A stretch of 64,000 bases of DNA, from positions 928,001 to 992,000 of the forward strand of contig CBDEUS010000001.1 of assembly GCA_965243395.1 (NCBI GenBank), written 5' to 3'. The notes under the pieces are model-generated. The model made no database searches. It was given only the letters and a program-made list of their open reading frames with translations, and had not been told where the DNA came from. Made by a program: the position numbers and the translations under genes. Source of the DNA: Gammaproteobacteria bacterium (lineage in GTDB: Bacteria; Pseudomonadota; Gammaproteobacteria; UBA4575). Below, piece after piece: positions 1 through 64,000 of this stretch. Positions within the stretch are counted from its first letter, which is position 1. Every line of letters begins with the position of its first letter.

Positions 1-148
1 AAGAAACTTGGGACAAGCGTGCTTCTGCACCTCTTGTAATTGGCACTCCTTCTTCATCTAATTTGATCCACTTAACAAATTGTGATTCTTCGCTATCCAA
101 ATTTTCAAGTAATGCACTTTGGATATATATGATTACTGTTTCTTCCAT
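1..148 (-). CDS. gspL: type II secretion protein GspL, N-terminal part (runs off window)
   Basis: ATG at 148 on minus strand, open frame MEETVIIYIQSALLENLDSEESQFVKWIKLD... to window edge; position directly after gspK. Confidence 0.7.
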   Translation of the reverse strand, partial: MEETVIIYIQSALLENLDSEESQFVKWIKLDEEGVPITRGAEARLSQVS

Positions 149-158
149 AATGATTTCT

Positions 159-1097
159 CTATATTTTCTGACTACGTTTCACTACAGTTAAGTTATTCCC
201 ATTACCACGGTGAATTAAACTCACCATTTTAACTTGACTCTTCCCAATTACACATTTTGTATTTAATAAAAAATGACTGGTAGCGAAACTATGTTTTTCA
301 AAATCTATTGTAATATTTTGCATAGAAGGAACCTTGTTAAGATCTTCAATAATTCTGAAAGGCTTATCTTCTCTATATTCAACTAATTCTTCACCCGTAC
401 CTTGGGTTATATTCTCTCCTAAGGTTTCTAACACCTGAGCAGAAGCAGTATTAAGATTTAATACCGCATTTGAGGGAAGTGCAGTGACATGTGGTAATAA
501 TTCATCATATATTTCTTGAGTAATGCCATGTACTAATCGGAGCTCAGAAATATCTTGCATGGGTTGATCAGAGGGCAAATAAGCTACTTCCAAACTTCTA
601 TATATATCTTGTTCAGCACCATCAGGACAGGCCGGTTCTACATTAGCATCGATCCAATCAATAATTGCACAAACCAGCCCGGGGTTTATATTTAGGTTGG
701 TAAATAATCTTTCAAATGCTTTACGCACATTGGGGTCAGGCTTCTCTCCATCCATTAATAGATTTACATTTAATTTGCCCTGTGGATCTTCTAATTGACC
801 TTCGATAAATCCATTGGGCAAAGGAAAGAGTAGGGGTTGTCCGTTATTCCACCAGGCGTTATCTGCATCATAGGCATCATATGTATTGTCCTTTTGATCT
901 CGGGCTAAAATAGCCATAGCCCATTCTTCAGCACCTTTTGCATACGCCCAAGCTTGTCCACTATTAAATGCATTTTCAGTTCGGTGAAAATTTAATTGAT
1001 AGTTAGCGGCAATAGTCACAGCAGCGGTAACTGCTAATGCAATGATAAGTACTGCAGTAATTAAGGCAACACCAGATTGTTTATTCAATGTATTCAT
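159..1097 (-). CDS. gspK: T2SS minor pseudopilin GspK
   Basis: QSG|VALITAVLI prepilin-like N-terminus lacking Glu5, GKLNVN, AIIDWID and LNLNTA motifs; operon position. Confidence 0.93.
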   Translation of the reverse strand: MNTLNKQSGVALITAVLIIALAVTAAVTIAANYQLNFHRTENAFNSGQAWAYAKGAEEWAMAILARDQKDNTYDAYDADNAWWNNGQPLLFPLPNGFIEGQLEDPQGKLNVNLLMDGEKPDPNVRKAFERLFTNLNINPGLVCAIIDWIDANVEPACPDGAEQDIYRSLEVAYLPSDQPMQDISELRLVHGITQEIYDELLPHVTALPSNAVLNLNTASAQVLETLGENITQGTGEELVEYREDKPFRIIEDLNKVPSMQNITIDFEKHSFATSHFLLNTKCVIGKSQVKMVSLIHRGNGNNLTVVKRSQKI

Positions 1098-1103
1098 GGC
1101 TTT

Positions 1104-1721
1104 TTATGTAGTACTCGGAGCAGCAAATAAACGCCGGATTTCGTCCATATTTTCAACTTTAATAATAATTTCTACAGCGTTTGGAACACCCACTTGCTGA
1201 AATGAATTACTATTTAAAGGTGGCCATGTAACATGCCATTGACTACCTTGCAAATATCTTAATTTAATTGACTCTACGCCTTCTAATAAATCAGTAGTGA
1301 AATATTCTTCTGCAATGGCGCCATCAAGCTGACCCCAGGTGTATCGCTTCAAGGTATTTTCAGATAACTCGTACGAAACTCGTTGGAGTTTACTACGCAC
1401 AAGATTAGCAGGATTTCGCCATCCTGCATGAGTGAAGCTCATTGCTTTCTCTTCATCACCGACGAATGCTGGTTGAAGATCTGAATATTGGTTGCGAATC
1501 GCACGATTTACTAACTGATTTATATCTTTTTCAAGATACCTAAATGTCAATTGCAGATCTTTCAATTGATCAGATGAACTTTGTAAATATTTTTGCCCTT
1601 TTAAAACTTGATTTAATCCACCGTAAGCAAACACAGACATCACGGCAAAAACAAATATAGCCACCATAATTTCAATTAGAGTGAATCCATGTATTTTCTG
1701 CTTGCAGGATTTCTTTAACAT
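1104..1721 (-). CDS. gspJ: T2SS minor pseudopilin GspJ
   Basis: G|FTLIEIMVAI N-methylation motif, GWRNP and LQRVSY motifs; start taken at ATG 1721 (ORF track extends to 1775, overlapping gspI). Confidence 0.92.
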   Translation of the reverse strand: MLKKSCKQKIHGFTLIEIMVAIFVFAVMSVFAYGGLNQVLKGQKYLQSSSDQLKDLQLTFRYLEKDINQLVNRAIRNQYSDLQPAFVGDEEKAMSFTHAGWRNPANLVRSKLQRVSYELSENTLKRYTWGQLDGAIAEEYFTTDLLEGVESIKLRYLQGSQWHVTWPPLNSNSFQQVGVPNAVEIIIKVENMDEIRRLFAAPSTT

Positions 1722-1725
1722 AATT

Positions 1726-2106
1726 TTATCCAGGGTTAAAAAACAATGTGATAAGAGTTGCGTAATTTTGTGCACTTTTATCCTTATCTTTTCTAACAGT
1801 AATTTCTACACGGCTAGTATCTGGATCTTCAGTCCCTTCAACTTTTCTTGTCCAATACCAAGTCAAGCCTGCTAACGTTTCATCTCCGTCAGTAAAACCA
1901 TTTTTTGGTTTAGCTGAAGTTAATTCCATTTCTGCCATTTGGTTTTGTGCCACCCAATAAGCCAATGTTTTATCTCTTAAGTAAATCGTGTTATTTGTAG
2001 TGGAGGTTACGGTTTTAATTACTGCTGCTAAACCTAATGCTATTACCGCGACCGCGACCATAACTTCTACTAAAGTAAAACCTTTATGTCTTTTAAAAAT
2101 TAACAT
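1726..2106 (-). CDS. gspI: T2SS minor pseudopilin GspI
   Basis: G|FTLVEVMVAV motif, LRDKTLAYWVAQN; start taken at ATG 2106 (track 2154). Confidence 0.92.
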   Translation of the reverse strand: MLIFKRHKGFTLVEVMVAVAVIALGLAAVIKTVTSTTNNTIYLRDKTLAYWVAQNQMAEMELTSAKPKNGFTDGDETLAGLTWYWTRKVEGTEDPDTSRVEITVRKDKDKSAQNYATLITLFFNPG

Positions 2107-2116
2107 GTAATAATTG

Positions 2117-2701
2117 CTATCGTTCGACAATTTCATATTCGCCGTTTTCGGCAAACTTCATGTTAAAAGAATGATCAATCCGATCTGTTAAGTTAAGTTC
2201 AAATGGGCTTACTGTGCCATCTGATAAAATAAATATGTGTGGAGTAACATCTTTCAACTTTGAGGCTGTAAAATTCACTCTCACACCTTCAAGAAAGAGT
2301 TCATACTCCAATCCATCAGGTAATATTCGCTCATTTAATAACTTATCTTTTTCTAAGGGTACCCAAGTAAATTTTTCTTTTTTTTCTTTATCTAGACTTG
2401 TAGTTAAGGTGTAAAAAGAGTAACTATCTTTAGTAAACAGGATGCCTAATTCTTGCGAATTAAAAATAGCTTGTTCTTTTGCTAATTCAATCAAAGCAGC
2501 AAGTTGTTGAGATTTACGGTTCATTCGTTCGGCTTGGTTATCTCCAAAAGCGAGGGTAGCAGCAGACACTACTATGCCAACAATTAATAAAACCGCTAAT
2601 AACTCAATTAATGTAAAACCAGAATCATTCCGGTTTTTTAATGTTACTCCTATTGAATATGGAGAAGTATTGTTTCGCTTGAGTAACATTTTTGGTTTCA
2701 C
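2117..2701 (-). CDS. gspH: T2SS minor pseudopilin GspH
   Basis: G|FTLIELLAVL motif, IFILSDGTVSPFEL; true start may be ATG 2689. Confidence 0.9.
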   Translation of the reverse strand: MKPKMLLKRNNTSPYSIGVTLKNRNDSGFTLIELLAVLLIVGIVVSAATLAFGDNQAERMNRKSQQLAALIELAKEQAIFNSQELGILFTKDSYSFYTLTTSLDKEKKEKFTWVPLEKDKLLNERILPDGLEYELFLEGVRVNFTASKLKDVTPHIFILSDGTVSPFELNLTDRIDHSFNMKFAENGEYEIVER

Positions 2702-2720
2702 AAGGGTAAAATTTAAAGCA

Positions 2721-3179
2721 TTACCTTAAATCAGCTAAAGATAAATCCTTATTATTTTCTTCACCACCCAATTTTCCATCTGCACCAAAGGTAAATAAAT
2801 CTATTTCAGCATTAGTACCCGGACTCGCGTATTGATATTCGCTGCCCCAAGGGTCTAATGGTAATCTTGGTAGGTAACCGCCTTTACGCCAATTTTTAGC
2901 TTCTGGGCCACCGGTAGGTTTGCTTACCAAAGCCTGTATCCCTTGTTCTGTAGTCGGATAGTTAAAATTATCTAAGCGATATAAATTCAATGCAGATTCA
3001 ATGGCACGTATATCACTTAGTGCTTTTTTCACGCGTGCTTCTTCAACCTGACCAAAAATATTAGGTGCAATGACTGCGGCTAATAAACCGATGATGACTA
3101 CGACTACAATAATCTCGATTAAAGTAAATCCGCGCATATGTCGACTTTTATTACTTTGGTAGTTTCTATACTTATTCAT
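2721..3179 (-). CDS. gspG: T2SS major pseudopilin GspG
   Basis: G|FTLIEIIVVVVIIGLLA, LYRLDNFNYPTTEQG, LPLDPWG motifs. Confidence 0.96.
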   Translation of the reverse strand: MNKYRNYQSNKSRHMRGFTLIEIIVVVVIIGLLAAVIAPNIFGQVEEARVKKALSDIRAIESALNLYRLDNFNYPTTEQGIQALVSKPTGGPEAKNWRKGGYLPRLPLDPWGSEYQYASPGTNAEIDLFTFGADGKLGGEENNKDLSLADLR

Positions 3180-3406
3180 GCAATTACTCTCGTGTTGTTA
3201 ACTCGCTGATTATTAAGGGCAAATATTATAAAATTGTAACAAGAACCCGTATGCACTAGCGCTCTTAGATAGTTTTGTCGGTCAATCTAGACAGATAATC
3301 GGCGATGATGATTGCTATACTGATAAAAATAAATCTAAATAAAATATATATTTATCAATAAGTTAATTCTATTTTTAATGTAATTTAACCTAAATAGAAT
3401 AATGAC

Positions 3407-4624
3407 TTATTGTCCCACTAGTTGGTTCAAATTAAATATAGGCATCAAAATAGCCATAACTATGCCAAGCACTAAAATACCCATCCCAATAATAATTAAT
3501 GGTTCAAGCAGCTTTAATGATGTATTAACAACTGTATTCAGCTCGCGTTCTTGTTGAGACGCTGCTCGGTCTAGCATTTGTTCTAAATTACCACTTTGTT
3601 CGCCACTGGCGATTAGATGTAGAGTCATTGGAGGAAAGTGCCCTGAACGTTCCAAGGATGAATGTATAGTCGCACCTTCACTAATACTAACCGCAGCTTC
3701 TTGTACTGCTTGACGCATTGGTCGATTCATTATTACTTCAGCAGCGATTCTCAATGAATCTAGTACGGGTACACCTGATGCCGTCATAATACTGAGTGTT
3801 CTTGAAAATCTTGCAGTATTTACTCCTCTTGTAAGCCTTCCAACAATTGGCATTCTAAGAAATATCTTATGCATTTTCGCTTTAAACAATTCGCTACGCA
3901 TGGCACGGCTAAATGCAATCACTCCGGCAATAATCACTATTAAAATATAAATTCCATATGACGCGAGAAAATTGCTAAAAGAAATTAACATACGCGTAAG
4001 TAATGGCAGCTCTTGACCTAAATCTGCAAAAATACCTACAACTTTTGGTACTACAACAACAACTAAAAGAATTACAACACTTATAGCAATAAATAAAAGA
4101 GCTATAGGATATACAAGCGCACCTACAACGCTTTGTGTAGTTTCCTGTTTTGTTTCTGTGTAATCTGCAAGTCGATCTAGCACCGCATCTAAGTGGCCTG
4201 ACTTTTCTCCTGCAGCAATGGTTGCTCGAAACATTTCAGGAAATGCAGAAGGAAACTCGCTCATGGCTTTTTCTAATGAGAAACCTTCTGTTACACGTGA
4301 TCTCACACCCATAATAATTCGTTTTACGCGAGGTTTTTCTGTGTGGTTTCCAACGGTACGCAATGATTCTTCTAAAGGGGTGCCAGAACGTACTAATGTA
4401 GCTAACTGACGTGTAAATAAAGCTAGATCTGTAGAACTGAATCCGCGAGAAAATAAACCTTTAACAGAAGATTTTTCTGCACGCTCTTTTACTTGATTAA
4501 TGGCTAATGGATCAAAGCCTTTGGAACGTAATTGTTGTCGAGCAGAACGTGGGCTATCGCCTTCGATTACTCCACGTTTTTCACGGCCAGCAGTATCAAG
4601 TGCGGTATATTCAAATGCTGGCAT
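3407..4624 (-). CDS. gspF: T2SS inner membrane platform protein GspF
   Basis: MPAFEYTALD start, FTRQLATLV, AGEKSGHLD, ASGEQSGNL motifs. Confidence 0.96.
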   Translation of the reverse strand: MPAFEYTALDTAGREKRGVIEGDSPRSARQQLRSKGFDPLAINQVKERAEKSSVKGLFSRGFSSTDLALFTRQLATLVRSGTPLEESLRTVGNHTEKPRVKRIIMGVRSRVTEGFSLEKAMSEFPSAFPEMFRATIAAGEKSGHLDAVLDRLADYTETKQETTQSVVGALVYPIALLFIAISVVILLVVVVVPKVVGIFADLGQELPLLTRMLISFSNFLASYGIYILIVIIAGVIAFSRAMRSELFKAKMHKIFLRMPIVGRLTRGVNTARFSRTLSIMTASGVPVLDSLRIAAEVIMNRPMRQAVQEAAVSISEGATIHSSLERSGHFPPMTLHLIASGEQSGNLEQMLDRAASQQERELNTVVNTSLKLLEPLIIIGMGILVLGIVMAILMPIFNLNQLVGQ

Positions 4625-4638
4625 TGTATACTCGAGGT

Positions 4639-6165
4639 TTAGTATTCAACATCTTCTTTAGTCACGCGCATGACTTCTTCAAGTGTAGTAACTCCCTCAA
4701 GTACTAGGCGAACTCCATCTTGTCGAATGCTCGCCGTATGCTGATGTGCATATTTTTCTAATTCTTGTTCAGCACCAATGTCATGAATCATGCCACGCAT
4801 ATTTTCATCAATCGCTACAAGTTCATAAATACCTGTTCTCCCTGAATAGCCTGTGCCATTGCATGCGCTACATGATCCGGGAGAATAAATTGTAGGTGGT
4901 TGACTAAACTCTTTTCCTGCTTGTTTTATTTGTTGAAGTTCAACATCATTTGCAGTGTGAGAAACTTTGCATTCTTCACACAATACTCGGACGAGGCGTT
5001 GAGCTAATACCGCAACTAAACTTGATGCAAGCAAAAATGGTTCAACTCCCATATCTCGCATACGTGTAATAGCACCTACTGCAGTGTTTGTATGCAAAGT
5101 TGAAAATACCATATGGCCCGTCAAACTGGCTTGTACAGCAATAGATGCCGTTTCCAAATCACGAATCTCACCCACCATCACAACATCAGGGTCTTGACGC
5201 AAAATTGCACGTAAGCCTCGTGCAAATGTCATGTCTACTTTTTGGTTAACTTGAGTCTGGCCAATTCCATCAATGAAATATTCAATCGGATCTTCAACCG
5301 TAAGAATGTTGCGTTTCTTGTTATTAATCTCACTTAATGCCGCATACAATGTTGTTGTTTTACCAGAACCCGTTGGACCGGTAACTAAAACAATACCATG
5401 TGGTTTTTCAATTGCTTGTTTGATCCTATCGTGAATTCCAGGTTGTAAGCCCAAGTGTTCTAAATCTAGTCGACCTGCCTGCTTATCTAGTAAACGTAAT
5501 ACCACACGCTCACCATGTCCCGAGGGCAGGGTAGAAACACGAACATCAACAGGGCGCCCTGCAATACGTAATGAAATACGACCGTCTTGAGGCAGACGTT
5601 TTTCAGCAATATCCAAAGCGGCCATTACTTTGATACGAGAAACAACCAACGCACCCAGGTTACGTGGCGGCTGTAACACTTCACGCAACACACCATCCAC
5701 CCGCATGCGTACCGAGAGTCTCGATTCAAAGGTTTCAATATGAATATCAGATGCGTTTTCTTTAACTGCTTGAGTTAATAATGCGTTGATTAAACGAATG
5801 ATAGGTGCGTCATCATCCGCATCCATTAAATCTTGTGGTTCTGGCAGGGCTTCTGCCAAGCTGGCAAGGTCAAGATCATCCTCAAAACCTTCCATTAATG
5901 CTAATGCACCCGTGGCGCTTTCGTCATACAGTTGTGTAAGCAATTCATCAAACTCATCTTCAGACAAGGTGCGAATATTAAGCGGCTTGCCTACAAATCG
6001 GCGCGCTTCCGCAAGAGAGGGGGGTTTTACATCTGGACGTTGAAAAATCATGACACGCCCGTTAATTTCGTTTCCGATTAAAATGCCATGGCGTTTAGCA
6101 AAGCTAAACGGCGGTCTACGAATTTCTCGTGGAGCAAGTGAAGGTTGTGCTTTTTCGGCTTCCAT
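4639..6165 (-). CDS. gspE: T2SS ATPase GspE
   Basis: Walker A GPTGSGKTT, ASDIHIE, LRQDPDVVMVGEIRD, tetracysteine motif. Confidence 0.97.
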   Translation of the reverse strand: MEAEKAQPSLAPREIRRPPFSFAKRHGILIGNEINGRVMIFQRPDVKPPSLAEARRFVGKPLNIRTLSEDEFDELLTQLYDESATGALALMEGFEDDLDLASLAEALPEPQDLMDADDDAPIIRLINALLTQAVKENASDIHIETFESRLSVRMRVDGVLREVLQPPRNLGALVVSRIKVMAALDIAEKRLPQDGRISLRIAGRPVDVRVSTLPSGHGERVVLRLLDKQAGRLDLEHLGLQPGIHDRIKQAIEKPHGIVLVTGPTGSGKTTTLYAALSEINNKKRNILTVEDPIEYFIDGIGQTQVNQKVDMTFARGLRAILRQDPDVVMVGEIRDLETASIAVQASLTGHMVFSTLHTNTAVGAITRMRDMGVEPFLLASSLVAVLAQRLVRVLCEECKVSHTANDVELQQIKQAGKEFSQPPTIYSPGSCSACNGTGYSGRTGIYELVAIDENMRGMIHDIGAEQELEKYAHQHTASIRQDGVRLVLEGVTTLEEVMRVTKEDVEY

Positions 6166-6181
6166 TATGAAGTACTCGTGA

Positions 6182-8311
6182 CTATTCCAGAATAATCACA
6201 TCAGAGTCAGTTTCAATTGTGATATTTTCATCGGGAAGGTCTTCAGTTTGAATTTCTTCTACTCCAACACCTTCGATATCCTCAATTGCAGTAGTTTCAA
6301 CACCAGGTGATTGTTCCAGTAATTGATCAACTGATACTGATGACGCTGGTGAAACCAGGCTGCCTGGGATTTGGGTAACGAGATCATCCAGATCAGGTAA
6401 AAGCTTAGCTTTTTCTTTTAGAAGACCGCGCTCATCAATCTTTGCATCAAGTTGCCGTGCTTTCATGAAACTATATTTTGCATTTGTAGCATATGTGCTA
6501 GTGGCAGCATCACGCACTATGACCGGGTGTATAAACACCATCAGATTTTGTTTGTTATTTTGAGTGTCAGTCGCTTTGAACAAATGGCCGAGTAAAGGAA
6601 TATCGCCAAGCAATGGAACTTTATTCTCTGAATCTTGAAATTCGTCCTGTATTAAACCCCCGAGAACAATTGTTTGCTGGTCTTTTGCTAAAACGCTGGT
6701 GTTGATTGTTCGCGTATTTGTAATTAAATCGCTTGCCTGAGTTGATTCAGATAATGTGGAAGATTCAGTTTCAATATCTAACTTAACACTGTCACCTTCA
6801 TTTATTTGCGGGGTAATACGCAAGGTAATACCAACATCTTGTCGCTCAATAGTTTGGAATGGATTTACGGCAGAATCGGTTCCTGAACCTGTGTTGGTAA
6901 ACTGTCCCGTGATAAATGGAACATTTTGTGCGACTACAATCTCAGCTTCTTCATTATCAAGCGTCATCAATTGAGGTGTAGATAAAATATTAGTAGCTGT
7001 ATCTCCCTCTAATGCACGAAGGATCGCTGCAAATCGATCTTTACCGCTAAGCTTTGCTGCACCAAGAAATGCTCCAGATGTAACTGCTGATAACGCGCTA
7101 GTTGAATCACCACTCAGGGCACCCGTTAAATCAATTCCACTGTTTGGCAATAGTGTGCCAAATGCGGGTGTTGTTCCTGAAGATCTATCTGTAGGCACAT
7201 ACGCAAATTCAACACCAAGTTCACGTGATAGCCCCGTAGACACATCGGCAATAATGGCTTCAACCAAAACTTGTGCACGACGAATATCTAATTGGCTAAT
7301 GATTCTTCGTAAGCTATCGAACTTAGCGGGCGAGGCAGTAATAATCAGTGCATTATTTGTTTCGTCCGCCTGTATATCGACTTCCTGAGAATTTGTTCCT
7401 GCAGCTGCATTCCCATTGCCTTGTTGTCCTTCCGCTTCAAATTGTGAAACGCCGAGTAGAATTGGTGCTAATTCTGCAGCTTTTGCATATTTTAAAAATA
7501 CAACTTGAGAATTTCCGCCACCCTGCAGTGGTGTATCTAAATGCGCAATGATTCCACGAATTCTTAATCGTGCTGCATTGTCTCCAGATAGCAAAACACT
7601 GTTAGATCGTTCATCTGCGGCAAGAGTAGTACCACCAGGAACTTGGCCTTGAGCATCTTGGCGATTCATAGAAGTAATAATTCGAACTACTTCTGTAGCC
7701 GAAGCATATTGTAGTGGCACAATCTCAATTTCTTGGTTATCAGGTCGATCAATGCGATTAATAATTGAGATGAGTCTTTCGATGTTAGCAGCACGATCAG
7801 ATACAACTAATACGTTACTGTTCGGATATGCAGCTAAATGACCTTGTTGAGGAACAAGAGGGCGTAAGATTGGTACCATTTGTGCTGCGGGTACATTTTT
7901 AATGGCTACAACGCGCGTTACAAGTTCGTCTCCCGTAGCATCTGCACTTGATTCACCCGTGGTTACCGGGCCTTGTTTTGCATTCACGTCCGGGAGAATC
8001 TTAATGATTTCTCCTACTTGTACAGCAGCATAACCGTGTACCTGTAATACAGAGAGAAATACCTGGTAAACCTCTTCGCGATTCATGGGTCTCGCAGAAA
8101 CTACCGTAACCTTTGCTTTTACGCGTGGATCTACAACGAAGTTTCGCCCAGTTGCTTCCGCTACCGTTTCAATGAAAGAACGGATATCTGCATCTTTCAA
8201 ATTGAGTGTGACACCAGTTTGCGCGTGCACTAAAGAACAAGTGAGCAAAAAGAGCAGGGAATATGCACTAAGAGCTTTCAATAATCGACTAAGGTTAGGC
8301 TTATTTTTCAT
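6182..8311 (-). CDS. gspD: T2SS secretin GspD
   Basis: Signal peptide, N0 domain LNLKDADIRSFI, secretin motifs QVLVEAII and KVPLLGDIPLLGHLF; acidic C-terminal tail. Confidence 0.97.
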   Translation of the reverse strand: MKNKPNLSRLLKALSAYSLLFLLTCSLVHAQTGVTLNLKDADIRSFIETVAEATGRNFVVDPRVKAKVTVVSARPMNREEVYQVFLSVLQVHGYAAVQVGEIIKILPDVNAKQGPVTTGESSADATGDELVTRVVAIKNVPAAQMVPILRPLVPQQGHLAAYPNSNVLVVSDRAANIERLISIINRIDRPDNQEIEIVPLQYASATEVVRIITSMNRQDAQGQVPGGTTLAADERSNSVLLSGDNAARLRIRGIIAHLDTPLQGGGNSQVVFLKYAKAAELAPILLGVSQFEAEGQQGNGNAAAGTNSQEVDIQADETNNALIITASPAKFDSLRRIISQLDIRRAQVLVEAIIADVSTGLSRELGVEFAYVPTDRSSGTTPAFGTLLPNSGIDLTGALSGDSTSALSAVTSGAFLGAAKLSGKDRFAAILRALEGDTATNILSTPQLMTLDNEEAEIVVAQNVPFITGQFTNTGSGTDSAVNPFQTIERQDVGITLRITPQINEGDSVKLDIETESSTLSESTQASDLITNTRTINTSVLAKDQQTIVLGGLIQDEFQDSENKVPLLGDIPLLGHLFKATDTQNNKQNLMVFIHPVIVRDAATSTYATNAKYSFMKARQLDAKIDERGLLKEKAKLLPDLDDLVTQIPGSLVSPASSVSVDQLLEQSPGVETTAIEDIEGVGVEEIQTEDLPDENITIETDSDVIILE

Positions 8312-8486
8312 TTAGTTACGTAATTTTTACAAGGTAAATCTCAGTATCTTCAGCTTATCAGGATATACCTATAGCGAATACAAGTTGCCTGACTTTTATA
8401 CACTAAATCCCTATATATACGGTTAATATTCATCTCTGTGATCGCTATTCCTGGATTAATGGAGAATCTCGGTGCCTAGCTCCTGC

Positions 8487-9380
8487 TTATTGACTTAAAT
8501 CCTGGAACAACGTGATTTCGGTGCCTCCTCGATTCACAGTCAGCGTGACCTCCGTGGCGGTTGCGAGAGATTGCATTGCTTCAGGACCCTTATTTGGTGC
8601 ATCCAGTGTAACGCCATTAATATTGGTTACTACATCACCAGGCTCCAAACCCAATTTGTTGAACATTTCGGCATTTTTGCTCGGTGTGAGCTTATAGCCC
8701 ATAAACTTACCATCAGGGGAATTCTCTGGGGAAGCGTTTATGAATTCTGTCAAACGAACAGGGTTTTTCATGATTTCTTGTCGAAACTGACCAAGTGTCT
8801 CAAAGTTATTTTGAGCACTGGCCGGACTCGTTTGTGGCTGATTTGCTCTTTGACTGGTGGAGGTTGTTTTCTTTTGGCTAAATCCTTTAGCGTTTGCTCT
8901 TGGCAGACGCAATGTTTCCATCCTAATGTCACGCTCCAGTATCACTCGATCTGCATACACTGCATGAAGGACAGCACCACCAGGAATATCATCGCCTAAT
9001 GCATAGTGTTTGATTTTATTCGCACCACTGGAAATGATGGCGTAACCATATTCCTTTCCACCTGCAAGTACGCCTAGAAGTTTTAAATTCAAAGTAGTTT
9101 CGGGAGCATTTTCAACTTTTTTCACAGAAGCAGCTGGGGCAGGTTTACCCATCAAATGTAGCTGCGCGATCTTTCGGTCGTGATTCGCACGGGGTTGTGG
9201 TTTTACATTTGTTGGAGCCGTGGCGGGGGGTGCAATTACAACATCTGAGCCGCTATCAAAAAATCCCCAAATCAATTTAGCCAAAGTAATTAAGATTAAG
9301 ACAACCAAAGCTATACTGACCCAGCGGGGCAGTTTCATTTCAATCTTGGGCCAAAGGTTATTTAAAGCTGCAGCGTCCAT
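8487..9380 (-). CDS. gspC: T2SS protein GspC with PDZ domain
   Basis: N-terminal TM helix, APETTLNLKLLG HR domain, GLEPGDVVTNING PDZ. Confidence 0.93.
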   Translation of the reverse strand: MDAAALNNLWPKIEMKLPRWVSIALVVLILITLAKLIWGFFDSGSDVVIAPPATAPTNVKPQPRANHDRKIAQLHLMGKPAPAASVKKVENAPETTLNLKLLGVLAGGKEYGYAIISSGANKIKHYALGDDIPGGAVLHAVYADRVILERDIRMETLRLPRANAKGFSQKKTTSTSQRANQPQTSPASAQNNFETLGQFRQEIMKNPVRLTEFINASPENSPDGKFMGYKLTPSKNAEMFNKLGLEPGDVVTNINGVTLDAPNKGPEAMQSLATATEVTLTVNRGGTEITLFQDLSQ

Positions 9381-9471
9381 TCTTCATTAACTAATCATGA
9401 TGCGTTTTAAGATTGAAAATAGTAATTTAGGTTCATCAATATGTTTTGGTAAACAATCTGCTCAAATATGC

Positions 9472-9509
9472 TTGACATCAAAACCATGGTTAGCGTAACT
9501 TGCGCCGGC
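9472..9509 (+). promoter_or_regulatory. putative sigma70 stable-RNA promoter for tRNA-Glu
   Basis: TTGACA at 9472, TAACTT 18 bp downstream, then a GC-rich discriminator GCGCCGGC. Confidence 0.45.
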
Positions 9510-9554
9510 TCTAACGGCGAAGTTTCCATTTATAGAGTTATATCGTCTTATCAT

Positions 9555-9630
9555 GTCCCCATCGTCTAGAGGCCTAGGACATCGCCCTTTCACGGCGGCA
9601 ACGGGGGTTCGAATCCCCCTGGGGACGCCA
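9555..9630 (+). tRNA. tRNA-Glu (TTC)
   Basis: GTCCCCATCGTCTAGAGGCCTAGGAC...CTTTCACGG...GGTTCGAATCC...GGGGACGCCA, 76 nt cloverleaf with encoded CCA. Confidence 0.97.
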
Positions 9631-10074
9631 TAACTCTGATTCCTTGGCGGAAAAATAAGAATTTCGTTCCTTATTAATATACCGACCCTAACTCACTCAT
9701 TAAACATAGAGTTTTCTGTATGGTTGAGATACTAATGCCCTGATAAGGGGTAGTAAATAGCTTATGGTTGGTTATGAAATTCTAAGTAGTTCACTTAGCT
9801 AAGTTGCATAGAAAACATCAAACTTTTCAAAAAAGTTCTAATTTGGTGTATGCCATACGATAAATTATGCTCATATATTAGAAATTAATTTAATAAATTT
9901 TGGTAACTACATAAATTCAAAGTAAATTTACTGCAAAGAATTAAATAAAAATTATAATCGTGCGCTACCCACATTGGGTGTACATTCAAAGTATGAAGAT
10001 TTGCTAGAGTATCAGTAAATAAGCAAATATTAATATACAAAGTTAGTGAATTAATTTTCACTCAGGAGTGAGCC

Positions 10075-10680
10075 ATGCCGACTTCAATTGACCTGCAAAA
10101 CTTAAACCAAGAAACGCTGAATAAGTGGTTTGATGAAAGATTAGAACAAAAATTACAAGAAAGAGAAGAGTCCAAAATCCCGCAACTTTCACTTATTGCT
10201 ACAAAAGGCACCATGGATATGGCTTATCCGCCATTTATTCTTGCTTCCACAGCCGCAGCATTAGGTTGGGAAGTATCCTGTTTCTTTACTTTTTATGGTT
10301 TAAATTTATTAAAGAAAGACCTTGATTTAGAAATTTCACCTTTAGGCAATCCTGCAATGCCCATGAAAATGCCTTTTGGTCCGGAGTGGTTTAAAAGTGT
10401 TGAGTGGAACATACCCAATGCGTTGAGCAGTAACATCCCGGGTTTTGAAAAGTTTGCAACTTCAATGATGTCTCAAACTCTTAAGAGCAAAGGTGTTGCA
10501 AGCGTTGAAGAGTTACGCGAGCTTTCTATTGAAGCAGATGTGAAACTCGTCGCGTGTCAAATGACAGTAGACTTATTCGGCTATGAAAAAGATGAATTTA
10601 TTGACGACGTGAGTGATTGGGTAGGTGCTGCATCATTCTTGCCAGCGGCACAAAAATCAGATATCTGTTTATTCATTTAG
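10075..10680 (+). CDS. DsrE2-like sulfur-carrier protein (DsrE/DsrF/DrsH-like family)
   Basis: ATKGTMDMAYPPFILASTAAALG, FFTFYGL, ACQMTVDLFG motifs typical of DsrE2-type proteins; RBS CAGGAG. Confidence 0.85.
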   Translation: MPTSIDLQNLNQETLNKWFDERLEQKLQEREESKIPQLSLIATKGTMDMAYPPFILASTAAALGWEVSCFFTFYGLNLLKKDLDLEISPLGNPAMPMKMPFGPEWFKSVEWNIPNALSSNIPGFEKFATSMMSQTLKSKGVASVEELRELSIEADVKLVACQMTVDLFGYEKDEFIDDVSDWVGAASFLPAAQKSDICLFI

Positions 10681-10690
10681 CAAACTAAAA

Positions 10691-11251
10691 TTGAAAGCAT
10701 CACTAGTATTTGGATTCATTTTATTTCTAGGTGTTTCTGCATGCTCACAAAATGTAGAAAAACAGCTCACAGAAAGCAGAGAAGCTACCCAACAACTTGG
10801 CAGTCAACTTAAAAAAAAGTTAGTGCAAAGCATGCAAACCGGTGGCCCAATAGGAGCATTGGACGTTTGCAATATAGAAGCTGAAGATATTGCAGGCAGT
10901 ATTTCTAACAAACTTGGATTAGAAGTAGGTCGAACTTCTCTCAAACTTCGTAACGTAAACAACGCTTCGGATGATTGGGAAAATGAAGTGTTACATTATT
11001 TTGAAAAGCAAAAACAATCTGGAGCAGAGATAAAAAACCTTGAAATCTATGAAATTACTAAAGACATGGATGGCAAGTGGTTTCGTTATATGAAAGCCAT
11101 ACCAACCGCAGAGGTTTGTTTAATGTGTCATGGTGATACCATTGCGCAACCCGTACAAGAAAAACTTCAATCTCTTTACCCAAATGATCAAGCAACAGGT
11201 TTTAAAGCAGGGGATATTCGCGGAGCTTTTACAGTGAAGTTAAAAATGTGA
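10691..11251 (+). CDS. DUF3365 (Tll0287-like) c-type heme lipoprotein
   Basis: Lipobox VSAC, GRTSLKLRN, FRYMKAIPT, CLMCHG heme motif, ATGFKAGDIRGAF; start uncertain (TTG 10691; track gives 10625). Confidence 0.82.
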   Translation: MKASLVFGFILFLGVSACSQNVEKQLTESREATQQLGSQLKKKLVQSMQTGGPIGALDVCNIEAEDIAGSISNKLGLEVGRTSLKLRNVNNASDDWENEVLHYFEKQKQSGAEIKNLEIYEITKDMDGKWFRYMKAIPTAEVCLMCHGDTIAQPVQEKLQSLYPNDQATGFKAGDIRGAFTVKLKM

Positions 11252-11280
11252 GTTAAGAATAATCTGACGTAAGTACAAAT

Positions 11281-11310
11281 AAAAAAGGGGGCAAAAGCCC
11301 CCTTAGTTTT
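11281..11310. terminator. bidirectional rho-independent terminator
   Basis: AAGGGGGC-AAAA-GCCCCCTT hairpin flanked by A and T runs, between convergent genes. Confidence 0.8.
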
Positions 11311-11328
11311 AAAGCTTTGAATAGATAT

Positions 11329-12606
11329 TTATCCAAACATTTCAGCAGTCATATTATTAAACCAGCTATATGCATATTCCACTTCGCGTTTAAGCATTTC
11401 TGGAGAAGCATCTTCAGGAGTCAATCCACCGCCAAGCTTTTTAATCTCCGAACGATCTTCAGCTAATTCATATACCGCTACAACAGAAATTCCATAATCC
11501 GGTGCAATCAAGCTATAGCAAGCATTGGCGTAAGATGCTACAGGTGCATCCTTGCCTTGCAATAAGCTGACTACGGCTGCAGCACATACTTTTGCTTGCG
11601 TGCCGGCCGCATAACCAGACTTAGGCATACCTTTGGCAATACTGGCATCACCAATCACATGCACATCTTTATGTTTTGTTGATTCAAAGGTACCGAGATC
11701 AACCGGGCACCAACCTGAGTCATCTACAAGATCAGAGTCATGTGCAATTTGGGCGGCGTGTTGTGGAGGAATAATATTGGCTACTGCAACTTTATGGTCG
11801 TCGAAGTCCGTGCTTACCGTCATATCTTTTGTATTTACTGACTTAACTCCACCACCTGTGTCTGCACCAGCAACCCACTCAATCATCTCTCCATATACTT
11901 TTTTGTAGCCTTGCATAAACAAACCTTGTTTAGAGAACTTGTCTTTAGCATCAAGGATAAGCAATTTTGACTTTGGCTTATTGTGTTTTAAGTGATGCGC
12001 AATTTGTGCAGCGCGTTCATAAGGTCCAGGCGGACAACGGAAAGGGTTTTGTGGTGGCGCAATAATAACGAGACCACCATCATCCATTGATTCTAGCTGG
12101 CTACGAAGCAAAGCAGTTTGTGGTCCTGCTAGCCAAGAGTGAGGCATCACTTCTGAAGCTTCTTCACTATAACCTTCAATAGCACCAAATTTTAATGAAA
12201 TGCCCGGGGATAGCACACAACGGTCATATTCTAATGTAGTTCCGTTTGCAGTCATCAATTTGTGTGCTTCAGCATCAACCATGGTTGCTTTATCTTGAAC
12301 TAATTTAATACCGTGGCTGGAAATATTATCGTAGCCAAATTTAATAGTAGAGATATCACGATCACCACCAATGACTTCGTTACTCATAAAACAAGTGTGA
12401 TGGTGTGCTTTTGGCTCAACAATGGTAACTTCAATAGATGAATCACCTTTTGCTATATATTTAGCAGCAATTAAACCGCCAACTCCACCACCAACAACTA
12501 CAACACGCTTCTTTGCCGCATGTGCGAGAAACGGAAAACTTAAACCACCAGTAGCTAATGCACCGCCAGTGGCTTTTAAAAAACTTCTTCGATTTAGATT
12601 TGTCAT
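11329..12606 (-). CDS. fccB: flavocytochrome c sulfide dehydrogenase, flavoprotein subunit
   Basis: Tat signal NRRSFLK, VVVVGGG Rossmann fold, PFRCPPGPYERA, MPKSGYAA, NACYSL redox Cys pair. Confidence 0.93.
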   Translation of the reverse strand: MTNLNRRSFLKATGGALATGGLSFPFLAHAAKKRVVVVGGGVGGLIAAKYIAKGDSSIEVTIVEPKAHHHTCFMSNEVIGGDRDISTIKFGYDNISSHGIKLVQDKATMVDAEAHKLMTANGTTLEYDRCVLSPGISLKFGAIEGYSEEASEVMPHSWLAGPQTALLRSQLESMDDGGLVIIAPPQNPFRCPPGPYERAAQIAHHLKHNKPKSKLLILDAKDKFSKQGLFMQGYKKVYGEMIEWVAGADTGGGVKSVNTKDMTVSTDFDDHKVAVANIIPPQHAAQIAHDSDLVDDSGWCPVDLGTFESTKHKDVHVIGDASIAKGMPKSGYAAGTQAKVCAAAVVSLLQGKDAPVASYANACYSLIAPDYGISVVAVYELAEDRSEIKKLGGGLTPEDASPEMLKREVEYAYSWFNNMTAEMFG

Positions 12607-12635
12607 TTTTTAAACTCCTAGCTAATCAGTAGTTA

Positions 12636-13295
12636 CTATTGGTTTGCATAAAATTGAATTAAATCACGCATTGCTTCATCACCAGCAGCGGTATGCGCTT
12701 CTTCCATTTGTTTTTTCATTTTCTTGGGCATTTCACGATTGCCATTATTGTAATCGTCAAGTGTATATTGTAAGTAAGGTACCCATTGACCAGCCAAAAC
12801 TCCTGCATCATCTTCTGCAGAGCTGCCACCATCTTCATGACATTTTTCACAATGCGCTTCATGTAATTTCGCACCAGACTTAGCTTGACCATCATCTGCA
12901 GCTTGTTCGGCACTTTCAAACGGCAATTCTGCAAAGTACTTCGCAATGAGTTTAATTTCTTCTTCGGAATACCCTTGAGCAATCCGATCCATTACTGTAG
13001 AGGCTCTGGCAAAGTATTCCACATCTTCAAAATCAGGATCCGATTCAATAATTTCATCAACTTTATCTTCATCATCGCCATACTTATAAGCGAGCATTGC
13101 GCCTATGATGTAAAGTTCTGACATTCCTGAAATGGTGGGCGTTGCTGGTCCTTCACTAATCCCTTCAGGTCCATGACAACCTAAACAAGTATTTGACAGC
13201 ATTTCTGCGCTAGCACCATCTGCAGCTGCAGGTGAAGTGAAAGTTACTCCAAACAATAAAATTAATAGAGTAACAAGGATGCGATGATCTAACAT
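12636..13295 (-). CDS. fccA: flavocytochrome c, diheme cytochrome subunit
   Basis: Sec signal, CLGCH and CEKCH heme motifs, STVMDRIAQGY; start at ATG 13295 behind AGGAGGA. Confidence 0.9.
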   Translation of the reverse strand: MLDHRILVTLLILLFGVTFTSPAAADGASAEMLSNTCLGCHGPEGISEGPATPTISGMSELYIIGAMLAYKYGDDEDKVDEIIESDPDFEDVEYFARASTVMDRIAQGYSEEEIKLIAKYFAELPFESAEQAADDGQAKSGAKLHEAHCEKCHEDGGSSAEDDAGVLAGQWVPYLQYTLDDYNNGNREMPKKMKKQMEEAHTAAGDEAMRDLIQFYANQ

Positions 13296-13439
13296 AGAAC
13301 TCCTCCTAATTCCTGGATCCATATGTTGTTATTAATCTGGTACATAGTCATGCATAGACTAAGTACGTGGGAAACTTTAGCACATTGAAAAAACGTATTT
13401 AGCTCTATTCTAATGAAAATTCCTGATTTGTTTTAAGAT

Positions 13440-14006
13440 TTAAGCTTTTTCGTCTTCTTCTTGCTCTTTAGGGATCTCGTGAGCAACTTCTTCAGGCTCT
13501 TCCGGGATTTCATGAGCAACGCCTTTATGGCAATCAATACAGGTTTTTTCGCTGTCACCTTTAGCAATTTTCTTATGTTTTTTGCGCGCAGAGCGATCTT
13601 GTTCTTTTAGGTCCATTGCCGCTATTAAATGACATGACTTACATTCACGTGAATCGGTCGCTTTCATTCGATCCCAAACTGAATTGGCCATTTCCCAGCG
13701 ATAAGCTTCAAATTTTTCTTCCGAATCAATCGCACCAGTAATTTCTCCCCAGACGTCTTTAGCCGCACGAAGTTTTGCAACAAGTTTGGGCCCCGTTTCG
13801 TGAGGAACATGGCAATCAGAGCATTCTGCACGTACACCTGAAATATTTGTGTAATGAATACTCTCCATCCATTCTTCTTGCACCCATTGCATAGAATGGC
13901 AAGAGGTACAAAACTCAGTGCTGTTTGTAGCTTTCAATGTCACCGAGGAGCTAGTGCTTAAAGCTGCACCTATTAATAACAGTAAAACAATAAAAATTAG
14001 CTTCAT
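13440..14006 (-). CDS. NapC/NirT family membrane-anchored tetraheme cytochrome c
   Basis: N-terminal hydrophobic helix, FCTSCHSM, SGVRAECSDCHVP, SRECKSCH, KTCIDCHKGVAH. Confidence 0.92.
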   Translation of the reverse strand: MKLIFIVLLLLIGAALSTSSSVTLKATNSTEFCTSCHSMQWVQEEWMESIHYTNISGVRAECSDCHVPHETGPKLVAKLRAAKDVWGEITGAIDSEEKFEAYRWEMANSVWDRMKATDSRECKSCHLIAAMDLKEQDRSARKKHKKIAKGDSEKTCIDCHKGVAHEIPEEPEEVAHEIPKEQEEDEKA

Positions 14007-14317
14007 GTACTTAGTTCAATGAATAGAAATATTTAGAAAGGATAATAAAGGTAAGGAGTTTTCGCTATTTTTTTTAGACAACAAACATTGTGCCATTGCA
14101 TTTTCGGCTAACCAAGCCTCTCGAAGCTATATAAATTTTATATTTATTTAATAAATCAATTTAACTAAATAATATAATTCACTGAAAATAATGTAAATTA
14201 ATTAAAAAATGGCATGCATAAGTAAATTGAATTAGTACTTTATTATATACTAATATATCGTCTAAAGTATAATTAAAGTCCTGTACAAAGACCAACTACA
14301 TATAAACGTACAAACTT

Positions 14318-15622
14318 ATGAAAACAATTTTTCTATTTATCTTTGGATTAATAGTCTGGTTACTGCTAACCAACTATCAAGTTGTATATTCAAAAATTAC
14401 ATCTTTTGTAAATCTTGAAACAGAGAATACTGAACTTGTCAGCACTGATAACAATATCGAAGCTATCAAAGACACTGTTAATCAAGCAAACGAAAATGAA
14501 ACATCAGATACTAGCTCTGAATTAACTGAAGAAGACGTAGCGAGCCTAGGAGAAGAACAAAATACTAATTCTGATGAATCGATTGCAGAAGAAAATATAA
14601 TTGAAACAACAGATAAAACTGCAGAATCTCAACTGATTGAAGTTACAGCTGCTAGTAACAACCTTGAAGAAGCTGAAACAGATTCAGAAGAAGAGTTTGA
14701 AAAAGAGGCGGAAACTGAAATTGATCAAGCTGTTCAATCTCAAGTAGCTGCAAATTTTCCTATGTTTAATCAATCAATGATGTCCGCTTGGACACCATAC
14801 ATGAATAACAATGCCTATAACCCATGGGCGAACCAATATACAAATATGATGATGGCAATGATGGGTATGATGATGAATCCTGCAACGTACATGAACCCCA
14901 TGACGATGATGAATCCCTCAGTCAACATCATGACACAGCCTCAAAATTTGAATGCAATGATGATGTCCATGGATCCCAAGATGGTGTTCGGCATGTTTGG
15001 ACAACCTAGCCAAAGCTATAAAGAAGGCGAGACACCAGATCAACTACCTGTGGTTACAATTCCAGGTTTTCCTACTCAAACATATCAAAGCTGGCCAAAA
15101 AACACTGTTTCACCTGAAATAACACGTGAAGCAAAGCTCCACGCATTTCAAACTGCAATGGCCATGAGCCCGCTATCGATGCGCAATATGGTTAGCATGA
15201 TGGCCGATAAAATTCCTGTAGACGAGGGTGTGAGTTGGGATGATGCAGTCGAAGCTATGAAACTTCGCGCAAACGAAGTTAACTTTAAATTTGTGGGTTC
15301 AAGTCCACTATGGAAACAAATTGAAGCAGAGACTGAACAACCTTCTGCCAAAGTTGAAATGTTCCGCTTCTGCGATGCAAGAATGGCGAGAAAAATTTTA
15401 GATGAAGTACCCGAGTTTATTGTGTTTTTACCTTGCAAGATTGCGTTGCTAGAAGATGCAGAAGGTAAGCTTTGGGTAATGACTTTAGATTGGGACGTTA
15501 GCTGGTTGGACTATGCGCAAAATCCAAATAACCATTTATCTAAAGATATTCGAGAACATGCAGAAGTGATTAGGGAAAATATTCAATACATCATGGAAGG
15601 TGCGGCAACCGGAGATTTTTAA
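14318..15622 (+). CDS. membrane-anchored or exported protein: acidic linker, Met-rich segment, C-terminal DUF302-like domain
   Basis: Hydrophobic N-terminus, long E/T/S/N-rich region, MMMAMMGMMMNPATYMNP segment, C-terminal AVEAMKLRAN...FRFCD...FLPCKIALLED.GKLWV resembling DUF302. Confidence 0.75.
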   Translation: MKTIFLFIFGLIVWLLLTNYQVVYSKITSFVNLETENTELVSTDNNIEAIKDTVNQANENETSDTSSELTEEDVASLGEEQNTNSDESIAEENIIETTDKTAESQLIEVTAASNNLEEAETDSEEEFEKEAETEIDQAVQSQVAANFPMFNQSMMSAWTPYMNNNAYNPWANQYTNMMMAMMGMMMNPATYMNPMTMMNPSVNIMTQPQNLNAMMMSMDPKMVFGMFGQPSQSYKEGETPDQLPVVTIPGFPTQTYQSWPKNTVSPEITREAKLHAFQTAMAMSPLSMRNMVSMMADKIPVDEGVSWDDAVEAMKLRANEVNFKFVGSSPLWKQIEAETEQPSAKVEMFRFCDARMARKILDEVPEFIVFLPCKIALLEDAEGKLWVMTLDWDVSWLDYAQNPNNHLSKDIREHAEVIRENIQYIMEGAATGDF

Positions 15623-15664
15623 TTCTTTTTGATTAAATTTTAATTGTAATAGCGGAGAAGAGTA

Positions 15665-16432
15665 ATGATAACAAAGAGTAAAATCCTTCAATCAATTGCA
15701 GTTGTAATTGGTTTATTTATTGCTGGGGCTGCAGCGATTCATGCAGATGAACATGCAGGAAAGGATGCTGAAAATAAAGCAAACCCGACTGCTTCATATT
15801 TTAATTGGGGGGGTCAAATGAGTCCTGCGATGCAGAACTCAATGAAGCCTGAAGTCCAGAAAAAAATGATGGGTTGGATGGCTCGACCACAAGACATGAT
15901 GACTATGGAAGGTTGCGCCGCGTGTCATGAAGGCGAGAACTTGGCCCGAATTGCGAAAGACTGGGGCCCGATGCTGTCATCTATGAAGCCAATGGTGGAT
16001 ATGATGAACCCGATGACAGGCATGGTTGAACCCATGATGAACCCCATGATCAGCATGATGCACCCAATGGCGGATATGATGGGTCCAATGATGAATATGA
16101 TGGGACCAATGATGGCGCCTATGACTGGAATGATGAACCCTATGATGGGAATGATGACTCCTATGATGGCGCCTATGACTGGAATGATGAATCCCATGAT
16201 GGCAGGCATGGCTAATCCAGCTCTGATGATGAACCCAGGTTGGTACATGAGCATGATGGGACCAATGATGGGCATGATGTATCCCATGATGAACCCTATG
16301 GGGATGATGGGTGGCTATGGTGGCTATGGCGGTAACTCAATGGGTCAAATGATGGATCCTAAGCAGTATGAAAACTGGTTCAATCAGTGGACAGAGTCCA
16401 TGCAGAACATGGCTCCACAAACTAAACAATAA
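15665..16432 (+). CDS. exported Met-rich repeat protein with one CxxCH motif
   Basis: RBS GGAG, Sec signal ending IHA, CAACH, about 65 Met in 255 aa (hand count), PMM repeats. Confidence 0.85.
   Translation: MITKSKILQSIAVVIGLFIAGAAAIHADEHAGKDAENKANPTASYFNWGGQMSPAMQNSMKPEVQKKMMGWMARPQDMMTMEGCAACHEGENLARIAKDWGPMLSSMKPMVDMMNPMTGMVEPMMNPMISMMHPMADMMGPMMNMMGPMMAPMTGMMNPMMGMMTPMMAPMTGMMNPMMAGMANPALMMNPGWYMSMMGPMMGMMYPMMNPMGMMGGYGGYGGNSMGQMMDPKQYENWFNQWTESMQNMAPQTKQ
16338..16395 (+). repeat. 58-bp direct repeat, copy 1 (copy 2 at 16973-17030)
   Basis: caatgggtcaRatgatggatcctaagcagtaYgaaaactggttcaatcagtggacaga; 56/58 identical, both differences synonymous. Confidence 0.95.
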
Positions 16433-16453
16433 AGTAAGTTCATTTAATGTTGG

Positions 16454-16485
16454 TAAGTCGTGTGTAGAGCACTATGCACGACTTA
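16454..16485 (+). terminator. intercistronic stem-loop (attenuator, partial terminator or mRNA stabiliser)
   Basis: TAAGTCGTGTGTAG-AGCA-CTATGCACGACTTA, 14-bp stem including two G-U pairs, weak U tail. Confidence 0.6.
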
Positions 16486-16545
16486 GTTATTTCATCGCAT
16501 ACTAGTTTTATTAGCACTAACTACGCAATTAAAGGCAATTACACT

Positions 16546-17076
16546 ATGCAATCTCTCCAAAAAACAATCCTCTTCTTAACTATTACGTGTTGTCTATTCA
16601 TTGTTGGCGCTTCTAACAGTCTTGCTGAGAATAAAGAAAGCACTGCTCCTGATATGAGCGCAATGATGGGTATGATGAATCCAGCAATGTATATGAACAT
16701 GATGAATCCGATGATGGGCATGATGAATCCAGGGATGTACTCGAATATGATGAACCCCATGATGGGTGGGATGAATCCTATGAATCCCATGGCAGGTATG
16801 AACATGATGTACCCGATGATGGGCATGAGTGCTCCAATGATGGGATCAATGATGAATCCAATGATGGGTATGAATATGATGTACCCGATGATGGGCATGA
16901 TGGGGCCTATGATGTCTCCTATGGGTGGAATGGGAATGCCAGGAATGTCTTATAGCACCCCAAATAGTAATCCAATGGGTCAGATGATGGATCCTAAGCA
17001 GTACGAAAACTGGTTCAATCAGTGGACAGAAATGATGAAAAACTTCACACCCCCAACAAATACAACATCTAAATAG
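16546..17076 (+). CDS. exported Met-rich repeat protein
   Basis: Start at ATG 16546 gives signal peptide MQSLQKTILFLTITCCLFIVGASNSLA; about 52 Met in 176 aa (hand count); C-terminal MGQMMDPKQYENWFNQWTE. Confidence 0.85.
   Translation: MQSLQKTILFLTITCCLFIVGASNSLAENKESTAPDMSAMMGMMNPAMYMNMMNPMMGMMNPGMYSNMMNPMMGGMNPMNPMAGMNMMYPMMGMSAPMMGSMMNPMMGMNMMYPMMGMMGPMMSPMGGMGMPGMSYSTPNSNPMGQMMDPKQYENWFNQWTEMMKNFTPPTNTTSK
16973..17030 (+). repeat. 58-bp direct repeat, copy 2
   Basis: See copy 1 at 16338-16395. Confidence 0.95.
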
Positions 17077-17105
17077 TATTCGTTTTATTTATTAGACAAA
17101 TATAA

Positions 17106-17582
17106 ATGAATAAAATAGTTCAACAAGCGCTCTTCATAATCCCAATTGCTGCATTAATTGTTGCCCCATTAGTAATTGATCATGAAAAAATAGAATCAAA
17201 ATTTTTTAGTTCTGAAAAGTCAATTACACAGTCTCAATCTAACCATCATAATGATGTAGATTTTAATCTACCGCATGTCGTTGATAATGAACAATATGCA
17301 ATGTCCGAACCATTTTCAGAACACTCTTTTTTCATACATCCATGCAATATGGGCAACCCTATGGACCCTGCTGCTTGGATGAGCATGATGATGCGTATGA
17401 TGAATTACATGCAAATGACGCAGATGATGCAGCAAATGACTAAAATGCCGACCGGGATGACTAATCCATCAGCGACGTGGATGAGCCCACATATGATGAT
17501 GCCAAATCAACCAAATACCGCGAAGCAGCCACTAAGCCCAAAGGAATATGAGAAGTGGTACAACGAGCAGCTTAAAAAGTAA
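17106..17582 (+). CDS. membrane-anchored Met-rich protein
   Basis: N-terminal hydrophobic helix, MDPAAWMSMMMRMMNYMQM segment, C-terminal LSPKEYEKWYNEQ similar to the neighbours' tail. Confidence 0.8.
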   Translation: MNKIVQQALFIIPIAALIVAPLVIDHEKIESKFFSSEKSITQSQSNHHNDVDFNLPHVVDNEQYAMSEPFSEHSFFIHPCNMGNPMDPAAWMSMMMRMMNYMQMTQMMQQMTKMPTGMTNPSATWMSPHMMMPNQPNTAKQPLSPKEYEKWYNEQLKK

Positions 17583-17780
17583 TTCTTGAAGTTATAAAGA
17601 GTGCTCAACTTGGCTGAAAATAAGGTTTATCCGCGCAATTATGAATTCTGATGCTTACATTTTAAACACTTGTAAAATCTCACAAACTGTACGATACATA
17701 ACTACAGTGATGTATACATCCATATATGCATTGGTATAATTCGCGGCCTTTAAAACTATTACCTCAGCGGATAGATAACC

Positions 17781-18926
17781 ATGGAAGAATTATCTAACTT
17801 ACATCTTGTTGCCCTACTAGGATTCTGTATAGCCTTAGTATTCGGCTTTGTTGGAAACAAAACCCATTTTTGTTCAATGGGTGCGATTAGTGATGTAGTT
17901 AATATGGGCGCCAAAGGCAGATTAGGTGCCTGGTTCCTTGCTATAGGCCTTGCCATCCTTGGAGCACAATTCCTCTTTCTTCAAGGTTATATCGATTTAA
18001 ATGCTTCAGTTTATTTATCCCCTAATCTTTATATTTTAAGTTATGTACTGGGTGGCATTCTGTTTGGTATTGGCATGACACTCGCAGCCGGTTGTGGTCA
18101 ACGAAATTTAGTCAGAGTAGGGGGCGGCAACTTAAAAGCATTAGTGGTTTTAATAATCTTAGGCATCACCGCATACATGACCATGCGAGGCGTACTAGCT
18201 ATGGTGCGATTGAATTGGGTGTATGCCGTCAATGCAGACTTAACGACACAAGGTATTCAAGACCAAAGTTTATTTAGTTATTTAGGTGCGCTATTTAATT
18301 TAGAAGATGCCAGTCTGCTAAGAAAAATTGGTGGATTTATCATTGCATTTGGCTTTATTGCTTATGCTTTTAAACAAAAAGAATTCAGAACCAGTTTTGA
18401 TAATGTTCTAGCCGGTGTTGTTATTGGCGTCTGTATTACCGCAGCCTGGTTTGTAACAGGCTATATCGGGCAAGATGACTTTGACCCGATCACTCCACAA
18501 GGCATGGCATTTATAGGTCCAACTGGTAACACTATTAGCTACCTTATGACGTTTACGGGTGCACAAATTAACTTTGGAATAGCCGTTGCTCTTGGCATGA
18601 TTGCTGGCTCATTTATTTATGCAATATTTTCTGGAAATTTCAGAATAGAAACTTTTAGTAACAAAACTGAAATGGTCAATCACATGATCGGTGGAGTATT
18701 GATGGGATTTGGTGGTGTATTGTCTTTTGGATGCACCATTGGACAAGGCGTTACAGGTATGTCTACGTTGGCAATTGGCTCGATGATGACTTTAGCTTCC
18801 ATCATCTTTGGCAGTGCGCTTACCATGAAAATTCAATATCACATGCTAGATGAAAAAGGCTTTTTCCCTGCGCTAGGCACCGGCTTATCTGAGCTACTTA
18901 TACCATGGAAAAAACAAGAAGCTTAA
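17781..18926 (+). CDS. YeeE/YedE family sulfur-compound transporter
   Basis: Multi-TM protein with three conserved Cys motifs THFCSMG, AAGCGQR, FGCTIGQG. Confidence 0.9.
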   Translation: MEELSNLHLVALLGFCIALVFGFVGNKTHFCSMGAISDVVNMGAKGRLGAWFLAIGLAILGAQFLFLQGYIDLNASVYLSPNLYILSYVLGGILFGIGMTLAAGCGQRNLVRVGGGNLKALVVLIILGITAYMTMRGVLAMVRLNWVYAVNADLTTQGIQDQSLFSYLGALFNLEDASLLRKIGGFIIAFGFIAYAFKQKEFRTSFDNVLAGVVIGVCITAAWFVTGYIGQDDFDPITPQGMAFIGPTGNTISYLMTFTGAQINFGIAVALGMIAGSFIYAIFSGNFRIETFSNKTEMVNHMIGGVLMGFGGVLSFGCTIGQGVTGMSTLAIGSMMTLASIIFGSALTMKIQYHMLDEKGFFPALGTGLSELLIPWKKQEA

Positions 18927-18957
18927 TAATTGTTCTACTTAATAAAATATTAATTTA

Positions 18958-19374
18958 GTGCACTTATCATACCGAATTCTATTCGTTCTCTTTTTAATAT
19001 CTATCTCAACAATAGTATTTTCCGAGCAAGATGATCCTGTTGTTACTGGATCCAAAACATTTAAAGCAAAATGTGCTTCATGTCATGGAGATGATGCTAA
19101 AGGAAAAAATTCTAGTGACACTGACACAAAACTGAATGCTCCTGATTTAACACAGATTTCAAAAAGAAATAAAGGCGAATTTCCCGTATCGAGAATCTAT
19201 GCAATTATTGATGGTAGGGAAGTGTTACAAGAACACGGCACGCGCGCGATGCCAACTTGGGGGGATCTATTTTTATCAGATACGATTTGGGAAGGTTGCA
19301 GTCAGGTAGATGAGCAAATTGTTCGCGGCAGAATTTTAGAACTCATTTTATATCTTGACTCTATTCAGCAGTAA
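18958..19374 (+). CDS. monoheme class I cytochrome c
   Basis: Signal peptide, CASCHG, APDLTQISKRNKGEFP, HGTRAMPTWG with axial Met. Confidence 0.88.
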   Translation: MHLSYRILFVLFLISISTIVFSEQDDPVVTGSKTFKAKCASCHGDDAKGKNSSDTDTKLNAPDLTQISKRNKGEFPVSRIYAIIDGREVLQEHGTRAMPTWGDLFLSDTIWEGCSQVDEQIVRGRILELILYLDSIQQ

Positions 19375-19437
19375 TTAAAACTAAATTAATCACTGCTGAA
19401 TAACATTAATTTGAATATCGTTTATTTCTAAGATCTT

Positions 19438-19755
19438 TTACTTAATTACTGCTTCTCCTGAACCGGTTTCGCCAAGATTATCTGTCCAGCTAATTTTTAC
19501 CGTATCTCCAGCGTTTCCACCTTCAAACTCAAATGACCAGTAAGGGTTTTTAGAAACTCCTGTTCCCCATTCAGCAGAAATAATCATTTCACCGTTGAGT
19601 TCGGCTTTTACTTCTTTAATAAAGTGTGCAGGAATGAGTTCGCCCGTTTCTTTGTCTTTTCGACTACCGGACTCCATTTCGTGATACATAATGGCTTTCA
19701 CGACAGTAACGCCATCTTTTAATTTCGCCCTAATTTTCATTTCTTTTTCAGCCAT
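19438..19755 (-). CDS. soxZ: sulfur carrier protein SoxZ
   Basis: HEMESGSRKD, IPAHFI, GVSKNPY, WTDNLG motifs. Confidence 0.94.
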   Translation of the reverse strand: MAEKEMKIRAKLKDGVTVVKAIMYHEMESGSRKDKETGELIPAHFIKEVKAELNGEMIISAEWGTGVSKNPYWSFEFEGGNAGDTVKISWTDNLGETGSGEAVIK

Positions 19756-19773
19756 AATTCTTTCCCTTTATCT

Positions 19774-20223
19774 TTAAACGCAGCCGCCGGCCGTTACTTT
19801 TACAGCACTTTTACTTGAGTAAAGTTTTCCATCCGATTTAACAATTGCAACTACATTGGATGACTCGCGCAATTTAATACGTGTGGATACAAATGGTTTT
19901 GATTTTCCGTGAAAATAAAACCTTGAAATCCAAGGACGAGGGTTTTTATCACCCATAATGCTGATCCATTCAACATTTTCCAAATCGGTTGAAACCTTTA
20001 CGGGTACCGTTGCACCGTTTTCTGCAATTTCGGGTGCATCAATCATAACGTGACCTTCTAATAATTCTTGATCACCAATTAAACCTTTAAGAGCAGGTTC
20101 ATATTCGGTTTCATCAAAGGCTGCTGTAGGCCACTCTGCCGAAAGAATAGAAGGGATGCCCATTGCCGATAGCAACCCCACATAAAAGCTTTTTTCTAAA
20201 AAATTTCTTCTGGATATCTTCAT
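19774..20223 (-). CDS. soxY: sulfur carrier protein SoxY
   Basis: Tat signal SRRNFL, APEIAENGATVPV, KNPRP, STRIKL, C-terminal VKVTAGGCV. Confidence 0.93.
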   Translation of the reverse strand: MKISRRNFLEKSFYVGLLSAMGIPSILSAEWPTAAFDETEYEPALKGLIGDQELLEGHVMIDAPEIAENGATVPVKVSTDLENVEWISIMGDKNPRPWISRFYFHGKSKPFVSTRIKLRESSNVVAIVKSDGKLYSSKSAVKVTAGGCV

Positions 20224-20553
20224 GAATCCCTCGTTAGTTATTCGATTAACTAGTTACGCTAAGTAGCTAATATTTATATAAATAAGATTGAAATAGTGTA
20301 TGTATTAAGACGCTATTTTACCATGTAAGTTCCTCGGCTTGCTCATATTTTTTTGATATACATCAATACATTAGCTTGTTTTATACACATGTTTACAAGA
20401 AACTATGCTGCTAGTTCTAAGCCTCGCTATGGAATTCAAACAGTGAATAGATAGCGTGGAACCTGAACTAGATCATTTCGCAAGGTTGGAACTGGTTGGT
20501 TAATCTAAATTATTGCTACCAAATTCAAATATTTTATTAGCAATGAATAAATT

Positions 20554-21360
20554 TTGGGGAGAGGTTGGGTGTATCCGCTAAACGTATTTGTATTAATAAT
20601 TGGGGTATTTCTGTGTGCTGTTGGGGCTATTTTAATAGTTTTTGCATACAAGAAACGGATTTCTATAATCAGAGCAGCAAGAATAGATGCAGATACCATA
20701 TTTAACCAAAATAGGAAAAAAGCAAACAAACTAATTGTCTTGGCTTTAAAAAAGCAACAAGAGATCGTCAATGATGCCGAGCAATTAGCTATCCCGATAC
20801 GAGAAGAAATACATAGTTTAAAGACAGCAGATAAAGAGCTCACAATGCGCTTGGAGCAATCTAAAAAAATCATTGAAAATATCATTGATAAAAGTTACGC
20901 ATATGCTGCTTGCACAGAGCTTATATCTGAAGAAGATCTGGTTTCAAACCACGTCTATAAAGAAGATCGCAAAATCATTAAGGCAAAGTTAAAGAAACTT
21001 GCAGTTAACTCTATCGATGGTGTTAAAAGCTTTAATTCAGAAAAAAATATAGCTAATTTTGTATCCATTTCTGCAAAAGCGAATATGGCTGGGGCTTTAT
21101 TACTCACAACAGTAGAGATGTTAAGCGCGAAAGTAACTGCGTATAACGGTCATAGAGCTTTAGAAAAATTATCGGAATCTATTATTGCTACAGAAACACT
21201 TATTAAATGCATAGATAGTCGAGCTGAAATCTATGAAGAATTTAAAAATCTATTAATTAAAAGATTAGAAATCGAAATACATTTCAAAAGAGCAAAGCAA
21301 TTTGCCAGAGAGAAACAAAGAGAACTTAGTGAGCTAGAGAGAGAAGATAGATATATTTAG
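20554..21360 (+). CDS. membrane-anchored coiled-coil protein, DUF4041-like, probably truncated
   Basis: N-terminal TM helix, coiled coil, C-terminal EFKNLLIKRLEIEIHFKRAKQFAREKQRELSELERED resembles the DUF4041 helical region; start uncertain. Confidence 0.5.
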   Translation: MGRGWVYPLNVFVLIIGVFLCAVGAILIVFAYKKRISIIRAARIDADTIFNQNRKKANKLIVLALKKQQEIVNDAEQLAIPIREEIHSLKTADKELTMRLEQSKKIIENIIDKSYAYAACTELISEEDLVSNHVYKEDRKIIKAKLKKLAVNSIDGVKSFNSEKNIANFVSISAKANMAGALLLTTVEMLSAKVTAYNGHRALEKLSESIIATETLIKCIDSRAEIYEEFKNLLIKRLEIEIHFKRAKQFAREKQRELSELEREDRYI

Positions 21361-21581
21361 ACTTATATCAGTTAATATTTTTTAGCAGCACACTTAGATC
21401 TATAACCATCTCTTCATTACCGCAAATTCAGAGTTAATCATCAGTTCTTCTATGAACCCAAGATTTCAGAAGGTTGGAATAAATAAAAACTGAATAAAAT
21501 CAATATCTGATTTTTGGGGTATAAATTTACTGATATACGGTTATTTTTTGCAATTTGTCAGTAAAAACATACCTCCCACAA

Positions 21582-21597
21582 TGTGATCCAGGCCACA
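21582..21597. promoter_or_regulatory. CRP/Vfr-like binding site upstream of chemosensory operon
   Basis: TGTGA-TCCAGG-CCACA, one mismatch from TGTGA-N6-TCACA, A-rich flanks, about 100 bp before the first gene. Confidence 0.5.
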
Positions 21598-21695
21598 AAA
21601 ATAATAATGAGAATAAAGTCACAGATTAGCTGACAGCAATCTTCTGTAGGCACATACAAAAAATTACTAATTATTCACTCGGTAAGGAAACTAGT

Positions 21696-22568
21696 GTGAA
21701 TGAAATGACTCGAGAATTCTGCATAGAATTGCGCGGGATTGAACTAAAAGACCGCAATGTTCTAAAGCGTATACTAGCGATTACAGAAGGTCGTACGCGC
21801 ACCTATAGACTAGTTGATTCTACCGAATCCGACCACGCCGATATACTTATTGTTAATGCAGATGACAACAATATAAAAGAGGAGTGGGCACAGGAATTTA
21901 TTGGCACGAATGGAATTTGTATGATTCCAACTATCCTGGCTAGCAGATCCAGACTCGAAGATACTCAATACAACAGCACAAGTTTACCTTTCTTTCCAAC
22001 ACGGATTTTAAAATTACTCGATGAGGTTACCGTAAAAGAGTTTAGATTCACTCCTGAACTCCGTATTGAAGAACCGAAAAATATAGAGATAGAAACCGAA
22101 AAAGAATATAACTCTTTTAACCAACGTAACTATAAAGCTGAATTAAGTAACAAAGAACTAGAAACATTTATTGGCCAAGCTGATATCGGTGTCGATCAGA
22201 ATAGAAAACGTAATGTTTTAGTTGTTGACGATAGTCTGCCGATTCGAAAAGCATTAGATATGAAGCTTCGTTTGATGGACTATGATGTTCATCATGCATC
22301 TAGTGGCCGTCAGGCTTTATATTCCATTCAAAAAACCCGATTTGATTTTATATTTCTTGATGTTGTCATGCCTGGTATCGATGGATATGAGGTTTGTAAA
22401 CTTATAAAACGAAACAAATCAACTAAAAACATACCTGTAGTGATGCTTACAAGTCGATCATCACCATTCGACAAAGTAAAAGGAAGATTAGCAGGTTGTG
22501 ATTCATATCTAACCAAACCGGTTGAACATGAAAAGTTCGAGAAAGTTGTTGCTAGTCTGGTTGCTTAA
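21696..22568 (+). CDS. PilG-like response regulator with N-terminal extra domain
   Basis: C-terminal receiver VLVVDDS...FLDVVMPGIDGY...SSPFDKVKGRLAGCDSYLTKP typical of PilG. Confidence 0.82.
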   Translation: MNEMTREFCIELRGIELKDRNVLKRILAITEGRTRTYRLVDSTESDHADILIVNADDNNIKEEWAQEFIGTNGICMIPTILASRSRLEDTQYNSTSLPFFPTRILKLLDEVTVKEFRFTPELRIEEPKNIEIETEKEYNSFNQRNYKAELSNKELETFIGQADIGVDQNRKRNVLVVDDSLPIRKALDMKLRLMDYDVHHASSGRQALYSIQKTRFDFIFLDVVMPGIDGYEVCKLIKRNKSTKNIPVVMLTSRSSPFDKVKGRLAGCDSYLTKPVEHEKFEKVVASLVA

Positions 22569-22579
22569 AAGGATTTGTT

Positions 22580-22942
22580 ATGAGTAGCAAAGTACTAATT
22601 GTTGATGATTCTAAATTCGATCTAGAGTTATTAAAGACAATTGTTAGCAAAGAAGGCTACGAAGTTATAACTGCAATATCTGGCCAAGAAGCTGTTGACA
22701 AAGCAACTAGCGTACATCCGGACTTAATCTTTATGGATGTCATTATGGAAAACAAAGACGGTTTCGAAGCTTGTCGAGAGATCATTTCCAATACAGAAAC
22801 AAAACACATACCCATCATTTTTGTTACAGGTAAATGTCAAAAAGCCGATCGAATTTGGGCTGAATTACAAGGTGGTAAAGCTCTAGTTGGAAAACCCTTT
22901 ACACCTGACCAAATAGTTAACGAGATTCATAAGCATATTTAG
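22580..22942 (+). CDS. pilH: PilH-like single-domain response regulator
   Basis: VLIVDDS, DLIFMDVIM, DGFEACR, KADRIWAELQGG. Confidence 0.82.
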   Translation: MSSKVLIVDDSKFDLELLKTIVSKEGYEVITAISGQEAVDKATSVHPDLIFMDVIMENKDGFEACREIISNTETKHIPIIFVTGKCQKADRIWAELQGGKALVGKPFTPDQIVNEIHKHI

Positions 22943-22952
22943 ATAAAACGAT

Positions 22953-23498
22953 ATGGATACCACAAACCCTCAACATAACGAAACCTCATGGCTTTTAGAT
23001 AATGAAAAGCTGATTGAAAAACTTGAATCTGCCTATCAAGGAAAGTCGAATGAAAAGGAAAGTAGCACTGTGCTGCGGTGTTATGGATTCAAGGCAGGGA
23101 ACATGAATTTTATTATAGATGAAGCTATAGCTTGTGAAATATTAGATGAAAGTAACATTCATTTTGTTCCAATGAGTGCCAGTTGGTTAATAGGCGTTTC
23201 AAATATAAGAGGCGATGTAGTACCTATTATTGATTTAGAAAAGTTAATTAACGGAGATGATTCAAATGCCGAGTATAAAAATAGAAAGCTAGCAATCATT
23301 GGGAAAGGTGAAAATACCATTGGAATTGAATTAGATGAATTACCAGTTTTATTGGAATTTGATAAAAGAAAAAAAATAAATGATTTTTCTAATCAAGCTG
23401 ATCGTATACAACCGTTTATTCAATATGCATACGAGAAAGATGATGATATTTGGTTCTGTATTAATTTTCCTCCGTTTATTGAATCTATCTCTTTTTAA
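22953..23498 (+). CDS. CheW/PilI-like coupling protein
   Basis: WLIGVSNIRGDVVPIIDL CheW motif. Confidence 0.85.
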   Translation: MDTTNPQHNETSWLLDNEKLIEKLESAYQGKSNEKESSTVLRCYGFKAGNMNFIIDEAIACEILDESNIHFVPMSASWLIGVSNIRGDVVPIIDLEKLINGDDSNAEYKNRKLAIIGKGENTIGIELDELPVLLEFDKRKKINDFSNQADRIQPFIQYAYEKDDDIWFCINFPPFIESISF

Positions 23499-23531
23499 AT
23501 TTAACTATATACATGCTATTAGGACAAAGTC

Positions 23532-25808
23532 ATGATTAATTCAAGCATACTCTCAAACATATCGATTAACAAAAAGCTCACAATATTATTCATATCTGTA
23601 GCAGTCGGTTTTGCGATTACCACTGCCGCATATTGGTTTAAAGTTATGAACGAACGTGAGTCAATAGAACGTACAAATTTATTTATTGAATATAGTAATC
23701 TCATTAGCGAGGCACAAAAGAACTATTTTAAAGTAAGGAGATTTGAAAAAGACTTTTTACTAAGTATCTCAGCTTCTACGGGTCAAACATACAACAATAC
23801 ACCATTAGATGAACACGCAAAGCATGTATCTTTGCTAGAAGATAACATGGTCGAATTGCGAAACTTAGGCGATAAAATTAATGCATCAAGGTCTGAAGAA
23901 GTAGTTATCAACGAGATAGAGATGCCTGTCGAGTATATTCCCGAACTCGTTACACAAGCATCAACTGTTGTAGATAATTATAAAACATCATTTTCAGACA
24001 TCGTAAAGTTCAATCAATTTGTAGGTTTTACTGACAATGATGGTTTAAGGCTGAAAGCAAGACAACTTCTAAATTCAATCGAAAGTAATTTAGTAAAAAC
24101 TGAAAATCCGAAATTACTCGTTTCTATAGCTAATCTTCGATTTAACGAAAAACATATTCTACAGTCAATTGACTTAACCGAGTCGTATGAGAATCTTAAA
24201 ATTGAAGCACAAGAATTTAAAAAAATATTGAAACGTACCCCTCTAAATCTACAAAATAAAAATCTTTTAGTTAACTATATGGATGACTATTTGAATATTG
24301 TAGAAGAAATAGTCACAAATAAACGAAATGCAAACGAATATACAGAGCTTTATGATTTTATGTTAGGCCCAATGTTCGACGAGATGGGTAGATCCTCACA
24401 ATTAAGTATCATTCAAAACCAGGCTGCATTAGAAAAAGACACCATAATTGCAACGCTAGTTGTGACAATTTTATTGATTGCAATAGCAATTTTAATTACT
24501 TCTTTGCTTTATTATTTTGGTGATTCAATTCGAAAGCCTATTAATAAGCTTTTAAACACAATACATGATGTCAATAAAGGTAACCTAAATGCAAGAGTAA
24601 AATCTGATCAAAAAGATGAGTTTGGTGAACTTGCCGATTCCTTTGATCAGCTTCTTGATGAAAAAGTCGCACAGCTCTCAAATTCGGAAAAAGAAAACGA
24701 AGATCTCAATGAGTCAGTGATAGAACTAATAAAAGCTGTAGCACAGCTCAGTAAAAAAGACTTTACTGTAAAAGTGCCAGTTTCTGAAGATATCACTGGA
24801 GCAATTGGTGATTCGCTTAATTTATTGACACATCAAACTGCAGACGCACTCATTAATGTGAGAACAATTTCTTCTCAAGTAGCTGGTGTCTCTAATATCG
24901 TGCATAAACAATCTAGACTCGTAATGGCTGTTGCTGAACAAGAACGCAAGCAAGTTGAACATACTGTGGTAGAGCTTAATAAATCCTCCGATGCGATGAA
25001 TAAAATTTCTACCGACGCTGAGGATGCAAACAAAAGAGCTGATAATGCAATTAAAAATACACAATCTGCATTGACTGCTGTAAATCGCTCCGTTGAGGGT
25101 ATTAATAGTATTCGAGATACGATTCGTGAAACAGAAAAAAGAATTAAACGTCTAGGTGAACGATCACAAGAAATTACCGGAATTGTTAATTTAATTAACT
25201 CTATTGCTGAGCGTACCCACATTCTTGCACTCAATGCGAGTATGCATGCCTCGGCTGCTGGTGAAGCTGGTCGCGGGTTTGCTGTGGTTGCAGAAGAGGT
25301 GCAGCGTCTTGCGGAAAGTGCGCGTGAAGCAACAACTGAAATAGATACGCTTGTAAATAATATTCGTATTGAAACAAAAGATACTGTTACCGCAATGAAC
25401 AAAGCAATAAGTCAGGTTGCTGATGGGACCAAACTTGCTGAACAAGCTGGTGAAGCTATGCAACATACCGAAAAATCGACTGAAGATTTGGTTAAGGCCG
25501 TAGAAAAAATTACTGTTAGCTCAAAAGATCAGGCTAATGTAAGCCAAGAAATTGTAGAAAAGTCAAAAGAAATTGTACTAAATACACGTAAAACTGATAA
25601 ATACCTTCAAAAGCAAACAGTCAACACCAATAATCTTGTTAAGTTTTCCAAGAAACTACTCTCTACAATTCGTACATTCAATCTTCCTGAAAAAGAATCT
25701 GATCCATATAACATTAATGTACAAACCATTGATGTTCCCGAAATTTCAGATGCAATTAAAAAGCAAGATGCAAATGAAGCAGGTAATGACAAAGTCGTAA
25801 ACGCTTAA
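23532..25808 (+). CDS. PilJ-like methyl-accepting chemotaxis protein
   Basis: Two TM helices, HAMP (DEFGELADSF), RIKRLGERSQEI and ILALNASMHASAAGEAGRGFAVVAEEV signalling domain. Confidence 0.92.
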   Translation: MINSSILSNISINKKLTILFISVAVGFAITTAAYWFKVMNERESIERTNLFIEYSNLISEAQKNYFKVRRFEKDFLLSISASTGQTYNNTPLDEHAKHVSLLEDNMVELRNLGDKINASRSEEVVINEIEMPVEYIPELVTQASTVVDNYKTSFSDIVKFNQFVGFTDNDGLRLKARQLLNSIESNLVKTENPKLLVSIANLRFNEKHILQSIDLTESYENLKIEAQEFKKILKRTPLNLQNKNLLVNYMDDYLNIVEEIVTNKRNANEYTELYDFMLGPMFDEMGRSSQLSIIQNQAALEKDTIIATLVVTILLIAIAILITSLLYYFGDSIRKPINKLLNTIHDVNKGNLNARVKSDQKDEFGELADSFDQLLDEKVAQLSNSEKENEDLNESVIELIKAVAQLSKKDFTVKVPVSEDITGAIGDSLNLLTHQTADALINVRTISSQVAGVSNIVHKQSRLVMAVAEQERKQVEHTVVELNKSSDAMNKISTDAEDANKRADNAIKNTQSALTAVNRSVEGINSIRDTIRETEKRIKRLGERSQEITGIVNLINSIAERTHILALNASMHASAAGEAGRGFAVVAEEVQRLAESAREATTEIDTLVNNIRIETKDTVTAMNKAISQVADGTKLAEQAGEAMQHTEKSTEDLVKAVEKITVSSKDQANVSQEIVEKSKEIVLNTRKTDKYLQKQTVNTNNLVKFSKKLLSTIRTFNLPEKESDPYNINVQTIDVPEISDAIKKQDANEAGNDKVVNA

Positions 25809-25843
25809 ACATAGAAAAAATATATATAAAAGATTTTAACAAA

Positions 25844-28800
25844 ATGTCAGACGCCAACCACATAGTCAAACAAATAGAGGTCATTAATGATCTGATTCAA
25901 AATTGGATTGATTTGCCAGATAAAAATGATGAAGCACTTAATGACTTGTTAATTGAATTAGATTTAGTGATCAATTCGCTAAAAATTCAAACAGAAGAAA
26001 ATGAAGGCCGAGAAATCACCAATATTTTCACACATTTTCAAGACAACTTATTAGCGTTCAGCGAATCTTCCGTTTCAGAAAAACATATTGAACTAATATC
26101 AGCCTGGCCAATATATTTGACTGAGTATATTTCAAACCGCAGTGATGAAGAAGTTCAATATAATCTTCGAGAATTCCTAAATAATGATGGTTGGTCAGTA
26201 CGCTATATTGCCTCAGACAGTAGTGAATTCGACTCTCCATTTGAAACGGCCAATACGATAGAGATTAATAATGAAGAAATAGAAGAATCACCCACTCAAA
26301 TTGATAGTCAGATCTTTGGAAATACTACTTTAACAGCTGAACAAAAAGAGTTTTTAGAACTTATTATTGCTGAGATCGTGGATATTCAGGAAACACATTC
26401 GAGCCGCATCACTGCTCTTATATCTGATTCACCAAGCAGTGATTCCAAATATGAAAATGAAATCGAAACCCAAGTTGAACAGCTCGAACGAATTGGGTCG
26501 GCAACCTATATGATTGGATTAAAAGGGGCGAGTAAATTTTGTCAGCAATTATCCACAGCCCTCAAACATGTTCTTGAAACTAAACCAAGTCAGCTATGTG
26601 AACTACAAGAAGAAATTATAATTTGGCCGGACATGCTACAAGCGTATTTTTATGCGCCCAATGATAAAGAATACATCCAGGTTTTATTAGACTATCTAAA
26701 TTTAGACTGCTGGCCAATTAAAATTACACAAGATGAATTAAAAATAATTGAACAAGCATTTGTATTTTCAAGAATAGAGGTTGAAGATCATAATAGTGAG
26801 GAGCGAATACGTGAGGCTATACCTGAAGCAGTTAGTCTTGATAAACCAGAGGATGTTAATGAAGAATTGTTTGATAGTTTATTGCAAGACTTACCTGATC
26901 AAACTCAAGAATTTACATTGGCGGTTCAGCAACTAAGAACATCTGAATTTATTGAACAATTGGAAATTTCAAAACGTTTGGCGCACACTTTAAAAGGTGC
27001 GGGAAACACCGTTGGCATCATGGGGCTTGCTAACATGACGCATCACCTGGAAGATATTTTAGAGGCTTTACTCAAAGCAAAGACCATACCTTCTTCTTCA
27101 CTTCATAATACGATTGAAAAAGCGGCAGATTGTCTTGAAGAAATGTCTGAATTTCTTCATGGAATGGGAGACACACCAACCGATGCATTATCTATTTTTC
27201 AAGAAGTATTGAATTGGGCCAATTATATTGATGAACACGGTGTGCCGAATGACGATAATACGCTGGATGATATTGTTGCTCCTGGCGATGTTAATTTAAA
27301 TGTTGTACATAATGACCAGGTAACTTCTGAACGATCAGGGGGAGTTGAAAGTAGTAATAAACAACAAAGCGAGCAGTCTTTACGCATTTCTACCAGTTTG
27401 ATTGATGAACTCTTGAAATATGCAGGTGAAAATATTATTTCAAACGCGCAGATTCAAGAATTTATTGATCGTTCGAAATCCTTCTCAAAACAACTGCGAT
27501 CTAATAATAGTAAAATTAAAACGATTGTTAGCGAGTTAGAGCATTTAATTCATGTGCGAGGATTTTCTTCACGTTTCCAAGAACAAAACAAATTAAGTAA
27601 TTTTGATCCTCTCGAGATGGACCAATACAACGAACTTAATACCTACGCAAATCTGCTAATAGAGCTAACAGCAGATTCAAGTGAATTTTTGGAGAATTTG
27701 GATGAATCTCTTCTAAAACTTGATAACTTATCTGCCAATCAAAACCATGTCATGGTAGAAAATCAGGATGCCGTATTACGCACTAAAATGGTCCCTGTAC
27801 GCTCAATTGTCCAAAGGCTAAAACGCAGTGTTAAACAGGCAAATAAACTTTCTGATAAAACATCACAGCTCATCGTCACAGGTGAAGAGATATTAATTGA
27901 CAGCGAAATTTTAAATCAATTAATTGATCCGCTCATGCATATTCTTCGAAATGCTATTGATCACGGGATTGAATCTCCAGAATTTCGCGAGAAGCAAGGT
28001 AAAGACAAAATGGGTCTGGTCGAATTAAATTTCAAAAAAGAAGGAAAGTTGATTCATATTAGCTGTCATGATGATGGTCGCGGGCTTGATATTGAGAGAA
28101 TTAAAGAAAAAGCATTTGAAAAAAATCTTATTCAAAAAAATAAACCATTCAGCAAAAAAGATGCGATGAAAATAATATTGCATCATGGATTTTCGACAAA
28201 AGAAAATGTTTCACAACTCTCGGGAAGAGGGGTTGGGCTCGATGTCGTATTTGAACAAGTAAGAGATTTAAAGGGTTCATTAACAATGGAGTCTAAGTAC
28301 GGCAATGGATTGCAGATCGAACTTGTAATTCCTACCTCATTCCATTCTACACAAGCTTTCTTGGTTTCATGTGCAAATAATAGGCTTGCGCTTTCTGATC
28401 GTGGAGTAGAAGAAATCTTGCATCCTGGCGCCGGGAAAATTATCGAACAAGATGGACAACAAATTTTCGCTTACAAACAAAAACGTTACCCAATTTTTGA
28501 TTTACAGAAGTTATTATACGGTGATCAAGTAACTGAACGAACAGAAGCAAGTCAAGTAGTGTTTATTGTTGAAGACGAGTTTCAAAAACATCATGCTATT
28601 TTAATCGATAAAATTATTGATTCACGTGAAATAGTGATCAAACCCTTTAGTAAATTTATTCCAAAAATGTCTGGTTTACTAGGTACGACTATTTTAGGCG
28701 ATGGTAGTGTCACGTCAGTACTAGATCTTTTAGACATTGTGAATACACAGCATTCAGATAGCCCTCATGTAAAGAAATTACGAAGGGTACAAGCATCTGA

Positions 28801-29176
28801 AGAAATCTTTCAGAACGCTCTTATCGTCGAAGATGCAATCAGTACTCGAAAGTCATTGGCACAATTTATGAGTGATCTGGGATTCAACGTTGAAGTAGCT
28901 ATTGATGGTGTTGATGCAATGGATAAAATCCAAAAACAAACCCCATCCATTATCCTCACAGACTTAGAGATGCCACGCATGAACGGTTTAGAATTAACCG
29001 ACCATGTGCGTTCAAATGAAAGTACTCAAGATATACCGATCATTATGATTACATCACGTGCGACAGACAAGCATAAACAAGAAGCCAAGCGAATTGGTGT
29101 GAACGAATATATGACGAAACCTTATGATGAAGATAAATTATTGATGATGGTCAATTCGCTTAGTAATACAGTATAA
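25844..29176 (+). CDS. ChpA-like hybrid CheA kinase (Hpt, HATPase, CheW, receiver)
   Basis: AHTLKGAG Hpt, LEMDQY, HILRNAIDHGIE, DDGRGLD, SGRGVGLDVV, C-terminal TDLEMPRMNG receiver. Confidence 0.92.
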   Translation: MSDANHIVKQIEVINDLIQNWIDLPDKNDEALNDLLIELDLVINSLKIQTEENEGREITNIFTHFQDNLLAFSESSVSEKHIELISAWPIYLTEYISNRSDEEVQYNLREFLNNDGWSVRYIASDSSEFDSPFETANTIEINNEEIEESPTQIDSQIFGNTTLTAEQKEFLELIIAEIVDIQETHSSRITALISDSPSSDSKYENEIETQVEQLERIGSATYMIGLKGASKFCQQLSTALKHVLETKPSQLCELQEEIIIWPDMLQAYFYAPNDKEYIQVLLDYLNLDCWPIKITQDELKIIEQAFVFSRIEVEDHNSEERIREAIPEAVSLDKPEDVNEELFDSLLQDLPDQTQEFTLAVQQLRTSEFIEQLEISKRLAHTLKGAGNTVGIMGLANMTHHLEDILEALLKAKTIPSSSLHNTIEKAADCLEEMSEFLHGMGDTPTDALSIFQEVLNWANYIDEHGVPNDDNTLDDIVAPGDVNLNVVHNDQVTSERSGGVESSNKQQSEQSLRISTSLIDELLKYAGENIISNAQIQEFIDRSKSFSKQLRSNNSKIKTIVSELEHLIHVRGFSSRFQEQNKLSNFDPLEMDQYNELNTYANLLIELTADSSEFLENLDESLLKLDNLSANQNHVMVENQDAVLRTKMVPVRSIVQRLKRSVKQANKLSDKTSQLIVTGEEILIDSEILNQLIDPLMHILRNAIDHGIESPEFREKQGKDKMGLVELNFKKEGKLIHISCHDDGRGLDIERIKEKAFEKNLIQKNKPFSKKDAMKIILHHGFSTKENVSQLSGRGVGLDVVFEQVRDLKGSLTMESKYGNGLQIELVIPTSFHSTQAFLVSCANNRLALSDRGVEEILHPGAGKIIEQDGQQIFAYKQKRYPIFDLQKLLYGDQVTERTEASQVVFIVEDEFQKHHAILIDKIIDSREIVIKPFSKFIPKMSGLLGTTILGDGSVTSVLDLLDIVNTQHSDSPHVKKLRRVQASEEIFQNALIVEDAISTRKSLAQFMSDLGFNVEVAIDGVDAMDKIQKQTPSIILTDLEMPRMNGLELTDHVRSNESTQDIPIIMITSRATDKHKQEAKRIGVNEYMTKPYDEDKLLMMVNSLSNTV

Positions 29177-29214
29177 CCAGTTTCTCACCGCGATAACTTC
29201 TAATTTATTAGTCA

Positions 29215-29406
29215 TCAGCTTTCATTAGGCGAAGCTTCCAGTGATGAATAAGATAACAATGAGTCAGAAGAGAAGGGTTCTATCATTAGATAACTATCCG
29301 TTTCATTTGACTTTTCCATGACTATCGTTGGAGTAGACGCGTAAACAGCGAACGCTAGTCCAATCACTGCTAAAAGCGTATACAGTTTCAATTCAATATT
29401 TTTCAT
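29215..29406 (-). CDS. small exported hypothetical protein (63 aa)
   Basis: MKNIELKLYTLLAVIGLAFAVYA signal-like N-terminus; sigma54 consensus just upstream. Confidence 0.6.
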   Translation of the reverse strand: MKNIELKLYTLLAVIGLAFAVYASTPTIVMEKSNETDSYLMIEPFSSDSLLSYSSLEASPNES

Positions 29407-29444
29407 TTCTTTCTGTCTCAATAAAAGATTTGTATTCACCGAAC

Positions 29445-29460
29445 AGCAATATACATGCCA
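29445..29460 (-). promoter_or_regulatory. sigma54 (-24/-12) promoter
   Basis: Minus strand TGGCATGTATATTGCT matches TGGCAY-N5-TTGCW with correct GG/GC spacing. Confidence 0.65.
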
Positions 29461-29573
29461 ATAATTACATCTTTATTATTCAGCATGTTTATTTAAAAAC
29501 TAGATATAAAATCACCCATCATGAGCCAGATTAGTGCAAAGTCGCACTAATTCTAGTCGTTCATGCTAATTAT

Positions 29574-30239
29574 TTAGGCTAGCGAATGCAGGTCAGACAG
29601 GGTTTTAATCTCGTGGTCCGCCTTAAAAGGAAGTTGCTCAGCTGTTCGGCCATAGCGATTAATCCAAACAGAATTGAAGCCGTAAGAGGCTGCACCTGCT
29701 ATATCCCACGAATTGGAAGATATAAAACAAATTTTGTTTCTTGGTAATGCAAGTTGTTCTTCTACAAATTCATACACTGCAGGGGAGGGCTTATAGCTGC
29801 GAACTTGTTCTGTTGAATACACACCGTCAAGCAAATTATCAATACCGGCATGCTTAAGAGCAGCGCTGAGGTTTTGTGGTGTTCCGTTTGACAACACCGC
29901 GGTTTGTACTTTGTTTTCTTTAAGGCGAGTAAGCACTTCTTTCACATCGGGGTAGCAAGCCAATTCAGAATGCGCTTCAAATATCTTTTTCTTAATGTCT
30001 TCATCTTCGACGCCATACACTGCGCAAGCAAAATCTAGTGCGTATTTACGAATTTTTTCGTAGCTTGTGTATTGATTCATCAAGCTTAGTTGCGAGGAAT
30101 ACTGTAAACGCTTTGAGCGCCAAAGCTTATAAACCACGAGTGCATTTTCACCCAATTCTTCTTTATATTCTTCAAAGGGTAAATACGTGTCTAATAAAGC
30201 GCCATAGGCGTTGAAAACATAAGCTTTAATTTTATTCAT
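29574..30239 (-). CDS. haloacid dehalogenase type II-like HAD protein with Asp-to-Asn in motif I
   Basis: FNAYGALLD (canonical FDAYGTLFD), WRSKRLQY, LSNG, YKPSPAVY, SSNSWDIAGA. Confidence 0.85.
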   Translation of the reverse strand: MNKIKAYVFNAYGALLDTYLPFEEYKEELGENALVVYKLWRSKRLQYSSQLSLMNQYTSYEKIRKYALDFACAVYGVEDEDIKKKIFEAHSELACYPDVKEVLTRLKENKVQTAVLSNGTPQNLSAALKHAGIDNLLDGVYSTEQVRSYKPSPAVYEFVEEQLALPRNKICFISSNSWDIAGAASYGFNSVWINRYGRTAEQLPFKADHEIKTLSDLHSLA

Positions 30240-30271
30240 ATCTGATATTTTAATAGTTTTGTTCGAAAAAT

Positions 30272-30311
30272 AAAAAAAGCCCCGATTAATAATTTTAAAT
30301 CGAGGCTTTTA
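30272..30311 (-). terminator. rho-independent terminator after the Met-rich gene 30381-30989
   Basis: AAAAGCCCCGATT...AATCGAGGCTTTT inverted repeat with A7 on the plus strand (U tail on minus). Confidence 0.7.
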
Positions 30312-30380
30312 ATAGGGGAGTCGTTCTACTCTAGTTCCTGAGAGTCAAAAACATCCCTTTTGCTTCCCAGCTTTTTGTTG

Positions 30381-30989
30381 TTACTTAGAAGGTGTTGCGT
30401 CTGCTACAACAGGGGCTATGTTGTACATACCTTCAAACATTTTCTGGAAACTTGTTGGATCCATCATCCATGATGTTGATTTTTCAACAAATTTTGGATC
30501 AGTAAATTGCGCATAGTATGCAGGATTCATGAATGCAGCCATGTAATTCATATAAAGCTGAGGATTCATGTATGTATTCATTGCAGATGTGTAGAACGCA
30601 GGATTCATCATAGCGGCAGTCCAGTTCATGTACATTTGTGGGTTCATAAATTGGGCTGAAGCGCTCATCCAAGATGCTGGATTGCTCATATAAGCCATGA
30701 TTTCATTGAATTGCTCTTGATCTAGACAAGTATTCATTGCTCGAAAAGGCACTTGTGGATCATTAAAAATGGCTAGAAACTCCATGAATTTTGCTGGGTC
30801 TGCCATTGTTGCTGCCATAACTTGTGGGTCTGTGTAAGCCTTTAACTTACAATCTTCAGTTTTGGCTACTGCATCATCTTGTTTAATAGTGTCAGTAGTT
30901 TCACCAAAGACAACAGTTGAGATGCTGATTAAAAGAACAACTGCTAGTGCAGCAAGCGAATATTTATAAGAAGTGATAAAGGATTTCAT
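30381..30989 (-). CDS. exported Met-rich protein with 13-aa MNPxxY repeats
   Basis: Signal peptide, two Cys, repeats FMNPQMYMNWTAA / MMNPAFYTSAMNT / YMNPQLYMNYMAA / FMNPAYY. Confidence 0.85.
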   Translation of the reverse strand: MKSFITSYKYSLAALAVVLLISISTVVFGETTDTIKQDDAVAKTEDCKLKAYTDPQVMAATMADPAKFMEFLAIFNDPQVPFRAMNTCLDQEQFNEIMAYMSNPASWMSASAQFMNPQMYMNWTAAMMNPAFYTSAMNTYMNPQLYMNYMAAFMNPAYYAQFTDPKFVEKSTSWMMDPTSFQKMFEGMYNIAPVVADATPSK

Positions 30990-31019
30990 TGGAACTTACC
31001 CCTGTTAATTAATAAATGT

Positions 31020-31051
31020 ATTAGAATATATTAATATAATATTATTCTAAT
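31020..31051. promoter_or_regulatory. palindromic putative operator upstream of Met-rich gene
   Basis: ATTAGAATA-N14-TATTCTAAT perfect 9-bp inverted repeat 30 bp before the start codon; AT-rich context lowers significance. Confidence 0.4.
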
Positions 31052-31289
31052 GCCACTAAAATATATTAATAAGAAGATAAGATCTAGAGATATATATATA
31101 TTTCAATAGTTTAAGCTAGAAAGAATTATTACCAAAGAAATAGCATCAAACCTGAAATGAGTATTAAAGCTCTAGTATTAGATAGATTATCCGTGAAAGT
31201 AATACTTACTTACATTAAAGCTGAATATAGGTGGGATACAGAAAATGGCATAAAGGCACGATAGAAGTGTAAGTAGCTTGATATATATA

Positions 31290-31317
31290 ACTTCGCATAA
31301 TATATATTATGTTAAAT
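31290..31317 (+). other. dif site (XerC/XerD chromosome dimer resolution)
   Basis: ACTTCGCATAA-TATATA-TTATGTTAAAT versus E. coli GGTGCGCATAA-TGTATA-TTATGTTAAAT; XerD arm identical; intergenic. Confidence 0.9.
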
Positions 31318-31571
31318 ATAATATATGTAAGTTATTCATATAGTTGAGGAAGATCCCTCCTGCTTTTAGTCAACAAATTCGCATTTATAGAGATACGCCA
31401 GCATACGCAGCCAGGTTTGGTCATAGTTAGGTGCGAATTATTCAATAAACGCCTCGGTTTACGTTTCACTCAGCGGGACCTAAAACTATACTGGATCGAT
31501 GACAACGCCTACGAGAATATGAGCGTTGGATGAATCGTATTATTCAATACAAGTTTGATTTTATATAAATA

Positions 31572-31907
31572 TTATTTACAAATTGTAGCAATTTTATTTA
31601 ATACCAATTTATATAAACCTTCTATTTCTCTACATTTTGCATAAATCTCTTCATCGTCAAATTCTTCTTCTGCTATATTTTTGTATTTAGCATTGAAAAT
31701 TGCTACTTCTTGATTATATTTCAAAAACTCATCAGAAGCTTCTTGTGCATCCATCAATATTAAATTAGTTTTTATTAAAGTAGGTAAATTATCATATTTT
31801 AAAAATTCAGTTATGCATTCACGATACTTCTGATATATAGTTTGTTTAACATCAGGATCTTCATCTTTGTCAACTTGATGTATACAAACATATTTAGACA
31901 TTTTCAC
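31572..31907 (-). CDS. hypothetical protein, very AT-rich, possible remnant
   Basis: 111-aa ORF with no recognised motif. Confidence 0.45.
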   Translation of the reverse strand: MKMSKYVCIHQVDKDEDPDVKQTIYQKYRECITEFLKYDNLPTLIKTNLILMDAQEASDEFLKYNQEVAIFNAKYKNIAEEEFDDEEIYAKCREIEGLYKLVLNKIATICK

Positions 31908-32272
31908 AAATAACTCATTTTGCTTTCTCTAATTACTTCCTTGAGTGAAGTCCCCATAAGCCAACCTGATTTTGAAAATACTATAGATTAAATAATAGTG
32001 CAGATAATTTATAATTATTGAGATGAAAGTTATAAAACGACTGAAAAATCGGTCTATCGAGAAATCTGAACAGACTTCAGGGTTTGCCTCATGGAGGCCT
32101 TCTTTACTTATTTGCGCTATACGCAAAATATGCCGAAATTTTCGTAAGCATAGCCTGCTTTATGATATATCTCTTACTTTAGCCTTATCTCCCTACCATT
32201 AGTTAACCATATCGCCACCAACCGTAGTTTCTGTATTAGGCTATAGAGCTTCTTCCCTGCTAAAGTTATTCA

Positions 32273-32911
32273 ATGCTGAGACTAATCTCTAAAAAGCTTT
32301 TTAAGCTCTTTATTCTCTTGTTTTTGGTTCTTGGTTTCCTGGTATTGGGAAATCTATATACATACCAAAGATTAACTTCAGAAAAGCCAATCGCTCAGCT
32401 AACTTTTACTCCTGTCAGTGAACAAGTCTTCGATGCAACACTAAGATTGGGCAATTTTTGCGAAGAAAACGTCTATCGAATCTATGGAGATGAATGGCGT
32501 ATTGATTCTCAATTTTTGAAATGGAAGTCCTGGGCGACACTATTTGGTTTAGACGCAATGTATCGAATTGATAGATTATCAGGTCGTTATACAAATATTA
32601 ATGATGAAAATTCAAAGACTCATAGTGCGCATAACTTAAAAACGGAATCCACGCTTGATCTAAGTAAGATTGCAGAGCGCTATCAAAACGAATTCCCTCC
32701 TGTAGATACCATTTATGGAAGCTCTGCATATCAAAAAATGAAGCCGAATATCTTATATACGGTTTTTGCCGCACAATCTGGAATTCTAATACGTGAAAAC
32801 GAATTAGATACTTCTTTAGAACCTAATACTTGTATTGATTCCAAATCAAAGTTGAAAGAGTATGTTGTAAGTCTAGATCAAAGGCTTGCTTCATTTATAC
32901 AATCAATATAA
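32273..32911 (+). CDS. membrane-anchored conserved hypothetical protein
   Basis: N-terminal TM helix, YQRLTSEKPIA, GDEWRIDSQFLKWK, YRIDRLSGRY, VDTIYGSS; function not assignable. Confidence 0.75.
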   Translation: MLRLISKKLFKLFILLFLVLGFLVLGNLYTYQRLTSEKPIAQLTFTPVSEQVFDATLRLGNFCEENVYRIYGDEWRIDSQFLKWKSWATLFGLDAMYRIDRLSGRYTNINDENSKTHSAHNLKTESTLDLSKIAERYQNEFPPVDTIYGSSAYQKMKPNILYTVFAAQSGILIRENELDTSLEPNTCIDSKSKLKEYVVSLDQRLASFIQSI

Positions 32912-33009
32912 TTCTCTTAACAAATTAACAGTATTTGTATAATAAATAGTTGAATGTATACTAAAGAAACTTCTACGTAGCTGCACTTGGTTGGGATCTG
33001 TGGGGACAT

Positions 33010-33486
33010 ATGGGGCTGTCTTTTAGAAAAGCATTGAATTCTGATTTTGATGCAGTAATTACCCTTTCAAAGGAAACGATCGATAAAAGCTATCGATATT
33101 GGTTAGGCGATCGAATAGTTAATCAATACTTAGCAACAGATAGTCTTGATAGACATATCAAAAATAATATCGAAAACGTATGGCTTGCCAGCGATGATAA
33201 CGAGATTATTGGTTTTGCGATTTGTATAGAAAACATAATCGAATTTATGCTTGTTGGTTATAATTATCAACGAAAAGGATATGGCTCACAGATTTTAGAA
33301 TTTTGTGAAAACATGCTTTTGCAAAAATATGAAACCATTGCACTTGAAAGTTTCGAAAAAAATACAAATGCAAATGCATTTTATAACTCGAACGAGTGGA
33401 AGATGGTAAACAAGTATATAGATACAAAATCATTGTCTACCAAACTAATTTTTTCCAAGAAAAAATCTGAAGGAATTTTAAACTAG
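33010..33486 (+). CDS. GNAT family N-acetyltransferase
   Basis: YQRKGYGSQIL acetyl-CoA motif A, NTNANAFY motif B. Confidence 0.85.
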   Translation: MGLSFRKALNSDFDAVITLSKETIDKSYRYWLGDRIVNQYLATDSLDRHIKNNIENVWLASDDNEIIGFAICIENIIEFMLVGYNYQRKGYGSQILEFCENMLLQKYETIALESFEKNTNANAFYNSNEWKMVNKYIDTKSLSTKLIFSKKKSEGILN

Positions 33487-33576
33487 TACTTATCTATAGC
33501 ATTAAAATCTATCCGCAGTATTCATAATCCTGACTAGTTAGATCATCAAATAAAAATTGAATTGCGATCTAAAAAG

Positions 33577-34884
33577 TCAAAACTTATAAATCGCTTGCAA
33601 ACTAAGGATATTTACATTCGGGTCTTCATACTCGCCTACCAAGTTACTTGTACCTGCTCCACTTGCTATTGGTGTTGATAGATCCACCTCGGCATCATCG
33701 ATTAATATGTGAGTGAACCCTACGTCTAATTGTAAATTTTCATTTGGATGATAGCTCGCACCAATGGCTAACCAATTACGGTCTTCATCAGGTATACGTG
33801 GCGTTCTAAATTCATCATTGGTTGGAGATTCGTCAAACATATATCCTGCACGAAACGTCCACTTATCAGAATAATAGTAATCAACGCCAATGTTTGCAGA
33901 GTAGGTATTTTCCCAATTCAGCTCCAATATTGAATCAGGTAATCCATCTGTCTTAATTACAATTTCTTGTAACCTATTCCAGCGTGTCCATCTAAAGCCA
34001 ATTGATAATCCCCATTTAGAAGAAAGTTCTTTATAAATACCTGCATGAATAGTTTCTGGCAAAGTTGCCCGGGCCGAAACATCCGCTGAAAAATTACCAC
34101 CCAGTGCTGGTACTCCCTCTATATCATTATCATCTCCATCTAATTTATGACTTATTTTTGATCTGAAACCAATTCCTGCGCGAAAAGTAGGATCAGGATG
34201 ATACATAAATCCAATATTCCAACCGTAACTCCAGTCATCACCTTTAACTTCAGTGAAGCCATCAGGCGCACCGGGTCCATTAGACAATGCTTGGCTTAAG
34301 GTTGCGTCTGCATACTCTGCCACTAAACCTGCTCCAACTGAGAATGAATCCGAAACCCTATAAGCTAACGAGGGATTAACGTTAACAGTGATTAATTCTG
34401 ATTCTTTAGCTTGATATCTACCCACCCAATCTCGGTCATAATCCGTTGCAAGCCCAAATGGTGAAGAAATTGAAAATCCATATTTAAGTCGATCTGTGAG
34501 ATCCATTGTAAAATAAAGGTTAGGCACAACAGCAAAAGTTGCACCATCATCATTTTCGCCGGTATTGGGAATAACAAGTGCCCCACCACCAAATACCGTA
34601 TTATTTGCTCCATCTTCAGCATCAAACCTAGATTTCCCATCTATTAGATAGCCAGAAACTTGAATTTGAGTACCCTTCTTTAAAGTCAATCCAGCCGGAT
34701 TATAAAAAGCATTAGATAGATCATCATTAATTACACCAAAGCCCGCAAAAGCACGACCCATACCCGTTCCACTCTGTTCACTAATTTGAAATCCTGCACC
34801 AAATGCAGTTGAAGAAAGCGTGCAGACAAGAACCGTAGCAAAATGAAGCTTTGCTTTAGACAATACTTGAGTTATGAATTTCAT
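33577..34884 (-). CDS. FadL/OmpP1/TodX family outer-membrane transporter
   Basis: AGFQISEQS, FYNPAGL, PFGLATDY, RTPRIPD, terminal Phe; start at ATG 34884 behind GGAGGAG. Confidence 0.92.
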   Translation of the reverse strand: MKFITQVLSKAKLHFATVLVCTLSSTAFGAGFQISEQSGTGMGRAFAGFGVINDDLSNAFYNPAGLTLKKGTQIQVSGYLIDGKSRFDAEDGANNTVFGGGALVIPNTGENDDGATFAVVPNLYFTMDLTDRLKYGFSISSPFGLATDYDRDWVGRYQAKESELITVNVNPSLAYRVSDSFSVGAGLVAEYADATLSQALSNGPGAPDGFTEVKGDDWSYGWNIGFMYHPDPTFRAGIGFRSKISHKLDGDDNDIEGVPALGGNFSADVSARATLPETIHAGIYKELSSKWGLSIGFRWTRWNRLQEIVIKTDGLPDSILELNWENTYSANIGVDYYYSDKWTFRAGYMFDESPTNDEFRTPRIPDEDRNWLAIGASYHPNENLQLDVGFTHILIDDAEVDLSTPIASGAGTSNLVGEYEDPNVNILSLQAIYKF

Positions 34885-35058
34885 ATACTCCTCCATTTGT
34901 ATAAGCTAAATACTTATTATTTGTTTGTGGCTAATTTAGCTATTTGCAGCATTGTAACAAAATCTGTCTGCCTACAGGGTTCTAAATTTTCAAAGCAATC
35001 AATCAGTTAAGGTGTAAACTACAGAATTTTTATATCTGTCCTATACGCAGCTCTTAAA

Positions 35059-35742
35059 ATGGATCAAATTTCATTCGTAGTCCCAGTATTGAATGAGCAG
35101 GATAACTTAATCAAGCAAGAAGCTTTATTTGTATCACTGCTTCAAGAAGGACATGAGATCATTATTGTGGATGGTGGAAGTACCGATAATTCTCTAGAAA
35201 TTGCAAAAAGTATTGGTTGCAATTGTGTCTCAACGGTAGCTTCACGAGGCCACCAGCAACATGCAGGTGCGAAAAATAGCTCTAATAATATTTTAGTATT
35301 TTTACATGCAGATACCTTTCTGCCTACACATGTAATAAAGAATATTTTTGGTGCTTTGGATCACCCCAAGATTCACTGGGGTCGTTTTAGCGTGTCTTTT
35401 TCTAACAAAAAATTAATATTCAAAATTATTGCTTGGCTAATGAATATACGTAGCTGCTTAACCGGAATTGTTACAGGAGACCATGTATTTTTTATCAAGC
35501 GTGAAACTTATTTCGAATGTGGAGGTTTTTCTGATATTCCAATCATGGAGGATGTCGAGCTTAGTAAAAGATTAAAAAAATACTCTAGACCCGTTTGTAT
35601 CAGATCAAAAGTAATCACGTCTAGCCGCAAATGGGAACAACATGGAGTACTAAAAACAATTGTTTTAATGTGGCGTTTGCGTTTGCTTTATTTCATTGGA
35701 GTGCCTGCTGAAACATTAGCAAACCAATATTACTCCAGATAA
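35059..35742 (+). CDS. GT2 glycosyltransferase, TIGR04283-like (arsenosugar-biosynthesis associated family)
   Basis: VPVLNE, VDGGSTD, FLHADT, TGDHVFF, IMEDVELSKRL, TSSRKW. Confidence 0.85.
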   Translation: MDQISFVVPVLNEQDNLIKQEALFVSLLQEGHEIIIVDGGSTDNSLEIAKSIGCNCVSTVASRGHQQHAGAKNSSNNILVFLHADTFLPTHVIKNIFGALDHPKIHWGRFSVSFSNKKLIFKIIAWLMNIRSCLTGIVTGDHVFFIKRETYFECGGFSDIPIMEDVELSKRLKKYSRPVCIRSKVITSSRKWEQHGVLKTIVLMWRLRLLYFIGVPAETLANQYYSR

Positions 35743-35746
35743 AAAA

Positions 35747-36376
35747 ATGAAATCAGAAAATATACTTATATATTTTTGCAAACATCCTGAACCAGGAATG
35801 GTGAAATCTAGGTTGGCAAAAGATTTAACAGAAAAAAAAGCAGCCAGGATTTATAAAATATTATTAAAATTTGTTCTACATAATACTCACCAAACAGGTA
35901 TAAAACATTATTTATACTGTTACCCTAATATAGACCACTCTTTGCTCAAGCAATACGGCAACGAATATGATCTCGAATTAAAAAATCAAGCAAATGGTGA
36001 TTTAGGAACTAAAATGTACCAAGCTATCAACGGGCATTTAAATGAAAATAAAAATGTTGTGTTGATCGGCACAGATTGCCTTGAGTTAGATATTAATTAT
36101 ATAAAGCAAGCCTTCAATTTATTAAATCAGGACAATGACTTGGTTTTAGGTCCAACAGAAGATGGTGGTTATGCGCTGATTGGTGCAAATAAAATTAAAA
36201 AAGAAATTTTTGAAAATATTTCCTGGAGCAGTAATTCTGTAATACTTGAAACCGAGCAGAGAATTTCAAAACTAGGTTGGAAACATATGCTCCTTCCGAG
36301 AGTTCGTGATCTAGATACAGTCGAAGATTATCGTTATTTTTCAACTCACAACAAATATAAACATCTATTCAACTAG
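35747..36376 (+). CDS. TIGR04282/DUF2064-like glycosyltransferase
   Basis: KHPEPGMVKSRL, GDLGTKM, LIGTDC, LGPTEDGGYALIG, DLDTVED. Confidence 0.87.
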   Translation: MKSENILIYFCKHPEPGMVKSRLAKDLTEKKAARIYKILLKFVLHNTHQTGIKHYLYCYPNIDHSLLKQYGNEYDLELKNQANGDLGTKMYQAINGHLNENKNVVLIGTDCLELDINYIKQAFNLLNQDNDLVLGPTEDGGYALIGANKIKKEIFENISWSSNSVILETEQRISKLGWKHMLLPRVRDLDTVEDYRYFSTHNKYKHLFN

Positions 36377-37361
36377 CCATTGCTATTTGTTCATGTTCTG
36401 TAACTACCTTCAGAGCTTGGTTAATAACTTCTAGCCCTGCATCCTGAGCATAAATATGCTCACTTAGATAACGTCGCCACGACCTTGCTCCTGGCATTCC
36501 ATTAAATAAACCAAAAATATGCTGGGCAAGGATTTTTAGAGGGATACCATTCTCAAGTTCTGATTGAATATAGCTTTTATATTCATCTAACACATCAGAA
36601 CGCGAGAGAGTGTTAGCCTTAGTATTAAAAATAAATTCATCTACTTCTGATAAAAAATACGGATTGTCATAAGCTTCTCGACCAACCATAACTCCGTCCA
36701 CATGCTGTAAGTGCTCTGATATAGCAGATTTTTCTCGAATTCCACCATTAATAATAAATTTTATCTCGGGTATTTCTTGTTTAAGTCGATACACGTAATC
36801 GTAATGTAGAGGTGGAATCGTTCTATTTTGTCTAGGAGTTAAGCCGGATAATACTGCTTTACGTGCATGCACAATTACCGTTTTGCAACCAGCGGATATA
36901 ACACTTTCTACAAATTTACCAAGAAATTCATAGCTATCTTGATGATCAACTCCAATTCTTGTTTTAACTGTAATTTCAATATTACTTACTTCCTTCATAG
37001 CACGTATACAATTCGCCACGGTTTTTGGTTCAAGCATTAAACATGCTCCAAATTTACCTGCTTGTACGCGATCACTTGGGCAACCTACATTAATATTTAC
37101 TTCATCAAAACCATATTCTTCGGCAAACTCCGTGCATTGCGCCATTTCAGCTGGATTACTTCCACCCAATTGTAATGCAACAGGATTTTCTTGTTCATGT
37201 AATCTCAGCCAACGATCACGATCACCGTAAATTAAAGCTCCTGTAGTAATCATTTCCGTATATAAAAAGCATTTCTTCGACATTAGGCGAGCAAGATAAC
37301 GATAGTGTCTATCTGTGCAGTGCAACATGGGCGCGACACAAAATCTATGCGAGTGAGTCAT
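36369..37361 (-). CDS. dusA: tRNA-dihydrouridine(20/20a) synthase
   Basis: VAPML..TDRHYR, LQLGGS, NVGCPSDRVQ, VHARKA, NRTIPPL. Confidence 0.94.
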   Translation of the reverse strand: MTHSHRFCVAPMLHCTDRHYRYLARLMSKKCFLYTEMITTGALIYGDRDRWLRLHEQENPVALQLGGSNPAEMAQCTEFAEEYGFDEVNINVGCPSDRVQAGKFGACLMLEPKTVANCIRAMKEVSNIEITVKTRIGVDHQDSYEFLGKFVESVISAGCKTVIVHARKAVLSGLTPRQNRTIPPLHYDYVYRLKQEIPEIKFIINGGIREKSAISEHLQHVDGVMVGREAYDNPYFLSEVDEFIFNTKANTLSRSDVLDEYKSYIQSELENGIPLKILAQHIFGLFNGMPGARSWRRYLSEHIYAQDAGLEVINQALKVVTEHEQIAMAS

Positions 37362-37369
37362 ATTTATTT

Positions 37370-38746
37370 TTATGAATAATGCTGCTGCAAGAATTCTAAA
37401 ACTGCCCGCAAGCCCATCGCTTCACCACCTTTTGGGCGACCTTCCCTAGCTCGTGTGTTCCATGCCATTACATCAAAATGAACCCACTTAATATCGACAG
37501 GAACAAATTCACTTAAAAATAACGCTGCAGTTATTGCACCACCATAACCACTAGCAGCAGAATTACAAATATCCGCGATATTGCTGTCTAACATATATCG
37601 ATATGGTTTGTGTAAAGGCAAGTACCAGATCGAATCTTGTGTAGATTCTGATGCTTTTGTGAGTTCATTAGCCAATAAGTCATCATTACTAAAAAAAGCA
37701 GGCACTTCTGTTCCCAAAGCAATTCTTGCCGCACCGGTTAATGTTGCAAAATCGATAATCAAATCAGGTTTGCCTTCTACAGCTTTTGTAATGGCATCAC
37801 ATAAAATCAACCGCCCTTCTGCATCCGTATTATCAATTTCAATGGTTTTTCCATTTCTTGAAGGCAAAACATCGCCTGGTCGAAACGCATCTCCTGAAAT
37901 CGCATTTTCTACAGCAGGAACTAAAACATGTAATTGAATCGGAATATTTAACTTCATTATGGCGTAAGCAAGACCTACAACATGTGCAGCTCCACCCATA
38001 TCTTTTTTCATCAATCGCATGCCTTGCGATGATTTAATATCCAAGCCTCCGCTATCAAATGAAACTCCTTTGCCAATTAAGCAAACTTTTGGATGTTTGG
38101 AATCGCCCCAATTAAACTCTATTAATCTTGGAGCATGTACACTGGCTCGGCCGACCGCATGTATGACAGGATAATTTTGATTTAATAAGTCATCCCCTAC
38201 AACTTCTGTTATTGACTGGTTAAATTCTTCAGCAATTGTTTTACATTCATTTGAAATATGTTGCGGCATCATATCGGCAGCAGGAGTATTTACCATATTT
38301 CGAACTGTTGTAATTGCTCGTGCTTGTGCCTCAATAAGATGAATATTTATTGATGAATCAACAAATAGTTTGCATGATCTGCTCTTGGATTTTTTATATT
38401 GACTAAACTGATAAGCGCCCAATATCCAACCCAGGTAAATTTTTTCGTCGTAATTTTGATTCGAAGAAATATGATAGTGACCCGGTGGTAATTGTTTGAC
38501 ACAGGATCCCAATGTCCAAGTAAGATCTTGTTCATCTGCAACGACTACAACACTATCCATAGTGCCTTGTGCATCAGGCACACATAACAATGCACTTCGC
38601 TTAGGTTTAAATTGTGCAGTTTCTATCCAATTTTGTAGCGCATCAGATTGAACTTTCTTCCATGTACTGAATTCAGACTTAAGTACGACATTAATTGGAA
38701 TACTGTTAGTATCCTCTTCAGTATAAAAAAACTCCGTCAAATCCAT
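37370..38746 (-). CDS. M17 leucyl aminopeptidase family protein
   Basis: GKGVSFDSGGLDIK, MKKDMGGAA, NTDAEGRL metal-binding motifs. Confidence 0.93.
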   Translation of the reverse strand: MDLTEFFYTEEDTNSIPINVVLKSEFSTWKKVQSDALQNWIETAQFKPKRSALLCVPDAQGTMDSVVVVADEQDLTWTLGSCVKQLPPGHYHISSNQNYDEKIYLGWILGAYQFSQYKKSKSRSCKLFVDSSINIHLIEAQARAITTVRNMVNTPAADMMPQHISNECKTIAEEFNQSITEVVGDDLLNQNYPVIHAVGRASVHAPRLIEFNWGDSKHPKVCLIGKGVSFDSGGLDIKSSQGMRLMKKDMGGAAHVVGLAYAIMKLNIPIQLHVLVPAVENAISGDAFRPGDVLPSRNGKTIEIDNTDAEGRLILCDAITKAVEGKPDLIIDFATLTGAARIALGTEVPAFFSNDDLLANELTKASESTQDSIWYLPLHKPYRYMLDSNIADICNSAASGYGGAITAALFLSEFVPVDIKWVHFDVMAWNTRAREGRPKGGEAMGLRAVLEFLQQHYS

Positions 38747-38788
38747 ATTTGGTAAAAATTCCTTTATTAGTAATTAATTAAAGTAAAC

Positions 38789-39712
38789 ATGAACGAGTAT
38801 GCTTTAAAGATTAGTGGTCTAAGCAAGACTTATAAGAATAAAGTGATTGCTTTAAATAATATAGACCTTGAAGTCAAAATGGGTGATTTCTTTGCCTTAT
38901 TAGGTCCAAATGGCGCTGGCAAGTCCACCCTAATTGGCATTCTTACTTCACTAATTAACAAAACCGCTGGCAAAGTCCACATAATGGGGTGTGATATAGA
39001 CACCGAATTCTCTAAAGCAAAAAGCCAAATCGGTTTAGTCCCGCAAGAGTTCAATTTCAACAACTTTGAGCCACTAGTTGAAATAGTAAAAAGTCAGGCG
39101 GGCTATTATGGAATGGAAAAAAGTGTAGCGAGTGATGCTTCAGAAGATTGTTTACAGAAATTAGGTTTATGGGAAAAGCGTAAATCCACTCCGCGTGAAC
39201 TTTCCGGCGGTATGAGACGTAGGCTTATGATTGCACGTGCTTTAGTGCACGACCCGCAACTGCTAATTTTAGACGAACCTACAGCTGGTGTAGATATCGA
39301 AATACGTCGCTCAATGTGGGAACTGCTTAGCAAAATCAATGAAAATGGTAAAACAATTATCTTGACCACTCACTATTTAGAAGAGGCAGAAAGCCTCTGT
39401 AAAAATATAGCTATTATCGATCATGGAAAAATTATCGTAGATACATCAATGCGTGAGCTGCTGGAAAAACTAAATGAAGAAAGTTTTATACTTTATTTAC
39501 AAAAACCAATTTCTAATAATTTAGAACTATCCGAATACCAATTTGTATTGCTAGATAATAAAACTATAGAAATTACATTAACTGATGGAAAATCGCTTCA
39601 TGAACTATTTTCGCTTCTTTATGAACAGGGGATTGAAGTTTTAAGCATCAAAAATAAATCAAACCGTTTAGAAGAACTATTTCTTAAGTTAACCGGTAAT
39701 TCTAGTTCCTAA
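38789..39712 (+). CDS. yadG: ABC-2 transporter ATP-binding protein (YadG-like)
   Basis: GPNGAGKST, LSGGM, LILDEPTAGVDIE, KSNRLEELF. Confidence 0.9.
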   Translation: MNEYALKISGLSKTYKNKVIALNNIDLEVKMGDFFALLGPNGAGKSTLIGILTSLINKTAGKVHIMGCDIDTEFSKAKSQIGLVPQEFNFNNFEPLVEIVKSQAGYYGMEKSVASDASEDCLQKLGLWEKRKSTPRELSGGMRRRLMIARALVHDPQLLILDEPTAGVDIEIRRSMWELLSKINENGKTIILTTHYLEEAESLCKNIAIIDHGKIIVDTSMRELLEKLNEESFILYLQKPISNNLELSEYQFVLLDNKTIEITLTDGKSLHELFSLLYEQGIEVLSIKNKSNRLEELFLKLTGNSSS

Positions 39713-39718
39713 TTTAAT

Positions 39719-40492
39719 ATGACATTTAACGAACAATTTATTGCTCTACGCACGATTGTGGTAAAAGAAATTCGGCGCTTCATGAGAATTTGGATTCAGA
39801 CGATTCTTCCCCCTGCAATCACGATGAGTTTATATTTTATTATTATGGGGAAATTTATTGGCTCACAAATTAATGATATTCAAGGTTATTCTTATATAGA
39901 GTTTATTGCTCCTGGGTTGATTATGATGAGTATCATTACTAACTCATATGCTAATTCTGTGTCGTCTTTTTATAGTTCTAAATTTCAGCGTCATATTGAA
40001 GAAATGCTTGTATCCCCTATGCCTAACTACATTATTATTATAGGTTTCATGTTGGGTGGTGTTGCTCGTGGAATTATTGTCGGTATAGCGGTCACTATAG
40101 TTGCACTATTTTTTACAGACTTGGAAATTTACAATATTGGATTAGTTCTAATTACAGTTCTTTTAACATCTGCCCTATTTTCGCTCGCAGGAATTATAAA
40201 TGGAGTTTTTGCTAACAGCTTTGATGATATTTCTATCATTCCGACTTTTGTATTAACACCACTCACTTATTTGGGAGGTGTTTTTTTCAGCATTAATATG
40301 CTCTCAGAATTCTGGCAGACTGTATCTTTAGCTAATCCCATACTTTATATGGTAAACAGTTTCAGACTTAGTATTTTGGGTATTACAGACATAAGCCTGC
40401 AATCAGCTATCACTGTAATGCTTAGTTTTTTTATAGTTTTGTTTTTTATATGCCTCTATCTACTCAATAAAGGCATAGGAATTAGAACTTAA
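39719..40492 (+). CDS. yadH: ABC-2 transporter permease (YadH-like)
   Basis: KEIRRFMRIWIQTILPP, PGLIMMSIITNSY, FDDISIIPTFVLTPLTYLGGVF. Confidence 0.9.
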   Translation: MTFNEQFIALRTIVVKEIRRFMRIWIQTILPPAITMSLYFIIMGKFIGSQINDIQGYSYIEFIAPGLIMMSIITNSYANSVSSFYSSKFQRHIEEMLVSPMPNYIIIIGFMLGGVARGIIVGIAVTIVALFFTDLEIYNIGLVLITVLLTSALFSLAGIINGVFANSFDDISIIPTFVLTPLTYLGGVFFSINMLSEFWQTVSLANPILYMVNSFRLSILGITDISLQSAITVMLSFFIVLFFICLYLLNKGIGIRT

Positions 40493-40504
40493 TATCTTCG
40501 GTGC

Positions 40505-41788
40505 CTAATGGTTTGCCGCTGCCGGGCCACCAATAATTGTATCTTCGATAGAGACTACTGTGTCGCTTGAACCAGCGGTGTCTGTTGGTGATTTCTCACC
40601 AGTGTAGTCTGTTGTATCTATTTGGAACATCATTCTGTAAGGACCGAATGCAATTTTATCGCCATTTTTTAGCACGCACTTTCGTATGCGCCTGCCATTT
40701 ACAAACGAACCATTAGTGCTGACGATATCTTCAATAAAATAGTTATTTTGGAAACGAATTATTTTTGCATGATGTCCACTCACCATTTCATCTTTTAGAC
40801 GTATGTCATTTGTCCCGATTCTGCCAATTGTTGTGGCATCTTCAGTGATTGGATATTCGCGCACCTCGTCATGCATTAGATCAACCAACTTTGCAGGGAT
40901 ATCAAATTCAACTGCTATAGTCGGCTTGCCTTGAAGCGCCTTGATTCCTACGCGTTCATGGTATGGTACCCACTGTAGCTCATTCACTGCTTCTTCAATA
41001 ATTTTAGCCGTTACTGTTTTTTTATTTTCAACAAATGCGCATATTAATGCCGTATCACATAGTGAATTGATTAAACGTGGTATACCGCCAGTATAACGAT
41101 ATATAACGGGAATACATTCATCCTTGATAATTTTAGGAATAGAAGAGGATTTGTTCTTTTTAATACCAGCTACATCTAATCTATGACTAATATAGTTTTG
41201 AATATCATCTTCATCTAATGCAGCAAGGTGAAATCTAAATCGAATCCTCTGGGCCAGTTGCTCCATGCCTGGCGCATCAAGCAGATTTTTAAGTTCTGGT
41301 TGGCCGACTAAAATTAGATTCAAAATCCTCTCTTCGTCAGTTTCCATTCCTGTTAACATCCGAAGTTCTTCTAATACACGTTTGTTTAGGTTTTGGGCTT
41401 CGTCGACGATTAATATTACTTGTCGACCTTCTGCATACTGCTCAAGCAGAAAATCATTAAGCATAGCAATTAGCTCAACTTTTCCTGCTTTGAATGGATC
41501 TAAGCCAAGTTCATTTAATATAGCTTGGAAAAACTCAATTTCATTTAACTGGGTTTGATAAATACGTGCAATGAGTACATTTTCATCAACCGACCTTAAC
41601 AGTTGTTGAATTAGAGTTGTTTTGCCAGAACCAATTTCACCAGTAATCACTACAAAACCATCACGATTCCATACCGTGTATTCCATATAAGATTTGGCAC
41701 GGTTGTGCGCTTTACTCAAGTAGAGAAAGTCTGCATCTGGTGTTAATTGAAATGGCTGATGCTCGAGCCCAAAGTGTTTCAGATACAT
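40505..41788 (-). CDS. ExeA/GspA-type AAA ATPase with C-terminal FHA domain
   Basis: MYLKHFGL..PFQLTPD, GEIGSGKTT, LIVDEAQ, LVGQPEL, GGIPRLIN; FHA motifs IGR...VSGHHA...STNGSFVNG. Confidence 0.9.
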   Translation of the reverse strand: MYLKHFGLEHQPFQLTPDADFLYLSKAHNRAKSYMEYTVWNRDGFVVITGEIGSGKTTLIQQLLRSVDENVLIARIYQTQLNEIEFFQAILNELGLDPFKAGKVELIAMLNDFLLEQYAEGRQVILIVDEAQNLNKRVLEELRMLTGMETDEERILNLILVGQPELKNLLDAPGMEQLAQRIRFRFHLAALDEDDIQNYISHRLDVAGIKKNKSSSIPKIIKDECIPVIYRYTGGIPRLINSLCDTALICAFVENKKTVTAKIIEEAVNELQWVPYHERVGIKALQGKPTIAVEFDIPAKLVDLMHDEVREYPITEDATTIGRIGTNDIRLKDEMVSGHHAKIIRFQNNYFIEDIVSTNGSFVNGRRIRKCVLKNGDKIAFGPYRMMFQIDTTDYTGEKSPTDTAGSSDTVVSIEDTIIGGPAAANH

Positions 41789-42044
41789 TCTAAAATGGCC
41801 TCAGTTAAAGATAATAATTCCGTAAATCTTTAAAATTATTGTAATTTATTGTTTCAAAACTATTTGATCACAAATTATAGGGATAATTTATAGCCTGCTT
41901 GGGGACGTAATTCACAAAACATCCTAAAAAACTCATCAACCGAATGAAAAGAATTTTAGTCCTTTGATCCAGTTCACGGTCACTAATCACCCGAAAACGC
42001 TATTGTTTATCGTCTATAAATAGTTGTATTTACAGTATATTATC

Positions 42045-42203
42045 ATGGAAGAACAAAGAGAAGATGACACTCAAAATCAAATTGATGCTGGACGAGGTGT
42101 CGCTAAAGAACAAAATCCTGATTCAAATAAAAATACCACTCTAAATCAAGAAGATGATGATAATGATCGCCCTGATGAGAGAGCGAGAAAAGCAGGTTAC
42201 TAA
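42045..42203 (+). CDS. small acidic hypothetical peptide (52 aa)
   Basis: MEEQREDDTQNQIDAGRGVAKEQNPDSNKNTTLNQEDDDNDRPDERARKAGY; below the ORF-track cutoff, purine-rich coding-like composition. Confidence 0.55.
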   Translation: MEEQREDDTQNQIDAGRGVAKEQNPDSNKNTTLNQEDDDNDRPDERARKAGY

Positions 42204-42231
42204 CTAACTGATACAAATTTTTACATTAGTT

Positions 42232-43602
42232 TTAAGCTGCAAGGCGTTCAACATTCATTTTCATACCAAATTTAGGCCGCATTGTTGTTGCAGCATGTTT
42301 CTCAACTTTATGGCCAGGATACAAACTCAAGTTATAACGCTGTGCGATGAGCGCTACGACTAATTTACTTTGCATCAATGCCATGTACGAGCCAATGCAA
42401 TTACGGTGTCCTGCTGCAAAAGGAATATAAGCAAAGCGTGAACGCCCTACAGAACGCTCTTTGTCAAAACGACTGGGATCGAAGGTATCGGGCTCATCCC
42501 AATACTCCGGTAAGCGGTGAGTTACATAGGAAGAAATTATCACTGTCATATCTTTAGGTACGAGGTAACCCCCTATTTCATGGTCTTCTAATGCAACACG
42601 CGAAAAAGAATGTACCGAAGAATATAAACGTAAAGATTCCTTAATCACTTTCTCGGTGTAATCAAGCTTATTTAAGGAGTCAGCCGTTGGAGTTTGATCG
42701 CCTATTACTCGGTTTACCTCATCATATATTTTTTGCTTAACCTGAGGATATTTATCAATAACATACATCGTCCAACATAGCGAAGTAGCTGTAGTCTCAA
42801 ATGCTGTTACAAATAATGTAAGCAACTGGTCTCTCAAACTTCTCTTTTGACTTATTATTGAGCTCCTAACAGATGCATTATCAATGCTGTCCTCAATTAA
42901 AAGGTGTTTTAAAAACCCTATATCATTATTAATAATATCAGGATATTCATCTAATAATTCATACACTGTCTTATTTAAAGCCTTGAGAGCTCTTCTGAAA
43001 TTTATTTCTTTTTTTAGATTTTTGGGCTTTAACAAGGAGGATTTTAAATCCGTCATTTCAGGCCAGTTCATTCTTATTTGATTATAAATATCGAATACTC
43101 TTTGTGAGCGCGATTTAAACCCTTCGCCCATTACCCAAACACCCGCCAACAACTGCGTTAACAGGTTAAATTGAAACTCAAGCTCGATCGGCTTTTCTTG
43201 TTTGGCGTTATCTCCCCAAGTGTCAATGAAGTTAGACGCTAAACCCGTTATCCAGTCGACCTGTTTATCTAGTGACTTGGATGTAAATTTGGGTTGCGCA
43301 TGAGATCTCTGGTGTCTCCATACATCGCCTTCACTTAATAACATACCCTCACCTATCACCATGCGGACTTGTTTGTAGCGGGTATTTTTCTTGTACTTCT
43401 CATAATGATCTACAAGAACTTCCTTTATCAATTTGGGATCAGAAACGAGATAGGAATAATATGCCCCCATATTGATACGAGCGATCCCACCATGTTCTGA
43501 AGCTACTTTTTTAAGAAACTCCATAGGGTTTGCGCGCATTTCCGGCAAACAACCTAATTTGCCATCTCCTTCAGGCCCAGGTGGAAGCTGATGCTTAGAC
43601 AT
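42232..43602 (-). CDS. cytochrome P450
   Basis: PPGP N-terminus, ESLR (ExxR), FDPSRF, heme motif PFAAGHRNCIG. Confidence 0.94.
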   Translation of the reverse strand: MSKHQLPPGPEGDGKLGCLPEMRANPMEFLKKVASEHGGIARINMGAYYSYLVSDPKLIKEVLVDHYEKYKKNTRYKQVRMVIGEGMLLSEGDVWRHQRSHAQPKFTSKSLDKQVDWITGLASNFIDTWGDNAKQEKPIELEFQFNLLTQLLAGVWVMGEGFKSRSQRVFDIYNQIRMNWPEMTDLKSSLLKPKNLKKEINFRRALKALNKTVYELLDEYPDIINNDIGFLKHLLIEDSIDNASVRSSIISQKRSLRDQLLTLFVTAFETTATSLCWTMYVIDKYPQVKQKIYDEVNRVIGDQTPTADSLNKLDYTEKVIKESLRLYSSVHSFSRVALEDHEIGGYLVPKDMTVIISSYVTHRLPEYWDEPDTFDPSRFDKERSVGRSRFAYIPFAAGHRNCIGSYMALMQSKLVVALIAQRYNLSLYPGHKVEKHAATTMRPKFGMKMNVERLAA

Positions 43603-43633
43603 TATCTAAAATAATGATTTTTAGTTTGATTTA

Positions 43634-44053
43634 TTAATTGTTCTGACAGTTTGCGTTGTCGCAGACTCCGTAAATAATTAATGAATGATCAGAAATACGA
43701 AAACCATTCTTTTCGGCAATTTCTTTTTGCTTGTTTTCAATCTTTTCATCCACAAATTCTACAATCTTGCCACACGTTACACAGATCAAATGGTCATGAT
43801 GCTTACCGCTTTCCAACTCAAATACGGCTTGCCCGGATTCAAAGTGATGACGTATAACAAGTCCTGCCCCTTCAAATTGTGTTAATACACGGTAAATTGT
43901 CGCTAAACCAATCTCTTCGTCTGAATCAAGCAGTACTTTATAAATATCTTCTGCACTCATATGTTTTTTATTAGAACCCTCCAGGATTTCTAATATTTTC
44001 ATGCGTGGCAAAGTAACTTTTAAACCCGCGCGTTTTAAATCCTGATTTTCCAT
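43634..44053 (-). CDS. fur: ferric uptake regulator
   Basis: AGLKVTLPRMKIL, IGLATIYRVLTQF, HHDHLIC..CG. Confidence 0.96.
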   Translation of the reverse strand: MENQDLKRAGLKVTLPRMKILEILEGSNKKHMSAEDIYKVLLDSDEEIGLATIYRVLTQFEGAGLVIRHHFESGQAVFELESGKHHDHLICVTCGKIVEFVDEKIENKQKEIAEKNGFRISDHSLIIYGVCDNANCQNN

Positions 44054-44077
44054 TCTATATATGTCTTGGTACTCGAA

Positions 44078-44452
44078 TTACTTGTCGTAAAAGTTCTTTT
44101 TCTTAAAATATTCTAATTTACGCATTAGGCTTTTTACTGCTTGTTCATACGTATGGGTAATATTTGAAAAACAATAACCCCGCAACCATGCTTCTAATTC
44201 TTCAACGGTTTTTTTATTTACTATGCTATAGGTGTCTTCAGTAAGATAGTTATACGAAGAAATGTACCCTGACAGCCAAGTACGATAATAAGATTTACCC
44301 ACCTCGTCCGCATCCACAAACCCTCGGCATGAATCTTTGCCTACTCCAGAAACCAAATAGCGACCTGCCATATCTGCAGCATTGACTAAGTTACCAGCAA
44401 AAACTAATACAAACACTAAAAATATCTTTACGAAAAAAAGTTTGTGCTTCAT
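44078..44452 (-). CDS. small exported hypothetical protein with Cys pair
   Basis: Signal peptide from ATG 44452, G.DSC...WLSGYISSYN...WLRGYC. Confidence 0.7.
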   Translation of the reverse strand: MKHKLFFVKIFLVFVLVFAGNLVNAADMAGRYLVSGVGKDSCRGFVDADEVGKSYYRTWLSGYISSYNYLTEDTYSIVNKKTVEELEAWLRGYCFSNITHTYEQAVKSLMRKLEYFKKKNFYDK

Positions 44453-44495
44453 GAAGAAGAATATCTTGCCATATAAAAGAAATAGTGTACCCAGT

Positions 44496-44525
44496 AAAAA
44501 CAAAACCCGCCACGATGGGCGGGTT
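44496..44525 (-). terminator. rho-independent terminator
   Basis: AACCCGCC-ACGATG-GGCGGGTT stem-loop followed by TTGTTTTT on the minus strand. Confidence 0.8.
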
Positions 44526-44968
44526 GATAGATGCCTTTCTTTTGCGATTCAACTTTAGCGTTTATACGTTTTAATTGATGACCCAACTAGAGGAGAAAGG
44601 GCTGCTAAATGTATTTACGCAAGGCTATATGATGGTTTCAGAAGATTTGTTTTATAGTTATTGCTCCTTCTGGATTCTCTATTTCGCCTCTCAACGCAAT
44701 GAGATTAATGTACCACCAGTCGCTAAATTACCACAGCTTAACCCAAAGAGGTACATTAAAAATGAGGTTAAATGCATTGATGTTTCTATATTTTTACAGC
44801 TATGTAACTAAAACTCATTTGAAAACAGGAAGATATGTATTCTAGCTAAATTGAATATAAACATATTTAGCATATATTATTGAATATAAAGGGATTTATA
44901 GAGTTCTTATTCTATAAATCCTAAGGATCAAATAATTATGATAAAGCAGACTCTTAATTAAGAGTTCA

Positions 44969-45586
44969 CTAGAGCTTGTGCGTACCTTTCATTCGAGAGT
45001 CCCAAGGAATTTCAGGTCCAGATGCTCCGGCGAGTAACTCGCGATCATTGGGGACATGTTTTACGAATTGAACAATAGCAGTCGATAATTGCCGTAAGCG
45101 TTCCAATGCACCTTCATCTACCAGCACACCATCACGGTAATAATCAGAGGTTAAATAGACACCACCTGGTAATGCATGAGCATGGAAAAAGCCTAAAAGT
45201 GGTTTTATTTCGTGTTCAATACTCAAATAATGATGTTGTGTGGATGCAGTAACGATAATTCCTACAGGCTTACCCACTAACGCATCATTTGGGATTACAT
45301 CAAAAACATTTTTTAAAATACCCGTATACGAACCTCGATATACCGGTGTACCCAGAATCAAAGCATCCGCAGCAACAATTTTATCGATTAAAGTCTTGGT
45401 GTCTCCTTCATACAATGCCGGATCTCGACCATCACAAAGCACAATATCGAGATCACGAACATTAATCGTTTCCATAGATATGTTTGGATCTTCCTGATGA
45501 GCATATTTTACCGCTTGTTTGACTGCATTTAATGTTCTAGAAGCAGCATTTCGTGCGGGGCTACCAGATAAGCCAAGCAAATTCAT
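44969..45586 (-). CDS. NAD(P)H-dependent FMN reductase (SsuE/MsuE-like)
   Basis: GLSGSP...SRT, GTPVYRGSYTGILKNVFD, HYLSIEHEIKPLLGFF. Confidence 0.9.
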   Translation of the reverse strand: MNLLGLSGSPARNAASRTLNAVKQAVKYAHQEDPNISMETINVRDLDIVLCDGRDPALYEGDTKTLIDKIVAADALILGTPVYRGSYTGILKNVFDVIPNDALVGKPVGIIVTASTQHHYLSIEHEIKPLLGFFHAHALPGGVYLTSDYYRDGVLVDEGALERLRQLSTAIVQFVKHVPNDRELLAGASGPEIPWDSRMKGTHKL

Positions 45587-45600
45587 TAGGGTTCCTAAAA

Positions 45601-46842
45601 TTATTTCCAGTGTGGAACTATATTTTTAAGCTCGATTACATGTCCCATTTTATCGCGCTTGGCTTCCATATATCTTCGTCGATACTCACTATCGGTTGGT
45701 GCAATCATCGGAATACGCTCAACTAAATTAATATCGTAGGCGTCCATCCAATTGCATTTGTCGGGGTTGTTGGTGATCAGCTGAGCGTTTTTAACGTTCA
45801 GTGCTCTAAGCATATGAGCAGCCACAGAAAAATCACGCTGATCGGCATCAAAACCTAGCTCTATATTGGCATCTACCGTATCCAGACCCTGCTCTTGTAA
45901 CGAATAAGCTTTAAGCTTATTTATGAGACCAATTCCACGGCCTTCATCGCGCATATAGATAATTACACCCTGCTGGTTTTGTTGCACCATGTCCATAGCC
46001 ATGCGGACTTGTTCGCCGCAGTCACATCGCATGGACCCAAAGACATCACCCGTTAAACATTCCGAATGAATACGCACCAAGACCTTATCATCAGGCTCCC
46101 ATTCACCATGTACCAAGGCTATATGCTCTTTATCGGTATATATGTCTTTAAAAGCAGAAATTTGAAAATCACCCCAACATGTAGGAAGGTCCACAGTGAT
46201 CTCATGTTCTACGCGTGATTCATAACGCAAACGATGCTTGATCAGCTCTTTAATTGTAAGAATTTTCAAATTATGTTGTTTTGCGAACTCAAACAGGTCT
46301 GGCAGTCGTGCCATGCTGCCATCTTCTTTCATAATCTCGCAAAGGACACCAACAGGACTTAATCCTGCAAGCTCCATTAAATCTACTGTAGCTTCAGTAT
46401 GACCATCTCTTCTAAACACTCCGCCGCGTGTTGCGCGCAAGGGAAAGACATGTCCTGGTCGCGCAAAATCATTTGCGGCTGTGGAAGGATCTGCAAGTGC
46501 TTTTATCGTTTTATAACGGTCAGAGGCAGATATTCCAGTAGTAGTGCCATGAATATAATCAACGGATACGGTGAATGGAGTTTTGTGCAGAGCATTATTT
46601 TCGTCCGACTCGACCATCAGGTCTAAACCCAGCCTTCTTGAGCGCTCTTCGGTGATGGCAGCACAAATTAGGCCTCGGCCAAATTTGGCCAAGAAATTCA
46701 CCATTTCAGGTGTGCACTTATCCGCCGCTCCTATTAAATCGCCTTCATTCTCACGGGATTCATCGTCTACAACAATCACAAGCTTGCCCAACTTGAGATC
46801 TTCTAAAACTTCAGTGACGGTATTAAATGAATATTCGCTCAT
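45601..46842 (-). CDS. ribBA: bifunctional DHBP synthase / GTP cyclohydrolase II
   Basis: DDESRENEGD, TTTGISASDR, RPGHVFPL, GHTEA; RIHSECLTGDVFGSMRCDCG Zn site; start at ATG 46842. Confidence 0.95.
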   Translation of the reverse strand: MSEYSFNTVTEVLEDLKLGKLVIVVDDESRENEGDLIGAADKCTPEMVNFLAKFGRGLICAAITEERSRRLGLDLMVESDENNALHKTPFTVSVDYIHGTTTGISASDRYKTIKALADPSTAANDFARPGHVFPLRATRGGVFRRDGHTEATVDLMELAGLSPVGVLCEIMKEDGSMARLPDLFEFAKQHNLKILTIKELIKHRLRYESRVEHEITVDLPTCWGDFQISAFKDIYTDKEHIALVHGEWEPDDKVLVRIHSECLTGDVFGSMRCDCGEQVRMAMDMVQQNQQGVIIYMRDEGRGIGLINKLKAYSLQEQGLDTVDANIELGFDADQRDFSVAAHMLRALNVKNAQLITNNPDKCNWMDAYDINLVERIPMIAPTDSEYRRRYMEAKRDKMGHVIELKNIVPHWK

Positions 46843-46975
46843 AATCAGTTGATAATATTTGGCTTTAAATGGTTTCTGTAATCTTAAATAGTAAATGACC
46901 TCTAAGGCATTTGCACCTACCACTTTGGCGTTAATCCGAGGAATTTAGGCCATTAGTCAGTAGCGTATATTCAGA

Positions 46976-47063
46976 TGGTGCCCGGGGCCGGAGTCGAACC
47001 GGCACGGTATTATCTACCGAGGGATTTTAAGTCCCTTGCGTCTACCAATTTCGCCACCCGGGC
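46976..47063 (-). tRNA. tRNA-Leu (TAA)
   Basis: GCCCGGGTGGCGAAATTGGTAGACGCAAGGGACTTAAAATCCC...GGTTCGACTCCGGCCCCGGGCACCA with long variable arm. Confidence 0.96.
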
Positions 47064-47131
47064 TAATACAGTTAGTACCTAATAGTGCGGCTACACCGAT
47101 TTTATTTGCGAGCAATACCCACTCGCAAGTG

Positions 47132-47205
47132 TGGAGGCTAGGACCGGAATCGAACCGGTGTCTACGGTTTTGCAAACCGCTGTATAACCACTCTACCACC
47201 TAGCC
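47132..47205 (-). tRNA. tRNA-Cys (GCA)
   Basis: GGCTAGGTGGTAGAGTGGTTATACAGCGGTTTGCAAAACCG...GGTTCGATTCCGGTCCTAGCCTCCA, 74 nt. Confidence 0.95.
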
Positions 47206-47246
47206 AGATTAACTACTAAATGAGTATATACAAGACTAATACAAAT

Positions 47247-47275
47247 AAAAAAACCTCGGAAGGAACCAGAGGTTT
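47247..47275 (-). terminator. putative rho-independent terminator upstream of tRNA-Cys
   Basis: AAACCTC...GAGGTTT inverted repeat preceded by an A run on the plus strand. Confidence 0.5.
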
Positions 47276-47776
47276 ACTTGGCGAAGCTCTATCTAATATG
47301 CGAGCTATATTAGCAATCCATATCAATGTGTAAAAGTACTTTAGTTCGCAGCTATATATCTGAAAATGCTGATATTAAAGAGGCTACCCTATGAGCTTTT
47401 CATACCTCTTTCTCAAATTGTTTACTGGAACCTCAATCAAGCTTGATTGTACTGCCCACTTTCTAAGTTCAATCCAACCTCGTTTCGTTTACGTCGGTGT
47501 AAGTCATGAGTATTTCGGACTTTACGCTAGCTACTTCTAATTCTTAGACCAAAGCTTGAATACGTCATATTTATTAGTAACTTGGAAGGGTTTTTGCTCT
47601 GTAACCTTTTTTTACAATTCAGTAAAAAAACTCTAACTTGTTAAACTTTGTTAACACGCTGTTACTAATAAAAAATGTGCGAGGTGTATCAATATTAGAG
47701 ATCACTAAATTTGCCAATATGAATCAGCAGGCTTCGTGCATATTTGCTGTGACATGAATAAATAAGGACATTTATC

Positions 47777-48253
47777 GTGAGTGATAGATTTGATAAAAAT
47801 GAAGAAAAAAATGGTATATCTGATGCATGTTTAGATATTAATGCAGCTTCAGTGTTATTTGGCTTAAGTCTGGTAAATAAAGCTAAACTACATTTAAAAA
47901 AGCCTTTGCAACAAGCAAATTTGACTTTGACACAGTGGCTGGTGTTGAAAATTATTTATCTAGAACGTGCAGACACACCAACGAGCATTTCCAAAACGAT
48001 TGATGCAGATCCAACAACTATTACTCGTCATTTAGATACTTTAGAAGAGCGAGGGTTAATTGATCGTAACCACGACAAAAATGACCGTCGCGTTATCCAA
48101 TTAATCATTACCAAAAAAGGGATTTCAGTAGCTAAATCAATATATCAAGGCTATTCAGGTATATTTAATGATTTTGAACGCTACATGACAACTGATGAGC
48201 GCGTCATTTGGAAAAAAATTGAACATTGCGTTCATAAACACCTAAAAGAGTAA
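47777..48253 (+). CDS. MarR family transcriptional regulator
   Basis: LTLTQWLVL, TITRHLDTLEERGLI, DRRVIQLIITKKG. Confidence 0.9.
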   Translation: MSDRFDKNEEKNGISDACLDINAASVLFGLSLVNKAKLHLKKPLQQANLTLTQWLVLKIIYLERADTPTSISKTIDADPTTITRHLDTLEERGLIDRNHDKNDRRVIQLIITKKGISVAKSIYQGYSGIFNDFERYMTTDERVIWKKIEHCVHKHLKE

Positions 48254-48636
48254 AAATTAATACCTACATATACACGTCTTCTTAATATAAGAATAAAAAT
48301 AAACTCATTATATTGACCTTTACCGCAGCACAAGCGGTTCAAAAAAGTATCTGATCACAAATCGATGATAGACGTGTTCGCTTAGCAAGCGTCGTACAAT
48401 TGACAGAGTACGTCATTGAAGACGAAAGACAAAAAAACTAATCTAAAATTTCCAATCTTAGATTTAACTTTAGCTCATTCAAATAAAAACATGTTTTATC
48501 TAATAAACGTACTATACAGTACGAAGACATTCTCATGCATGTGATTTAACGTGTATGTAATATTCTTTGAACTATTATACTGATACGATATCTATAAATT
48601 TTAAAACATTAAAAGAACTATCTAGTTCAGGAAACC

Positions 48637-49092
48637 ATGGTTTCTCTTAATATCAATAATAAAGACATAACACTTGATATAGATGAAGACACTCCGCTCC
48701 TGTGGGCAATACGTGATGAAGCTCATTTAACGGGAACTAAATACGGTTGTGGTCTCGCACTTTGCGGAGCTTGCACAATTTATCTTGATAACCAACCTAT
48801 ACGTTCTTGTGTTACTCCTGTATCAGCTGCTGTTGGTAAAAAAATTACTACGATTGAAGGCTTAGAGTCCAAGGAAAGCCAAGCTGTTCAACAAGCTTGG
48901 AAAAATTTAGATGTCCCCCAATGTGGTTACTGTCAATCGGGCCAAATCATGTCAGCAACGGCATTACTAAAAAATAACAAATCCCCAAGTGATGATGATA
49001 TCAATGCATTTATGTCAGGAAACATCTGTCGTTGTGTAACCTATGTACGTATTCGAGCAGCAATAAAACAAGCTGCCAAAGATCTTGCTTAA
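48637..49092 (+). CDS. (2Fe-2S) subunit of IorAB/aldehyde oxidoreductase-type molybdoenzyme
   Basis: GTKYGCGLALCGACT, QCGYCQSGQIM, GNICRC. Confidence 0.92.
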   Translation: MVSLNINNKDITLDIDEDTPLLWAIRDEAHLTGTKYGCGLALCGACTIYLDNQPIRSCVTPVSAAVGKKITTIEGLESKESQAVQQAWKNLDVPQCGYCQSGQIMSATALLKNNKSPSDDDINAFMSGNICRCVTYVRIRAAIKQAAKDLA

Positions 49093-49101
49093 CTACATAC
49101 G

Positions 49102-51303
49102 ATGTCAAAGTCTGAACTAATCAATTTAAGTAGAAGAAATTTTCTAAAAGCGGGTGTTGTTTCTGGTACCGGACTAACGTTAGGTATTTATTTTGGCTCA
49201 TCACTCGCAGAAGAACTTACATCCGGCCCTGGTCACTCTACTGCGGAGCTGGCTAATCAAGCTCAGTTAGAGCCAAATGCGTTTGTTCGAATTGGAACAG
49301 ATAACTCCGTTACTGTCATCGCCAAACATATTGAGTTTGGCCAAGGAACTCATACTGGATTACCTACAATTGTCGCTGAAGAATTAGATGCAGCATGGGA
49401 GCAAATCAATGTAGAGAGTGCACCAGCAGATGCCACTCGCTATAACAATTTACATTGGGGGCCATACCAAGGCACGGGAGGTAGTTCAGCGATAGCTAAT
49501 TCTTATGAGCAACTGCGTAATGCCGGCGCCACGGCACGAGCAATGTTAGTAAATGCTGCTGCAAAATTATGGAACGTTTCACCCGAATCAATCGTTATAC
49601 AGCAGGGTGTTGTTCTGCACAAAGAATCGAATCAATCTTTAAATTTTGGTGAGCTTGCAGAATTAGCTTCAAAAGAGCCGATACCTGAAAAAGTAGCATT
49701 AAAGTCACCCGATGATTATGTCTACATTGGTAAACAATTACCACGCACTGATACAGCATTGAAAATTAATGGCACTGCAAAGTTTACACAAGACATTCAA
49801 CTACCAGACATGTTAACTGCCGTGGTCGCTCACCCTCCCAGATTCGGAACAAAGCTGAAATCGTTTGACGCTACGAATGCAAAAAAGGCTGCTGGCGTAA
49901 AAGACATATTTGCAATTCCTTCTGGCGTAGCAGTAATTGCAAAAAACTTTTGGTCAGCTAAAAAAGCACGCGATGCATTAGAAATTCAATGGGACGAATC
50001 TAATTCGTTTACTAAAAATTCACAGGATATTTTCGATGAGTATAAAGAATTAGCGAAAAAACCGGGTGCAACCGCATACACCAATGGCAGTGTTGATGAG
50101 GCATTTAATGAAGCAAACGAAACCATTAGTGCTAGTTATGAATTCCCTTTTCTTGCTCATGCCACAATGGAACCCATGAATTGTGTAATTCAGTTGAATA
50201 ATGATTCATGTGAACTTTGGTACGGTTCTCAAACTCAATCGGGAGATCTGTTTGCCGTTGCACAAACACTTGGACTAGCTCCTGAAAAAATAAAAATTAA
50301 TACTCTCTTTGCGGGTGGATCATTTGGGCGTCGCGCTAATCCAACAAGTGACTATGTAGTCGAAGCGGCCAACATTGCAAAAGCATCAAAATTATCAACA
50401 CCCATAAAATTAGTTTGGACGCGGGAAGATGATACCCTTGCAGGTTATTACCGACCTTTGAACTATCACGAATTAAAAGCCGCCGTTGATAATAATGGCA
50501 CCATCACTGCATGGCAGCACAGAATTGTGGGTCAATCCATTCTCACCGGAACTGCTTTTGAAGAAATGCTGGTTAAAGACGGTATCGATTCTACATCAGT
50601 CGAAGGAGCTGCAAATCTACCCTATTCCATTCCCAATATGCATGTTGATCTACATTCACCCACTCTTCCAGTACCTATTCAATGGTGGCGTTCTGTGGGC
50701 CACACACACACTGCAGTATCAACAGAAGTATTTTTAGATGAAATCGCGTACAAGATTGGTAAAGATCCTGTAGAACTTCGACGAGAATTATTGAAAAAAC
50801 ATCCACGTCATCTTGGAGTCCTAAACCTTGCAGCTGAAAAAGCTAAATGGGGAACTTCACTTGGTAAAAATAAAGGACGTGGAATTGCCGTGCATAAATC
50901 TTTTAATTCTTACGTCGCCGAAGTTGCGGAAGTTACTGTAAATGAAAATCAAACTTTTTCAGTTGACAAGATAACTATTGCAGTCGACTGTGGAATTGCG
51001 ATAAATCCAGATGTGATTCGTGCACAAATGGAAGGTGGAATGGGATATGGTTTATGTGCAACATTATCCAGTGCAATTACTTTAAAAGATGGTTATGTAG
51101 AGCAATCTAATTTTGATCGTTATCAAGTATTGCGTATGAACCAAATGCCTGAAGTCGAGGTTCATATTGTAGAATCAAACGAAAATCCAACTGGCGTGGG
51201 TGAACCCGGAACACCACCCATTGCACCTGCTGTAATTAATGCCATTGCTGCTGTGACAGGAAAATTTCATCATACACTCCCATTACCCAATAAACTGGCA
51301 TGA
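49102..51303 (+). CDS. xanthine oxidase family molybdopterin-binding subunit (IorB-like), Tat exported
   Basis: SRRNFLK, EFGQG, TGGSS, HATMEP, GGSFGRR, WWRSVG, GVGEPGTPP. Confidence 0.92.
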   Translation: MSKSELINLSRRNFLKAGVVSGTGLTLGIYFGSSLAEELTSGPGHSTAELANQAQLEPNAFVRIGTDNSVTVIAKHIEFGQGTHTGLPTIVAEELDAAWEQINVESAPADATRYNNLHWGPYQGTGGSSAIANSYEQLRNAGATARAMLVNAAAKLWNVSPESIVIQQGVVLHKESNQSLNFGELAELASKEPIPEKVALKSPDDYVYIGKQLPRTDTALKINGTAKFTQDIQLPDMLTAVVAHPPRFGTKLKSFDATNAKKAAGVKDIFAIPSGVAVIAKNFWSAKKARDALEIQWDESNSFTKNSQDIFDEYKELAKKPGATAYTNGSVDEAFNEANETISASYEFPFLAHATMEPMNCVIQLNNDSCELWYGSQTQSGDLFAVAQTLGLAPEKIKINTLFAGGSFGRRANPTSDYVVEAANIAKASKLSTPIKLVWTREDDTLAGYYRPLNYHELKAAVDNNGTITAWQHRIVGQSILTGTAFEEMLVKDGIDSTSVEGAANLPYSIPNMHVDLHSPTLPVPIQWWRSVGHTHTAVSTEVFLDEIAYKIGKDPVELRRELLKKHPRHLGVLNLAAEKAKWGTSLGKNKGRGIAVHKSFNSYVAEVAEVTVNENQTFSVDKITIAVDCGIAINPDVIRAQMEGGMGYGLCATLSSAITLKDGYVEQSNFDRYQVLRMNQMPEVEVHIVESNENPTGVGEPGTPPIAPAVINAIAAVTGKFHHTLPLPNKLA

Positions 51304-52286
51304 ACAGCTCCGATGAAAACATAATACAAACGGCTCAACTTTGGTTTACAAAAGATAATGAACTTTTATTAGTTACGGTCGCTAATACTTGGGGCTCATC
51401 ACCAAGACCTGTTGGATCAATGATGCTTATCCGCAAAAACGGAGAATATATTGGATCAGTATCAGGTGGCTGCATTGAAGAAGATCTTGTAAAACAATAT
51501 ATCAGCAATAAAATTTCATCAAAAAAAGTCAGCTTGCTTAGCTACGGTGTTGGACAGCTAGAAGCACAACGATTTGGAATACCCTGTGGGGGTAAATTAG
51601 AGTTAGTTGTCGAGCGCTTAGATTCATTTGATAGTTTAAAGCCAGTAGAACAAACTCTATATAATAGTGATTCCATAATTAGACATGTTAGTGTCTTAAA
51701 TGGCCTCATTTCTTATAGCAACGCTAATTCCAATGAAACTACCCATTTTAACGGTACTACTTTGAATAAGGTTTTCGGCCCGCAATGGCAAATATTACTC
51801 ATTGGTGCAAACGATCTCGCTCAATCGGTTGCAAATCTTGCCACGACGCTAAATTACAAAATTATTGTCTGTGACCCGCGTGAATATATAAATTTGAATT
51901 GGATAGACGATAAGATTTCATTCACTACTGAAATGCCTGATGATGTGGTAAATGAATTAGAGCCTAAAAGCCATAGCATTGTACTGGCTCTGACTCATGA
52001 TCCGAAAATGGATGATATGGCTCTTATGTGTGCATTGGAACAAGATTTCTTTTATGTTGGTGCGATTGGCTCGAAAAAAACCCAAGCTGCGCGATTGAAA
52101 AGATTAAAACAATTAGAATTAACGGATACACAAATTAGCCATCTACATGGACCTGTTGGTCTAGATATTGGTAGTAAAGCTCCTGCGGAAATTGCAATTT
52201 CTATTTTGGCTGAAATTATTCAGCTAAGAAACATAAAGAAAGCTCCTGCAACGATTAACTTCGACAAAGTTCTTAAAACTGCTTAA
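51300..52286 (+). CDS. XdhC/CoxI family Moco insertion chaperone
   Basis: TWGSSPRPVGS, GSVSGGCIE, LTHDPKMDD, YVGAIGS, GPVGLDIGSKAPAEIA. Confidence 0.92.
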   Translation: MNSSDENIIQTAQLWFTKDNELLLVTVANTWGSSPRPVGSMMLIRKNGEYIGSVSGGCIEEDLVKQYISNKISSKKVSLLSYGVGQLEAQRFGIPCGGKLELVVERLDSFDSLKPVEQTLYNSDSIIRHVSVLNGLISYSNANSNETTHFNGTTLNKVFGPQWQILLIGANDLAQSVANLATTLNYKIIVCDPREYINLNWIDDKISFTTEMPDDVVNELEPKSHSIVLALTHDPKMDDMALMCALEQDFFYVGAIGSKKTQAARLKRLKQLELTDTQISHLHGPVGLDIGSKAPAEIAISILAEIIQLRNIKKAPATINFDKVLKTA

Positions 52287-52873
52287 TGGCAATCGAAATA
52301 TGTGGCGTTTTACTCGCTGCAGGTTCATCAACCAGATTTGGAAGCCAAAAGCTTCTTTATGACTTACCAAATAAAGAAACCATTCTCTCGTTATCAGCAA
52401 AAACTTTAAAACAATCGATTCAATACACTGTAGCAGTTGTTCAAGATAAAAATTCAGAAATTGCTCATATCTTAAGTAGCGAAGGCTATAAGCTAATTGA
52501 AAATTCTGCTTACCAAAATGGAATCGGAAGCAGTATAAGTTGTGCAGTAAAGTCGACACAGCCTAATGCGTGGGTGTTTGCCCTCGCGGACATGCCATTC
52601 ATTAGCAAAAATACTATAGATGCAGTGGTGCAGAACCTATCATTGGATCATGAGATTGTCGCGCCCTATTTTCAAAAAATTCGAGGCCATCCTGTTGGAT
52701 TTAATTCGAGCTTTAGAGAAGACTTAGAAAAGCTAAATCAAGACTACGGAGCTAAGCAGCTCATACAAAATAATATCGACAAACTAAAAGGTATCGAAAC
52801 AGAAGATCATGGAGTGATAACAGATATCGATACTAAACTAGATTTAGATTTTTTAATTAATAAACATATTTAA
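52286..52873 (+). CDS. molybdenum cofactor cytidylyltransferase (MocA-like)
   Basis: LLAAGSSTRFG..KLL, LADMP, RGHPVGF, DIDT. Confidence 0.88.
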   Translation: MAIEICGVLLAAGSSTRFGSQKLLYDLPNKETILSLSAKTLKQSIQYTVAVVQDKNSEIAHILSSEGYKLIENSAYQNGIGSSISCAVKSTQPNAWVFALADMPFISKNTIDAVVQNLSLDHEIVAPYFQKIRGHPVGFNSSFREDLEKLNQDYGAKQLIQNNIDKLKGIETEDHGVITDIDTKLDLDFLINKHI

Positions 52874-52938
52874 TTTTGGGATTACACAATCTCTCACTGC
52901 AAATATTAAAATATTAAATTTGAGAACCTCAAATATAC

Positions 52939-54456
52939 ATGTCTTCTCTTATACTTATCCTTGGAGATCAACTAAATAAGAATATCTCTTGTCTTAAAAA
53001 GGCTAAAAAGCAAGAAGATATTATCCTCATGTGCGAAGTGAGCGCTGAAGCAACTTATGTGAAGCATCACAAGAAAAAAATTGTTTTGGTATTAAGCGCA
53101 ATGCGCCATTTTTCTCAAGAACTAGAAAATGCTGGCTATAAGGTTATTTATATACGACTCGATGATAGTTCGAATACTGGCTCACTAGAATCTGAAGTTC
53201 AAAGAATCGCTAAAGCAAAGAATTGCAGCAAAGTAATTATTACACATCCAGGTGAATATCGCGTTTACAAAAATTTAGATTCATTAAAAGAAAAAAATCT
53301 TAAAATTGAATGGATTGAAGATGATCGCTTCATGTGTAGCCGTAATGAATTCACTAGCTGGATAAAAGAAAGAAAGCAACCACGGATGGAAAATTTTTAC
53401 CGCTATATGAGACAAAAACACAATATTCTCATGCAAGGTAAACAACCACAGGGAAACAAATGGAATTTTGATAAAGATAACCGCAAAACCTCAAAAAATG
53501 AAACCGTACGATCAAAACCTAAAAAATTTAAACCAGACTCAATTACCAAAGAAGTTATAAACTTAGTTGATGAAAAATTTTCTGACCATTTTGGTGATTT
53601 AGAACCATTTGAATTTGCTGTGACACGCAAACAAGCATTAATCGCTTTAAATTATTTTATAAATGAACGTTTAGTGCACTTTGGTGATTACCAAGATGCA
53701 ATGCTAGAAAATGAACCTTATATGTATCATTCGCTGCTCAGTTTCTACCTAAATATTGGTTTATTAGTTCCCGATGAAATTATCGTTAAAGCACAGAAAG
53801 CATATGAAGATGGTCACGTAGCAATTAATGCAGCAGAGGGTTTTATCAGACAAATATTAGGCTGGAGAGAGTATATTCGTGGAATTTATTGGCACAAAAT
53901 GCCTAAATATTCGAAAAATAACTTCTTCGATGCAAAAAAAGAATTGCCCGATTTTTTTTGGAGTGGAGATACAAAATTAAACTGCTTGTCTCAATGCATT
54001 AAAGAAACAAAAACCAATGCATATGCTCATCATATCCAGAGGTTAATGGTGCTTGGTAATTTTTGTTTATTAACAGGTATTCAGCCAAAGCAAGTAAACG
54101 AATGGTATTTAATAGTTTATGCAGATGCATTTGAATGGGTAGAATTACCAAATGTAACTGGAATGATTCTATTTGCCGATGGCGGATACTTGGCGAGTAA
54201 GCCATATGCGAGTGGTGGCGCATACATTAATAAAATGTCAAATTACTGCAAAACATGCCATTACAATATTAACGATAAAACAGGAGAAAAAGCCTGCCCT
54301 TTTAACTATCTATACTGGAATTTTTTAGATAGTCACCGTGAAAAATTATTTAATAATCAACGACTATCGATGGTCTATAACACACTAAATAAAATGGATT
54401 CTGAAAAGCTTTCTAATATTCGCAAAGATGCTAAATCTTTTATCCAATCAGTCTAA
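52939..54456 (+). CDS. FeS-cluster cryptochrome/photolyase (FeS-BCP, prokaryotic 6-4 photolyase type)
   Basis: ILGDQL, HHKKKI, WNFDKDNR, FGDYQDAM, YAHHIQRLM, SKPY, NYCKTC...ACPFN 4Fe-4S ligands. Confidence 0.93.
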   Translation: MSSLILILGDQLNKNISCLKKAKKQEDIILMCEVSAEATYVKHHKKKIVLVLSAMRHFSQELENAGYKVIYIRLDDSSNTGSLESEVQRIAKAKNCSKVIITHPGEYRVYKNLDSLKEKNLKIEWIEDDRFMCSRNEFTSWIKERKQPRMENFYRYMRQKHNILMQGKQPQGNKWNFDKDNRKTSKNETVRSKPKKFKPDSITKEVINLVDEKFSDHFGDLEPFEFAVTRKQALIALNYFINERLVHFGDYQDAMLENEPYMYHSLLSFYLNIGLLVPDEIIVKAQKAYEDGHVAINAAEGFIRQILGWREYIRGIYWHKMPKYSKNNFFDAKKELPDFFWSGDTKLNCLSQCIKETKTNAYAHHIQRLMVLGNFCLLTGIQPKQVNEWYLIVYADAFEWVELPNVTGMILFADGGYLASKPYASGGAYINKMSNYCKTCHYNINDKTGEKACPFNYLYWNFLDSHREKLFNNQRLSMVYNTLNKMDSEKLSNIRKDAKSFIQSV

Positions 54457-54555
54457 TAATACTTTATACTACAAGCATTAATGGATACTTATTAGATTAA
54501 GTCCATCAGGGTGCATAGATTCGTAGTATGAAATACACACTCCAGTTCATTGATG

Positions 54556-55263
54556 TTAAGCCATTCCTTTTATAGTAGATAACCCACCATCAAAGTTAAT
54601 AACCTGCCCTGTCATCCAGCCAGACTCATCGCTTATTAAATATTTAACCAAGTGTGCTATCTCGCAAGGTTCGCCTATACGATTTAATGGATGTCGTTTT
54701 GAAATAGCTTCAAGTTTCTTAGTGTCACTGGTAAATTTGCTAGCAAGAGGTGTATTAACTAATGATGGAGCAATAGAATTAAATCTTACTCCGGCAGAAG
54801 CATATTCAGCAGCAAGCGAACGTATCAAGCCTTCAAGCGCACCTTTTGCAGTCGCAACAGAGGAATGATAGTTCATACCTTGTCTAACCGCTACCGTACT
54901 AAATGCGACAACTGAGGCAGTACCAGATTTTTTTAAGGCTTTTATTGTAGCTTTAATCGTATTGGTGAAACCTATTACATTAATTTTAAAGTCTTTTTCA
55001 AAATCATCATTATTCAAACTAGTAAACGGTTTTAATTTAATGCTTCCAGGACAATAAATAACACTGTGTAGTTCATGAGGCAAAAACGAATAATCTAATC
55101 CTGTCTTGCAAACATCTCCTGTAAAATAATCTACATTTTCAATGGGTGTATTAATATTCCCGCTTCTAGTTAATGAGTATATTTGACTATCTTTAGCAAG
55201 CGCATCGACACATGCGGAGCCTATTCCGCTATTACCACCAACAATCAATATATTTTTCTTCAT
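54556..55263 (-). CDS. short-chain dehydrogenase/reductase
   Basis: GGNSGIG, HSSVATAKGA (atypical YxxxK), NSIAPSL, GQVINFDGG. Confidence 0.88.
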   Translation of the reverse strand: MKKNILIVGGNSGIGSACVDALAKDSQIYSLTRSGNINTPIENVDYFTGDVCKTGLDYSFLPHELHSVIYCPGSIKLKPFTSLNNDDFEKDFKINVIGFTNTIKATIKALKKSGTASVVAFSTVAVRQGMNYHSSVATAKGALEGLIRSLAAEYASAGVRFNSIAPSLVNTPLASKFTSDTKKLEAISKRHPLNRIGEPCEIAHLVKYLISDESGWMTGQVINFDGGLSTIKGMA

Positions 55264-55545
55264 TTACAACACATTTCATTGTTTACATGATTGTATTTTA
55301 TTCTATTGTTGATGAGTCACCGAATTACTGTACTGTATGTCTGTTTCTTAGCATGCAATGCAACTATCTTTCCACGACTGCCAATAGCTGACTTTAAAAG
55401 CAGTATGCGTTTTTTTCGATATCAATCTAAGAAATAATCTTATAATCAAATATAATTAAGTTAATTATTGAATTTTTCTGAATTGCCCTCATCTAATAAA
55501 TATGAATATTTTGGTTGATTTGGTTACAATATAAAGGAAGATTTT

Positions 55546-55749
55546 ATGGAACTCTTACTACCAATAATGATGACAGTTGTGTCAACTTTATTGGTCTATC
55601 GAATCGCTATAGAAAAAGGTCTAAACGTCAAGCTCTGGGTAATCTTGGCAATTATCTTTGGTTTACTTGTGCTACCTTTTGTTTTCTTTGCTAAAAATAA
55701 TCTTAAAGAAACTATCGATAACAAACGCGGTGATTTTCTTGAAGCGTAA
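55546..55749 (+). CDS. small membrane protein
   Basis: RBS AAGGAAG, two hydrophobic segments, IAIEKG...WVILAIIFG. Confidence 0.65.
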   Translation: MELLLPIMMTVVSTLLVYRIAIEKGLNVKLWVILAIIFGLLVLPFVFFAKNNLKETIDNKRGDFLEA

Positions 55750-55852
55750 TATTTAGTTTGTCTTGCACTCAAATATTTCGATAGTAGAATTAAATTATTA
55801 CTTATTTAAATATAGCCATTATCATATTTTTAGGAAATCATAAATTTAACAA

Positions 55853-56905
55853 ATGACACTGTTGTTATTATATTTAATAACTGCGATTGGTGTCTCTTTT
55901 TTCTGCTCAATCGCTGAAGCAGTATTGCTTTCAGTTAGACCTTCTTACATAACCGCGCTTCAGCAAAAGAATAAAAAAAGCGGTGATAAGTTAAAAGTAT
56001 TACAAGATAATCTTGATCGCCCCTTAGCTGCTATCCTCACAGCTAATACTATTGCACACACTGTTGGTGCCGCAGGTGTAGGAGCACAGGCAACTATTCT
56101 ATTTGGCAGCGGATATCTTGGGATAACTTCAGCTATCTTAACTTTTTTAATTTTAGTTTTTTCAGAAATTATCCCAAAAACTCTGGGCGCAACTTATTGG
56201 AAAGAACTTGCCCCTACTATGTCAACATTAATTACGTGGCTGACAAAACTACTGTCACCACTTGTTTGGATGACTGAGAAATTAACGAGAATATTATCGC
56301 GCTCTGATGACAGCGTCTTTACATTTAGTCGAGATGAGATGATTGCAATGGCTCAAATAGGAAAAGAAGAAGGTGTGCTTGACTTAAAAGAACATAAAAT
56401 TATCTCTAATCTTATGAAATTACATCGCTTATCAGTTCGCGATATTATGACCCCGAATTTGGTTATTTTCTCGGTCCAACAGAAACTGACCGTTGAAGAT
56501 TTTTTTGAAGCTCACAATGAATGCCCTTTTTCTCGTATACCTATATACGATGAAAATACTGATGATATTAAAGGCTATGTCTTGAAAAATGATTTGCTAA
56601 TTGCATTAGCAAATAAGAATTTTAATAAACAACTTTTAGAGTTCAAACGAGATATCCATGCAGTTTCAGATAAGATGATGGCATCAAACTTATTTGATTA
56701 TCTCATGCTAAAGAAAAGTCATATTACTCTTGTTGTTAACGAGTATGGTTCAATCCAGGGTTTAGTAACATTAGAAGATGTTGTTGAAACTTTAATTGGA
56801 TTGGAAATTGTAGATGAGTCAGACACGATAGAGGATATGCGTGATGTGGCTAAAAAACTATGGAATAAGCGTATGACTTCTTTTGGAATTGATCCATCTC
56901 TCTAG
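55853..56905 (+). CDS. CNNM/DUF21-CBS (hemolysin family) membrane protein
   Basis: SFFCSIAEAVLLS, SEIIPKTLG, CBS pair VRDIMTP, FSRIPIY, VNEYGSIQGLVTLEDVVE. Confidence 0.92.
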   Translation: MTLLLLYLITAIGVSFFCSIAEAVLLSVRPSYITALQQKNKKSGDKLKVLQDNLDRPLAAILTANTIAHTVGAAGVGAQATILFGSGYLGITSAILTFLILVFSEIIPKTLGATYWKELAPTMSTLITWLTKLLSPLVWMTEKLTRILSRSDDSVFTFSRDEMIAMAQIGKEEGVLDLKEHKIISNLMKLHRLSVRDIMTPNLVIFSVQQKLTVEDFFEAHNECPFSRIPIYDENTDDIKGYVLKNDLLIALANKNFNKQLLEFKRDIHAVSDKMMASNLFDYLMLKKSHITLVVNEYGSIQGLVTLEDVVETLIGLEIVDESDTIEDMRDVAKKLWNKRMTSFGIDPSL

Positions 56906-56908
56906 TCA

Positions 56909-58330
56909 TTACTTTGTATTTCGAATAGCTTGATAAGCTTCTAAAGCACGTTCACGAGAATTTTTAATGTCTACAATGGGAGTTGGATAGTGCTCACCCA
57001 AAATGATACCCGCATCGAGTAATACATCATTTGGTGCTTCCCAAGGACTAAATAGATATTTATTGGCGAGGCTTTTCAGTTCTGGAACAAACTTGCGTGT
57101 ATAGACACCGTCAGGATCAAACTTATGGCCCTGGGTTACTGGATTGAAAATTCTAAAATAAGGTGCGGCATCTGCACCACAACCCGCAACCCACTGCCAA
57201 CTGGCACTGTTATTCGCAAGATCTGCATCAACAAGGCAATCCCAAAACCAACGTTCACCATGATGCCAATGCAGCAGTAAATTCTTGACTAGAAAAGATC
57301 CAACAACCATTCGAACTCGGTTATGCATATAACCTGTCTGCCATAATTCTCGCATGCCAGCATCTACCAAGGGATAACCTGTTTTCCCTTGCTGCCATCG
57401 TTCAAGAATCTCTTGCTCTTCTATCCATGGAAATTTATCAAACTTAGGTTGCAAATTCTTATATGGTAACTCAGGAAAATGATAAAGAAGACTATGAGAA
57501 AATTCTCGCCATCCTAATTCGCTTTGAAAGTGATCCAGATTGTCACTACTTTCCAATGATTTTGTTGCAGACCAAATTTGATTAGGAGAAATTTCACCAA
57601 AATGTAGATGAGGTGATAAACGCGACGTGTAAGCCTCAGCAGGAAAATTACGACCCTCTTTATATTTATTTAAGGCATTCTTTAAAAATTTTTTTAATTT
57701 ATGCTGCGCAGGTTTTTCACCTATTTTCCAATGAGGTTCCAATTGATGATCCCAACGAATCTTGGGTAATAAATCCAAATCTTCGATAGTTTGACCAGAA
57801 TCAGTGATATCTAATAGCTCTAACTTTTTTGGTTTAGGTAATGGCTCACGTGGTGTGGTCGCATTCAAACATCCTTTGCGATAATAAGGTGTAAATACTT
57901 TGTAAGGCGTACCATCTTGTTTTAATACTTCCCATGGCTCCCAAAGCAAAGATCCATTGAAACTGTTAGCTTCAGTGTTATGCGCTTGGAGTGCTTTTTT
58001 TATCTGTTTATCTCTGTCTATCTGCCAAGGTTCATAACACCGGTTCCAATATACTGCATTAACATTATGTTCTTCGATCAAATCTATTAGAACTTTCTTT
58101 GGGTCACCTATTTGTATACAAAGTTTATTCTTTAAGGAATTTTTTAAATCTGATAATGAATGATAAAGCCACCATTGACTGGCTGCGCCGAGTTGATGAT
58201 CATTAGGGTTCTTATCATCAAAAACGTAAACAGGTAGAACAGTGCCTTGTTCAGCTGCTGCACTTAAAGATGGATTATCAGCTAATCGCAAGTCCTGTCT
58301 GAACCAATGAATTACTATATTTTTTGACAT
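56909..58330 (-). CDS. phrB: deoxyribodipyrimidine (CPD) photolyase
   Basis: WFRQDLRLADNP, TSRLSPHLHFGEIS, LGWREF, TGYMHNRVRM, WQWVAGCGADAAPYFRIFNP. Confidence 0.94.
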   Translation of the reverse strand: MSKNIVIHWFRQDLRLADNPSLSAAAEQGTVLPVYVFDDKNPNDHQLGAASQWWLYHSLSDLKNSLKNKLCIQIGDPKKVLIDLIEEHNVNAVYWNRCYEPWQIDRDKQIKKALQAHNTEANSFNGSLLWEPWEVLKQDGTPYKVFTPYYRKGCLNATTPREPLPKPKKLELLDITDSGQTIEDLDLLPKIRWDHQLEPHWKIGEKPAQHKLKKFLKNALNKYKEGRNFPAEAYTSRLSPHLHFGEISPNQIWSATKSLESSDNLDHFQSELGWREFSHSLLYHFPELPYKNLQPKFDKFPWIEEQEILERWQQGKTGYPLVDAGMRELWQTGYMHNRVRMVVGSFLVKNLLLHWHHGERWFWDCLVDADLANNSASWQWVAGCGADAAPYFRIFNPVTQGHKFDPDGVYTRKFVPELKSLANKYLFSPWEAPNDVLLDAGIILGEHYPTPIVDIKNSRERALEAYQAIRNTK

Positions 58331-58427
58331 TTAATTTATCTATATTACATGATCACTATGATTGATACTAAACATCAAAACTTCTGATTGTTTATATAGA
58401 ATTAAGATAAGGCCTGTAACAACTAAC

Positions 58428-59822
58428 TTATAAATAAATAAGATCACAAGATTTATTATTTCTTAAATATTTAACTAAGATTTTATAAGTATCTAAATCA
58501 AACATTAATTCTTCTTTATCAAAAAGACTCAACTGATCTAGTTGTGCTTCATCATGTGCTGTGCCTAAATAACACCAGTTCTCGAATATATGTATATCTG
58601 TGTAATGTCTGTTTAGCGAAACTTCTCGGATACCTATCCTTCCATCAAATGGCCATGTCTTGTTTTTTAGCGGTTGAAGAGCTTGCATCAAACGAAATTG
58701 ATGTTGCAGCAAAGGCTCTTCACCTACGCAGGCACCCTTACAGTTCTTTAACTGATATGCAAAACAGACGCCCTTCCCTTTTTCAATACCAATTAATTTT
58801 TCACATAGTTGATGTTCTTTTGCCAGTTTACGAAGTATGTCTTTTGCCTTCTTGTTAGTTTTAAACAACCCATAGTGATTTGATATAGAAGTAGGATCAA
58901 GCGAATCTGCACTAATTATTTTTGGTATTGATTCACTTTTAGAGTTATCCCACTGTATTGTAGAAAGGCTGTCGTATCTCCTGAGTCGATGGTTATATAT
59001 AGGAAGACGTTTTTTTATCAATCTTGCTTCTTGTAACAGTGCCCCCAATTCTCCTGCCGTCTCTATATGTTCAATTGCTGCGAGATTCTGACTTATTTTC
59101 ATCTCCTTGGCTGCGAGATGGTCACTTGAAAAATGTGATAAAACACGGTCTCGTATATTAATACTTTTCCCTATATATAAAGGAGCACCACGTTTATCAT
59201 AAAACATATATACTCCTGGGCTTTCTGGTAGTTCATCAATATCATCTTCATTAATACCAGCGGGCATACTAGGACGTTTAAGTAGTTTTTTGATTACATC
59301 ATCTACTTGCTCCGGTTCAAGTGTTGTATACAGTTGCTGCATAAATTCAAACAACACTCTTGCATCCCCCATTGCACGATGTCGTGCACTGCAATGCAAA
59401 CCATGCCGCTCCATGATGCTGTCGAGGTTATGTCTTTTATACTCAGGAAATAAGTTACGTGAAAGTTTTACAGTGCAAAGTACTGGTGCACGAAATGTTT
59501 TAGAACAACGCTTGAACTCATTTTTTAAAAATCCGTAATCAAAACGCGCATTGTGTGCTACAAACACACTGTCAGACAAACGCTCATAAACCTCATTATT
59601 TATTTCTTCAAAGGGTGGCAGGTCTCTAACCATTCCATCACTGATACCTGTTAGGCTTTGAATATAATCTGGAATATATGCTAGTGGATTTACTAACGTG
59701 CTCCACTCTGAAACAATCTCGCCTTCTCGCATGGAAATTATCGCAATTTCAGTAATACGATCACGATTGGCATTACCGCCAGTGGTTTCTATATCTACAA
59801 AAACGGTGTCTTTCTCAAACAT
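58428..59822 (-). CDS. DEDDh 3'-5' exonuclease (DnaQ-like) fused to GIY-YIG (Cho/UvrC-like) domain
   Basis: VDIETTG, VAHNARFD, HRAMGDA; LPESPGVY..LYIGKSINIRDRVLSHF, GELGALL. Confidence 0.9.
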   Translation of the reverse strand: MFEKDTVFVDIETTGGNANRDRITEIAIISMREGEIVSEWSTLVNPLAYIPDYIQSLTGISDGMVRDLPPFEEINNEVYERLSDSVFVAHNARFDYGFLKNEFKRCSKTFRAPVLCTVKLSRNLFPEYKRHNLDSIMERHGLHCSARHRAMGDARVLFEFMQQLYTTLEPEQVDDVIKKLLKRPSMPAGINEDDIDELPESPGVYMFYDKRGAPLYIGKSINIRDRVLSHFSSDHLAAKEMKISQNLAAIEHIETAGELGALLQEARLIKKRLPIYNHRLRRYDSLSTIQWDNSKSESIPKIISADSLDPTSISNHYGLFKTNKKAKDILRKLAKEHQLCEKLIGIEKGKGVCFAYQLKNCKGACVGEEPLLQHQFRLMQALQPLKNKTWPFDGRIGIREVSLNRHYTDIHIFENWCYLGTAHDEAQLDQLSLFDKEELMFDLDTYKILVKYLRNNKSCDLIYL

Positions 59823-60021
59823 AAATCACAGCTGAAATTTAAACCGTATAATTCTCTAATCTGGGCAGAGAAGCAAGATTCAGCAATTAAGGTATTTTAG
59901 AGCTTGGGAATTTTTGAAATTTAGTGGAATCTTACCTAGTTATTCCACATTGTTGGTATTTTTTGTCTAGTACACATAAGCTTTGCAATAGTAAATACAC
60001 TGAACACAAAAAGGAGGAATA

Positions 60022-60432
60022 ATGACACCAGAACAAAAAACATTAGTGAAAGACTCATGGGCAAAAGTTTTACCTATAAGTGAAGCAGCTGCGGAAATGT
60101 TTTATAACCGCTTATTTGAAACCTATCCTGAAGTGAAACCTTATTTTAAAGGGGATATGAAAGAACAAGGTAAAAAACTAATGCAAATGATCACACTTGC
60201 TGTAAATGGCTTGGATAACCTTGAACCCTTAATTGAACCTATAAAAGAATTAGGTAATAAGCATGTAAGTTACGGTGTGAAAGCAGAAGATTATGACAAA
60301 GTGGGTGCCACCCTACTTTGGACATTGGAACAGGGACTTCAAGCAGACTTTACCCCAGAAGTTAAAGAAGCATGGACCATTACATACACAGCTGTTGCAG
60401 ATGTAATGAAATCGGGGGCAAATTATAACTAA
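60022..60432 (+). CDS. single-domain globin (flavohemoglobin-globin-like)
   Basis: RBS AAGGAGG, LVKDSW, FYNRLFE, QGKKL, LGNKHVSYGV, VGATLLWTL. Confidence 0.92.
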   Translation: MTPEQKTLVKDSWAKVLPISEAAAEMFYNRLFETYPEVKPYFKGDMKEQGKKLMQMITLAVNGLDNLEPLIEPIKELGNKHVSYGVKAEDYDKVGATLLWTLEQGLQADFTPEVKEAWTITYTAVADVMKSGANYN

Positions 60433-60477
60433 TTGGTTGATTTAAGACGGACTAGAGAAAGGGCAATAGAAGTTTAA

Positions 60478-60553
60478 TGGAGCGGGAAACGAGGTTCGAA
60501 CTCGCGACCTCAACCTTGGCAAGGTTGCGCTCTACCAGCTGAGCTATTCCCGC
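60478..60553 (-). tRNA. tRNA-Gly (GCC)
   Basis: GCGGGAATAGCTCAGCTGGTAGAGCGCAACCTTGCCAAGGTTG...GTTCGAACCTCGTTTCCCGCTCCA. Confidence 0.97.
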
Positions 60554-60612
60554 TTTAAGACGAGCTTATTCTATTCGACCATTCAATTGAGTCAATGTGC
60601 TTAAATGGCTAA

Positions 60613-61167
60613 TTACCCAAACGCTTGAATGGCCCTCCTGAAGTATACAAACATCGACCACAGCGTAAGGGCTGCAGCAAGATATAACAGCCAAACACCA
60701 ACTTCAAACGTAGGAAATCCGAATATTGGATAGCGATATAGCAGTAAAAATAGTGAAAGCATTTGAGCCGTAGTCTTTATTTTACCCAGCATTGAAACCG
60801 AAACCGTAGATCTGTAACCCAGTTCGGACATCCATTCTCGCAGTCCGGAAACAGCAATTTCTCGGCCAATGATAATTAAAGCGGGAATAAGAATGGAAAG
60901 CTTGCCAAACTCATCCGCAATCATTACCAAAACGGTCACAACAATAAGCTTATCGGCAATGGGATCTAAAAAAGTACCCAATTTTGAAGTTTGATTAAGT
61001 TTTCGAGCCAGATAACCATCCAACCAATCCGTTAAACAAGCGAGGCCGAACAACAATGCCGCAAGACGCATACCAATTACATTGGCCGGAAAATAATACA
61101 CAAACACCAGGAGTGGTATTATTAAAATCCTTATAAATGTTAGGAGGTTAGGAATATTATATGTCAT
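60613..61167 (-). CDS. pgsA: CDP-diacylglycerol--glycerol-3-phosphate 3-phosphatidyltransferase
   Basis: NIPNLLT, TDWLDGYLAR, GTFLDPIADK, GKIKT; conserved uvrC-pgsA-tRNA-Gly order. Confidence 0.96.
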   Translation of the reverse strand: MTYNIPNLLTFIRILIIPLLVFVYYFPANVIGMRLAALLFGLACLTDWLDGYLARKLNQTSKLGTFLDPIADKLIVVTVLVMIADEFGKLSILIPALIIIGREIAVSGLREWMSELGYRSTVSVSMLGKIKTTAQMLSLFLLLYRYPIFGFPTFEVGVWLLYLAAALTLWSMFVYFRRAIQAFG

Positions 61168-61173
61168 TTTAGT

Positions 61174-63009
61174 TTAACTTCCCGTGATATGCATTTCTTC
61201 ATAAATGGCTTTTGCCAAATTCTTGCTAATCCCAGGTACTTTAGCAAGCTCTTCCTCACCTGCTTTGGAGACTCCTCGTAACCCACCAAAATACTTAAGT
61301 AAATTTTGTCTACGCTTTGGCCCTAAGCCTTCAATATTTTCTAGCGGCGAATGAAAACGCTTTTTATTTCTGCGTTTTCTATGGCTCGTAATTGCAAATC
61401 GATGTGCTTCATCACGAATCTGCTGGATTAGGTGTAAGGCTAAAGAGTTTTCTTCTAAATGAATGGTGCTTCCATCAATAAGAATCAAGGTTTCATATCC
61501 AGCACGCCTTTCAGCACCTTTCGCAACACCAATGATATGAACGCCTTCAATTTGTAGCTCTTGTAAAGCTTCTTTGGCTTTGGTGACATGCCCCTTGCCA
61601 CCATCAATAAATAGGATATCAGGCAACTTCCCTTCGCCCTTTTTTAAGCGTGTATAGCGACGAGTAAGCGCTTGATGCATTGCGGCATAATCATCACCGG
61701 GTTCAATACCTTCAATATTAAATCTACGATAATCTGATTTAATCGCACCGACCTGCTCAAATACGACACATGAAGCAACGGTAGCTTCTCCTTGTGTGTG
61801 ACTTATATCAAAACATTCCATACGTGTAGGCATAAATTCAAGTTGCAGCTCTTCTTGTAATGCTTCATATCGTTGTGCCATGCCTGCCTTAGTGGCTAAT
61901 TTCGTCTTTAGTGCAGTTACAACATTTTTTTTAGCAATTTCCAACCAACGTGCACGTTTACTTCGTGGTGAGTGCACGATTTCAATTTTTCTCCCTAATT
62001 TATTACTCAACATTTGTTTGAGCAGGTCTACATCACTAGGTTCATGATTTGTGATAATTTCTTCCGGAATACTATGCGTTAAATAATACTGTCCTAAAAA
62101 AGCAGTCAGTATTATTTGAGGTTTTATAACATCAGGTAAACTTGGAAAATAACTTTTATTACCAAGATTTACGCCAGCACGAATATTGAACACTTGGACA
62201 CATGCGGTATCTCCTTCACACTGCACTGCAACAATATCTACATTACCTGTCTCTGAGCTAACATATTGCTGTTCCGATACTTCGCGTAGCATTCCTATTT
62301 TGTCACGATATTCAGCTGCTTTTTCATAATCTAAATCCGCAGAAGCTTTATCCATGTCTGCTACAAAACGTTCGATGAGCTGATCACTATTTCCTTCCAG
62401 GAATTCAATAGCAGAATCGATATCATTTTTGTAATCTTCCTCATTTCTTAAATCTACACAGGGAGCACTACAGCGATCAATTTGATGCTGCAAGCATGGT
62501 CGGCTTCTGTGGCTGAAAAAATAGTCGTCGCATTGCCGCACTTTAAAAACTTTTTGCAAAAGACTTAATGCATTTCGTGCAGCCCCTACGCTTGTATAAG
62601 GTCCAAAATAACGGCCTTCTTTTTTACGGCTCCCACGGTAAAAGGTGATCTGGGGATATTTGTGTTTAGATGAAATGTATATATAGGGATAACTTTTATC
62701 ATCTCTCAATAAAATATTATAACGAGGACGATATTGTTTAATTAAGTTATTCTCTAGCAATAAAGCTTCTGCTTCAGTATTTGTAACCACTACTTCTACA
62801 TCAGTGGTTTGAGATAACATTCTTGCTATGCGTGCACTAGGCTGGGTCTTTGAAAAGTATGTACTAACTCGTTTTTTTAAATTTTTTGCCTTCCCTACAT
62901 AAAGAAATTTTTCATTAGCATCCAACATACGGTAGACGCCAGGGTTACTTGGTAACGACTTGATGTATTCCTTCGGGTCAAATTTTAGATTCTTATGCAG
63001 ATCTACCAT
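61174..63009 (-). CDS. uvrC: excinuclease ABC subunit C
   Basis: PGVYRM, YVGKAKNLKKRV, RDDKSYPY, ECFDISH, IRDEAHRFAI, HhH. Confidence 0.97.
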   Translation of the reverse strand: MVDLHKNLKFDPKEYIKSLPSNPGVYRMLDANEKFLYVGKAKNLKKRVSTYFSKTQPSARIARMLSQTTDVEVVVTNTEAEALLLENNLIKQYRPRYNILLRDDKSYPYIYISSKHKYPQITFYRGSRKKEGRYFGPYTSVGAARNALSLLQKVFKVRQCDDYFFSHRSRPCLQHQIDRCSAPCVDLRNEEDYKNDIDSAIEFLEGNSDQLIERFVADMDKASADLDYEKAAEYRDKIGMLREVSEQQYVSSETGNVDIVAVQCEGDTACVQVFNIRAGVNLGNKSYFPSLPDVIKPQIILTAFLGQYYLTHSIPEEIITNHEPSDVDLLKQMLSNKLGRKIEIVHSPRSKRARWLEIAKKNVVTALKTKLATKAGMAQRYEALQEELQLEFMPTRMECFDISHTQGEATVASCVVFEQVGAIKSDYRRFNIEGIEPGDDYAAMHQALTRRYTRLKKGEGKLPDILFIDGGKGHVTKAKEALQELQIEGVHIIGVAKGAERRAGYETLILIDGSTIHLEENSLALHLIQQIRDEAHRFAITSHRKRRNKKRFHSPLENIEGLGPKRRQNLLKYFGGLRGVSKAGEEELAKVPGISKNLAKAIYEEMHITGS

Positions 63010-63014
63010 AGTTA

Positions 63015-63665
63015 TTAGTGTGAATTTATAAGCTCACTTACAATTTTAAATATTTGTTCAAACTGTTTAGTCGTTAAACGCTTTGTTTGCGTGTTGTAGC
63101 GGCTACAATGATATGAATCGATTAATGTAAGTTGGTCTGTGATGGCATGCTTGTTTTCATGGCCGAATGGAAACTGGCTTAGCTTTAAATCGAATGAACG
63201 AACCACCGAATCATGAGCAATTTTACCAAGCGCTAAAATTACTGTGCCTGGCTGCAGAGCTTTTAATTCATTTTTCAAATAAGTATTGCAAGTTTTGATT
63301 TCTTCAGTCGTTGGTTTATTTTCAGGAGGAACACATTTCACTGCATTTGTAATTCTGCAATTTATCAACTTTAGATTATCTTCAGCACTGGTAGATTTTG
63401 GCGCACTGGATAATTTAAATTTATACAAAGTTTCATAAAGTAGTACTCCTGCATAATCACCAGTGAATGGCCTGCCTGTTGCATTAGCGCCATGCAAACC
63501 GGGCGCTAAACCCACAATCAGAATCCTTGCATCAGGATCACCAAATGCGGGTACAGGTTTGCAAAAATAATCAGGAAATTTTTGTTTAGAAGAGCTTAAG
63601 AAATCAGCAAGTCGAGGACATTTCTTGCAGTTTGCCTTGTAGAGAGATGTCGCCATAGAAATCAA
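63015..63665 (-). CDS. family 5 uracil-DNA glycosylase (UdgB-like)
   Basis: CKKCPRL, VGLAPGLHGANATGRPFTGD, AVKCVPPENKP, SYHCSRYNTQT. Confidence 0.9.
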   Translation of the reverse strand: MISMATSLYKANCKKCPRLADFLSSSKQKFPDYFCKPVPAFGDPDARILIVGLAPGLHGANATGRPFTGDYAGVLLYETLYKFKLSSAPKSTSAEDNLKLINCRITNAVKCVPPENKPTTEEIKTCNTYLKNELKALQPGTVILALGKIAHDSVVRSFDLKLSQFPFGHENKHAITDQLTLIDSYHCSRYNTQTKRLTTKQFEQIFKIVSELINSH

Positions 63666-63682
63666 ATATGATTATATGGCAA

Positions 63683-64000
63683 CTAATATTTCAATAATGC
63701 TGAACCCCAGGTAAAACCACCCCCAAATGCTTCAAGCATTATCGTTTCACCCTTTTTAATTCGACCATCACGAACCGCATTATCTAGAGCTAATGGAATG
63801 GAGGCGGCAGAGGTATTTCCATGTTCGGATACTGTCACTACTACTTGTTCCATTGACATTTTCAACTTGCGAGCAGTTGCTTCGATGATTCTATTATTAG
63901 CTTGGTGCGGAACAAGCCAATCAATATCACTTTTTTTAATATTATTAGCCTCTAAAGTTTCGTCTACAATTCTGCCTAGAGTATTCACGGCCATTTTAAA
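63683..64000 (-). CDS. fabH: beta-ketoacyl-ACP synthase III, C-terminal part
   Basis: [34 protein letters not shown]; 5' end outside window. Confidence 0.93.

Follow-up and report, generated by a model that had tools for sequence, protein, structure and literature searches.

The transfer of periplasmic sulfur to the cytoplasmic Dsr or sHdr pathway is a long-standing gap, and the 2024 SoxT paper describes the transfer from SoxYZ as occurring "by unknown means" (PMC11582611). According to the same paper, the YeeE-like protein SoxT1A is required for cytoplasmic import of SoxYZ-bound sulfane sulfur, and the periplasmic hand-off factor is unidentified. The locus analysed here, within a gammaproteobacterial window of 64,000 nucleotides (the whole stretch of DNA under analysis), raises the question of what four exported, methionine-rich proteins encoded beside soxYZ and yeeE contribute to sulfur handling.

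The window's list of open reading frames (ORFs) confirmed what an earlier sequence-only reading had claimed, namely four co-oriented ORFs, P1 to P4, all on the + strand and coding for exported Met-rich proteins. The gaps between P1 and P2, P2 and P3 (with P3 from 16546) and P3 and P4 are 42, 113 and 29 nt. Methionine accounts for 8.1% of P1 (14318–15622, 434 aa), 25.5% of P2 (15665–16432, 255 aa) and 13.3% of P4 (17106–17582, 158 aa), and for either 26.5% of P3 as a 200-aa ORF starting at 16474 or 29.5% from its likelier start (16546–17076), against a mean of 3.3% over the window's 49 ORFs of at least 150 aa. These counts agree with the approximately 25% and 30% first estimated for the second and third proteins, and the richest 60-residue segment reaches 48% Met in both P2 and P3. 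Read by eye, P2 and P3 begin with classic signal peptides, and P1 and P4 with a hydrophobic segment in which an AxA cleavage site is not obvious. A [D/N/S]Pxx[Y/W] motif had been attributed to all four proteins; in the form [D/N/S]Pxx[Y/W/F] it exceeded shuffled sequences in P2 (p 0.016), P3 (p 0.002) and P4 (p 0.019), whereas P1 holds a single copy and is not enriched (p 0.30). MxxM, MxM and MM spacings are plentiful in the Met tracts, in which His and Asp are scarce. In keeping with the initial remark that no characterised family was recognised, a scan of P1–P4 against Pfam and NCBIfam matched none beyond DUF302.

The neighbours that had been named as flanking the operon were all identified by Pfam. 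Upstream lie dsrE2 (10075–10680, + strand), followed by a gene for a Tll0287-like haem protein (10625–11251, +), and, divergent from P1 on the − strand, fccB (11329–12606), fccA (12636–13322, two CxxCH) and napC/nirT (13440–14006, four CxxCH). Downstream, a promoter-like site (17713–17740) precedes the gene for a YeeE/YedE (SoxT-like) membrane channel (17781–18926, +; Sulf_transp, 214 bits, E 4e-63), in which the conserved-looking Cys31, Cys105 and Cys318, in FCSMG, GCGQR and GCTIGQ contexts, are presumably the channel cysteines of the family. It is followed by a small monohaem cytochrome c (18958–19374, +), soxZ (19438–19755, −) and soxY (19774–20223, −), the product of the latter having a Tat-type leader and its carrier cysteine as the penultimate residue. 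A gene for a FadL/TodX-family outer-membrane channel (33577–34896, −) is a possible, putative part of the module. The four Met-rich genes are thus part of an undescribed gene set beside SoxYZ and YeeE in uncultured sulfur-oxidising bacteria. Because this set adjoins the SoxYZ carrier and the YeeE sulfur channel, P1–P4 probably aid sulfur handling outside the cytoplasm. We found no description of a Met-rich and DUF302 gene set in the literature, no paper retrieved on methionine-rich proteins and sulfur oxidisers deals with such proteins in its title or abstract, and the supplementary YeeE-neighbourhood data of PMC11582611 may list DUF302 neighbours.

The host genome, with a completeness of 100%, contains dsrA and dsrB, and a search of it found no SoxA-type cytochrome, SoxB, SoxC or RuBisCO. 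Since SoxA-type cytochrome, SoxB and SoxC were not found in a complete genome, SoxYZ of the host does not appear loadable by the canonical route. A SoxB match was likewise missing in 15 of the 16 family genomes with a strong P1 match.

Which part of the operon is conserved was examined in 39 loci from genome contigs, all of uncultured Gammaproteobacteria. P1 and P2 lie side by side in 37 of them, the remaining two being contig-end fragments. YeeE is encoded in 35 loci, DsrE2 in 34 and SoxYZ in 32, and all three accompany 29 of the 37 P1–P2 pairs. The conserved core is therefore the P1–P2 pair, also in minimal forms with little Met repeat, and not the four Met-rich proteins that had been taken as the unit. 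The proposed tie to sulfur oxidation held up, as relatives mostly lie beside genes for SoxYZ, YeeE, DsrE2/TusA and FccAB; they were found only in uncultured Gammaproteobacteria, and a predominantly non-sulfur setting, or one beside cop/cus or msrPQ genes, was not observed. This linkage is kept across four gene orders: type A, dsrE2/fccBA-napC <> P1-P2-(P3)-(P4)-yeeE <> soxYZ; type B, dsrE2-P1-P2-yeeE <> soxZY; type C, yeeE-fadL-dsrE2-tusA-soxA-soxZY-cytc <> P1-P2, with a FadL-like gene inside all five loci; and type D, cytc-soxYZ-soxA-soxB-arsR <> P2-P1-yeeE-dsrE. An ArsR-type regulator gene adjoins P2-P1-yeeE in locus L061, and in L075 a minimal P2-P1 pair is followed by tusA. A minimal pair also occurs in the long locus L072, where the neighbours are RuBisCO, cbbX, GST and tctABC and no sulfur gene lies within 8 kb. 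In genome G018, of the same family, yeeE adjoins soxZY and the pair is missing, so P1 and P2 are not indispensable to the YeeE–SoxYZ route. Type II secretion genes beside the operon were considered as an export route; T2SS-C occurs in only 8 of the 39 loci, all close relatives, and we therefore take this adjacency as coincidental.

P1 is exported or anchored and consists, after its hydrophobic segment, of an acidic linker (29% D/E over residues 30–150), a Met-rich tract (approximately 155–230), a conserved linker and a C-terminal domain. Residues 340–391 match Pfam DUF302 (PF03625; 37.1 bits, cut-off 23), as expected from the DUF302-like end noted at the outset, and PF03625 is present in all 120 homologues among the matches listed. 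Two cysteines of the domain, Cys352 and Cys373, are invariant in an alignment of 38 P1 relatives, and both align with the cysteines of TT1751. In the structure model, the DUF302 part has a pLDDT of mostly 70–93, and Foldseek retrieved 1q9u (E 2.9e-7, TM on target 0.78), 7tj1 (5.9e-7) and 1j3m (8.4e-7), with TM values of 0.70–0.78; a sequence search of the PDB gave 1j3m as the sole match, at E 0.83. The C-terminus of P1 is thus predicted to have the alpha/beta fold of solved DUF302 proteins. No function for DUF302 was reported in any paper found, which leaves no chemistry to borrow for P1. A DUF302 protein of genome G036 (locus L021) was rejected as a P1 relative, as it belongs to a different subfamily and has neither P2 nor obvious sulfur neighbours. 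Met-richness is not fixed in the core: P1 of L061 is just 5% methionine, and in the minimal forms of P2, of 130–165 aa, Met tracts are short and the repeat tract is almost missing.

P2 comprises, after its signal peptide, a small helical CxxCH module (approximately residues 50–115), a Met-rich tract (approximately 120–227) and an amphipathic C-terminal helix (approximately 232–249). The CxxCH claimed for one of the proteins is CAACH at residues 84–88, a c-type haem-attachment motif in an exported protein, which would presumably bind haem; C84, C87 and H88 are invariant in 43 aligned P2 relatives. The model gives a pLDDT of 82–90 in the haem-motif module and of 39–56 in the Met tract. No known cytochrome c family in Pfam or NCBIfam matched the module, Foldseek of the model against pdb returned nothing at E<=0.001, and a wide VIA-align search gave single-helix matches only, with Z<5. 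The best score in a protein-atlas search was 0.78, to a cluster without a name and below lead level. The six lowest matches in a search of 1.84 billion proteins (P0218, P0249, P0250, P0258, P0264 and P0274) are unrelated repeat proteins, and were discarded as noise from repeat-tract similarity. The redox wiring through a haem subunit that the sequence-only reading had proposed is plausible, given the invariance of CxxCH, the one feature that bears on it.

The remaining members are optional, paralogue-like additions that share the Met-rich NPxxY-type units and the amphipathic C-terminal helix. P3 has a signal peptide, is 34% Met after residue 27 and lacks CxxCH, and 24 of its 32 C-terminal residues are identical to those of P2. 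Its start is most likely 16546 rather than 16474, because a terminator-like hairpin of 14 pairs, detected by a consensus scan just 3′ of the P2 stop (16454–16485, +), covers the start of the long ORF, and because relatives begin at the equivalent Met. P4 runs from a hydrophobic N-terminal anchor through a Met-rich tract to a related C-terminal helix, and in 4 of 14 relatives it also contains a CxxCH module. A fifth exported Met-rich member, P5 (30381–30989, −; 202 aa, 10.9% Met), has seven copies of the NPxxY-type unit and two conserved cysteines, and in relatives its gene directly follows soxY and a HAD hydrolase gene. P3, P4 and P5 occur in 10, 14 and 18 of the 39 loci, and relatives differ in repeat number and in the number of P3 genes (0–3), as expected of bulk binding material.

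We give about an even chance to the reading that the operon is an accessory module that handles zero-valent (sulfane) sulfur in the periplasm and feeds a route through SoxYZ, YeeE, DsrE2/TusA and rDsr. From the observed genes, export signals, motifs, conservation and linkage, we infer its binding and transfer steps and the direction of flow as follows. Sulfide would be oxidised in the periplasm by FccAB with NapC. The hydrophobic product, S8 or polysulfide, or alternatively S8 of external origin, would be bound and kept soluble by flexible Met-rich tracts. The P2/P1 core may then exchange sulfur with the SoxY cysteine, in either direction, and present it to the YeeE/SoxT-type channel, after which DsrE2/TusA would accept it in the cytoplasm and rDsr would oxidise it. 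A bolder version, which we regard as doubtful, is that thioether-rich disordered proteins solvate elemental sulfur: P2–P5 would form a Met-based periplasmic phase dissolving S8 or polysulfide, possibly imported via a FadL-type channel, and P2 with P1 would transfer sulfur onto and off SoxYZ with no need of SoxAX or SoxB, as well as gating YeeE. If true, this would supply the first DUF302 function and the missing periplasmic import step in Dsr-type oxidisers; if the Met tracts bind S0, cells would have a new biochemical way of dealing with an insoluble substrate. The module is a concrete, conserved and tightly linked candidate for the periplasmic hand-off step, and would open a first way into the function of DUF302, a domain that is widespread and of which three structures have been solved. 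As the main limitation, every carrier found is uncultured.

We consider it unlikely that the Met-rich proteins instead serve structurally as the envelope or matrix of sulfur globules, whether periplasmic or extracellular, in line with the sequence-only reading; they would be a functional analogue of Sgp in which the haem and DUF302 parts are secondary. FccAB and rDsr without SoxCD are the gene set of globule formers, and the host has the former two, with SoxCD not found; P1–P4 are also exported, repetitive, of low complexity and variable in copy number, and P2 includes a short GGYGGYGG stretch. The abstract of PMC10386293 calls the globule envelope proteins of A. vinosum extremely hydrophobic. 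However, the conserved unit is P2 with P1 rather than the bulk Met proteins, minimal forms are nearly devoid of the repeat tract, and the Met/Pro/Asn/Gly composition departs from the Gly/Tyr type of Sgp.

Quite unlikely, in our view, is a redox enzyme pair in which P2 as a cytochrome and P1 as a thiol protein couple sulfide or polysulfide to SoxY-Cys in place of SoxAX and SoxB, the Met tracts being mere linkers or haem ligands. Such a pair would suit the occurrence of SoxYZ in a complete genome where neither SoxA-type cytochrome nor SoxB was found, the invariant CxxCH and cysteine pair, and the adjoining genes for NapC and a small cytochrome c as possible electron outlets. In contrast, type C and D loci carry soxA, and type D also soxB, right beside P1–P2, which argues against the pair as a mere substitute for SoxAX/SoxB; moreover, P2 lacks a third conserved cysteine of the kind that ligates the haem in SoxA, and the fold searches gave no match for its module.

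Binding of Cu(I) and scavenging of oxidants can be expected of any Met-rich peptide. Binding or buffering of Cu(I) or Ag(I) in a sulfidic periplasm, comparable to CopA/PcoA/CueO, PcoE/SilE and CusF, would fit the Met spacings of the tracts, since Cu(I) is bound by Met-only sites, and the papers retrieved on methionine-rich proteins mostly concern copper proteins. We nevertheless judge this role very unlikely, as P1–P4 matched no copper family in Pfam or NCBIfam, no cop or cus gene was present among the scanned ORFs of the window or in the scanned type B, C and D loci, the tracts are poor in His and Asp, and every conserved partner is a sulfur protein. A sacrificial periplasmic sink in the manner of MrpX, taking up oxidants or reactive sulfur species, with MsrPQ repairing Met sulfoxide, is highly improbable: the periplasmic location and extreme Met content would fit, but the genome's single PF00174 (Oxidored_molyb) gene, of MsrP/YedY-like size (C1:1126748–1127215), lies approximately 185 kb from the operon (approximately C1:942318), no msrP- or msrQ-like gene adjoins P1–P2 in the Pfam-scanned loci, and a sink has no role for the invariant haem motif or the DUF302 partner.

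The preferred reading, a periplasmic sulfur module, can be set against known systems. MrpX of Azospira suillum shares the periplasmic location and extreme Met content, and its gene reportedly accompanies msrPQ and genes for a sigma/anti-sigma pair, whereas here the sole MsrP-like gene is the distant one above and the partners are sulfur proteins. CopA/PcoA/CueO, PcoE/SilE and CusF also have Met-rich periplasmic segments, from which P1–P4 differ in family matches, neighbours and His/Asp content. SgpA–D of Allochromatium vinosum are likewise exported and repetitive, and come from sulfur oxidisers with storage or handling of S0 in the periplasm; going by their description, they are set apart from the Met/Pro/Asn-rich P proteins in having neither a haem motif nor a DUF302 partner. 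In the SoxYZ–SoxT1A system described for Hyphomicrobium denitrificans, a YeeE-family channel also lies beside soxYZ and cytoplasmic sulfurtransferases, and oxidation is finished in the cytoplasm, by sHdr instead of the rDsr used here; the periplasmic helpers proposed in it are DsbA or SoxS, which are thiol-disulfide oxidoreductases rather than Met-rich, haem or DUF302 proteins. The ArsR-type regulator of L061 is a further point of likeness. The present host also differs from it in that neither a SoxA-type cytochrome nor SoxB turned up in its genome. With the DUF302/TT1751-like proteins (PF03625; 1q9u, 1j3m, 7tj1), P1 shares the domain, the modelled fold and both TT1751 cysteines. In unrelated bacteria, namely Acidithiobacillia, Sulfitobacter and Synechocystis, DUF302 genes, like P1, have been noted among sulfur-oxidation genes, within sox or sqr clusters (PMC5037610, PMC11034169, PMC5061849). 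P1 is distinguished from other DUF302 proteins by its export segment, acidic linker and Met tract, by a conserved extension of approximately 80 residues before the domain, and by P2 as a partner.

The four genes of the operon all lie on the + strand. The ORF listing gives P1 at 14318-15622 (434 residues, 8.1% Met), P2 at 15665-16432 (255 residues, 25.5% Met), P3, as its long ORF, at 16474-17076 (200 residues, 26.5% Met) and P4 at 17106-17582 (158 residues, 13.3% Met), which bears out the four co-oriented Met-rich genes described in the sequence-only reading. The baseline is 3.3% Met across the window's 49 ORFs of at least 150 residues, and Met peaks at 48% in the densest 60-residue windows of P2 and P3. 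Between P2 and P3 there is a strong terminator-like hairpin of 14 pairs (16454-16485, +) with a T-rich tail after it. Because relatives begin at the equivalent Met and the hairpin covers the start of the longer ORF, P3 more likely starts at 16546 than at 16474; the resulting protein of 176 residues has 29.5% Met, in agreement with the earlier hand count of about 30%. The P1/P2, P2/P3 and P3/P4 spacings are 42, 113 and 29 nt. The hairpin could set the dosage of P1/P2 above that of P3/P4 or stabilise the upstream transcript. Two Ile/Gly/Pro-rich minus-strand ORFs (15925-16287 and 16539-16898) were rejected as genes, as they only mirror the ATG-rich sense strand. Read by eye, P2 and P3 have signal peptides of the classic type, and P1 and P4 begin with a hydrophobic segment without a clear AxA site; P1 of other lineages carries a normal signal peptide.

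P2 contains a haem motif, CAACH, at residues 84-88, whose two cysteines and histidine are invariant in 43 aligned relatives. In its structural model the motif sits in a small helical module predicted with confidence (residues 50-115, pLDDT 82-90); the Met tract scores low (residues 120-227, pLDDT 39-56), and the C-terminal helix is again confident (residues 232-249). This last helix is near-identical in P2 and P3 (24 of 32 residues) and strongly amphipathic, its hydrophobic moment being reached by none of 2000 shuffles, and related helices terminate P4 and P5, the fifth Met-rich exported protein of the set (30381-30989, −). The motif [D/N/S]Pxx[Y/W/F], which had been proposed in a slightly narrower form as common to P1-P4, is enriched in P2-P5 but not in P1. 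Pfam and NCBIfam returned no matches for P2, P3 or P4, and fold searches with the P2 model found no known fold; P2-P5 belong to no known family. In relatives, P5 is encoded downstream of soxY and a HAD hydrolase gene. These are neighbours in most relatives, and in the window soxY is separated from the HAD-P5 pair by a chemotaxis-like cluster (21696-29176, +) of two receiver proteins, CheW, an MCP and a CheA-CheW-receiver hybrid.

P1 matches Pfam DUF302 (37.1 bits against a cut-off of 23). In an AlphaFold model of its last 222 residues, built on 38 relatives, the DUF302 domain is well formed and the 80 residues leading into it are poorly defined; Foldseek matched the model to three uncharacterised DUF302 structures only (1q9u, 7tj1 and 1j3m). 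Cys352 and Cys373 of the domain are invariant across the 38 relatives and line up with the pair of cysteines in TT1751. In the database P1 has 324 relatives; all of the 120 listed contain DUF302, and not one bears a functional name. P1 sets a known domain that has no assigned function in a new architecture.

Searching the P2 alignment against one genome per species yielded 39 loci, all from MAGs, labelled Gammaproteobacteria (34), Thiotrichales (3), Pseudomonadota (1) and Arenicellales (1). P1 and P2 are adjacent in 37 of them, the remaining two being contig-end fragments. The synteny that the sequence-only reading had put up as a check was recovered in most loci: YeeE, a SoxT-like membrane channel, occurs in 35 loci, DsrE2 in 34, SoxYZ in 32, FccAB in 25 and NapC in 24, and P5, P4 and P3 in 18, 14 and 10, respectively. 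Among the 37 loci that hold both P1 and P2, 29 also have YeeE, SoxY and DsrE2 together; most of the others are short contigs. Four gene orders were distinguished. Type A is the arrangement of the window, retained entire in 9 of 10 relatives examined. Type B reads dsrE2-P1-P2-yeeE facing soxZY, with tusA nearby. Type C reads yeeE, a FadL/TodX outer-membrane channel, dsrE2, tusA, soxA, soxZ, soxY and cytochrome c; opposite this group stand P1-P2 and a small lipoprotein, and genes for thioredoxins and a rhodanese are close by. Type D, from the Arenicellales MAG (L061), reads cytochrome c-soxY-soxZ-soxA-soxB, an ArsR-type regulator, P2-P1-yeeE-dsrE-like and fccAB. In all five type C loci the FadL-like gene has yeeE and dsrE2 on its two sides (4203-5588, −, in L030), and P2 is followed by a lipoprotein of 135 residues that is conserved and belongs to no known family (11119-11526, +, in L030). 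A SoxY-DUF302 adjacency was also seen in a same-family relative without the P1 type (L080, G015:C67, 7129-8576), where a 300-residue SoxY-domain protein precedes an opposite-strand plain 161-residue DUF302 protein.

No finding of this analysis is stronger than the linkage of P1-P2 to SoxYZ, YeeE and DsrE2/TusA, which recurs in four arrangements. The literature backs this frame. SoxT1A, a YeeE-like protein, is required for bringing SoxYZ-bound sulfane sulfur into the cytoplasm (PMC11582611); the same paper calls the transfer between SoxYZ and the channel unknown and proposes DsbA or SoxS for it; and DUF302 genes have been noted, with no function attached, among the sox or sqr genes clustered in Acidithiobacillia, Sulfitobacter and cyanobacteria. 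On these grounds we read the operon, at about even confidence, as encoding a module that handles zero-valent sulfur in the periplasm and feeds the SoxYZ/YeeE/DsrE2-TusA import route, each chemical step of which we infer. The Met tracts would provide a flexible, polarisable and hydrophobic binding phase for S8 or polysulfide, and the P2/P1 core would be where sulfur, and perhaps electrons, pass to and from SoxY and the channel. A FadL-type channel is encoded in all five type C loci and, in the window, 2.6 kb past P5 (33577-34896, −); it hints at hydrophobic S8 uptake across the outer membrane, a lead only.

A profile search of 1.84 billion representatives gave only 97 matches at E ≤ 0.001, the weakest of which were unrelated repeat proteins. 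It revealed minimal P2 forms of 130-165 residues, with a signal peptide, the CxxCH module, the C-terminal helix and only a short Met tract, followed directly in four metagenome loci by a 249-residue P1-like DUF302 protein. The pair is accompanied by two P5-like proteins, one at 25% Met, in L074 and by tusA in L075; in L072 it lies beside RuBisCO, cbbX, GST and tctABC, with sulfur genes absent within 8 kb. Since these forms keep the pair with a short Met tract, the constant unit is the haem-motif protein together with the DUF302 protein, and amplification in particular lineages accounts for the extreme Met tracts and the additional paralogues. That the Met-rich proteins form a sulfur-globule envelope, a role to which exported proteins with such tracts might be suited, is accordingly weighed against this short-tract pair, and we consider it unlikely, though the best of the alternatives.

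Pfam assigned the window's neighbouring genes. Type II secretion genes lie upstream (159-9380), followed by dsrE2 (10075-10680, +) and, overlapping its end, a gene for a Tll0287-like protein (PAS-like, c-haem) that has a single CxxCH (10625-11251, +), found in 11 of the 39 loci and possibly a redox or sulfur sensor. Then come fccB, fccA and the tetrahaem napC/nirT (11329-14006, −); this order and the retention of the whole trio in 24 of 39 loci suggest that electrons from flavocytochrome c sulfide dehydrogenase reach the quinone pool via NapC, not a soluble cytochrome. Beyond P4 lie yeeE (17781-18926, +), cytochrome c (18958-19374, +) and soxZ and soxY (19438-20223, −).

The host genome (100% complete, 2 contigs) carries dsrA and dsrB, and SoxB, SoxC, a SoxA-type cytochrome and the RuBisCO large subunit were each not found in it. 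SoxYZ is therefore left without the enzymes that canonically load and unload it, and the host looks like a SoxYZ-only sulfur oxidiser of the rDsr type, probably heterotrophic or mixotrophic. Among the 24 other genomes of its family, dsrA was found in 23, SoxY in 19 and SoxB in only three (G016, G020 and G024). P1 matches were found in 17 (15 strong, one contig-end fragment in G010 and one weak generic DUF302 in G015), and 15 of the 16 strong-P1 genomes, host included, gave no SoxB match; as these genomes are kin, this counts as a pattern rather than a statistical test. With its haem motif, the P2/P1 pair could replace SoxAX as a similar redox pair; soxA itself stands beside P1-P2 in type C and D loci, with soxB too in type D, and we regard this role as improbable. 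Strict dependence between the pair and the SoxYZ/YeeE route is countered by the type C and D loci and by G018, where yeeE faces soxZY and P1/P2 are absent. A soft-metal buffer, to which Met-rich tracts could lend themselves, is slightly less probable still: the sequence-only reading had named homologues beside cop/cus or msrPQ as evidence against a sulfur role, and none of these genes was seen in the Pfam-scanned ORF sets (ORFs of the window and part of the ORFs of the 39 loci). An oxidant sink is very improbable, the host's one MsrP/YedY-like gene lying about 185 kb from the operon.

The C-terminus of the window's SoxY (19774-20223, −) reads ...GGCV, so that the carrier cysteine is the last residue but one, in place of the GGCGG ending of canonical SoxY. 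In L061 the ArsR-family regulator (9005-9313, −) is divergent from P2-P1-yeeE, recalling the soxR-soxT pairing. The window also encodes a cytochrome P450 (42232-43602, −), 24 kb away from the operon, and the H. denitrificans soxT region likewise contains a putative P450 (PMC11582611); this likeness is probably a coincidence. Our literature searches found no paper describing P1-P5. What is new here is the architecture of P1 and the family-less P2-P5; the pathway to which they attach is already known.
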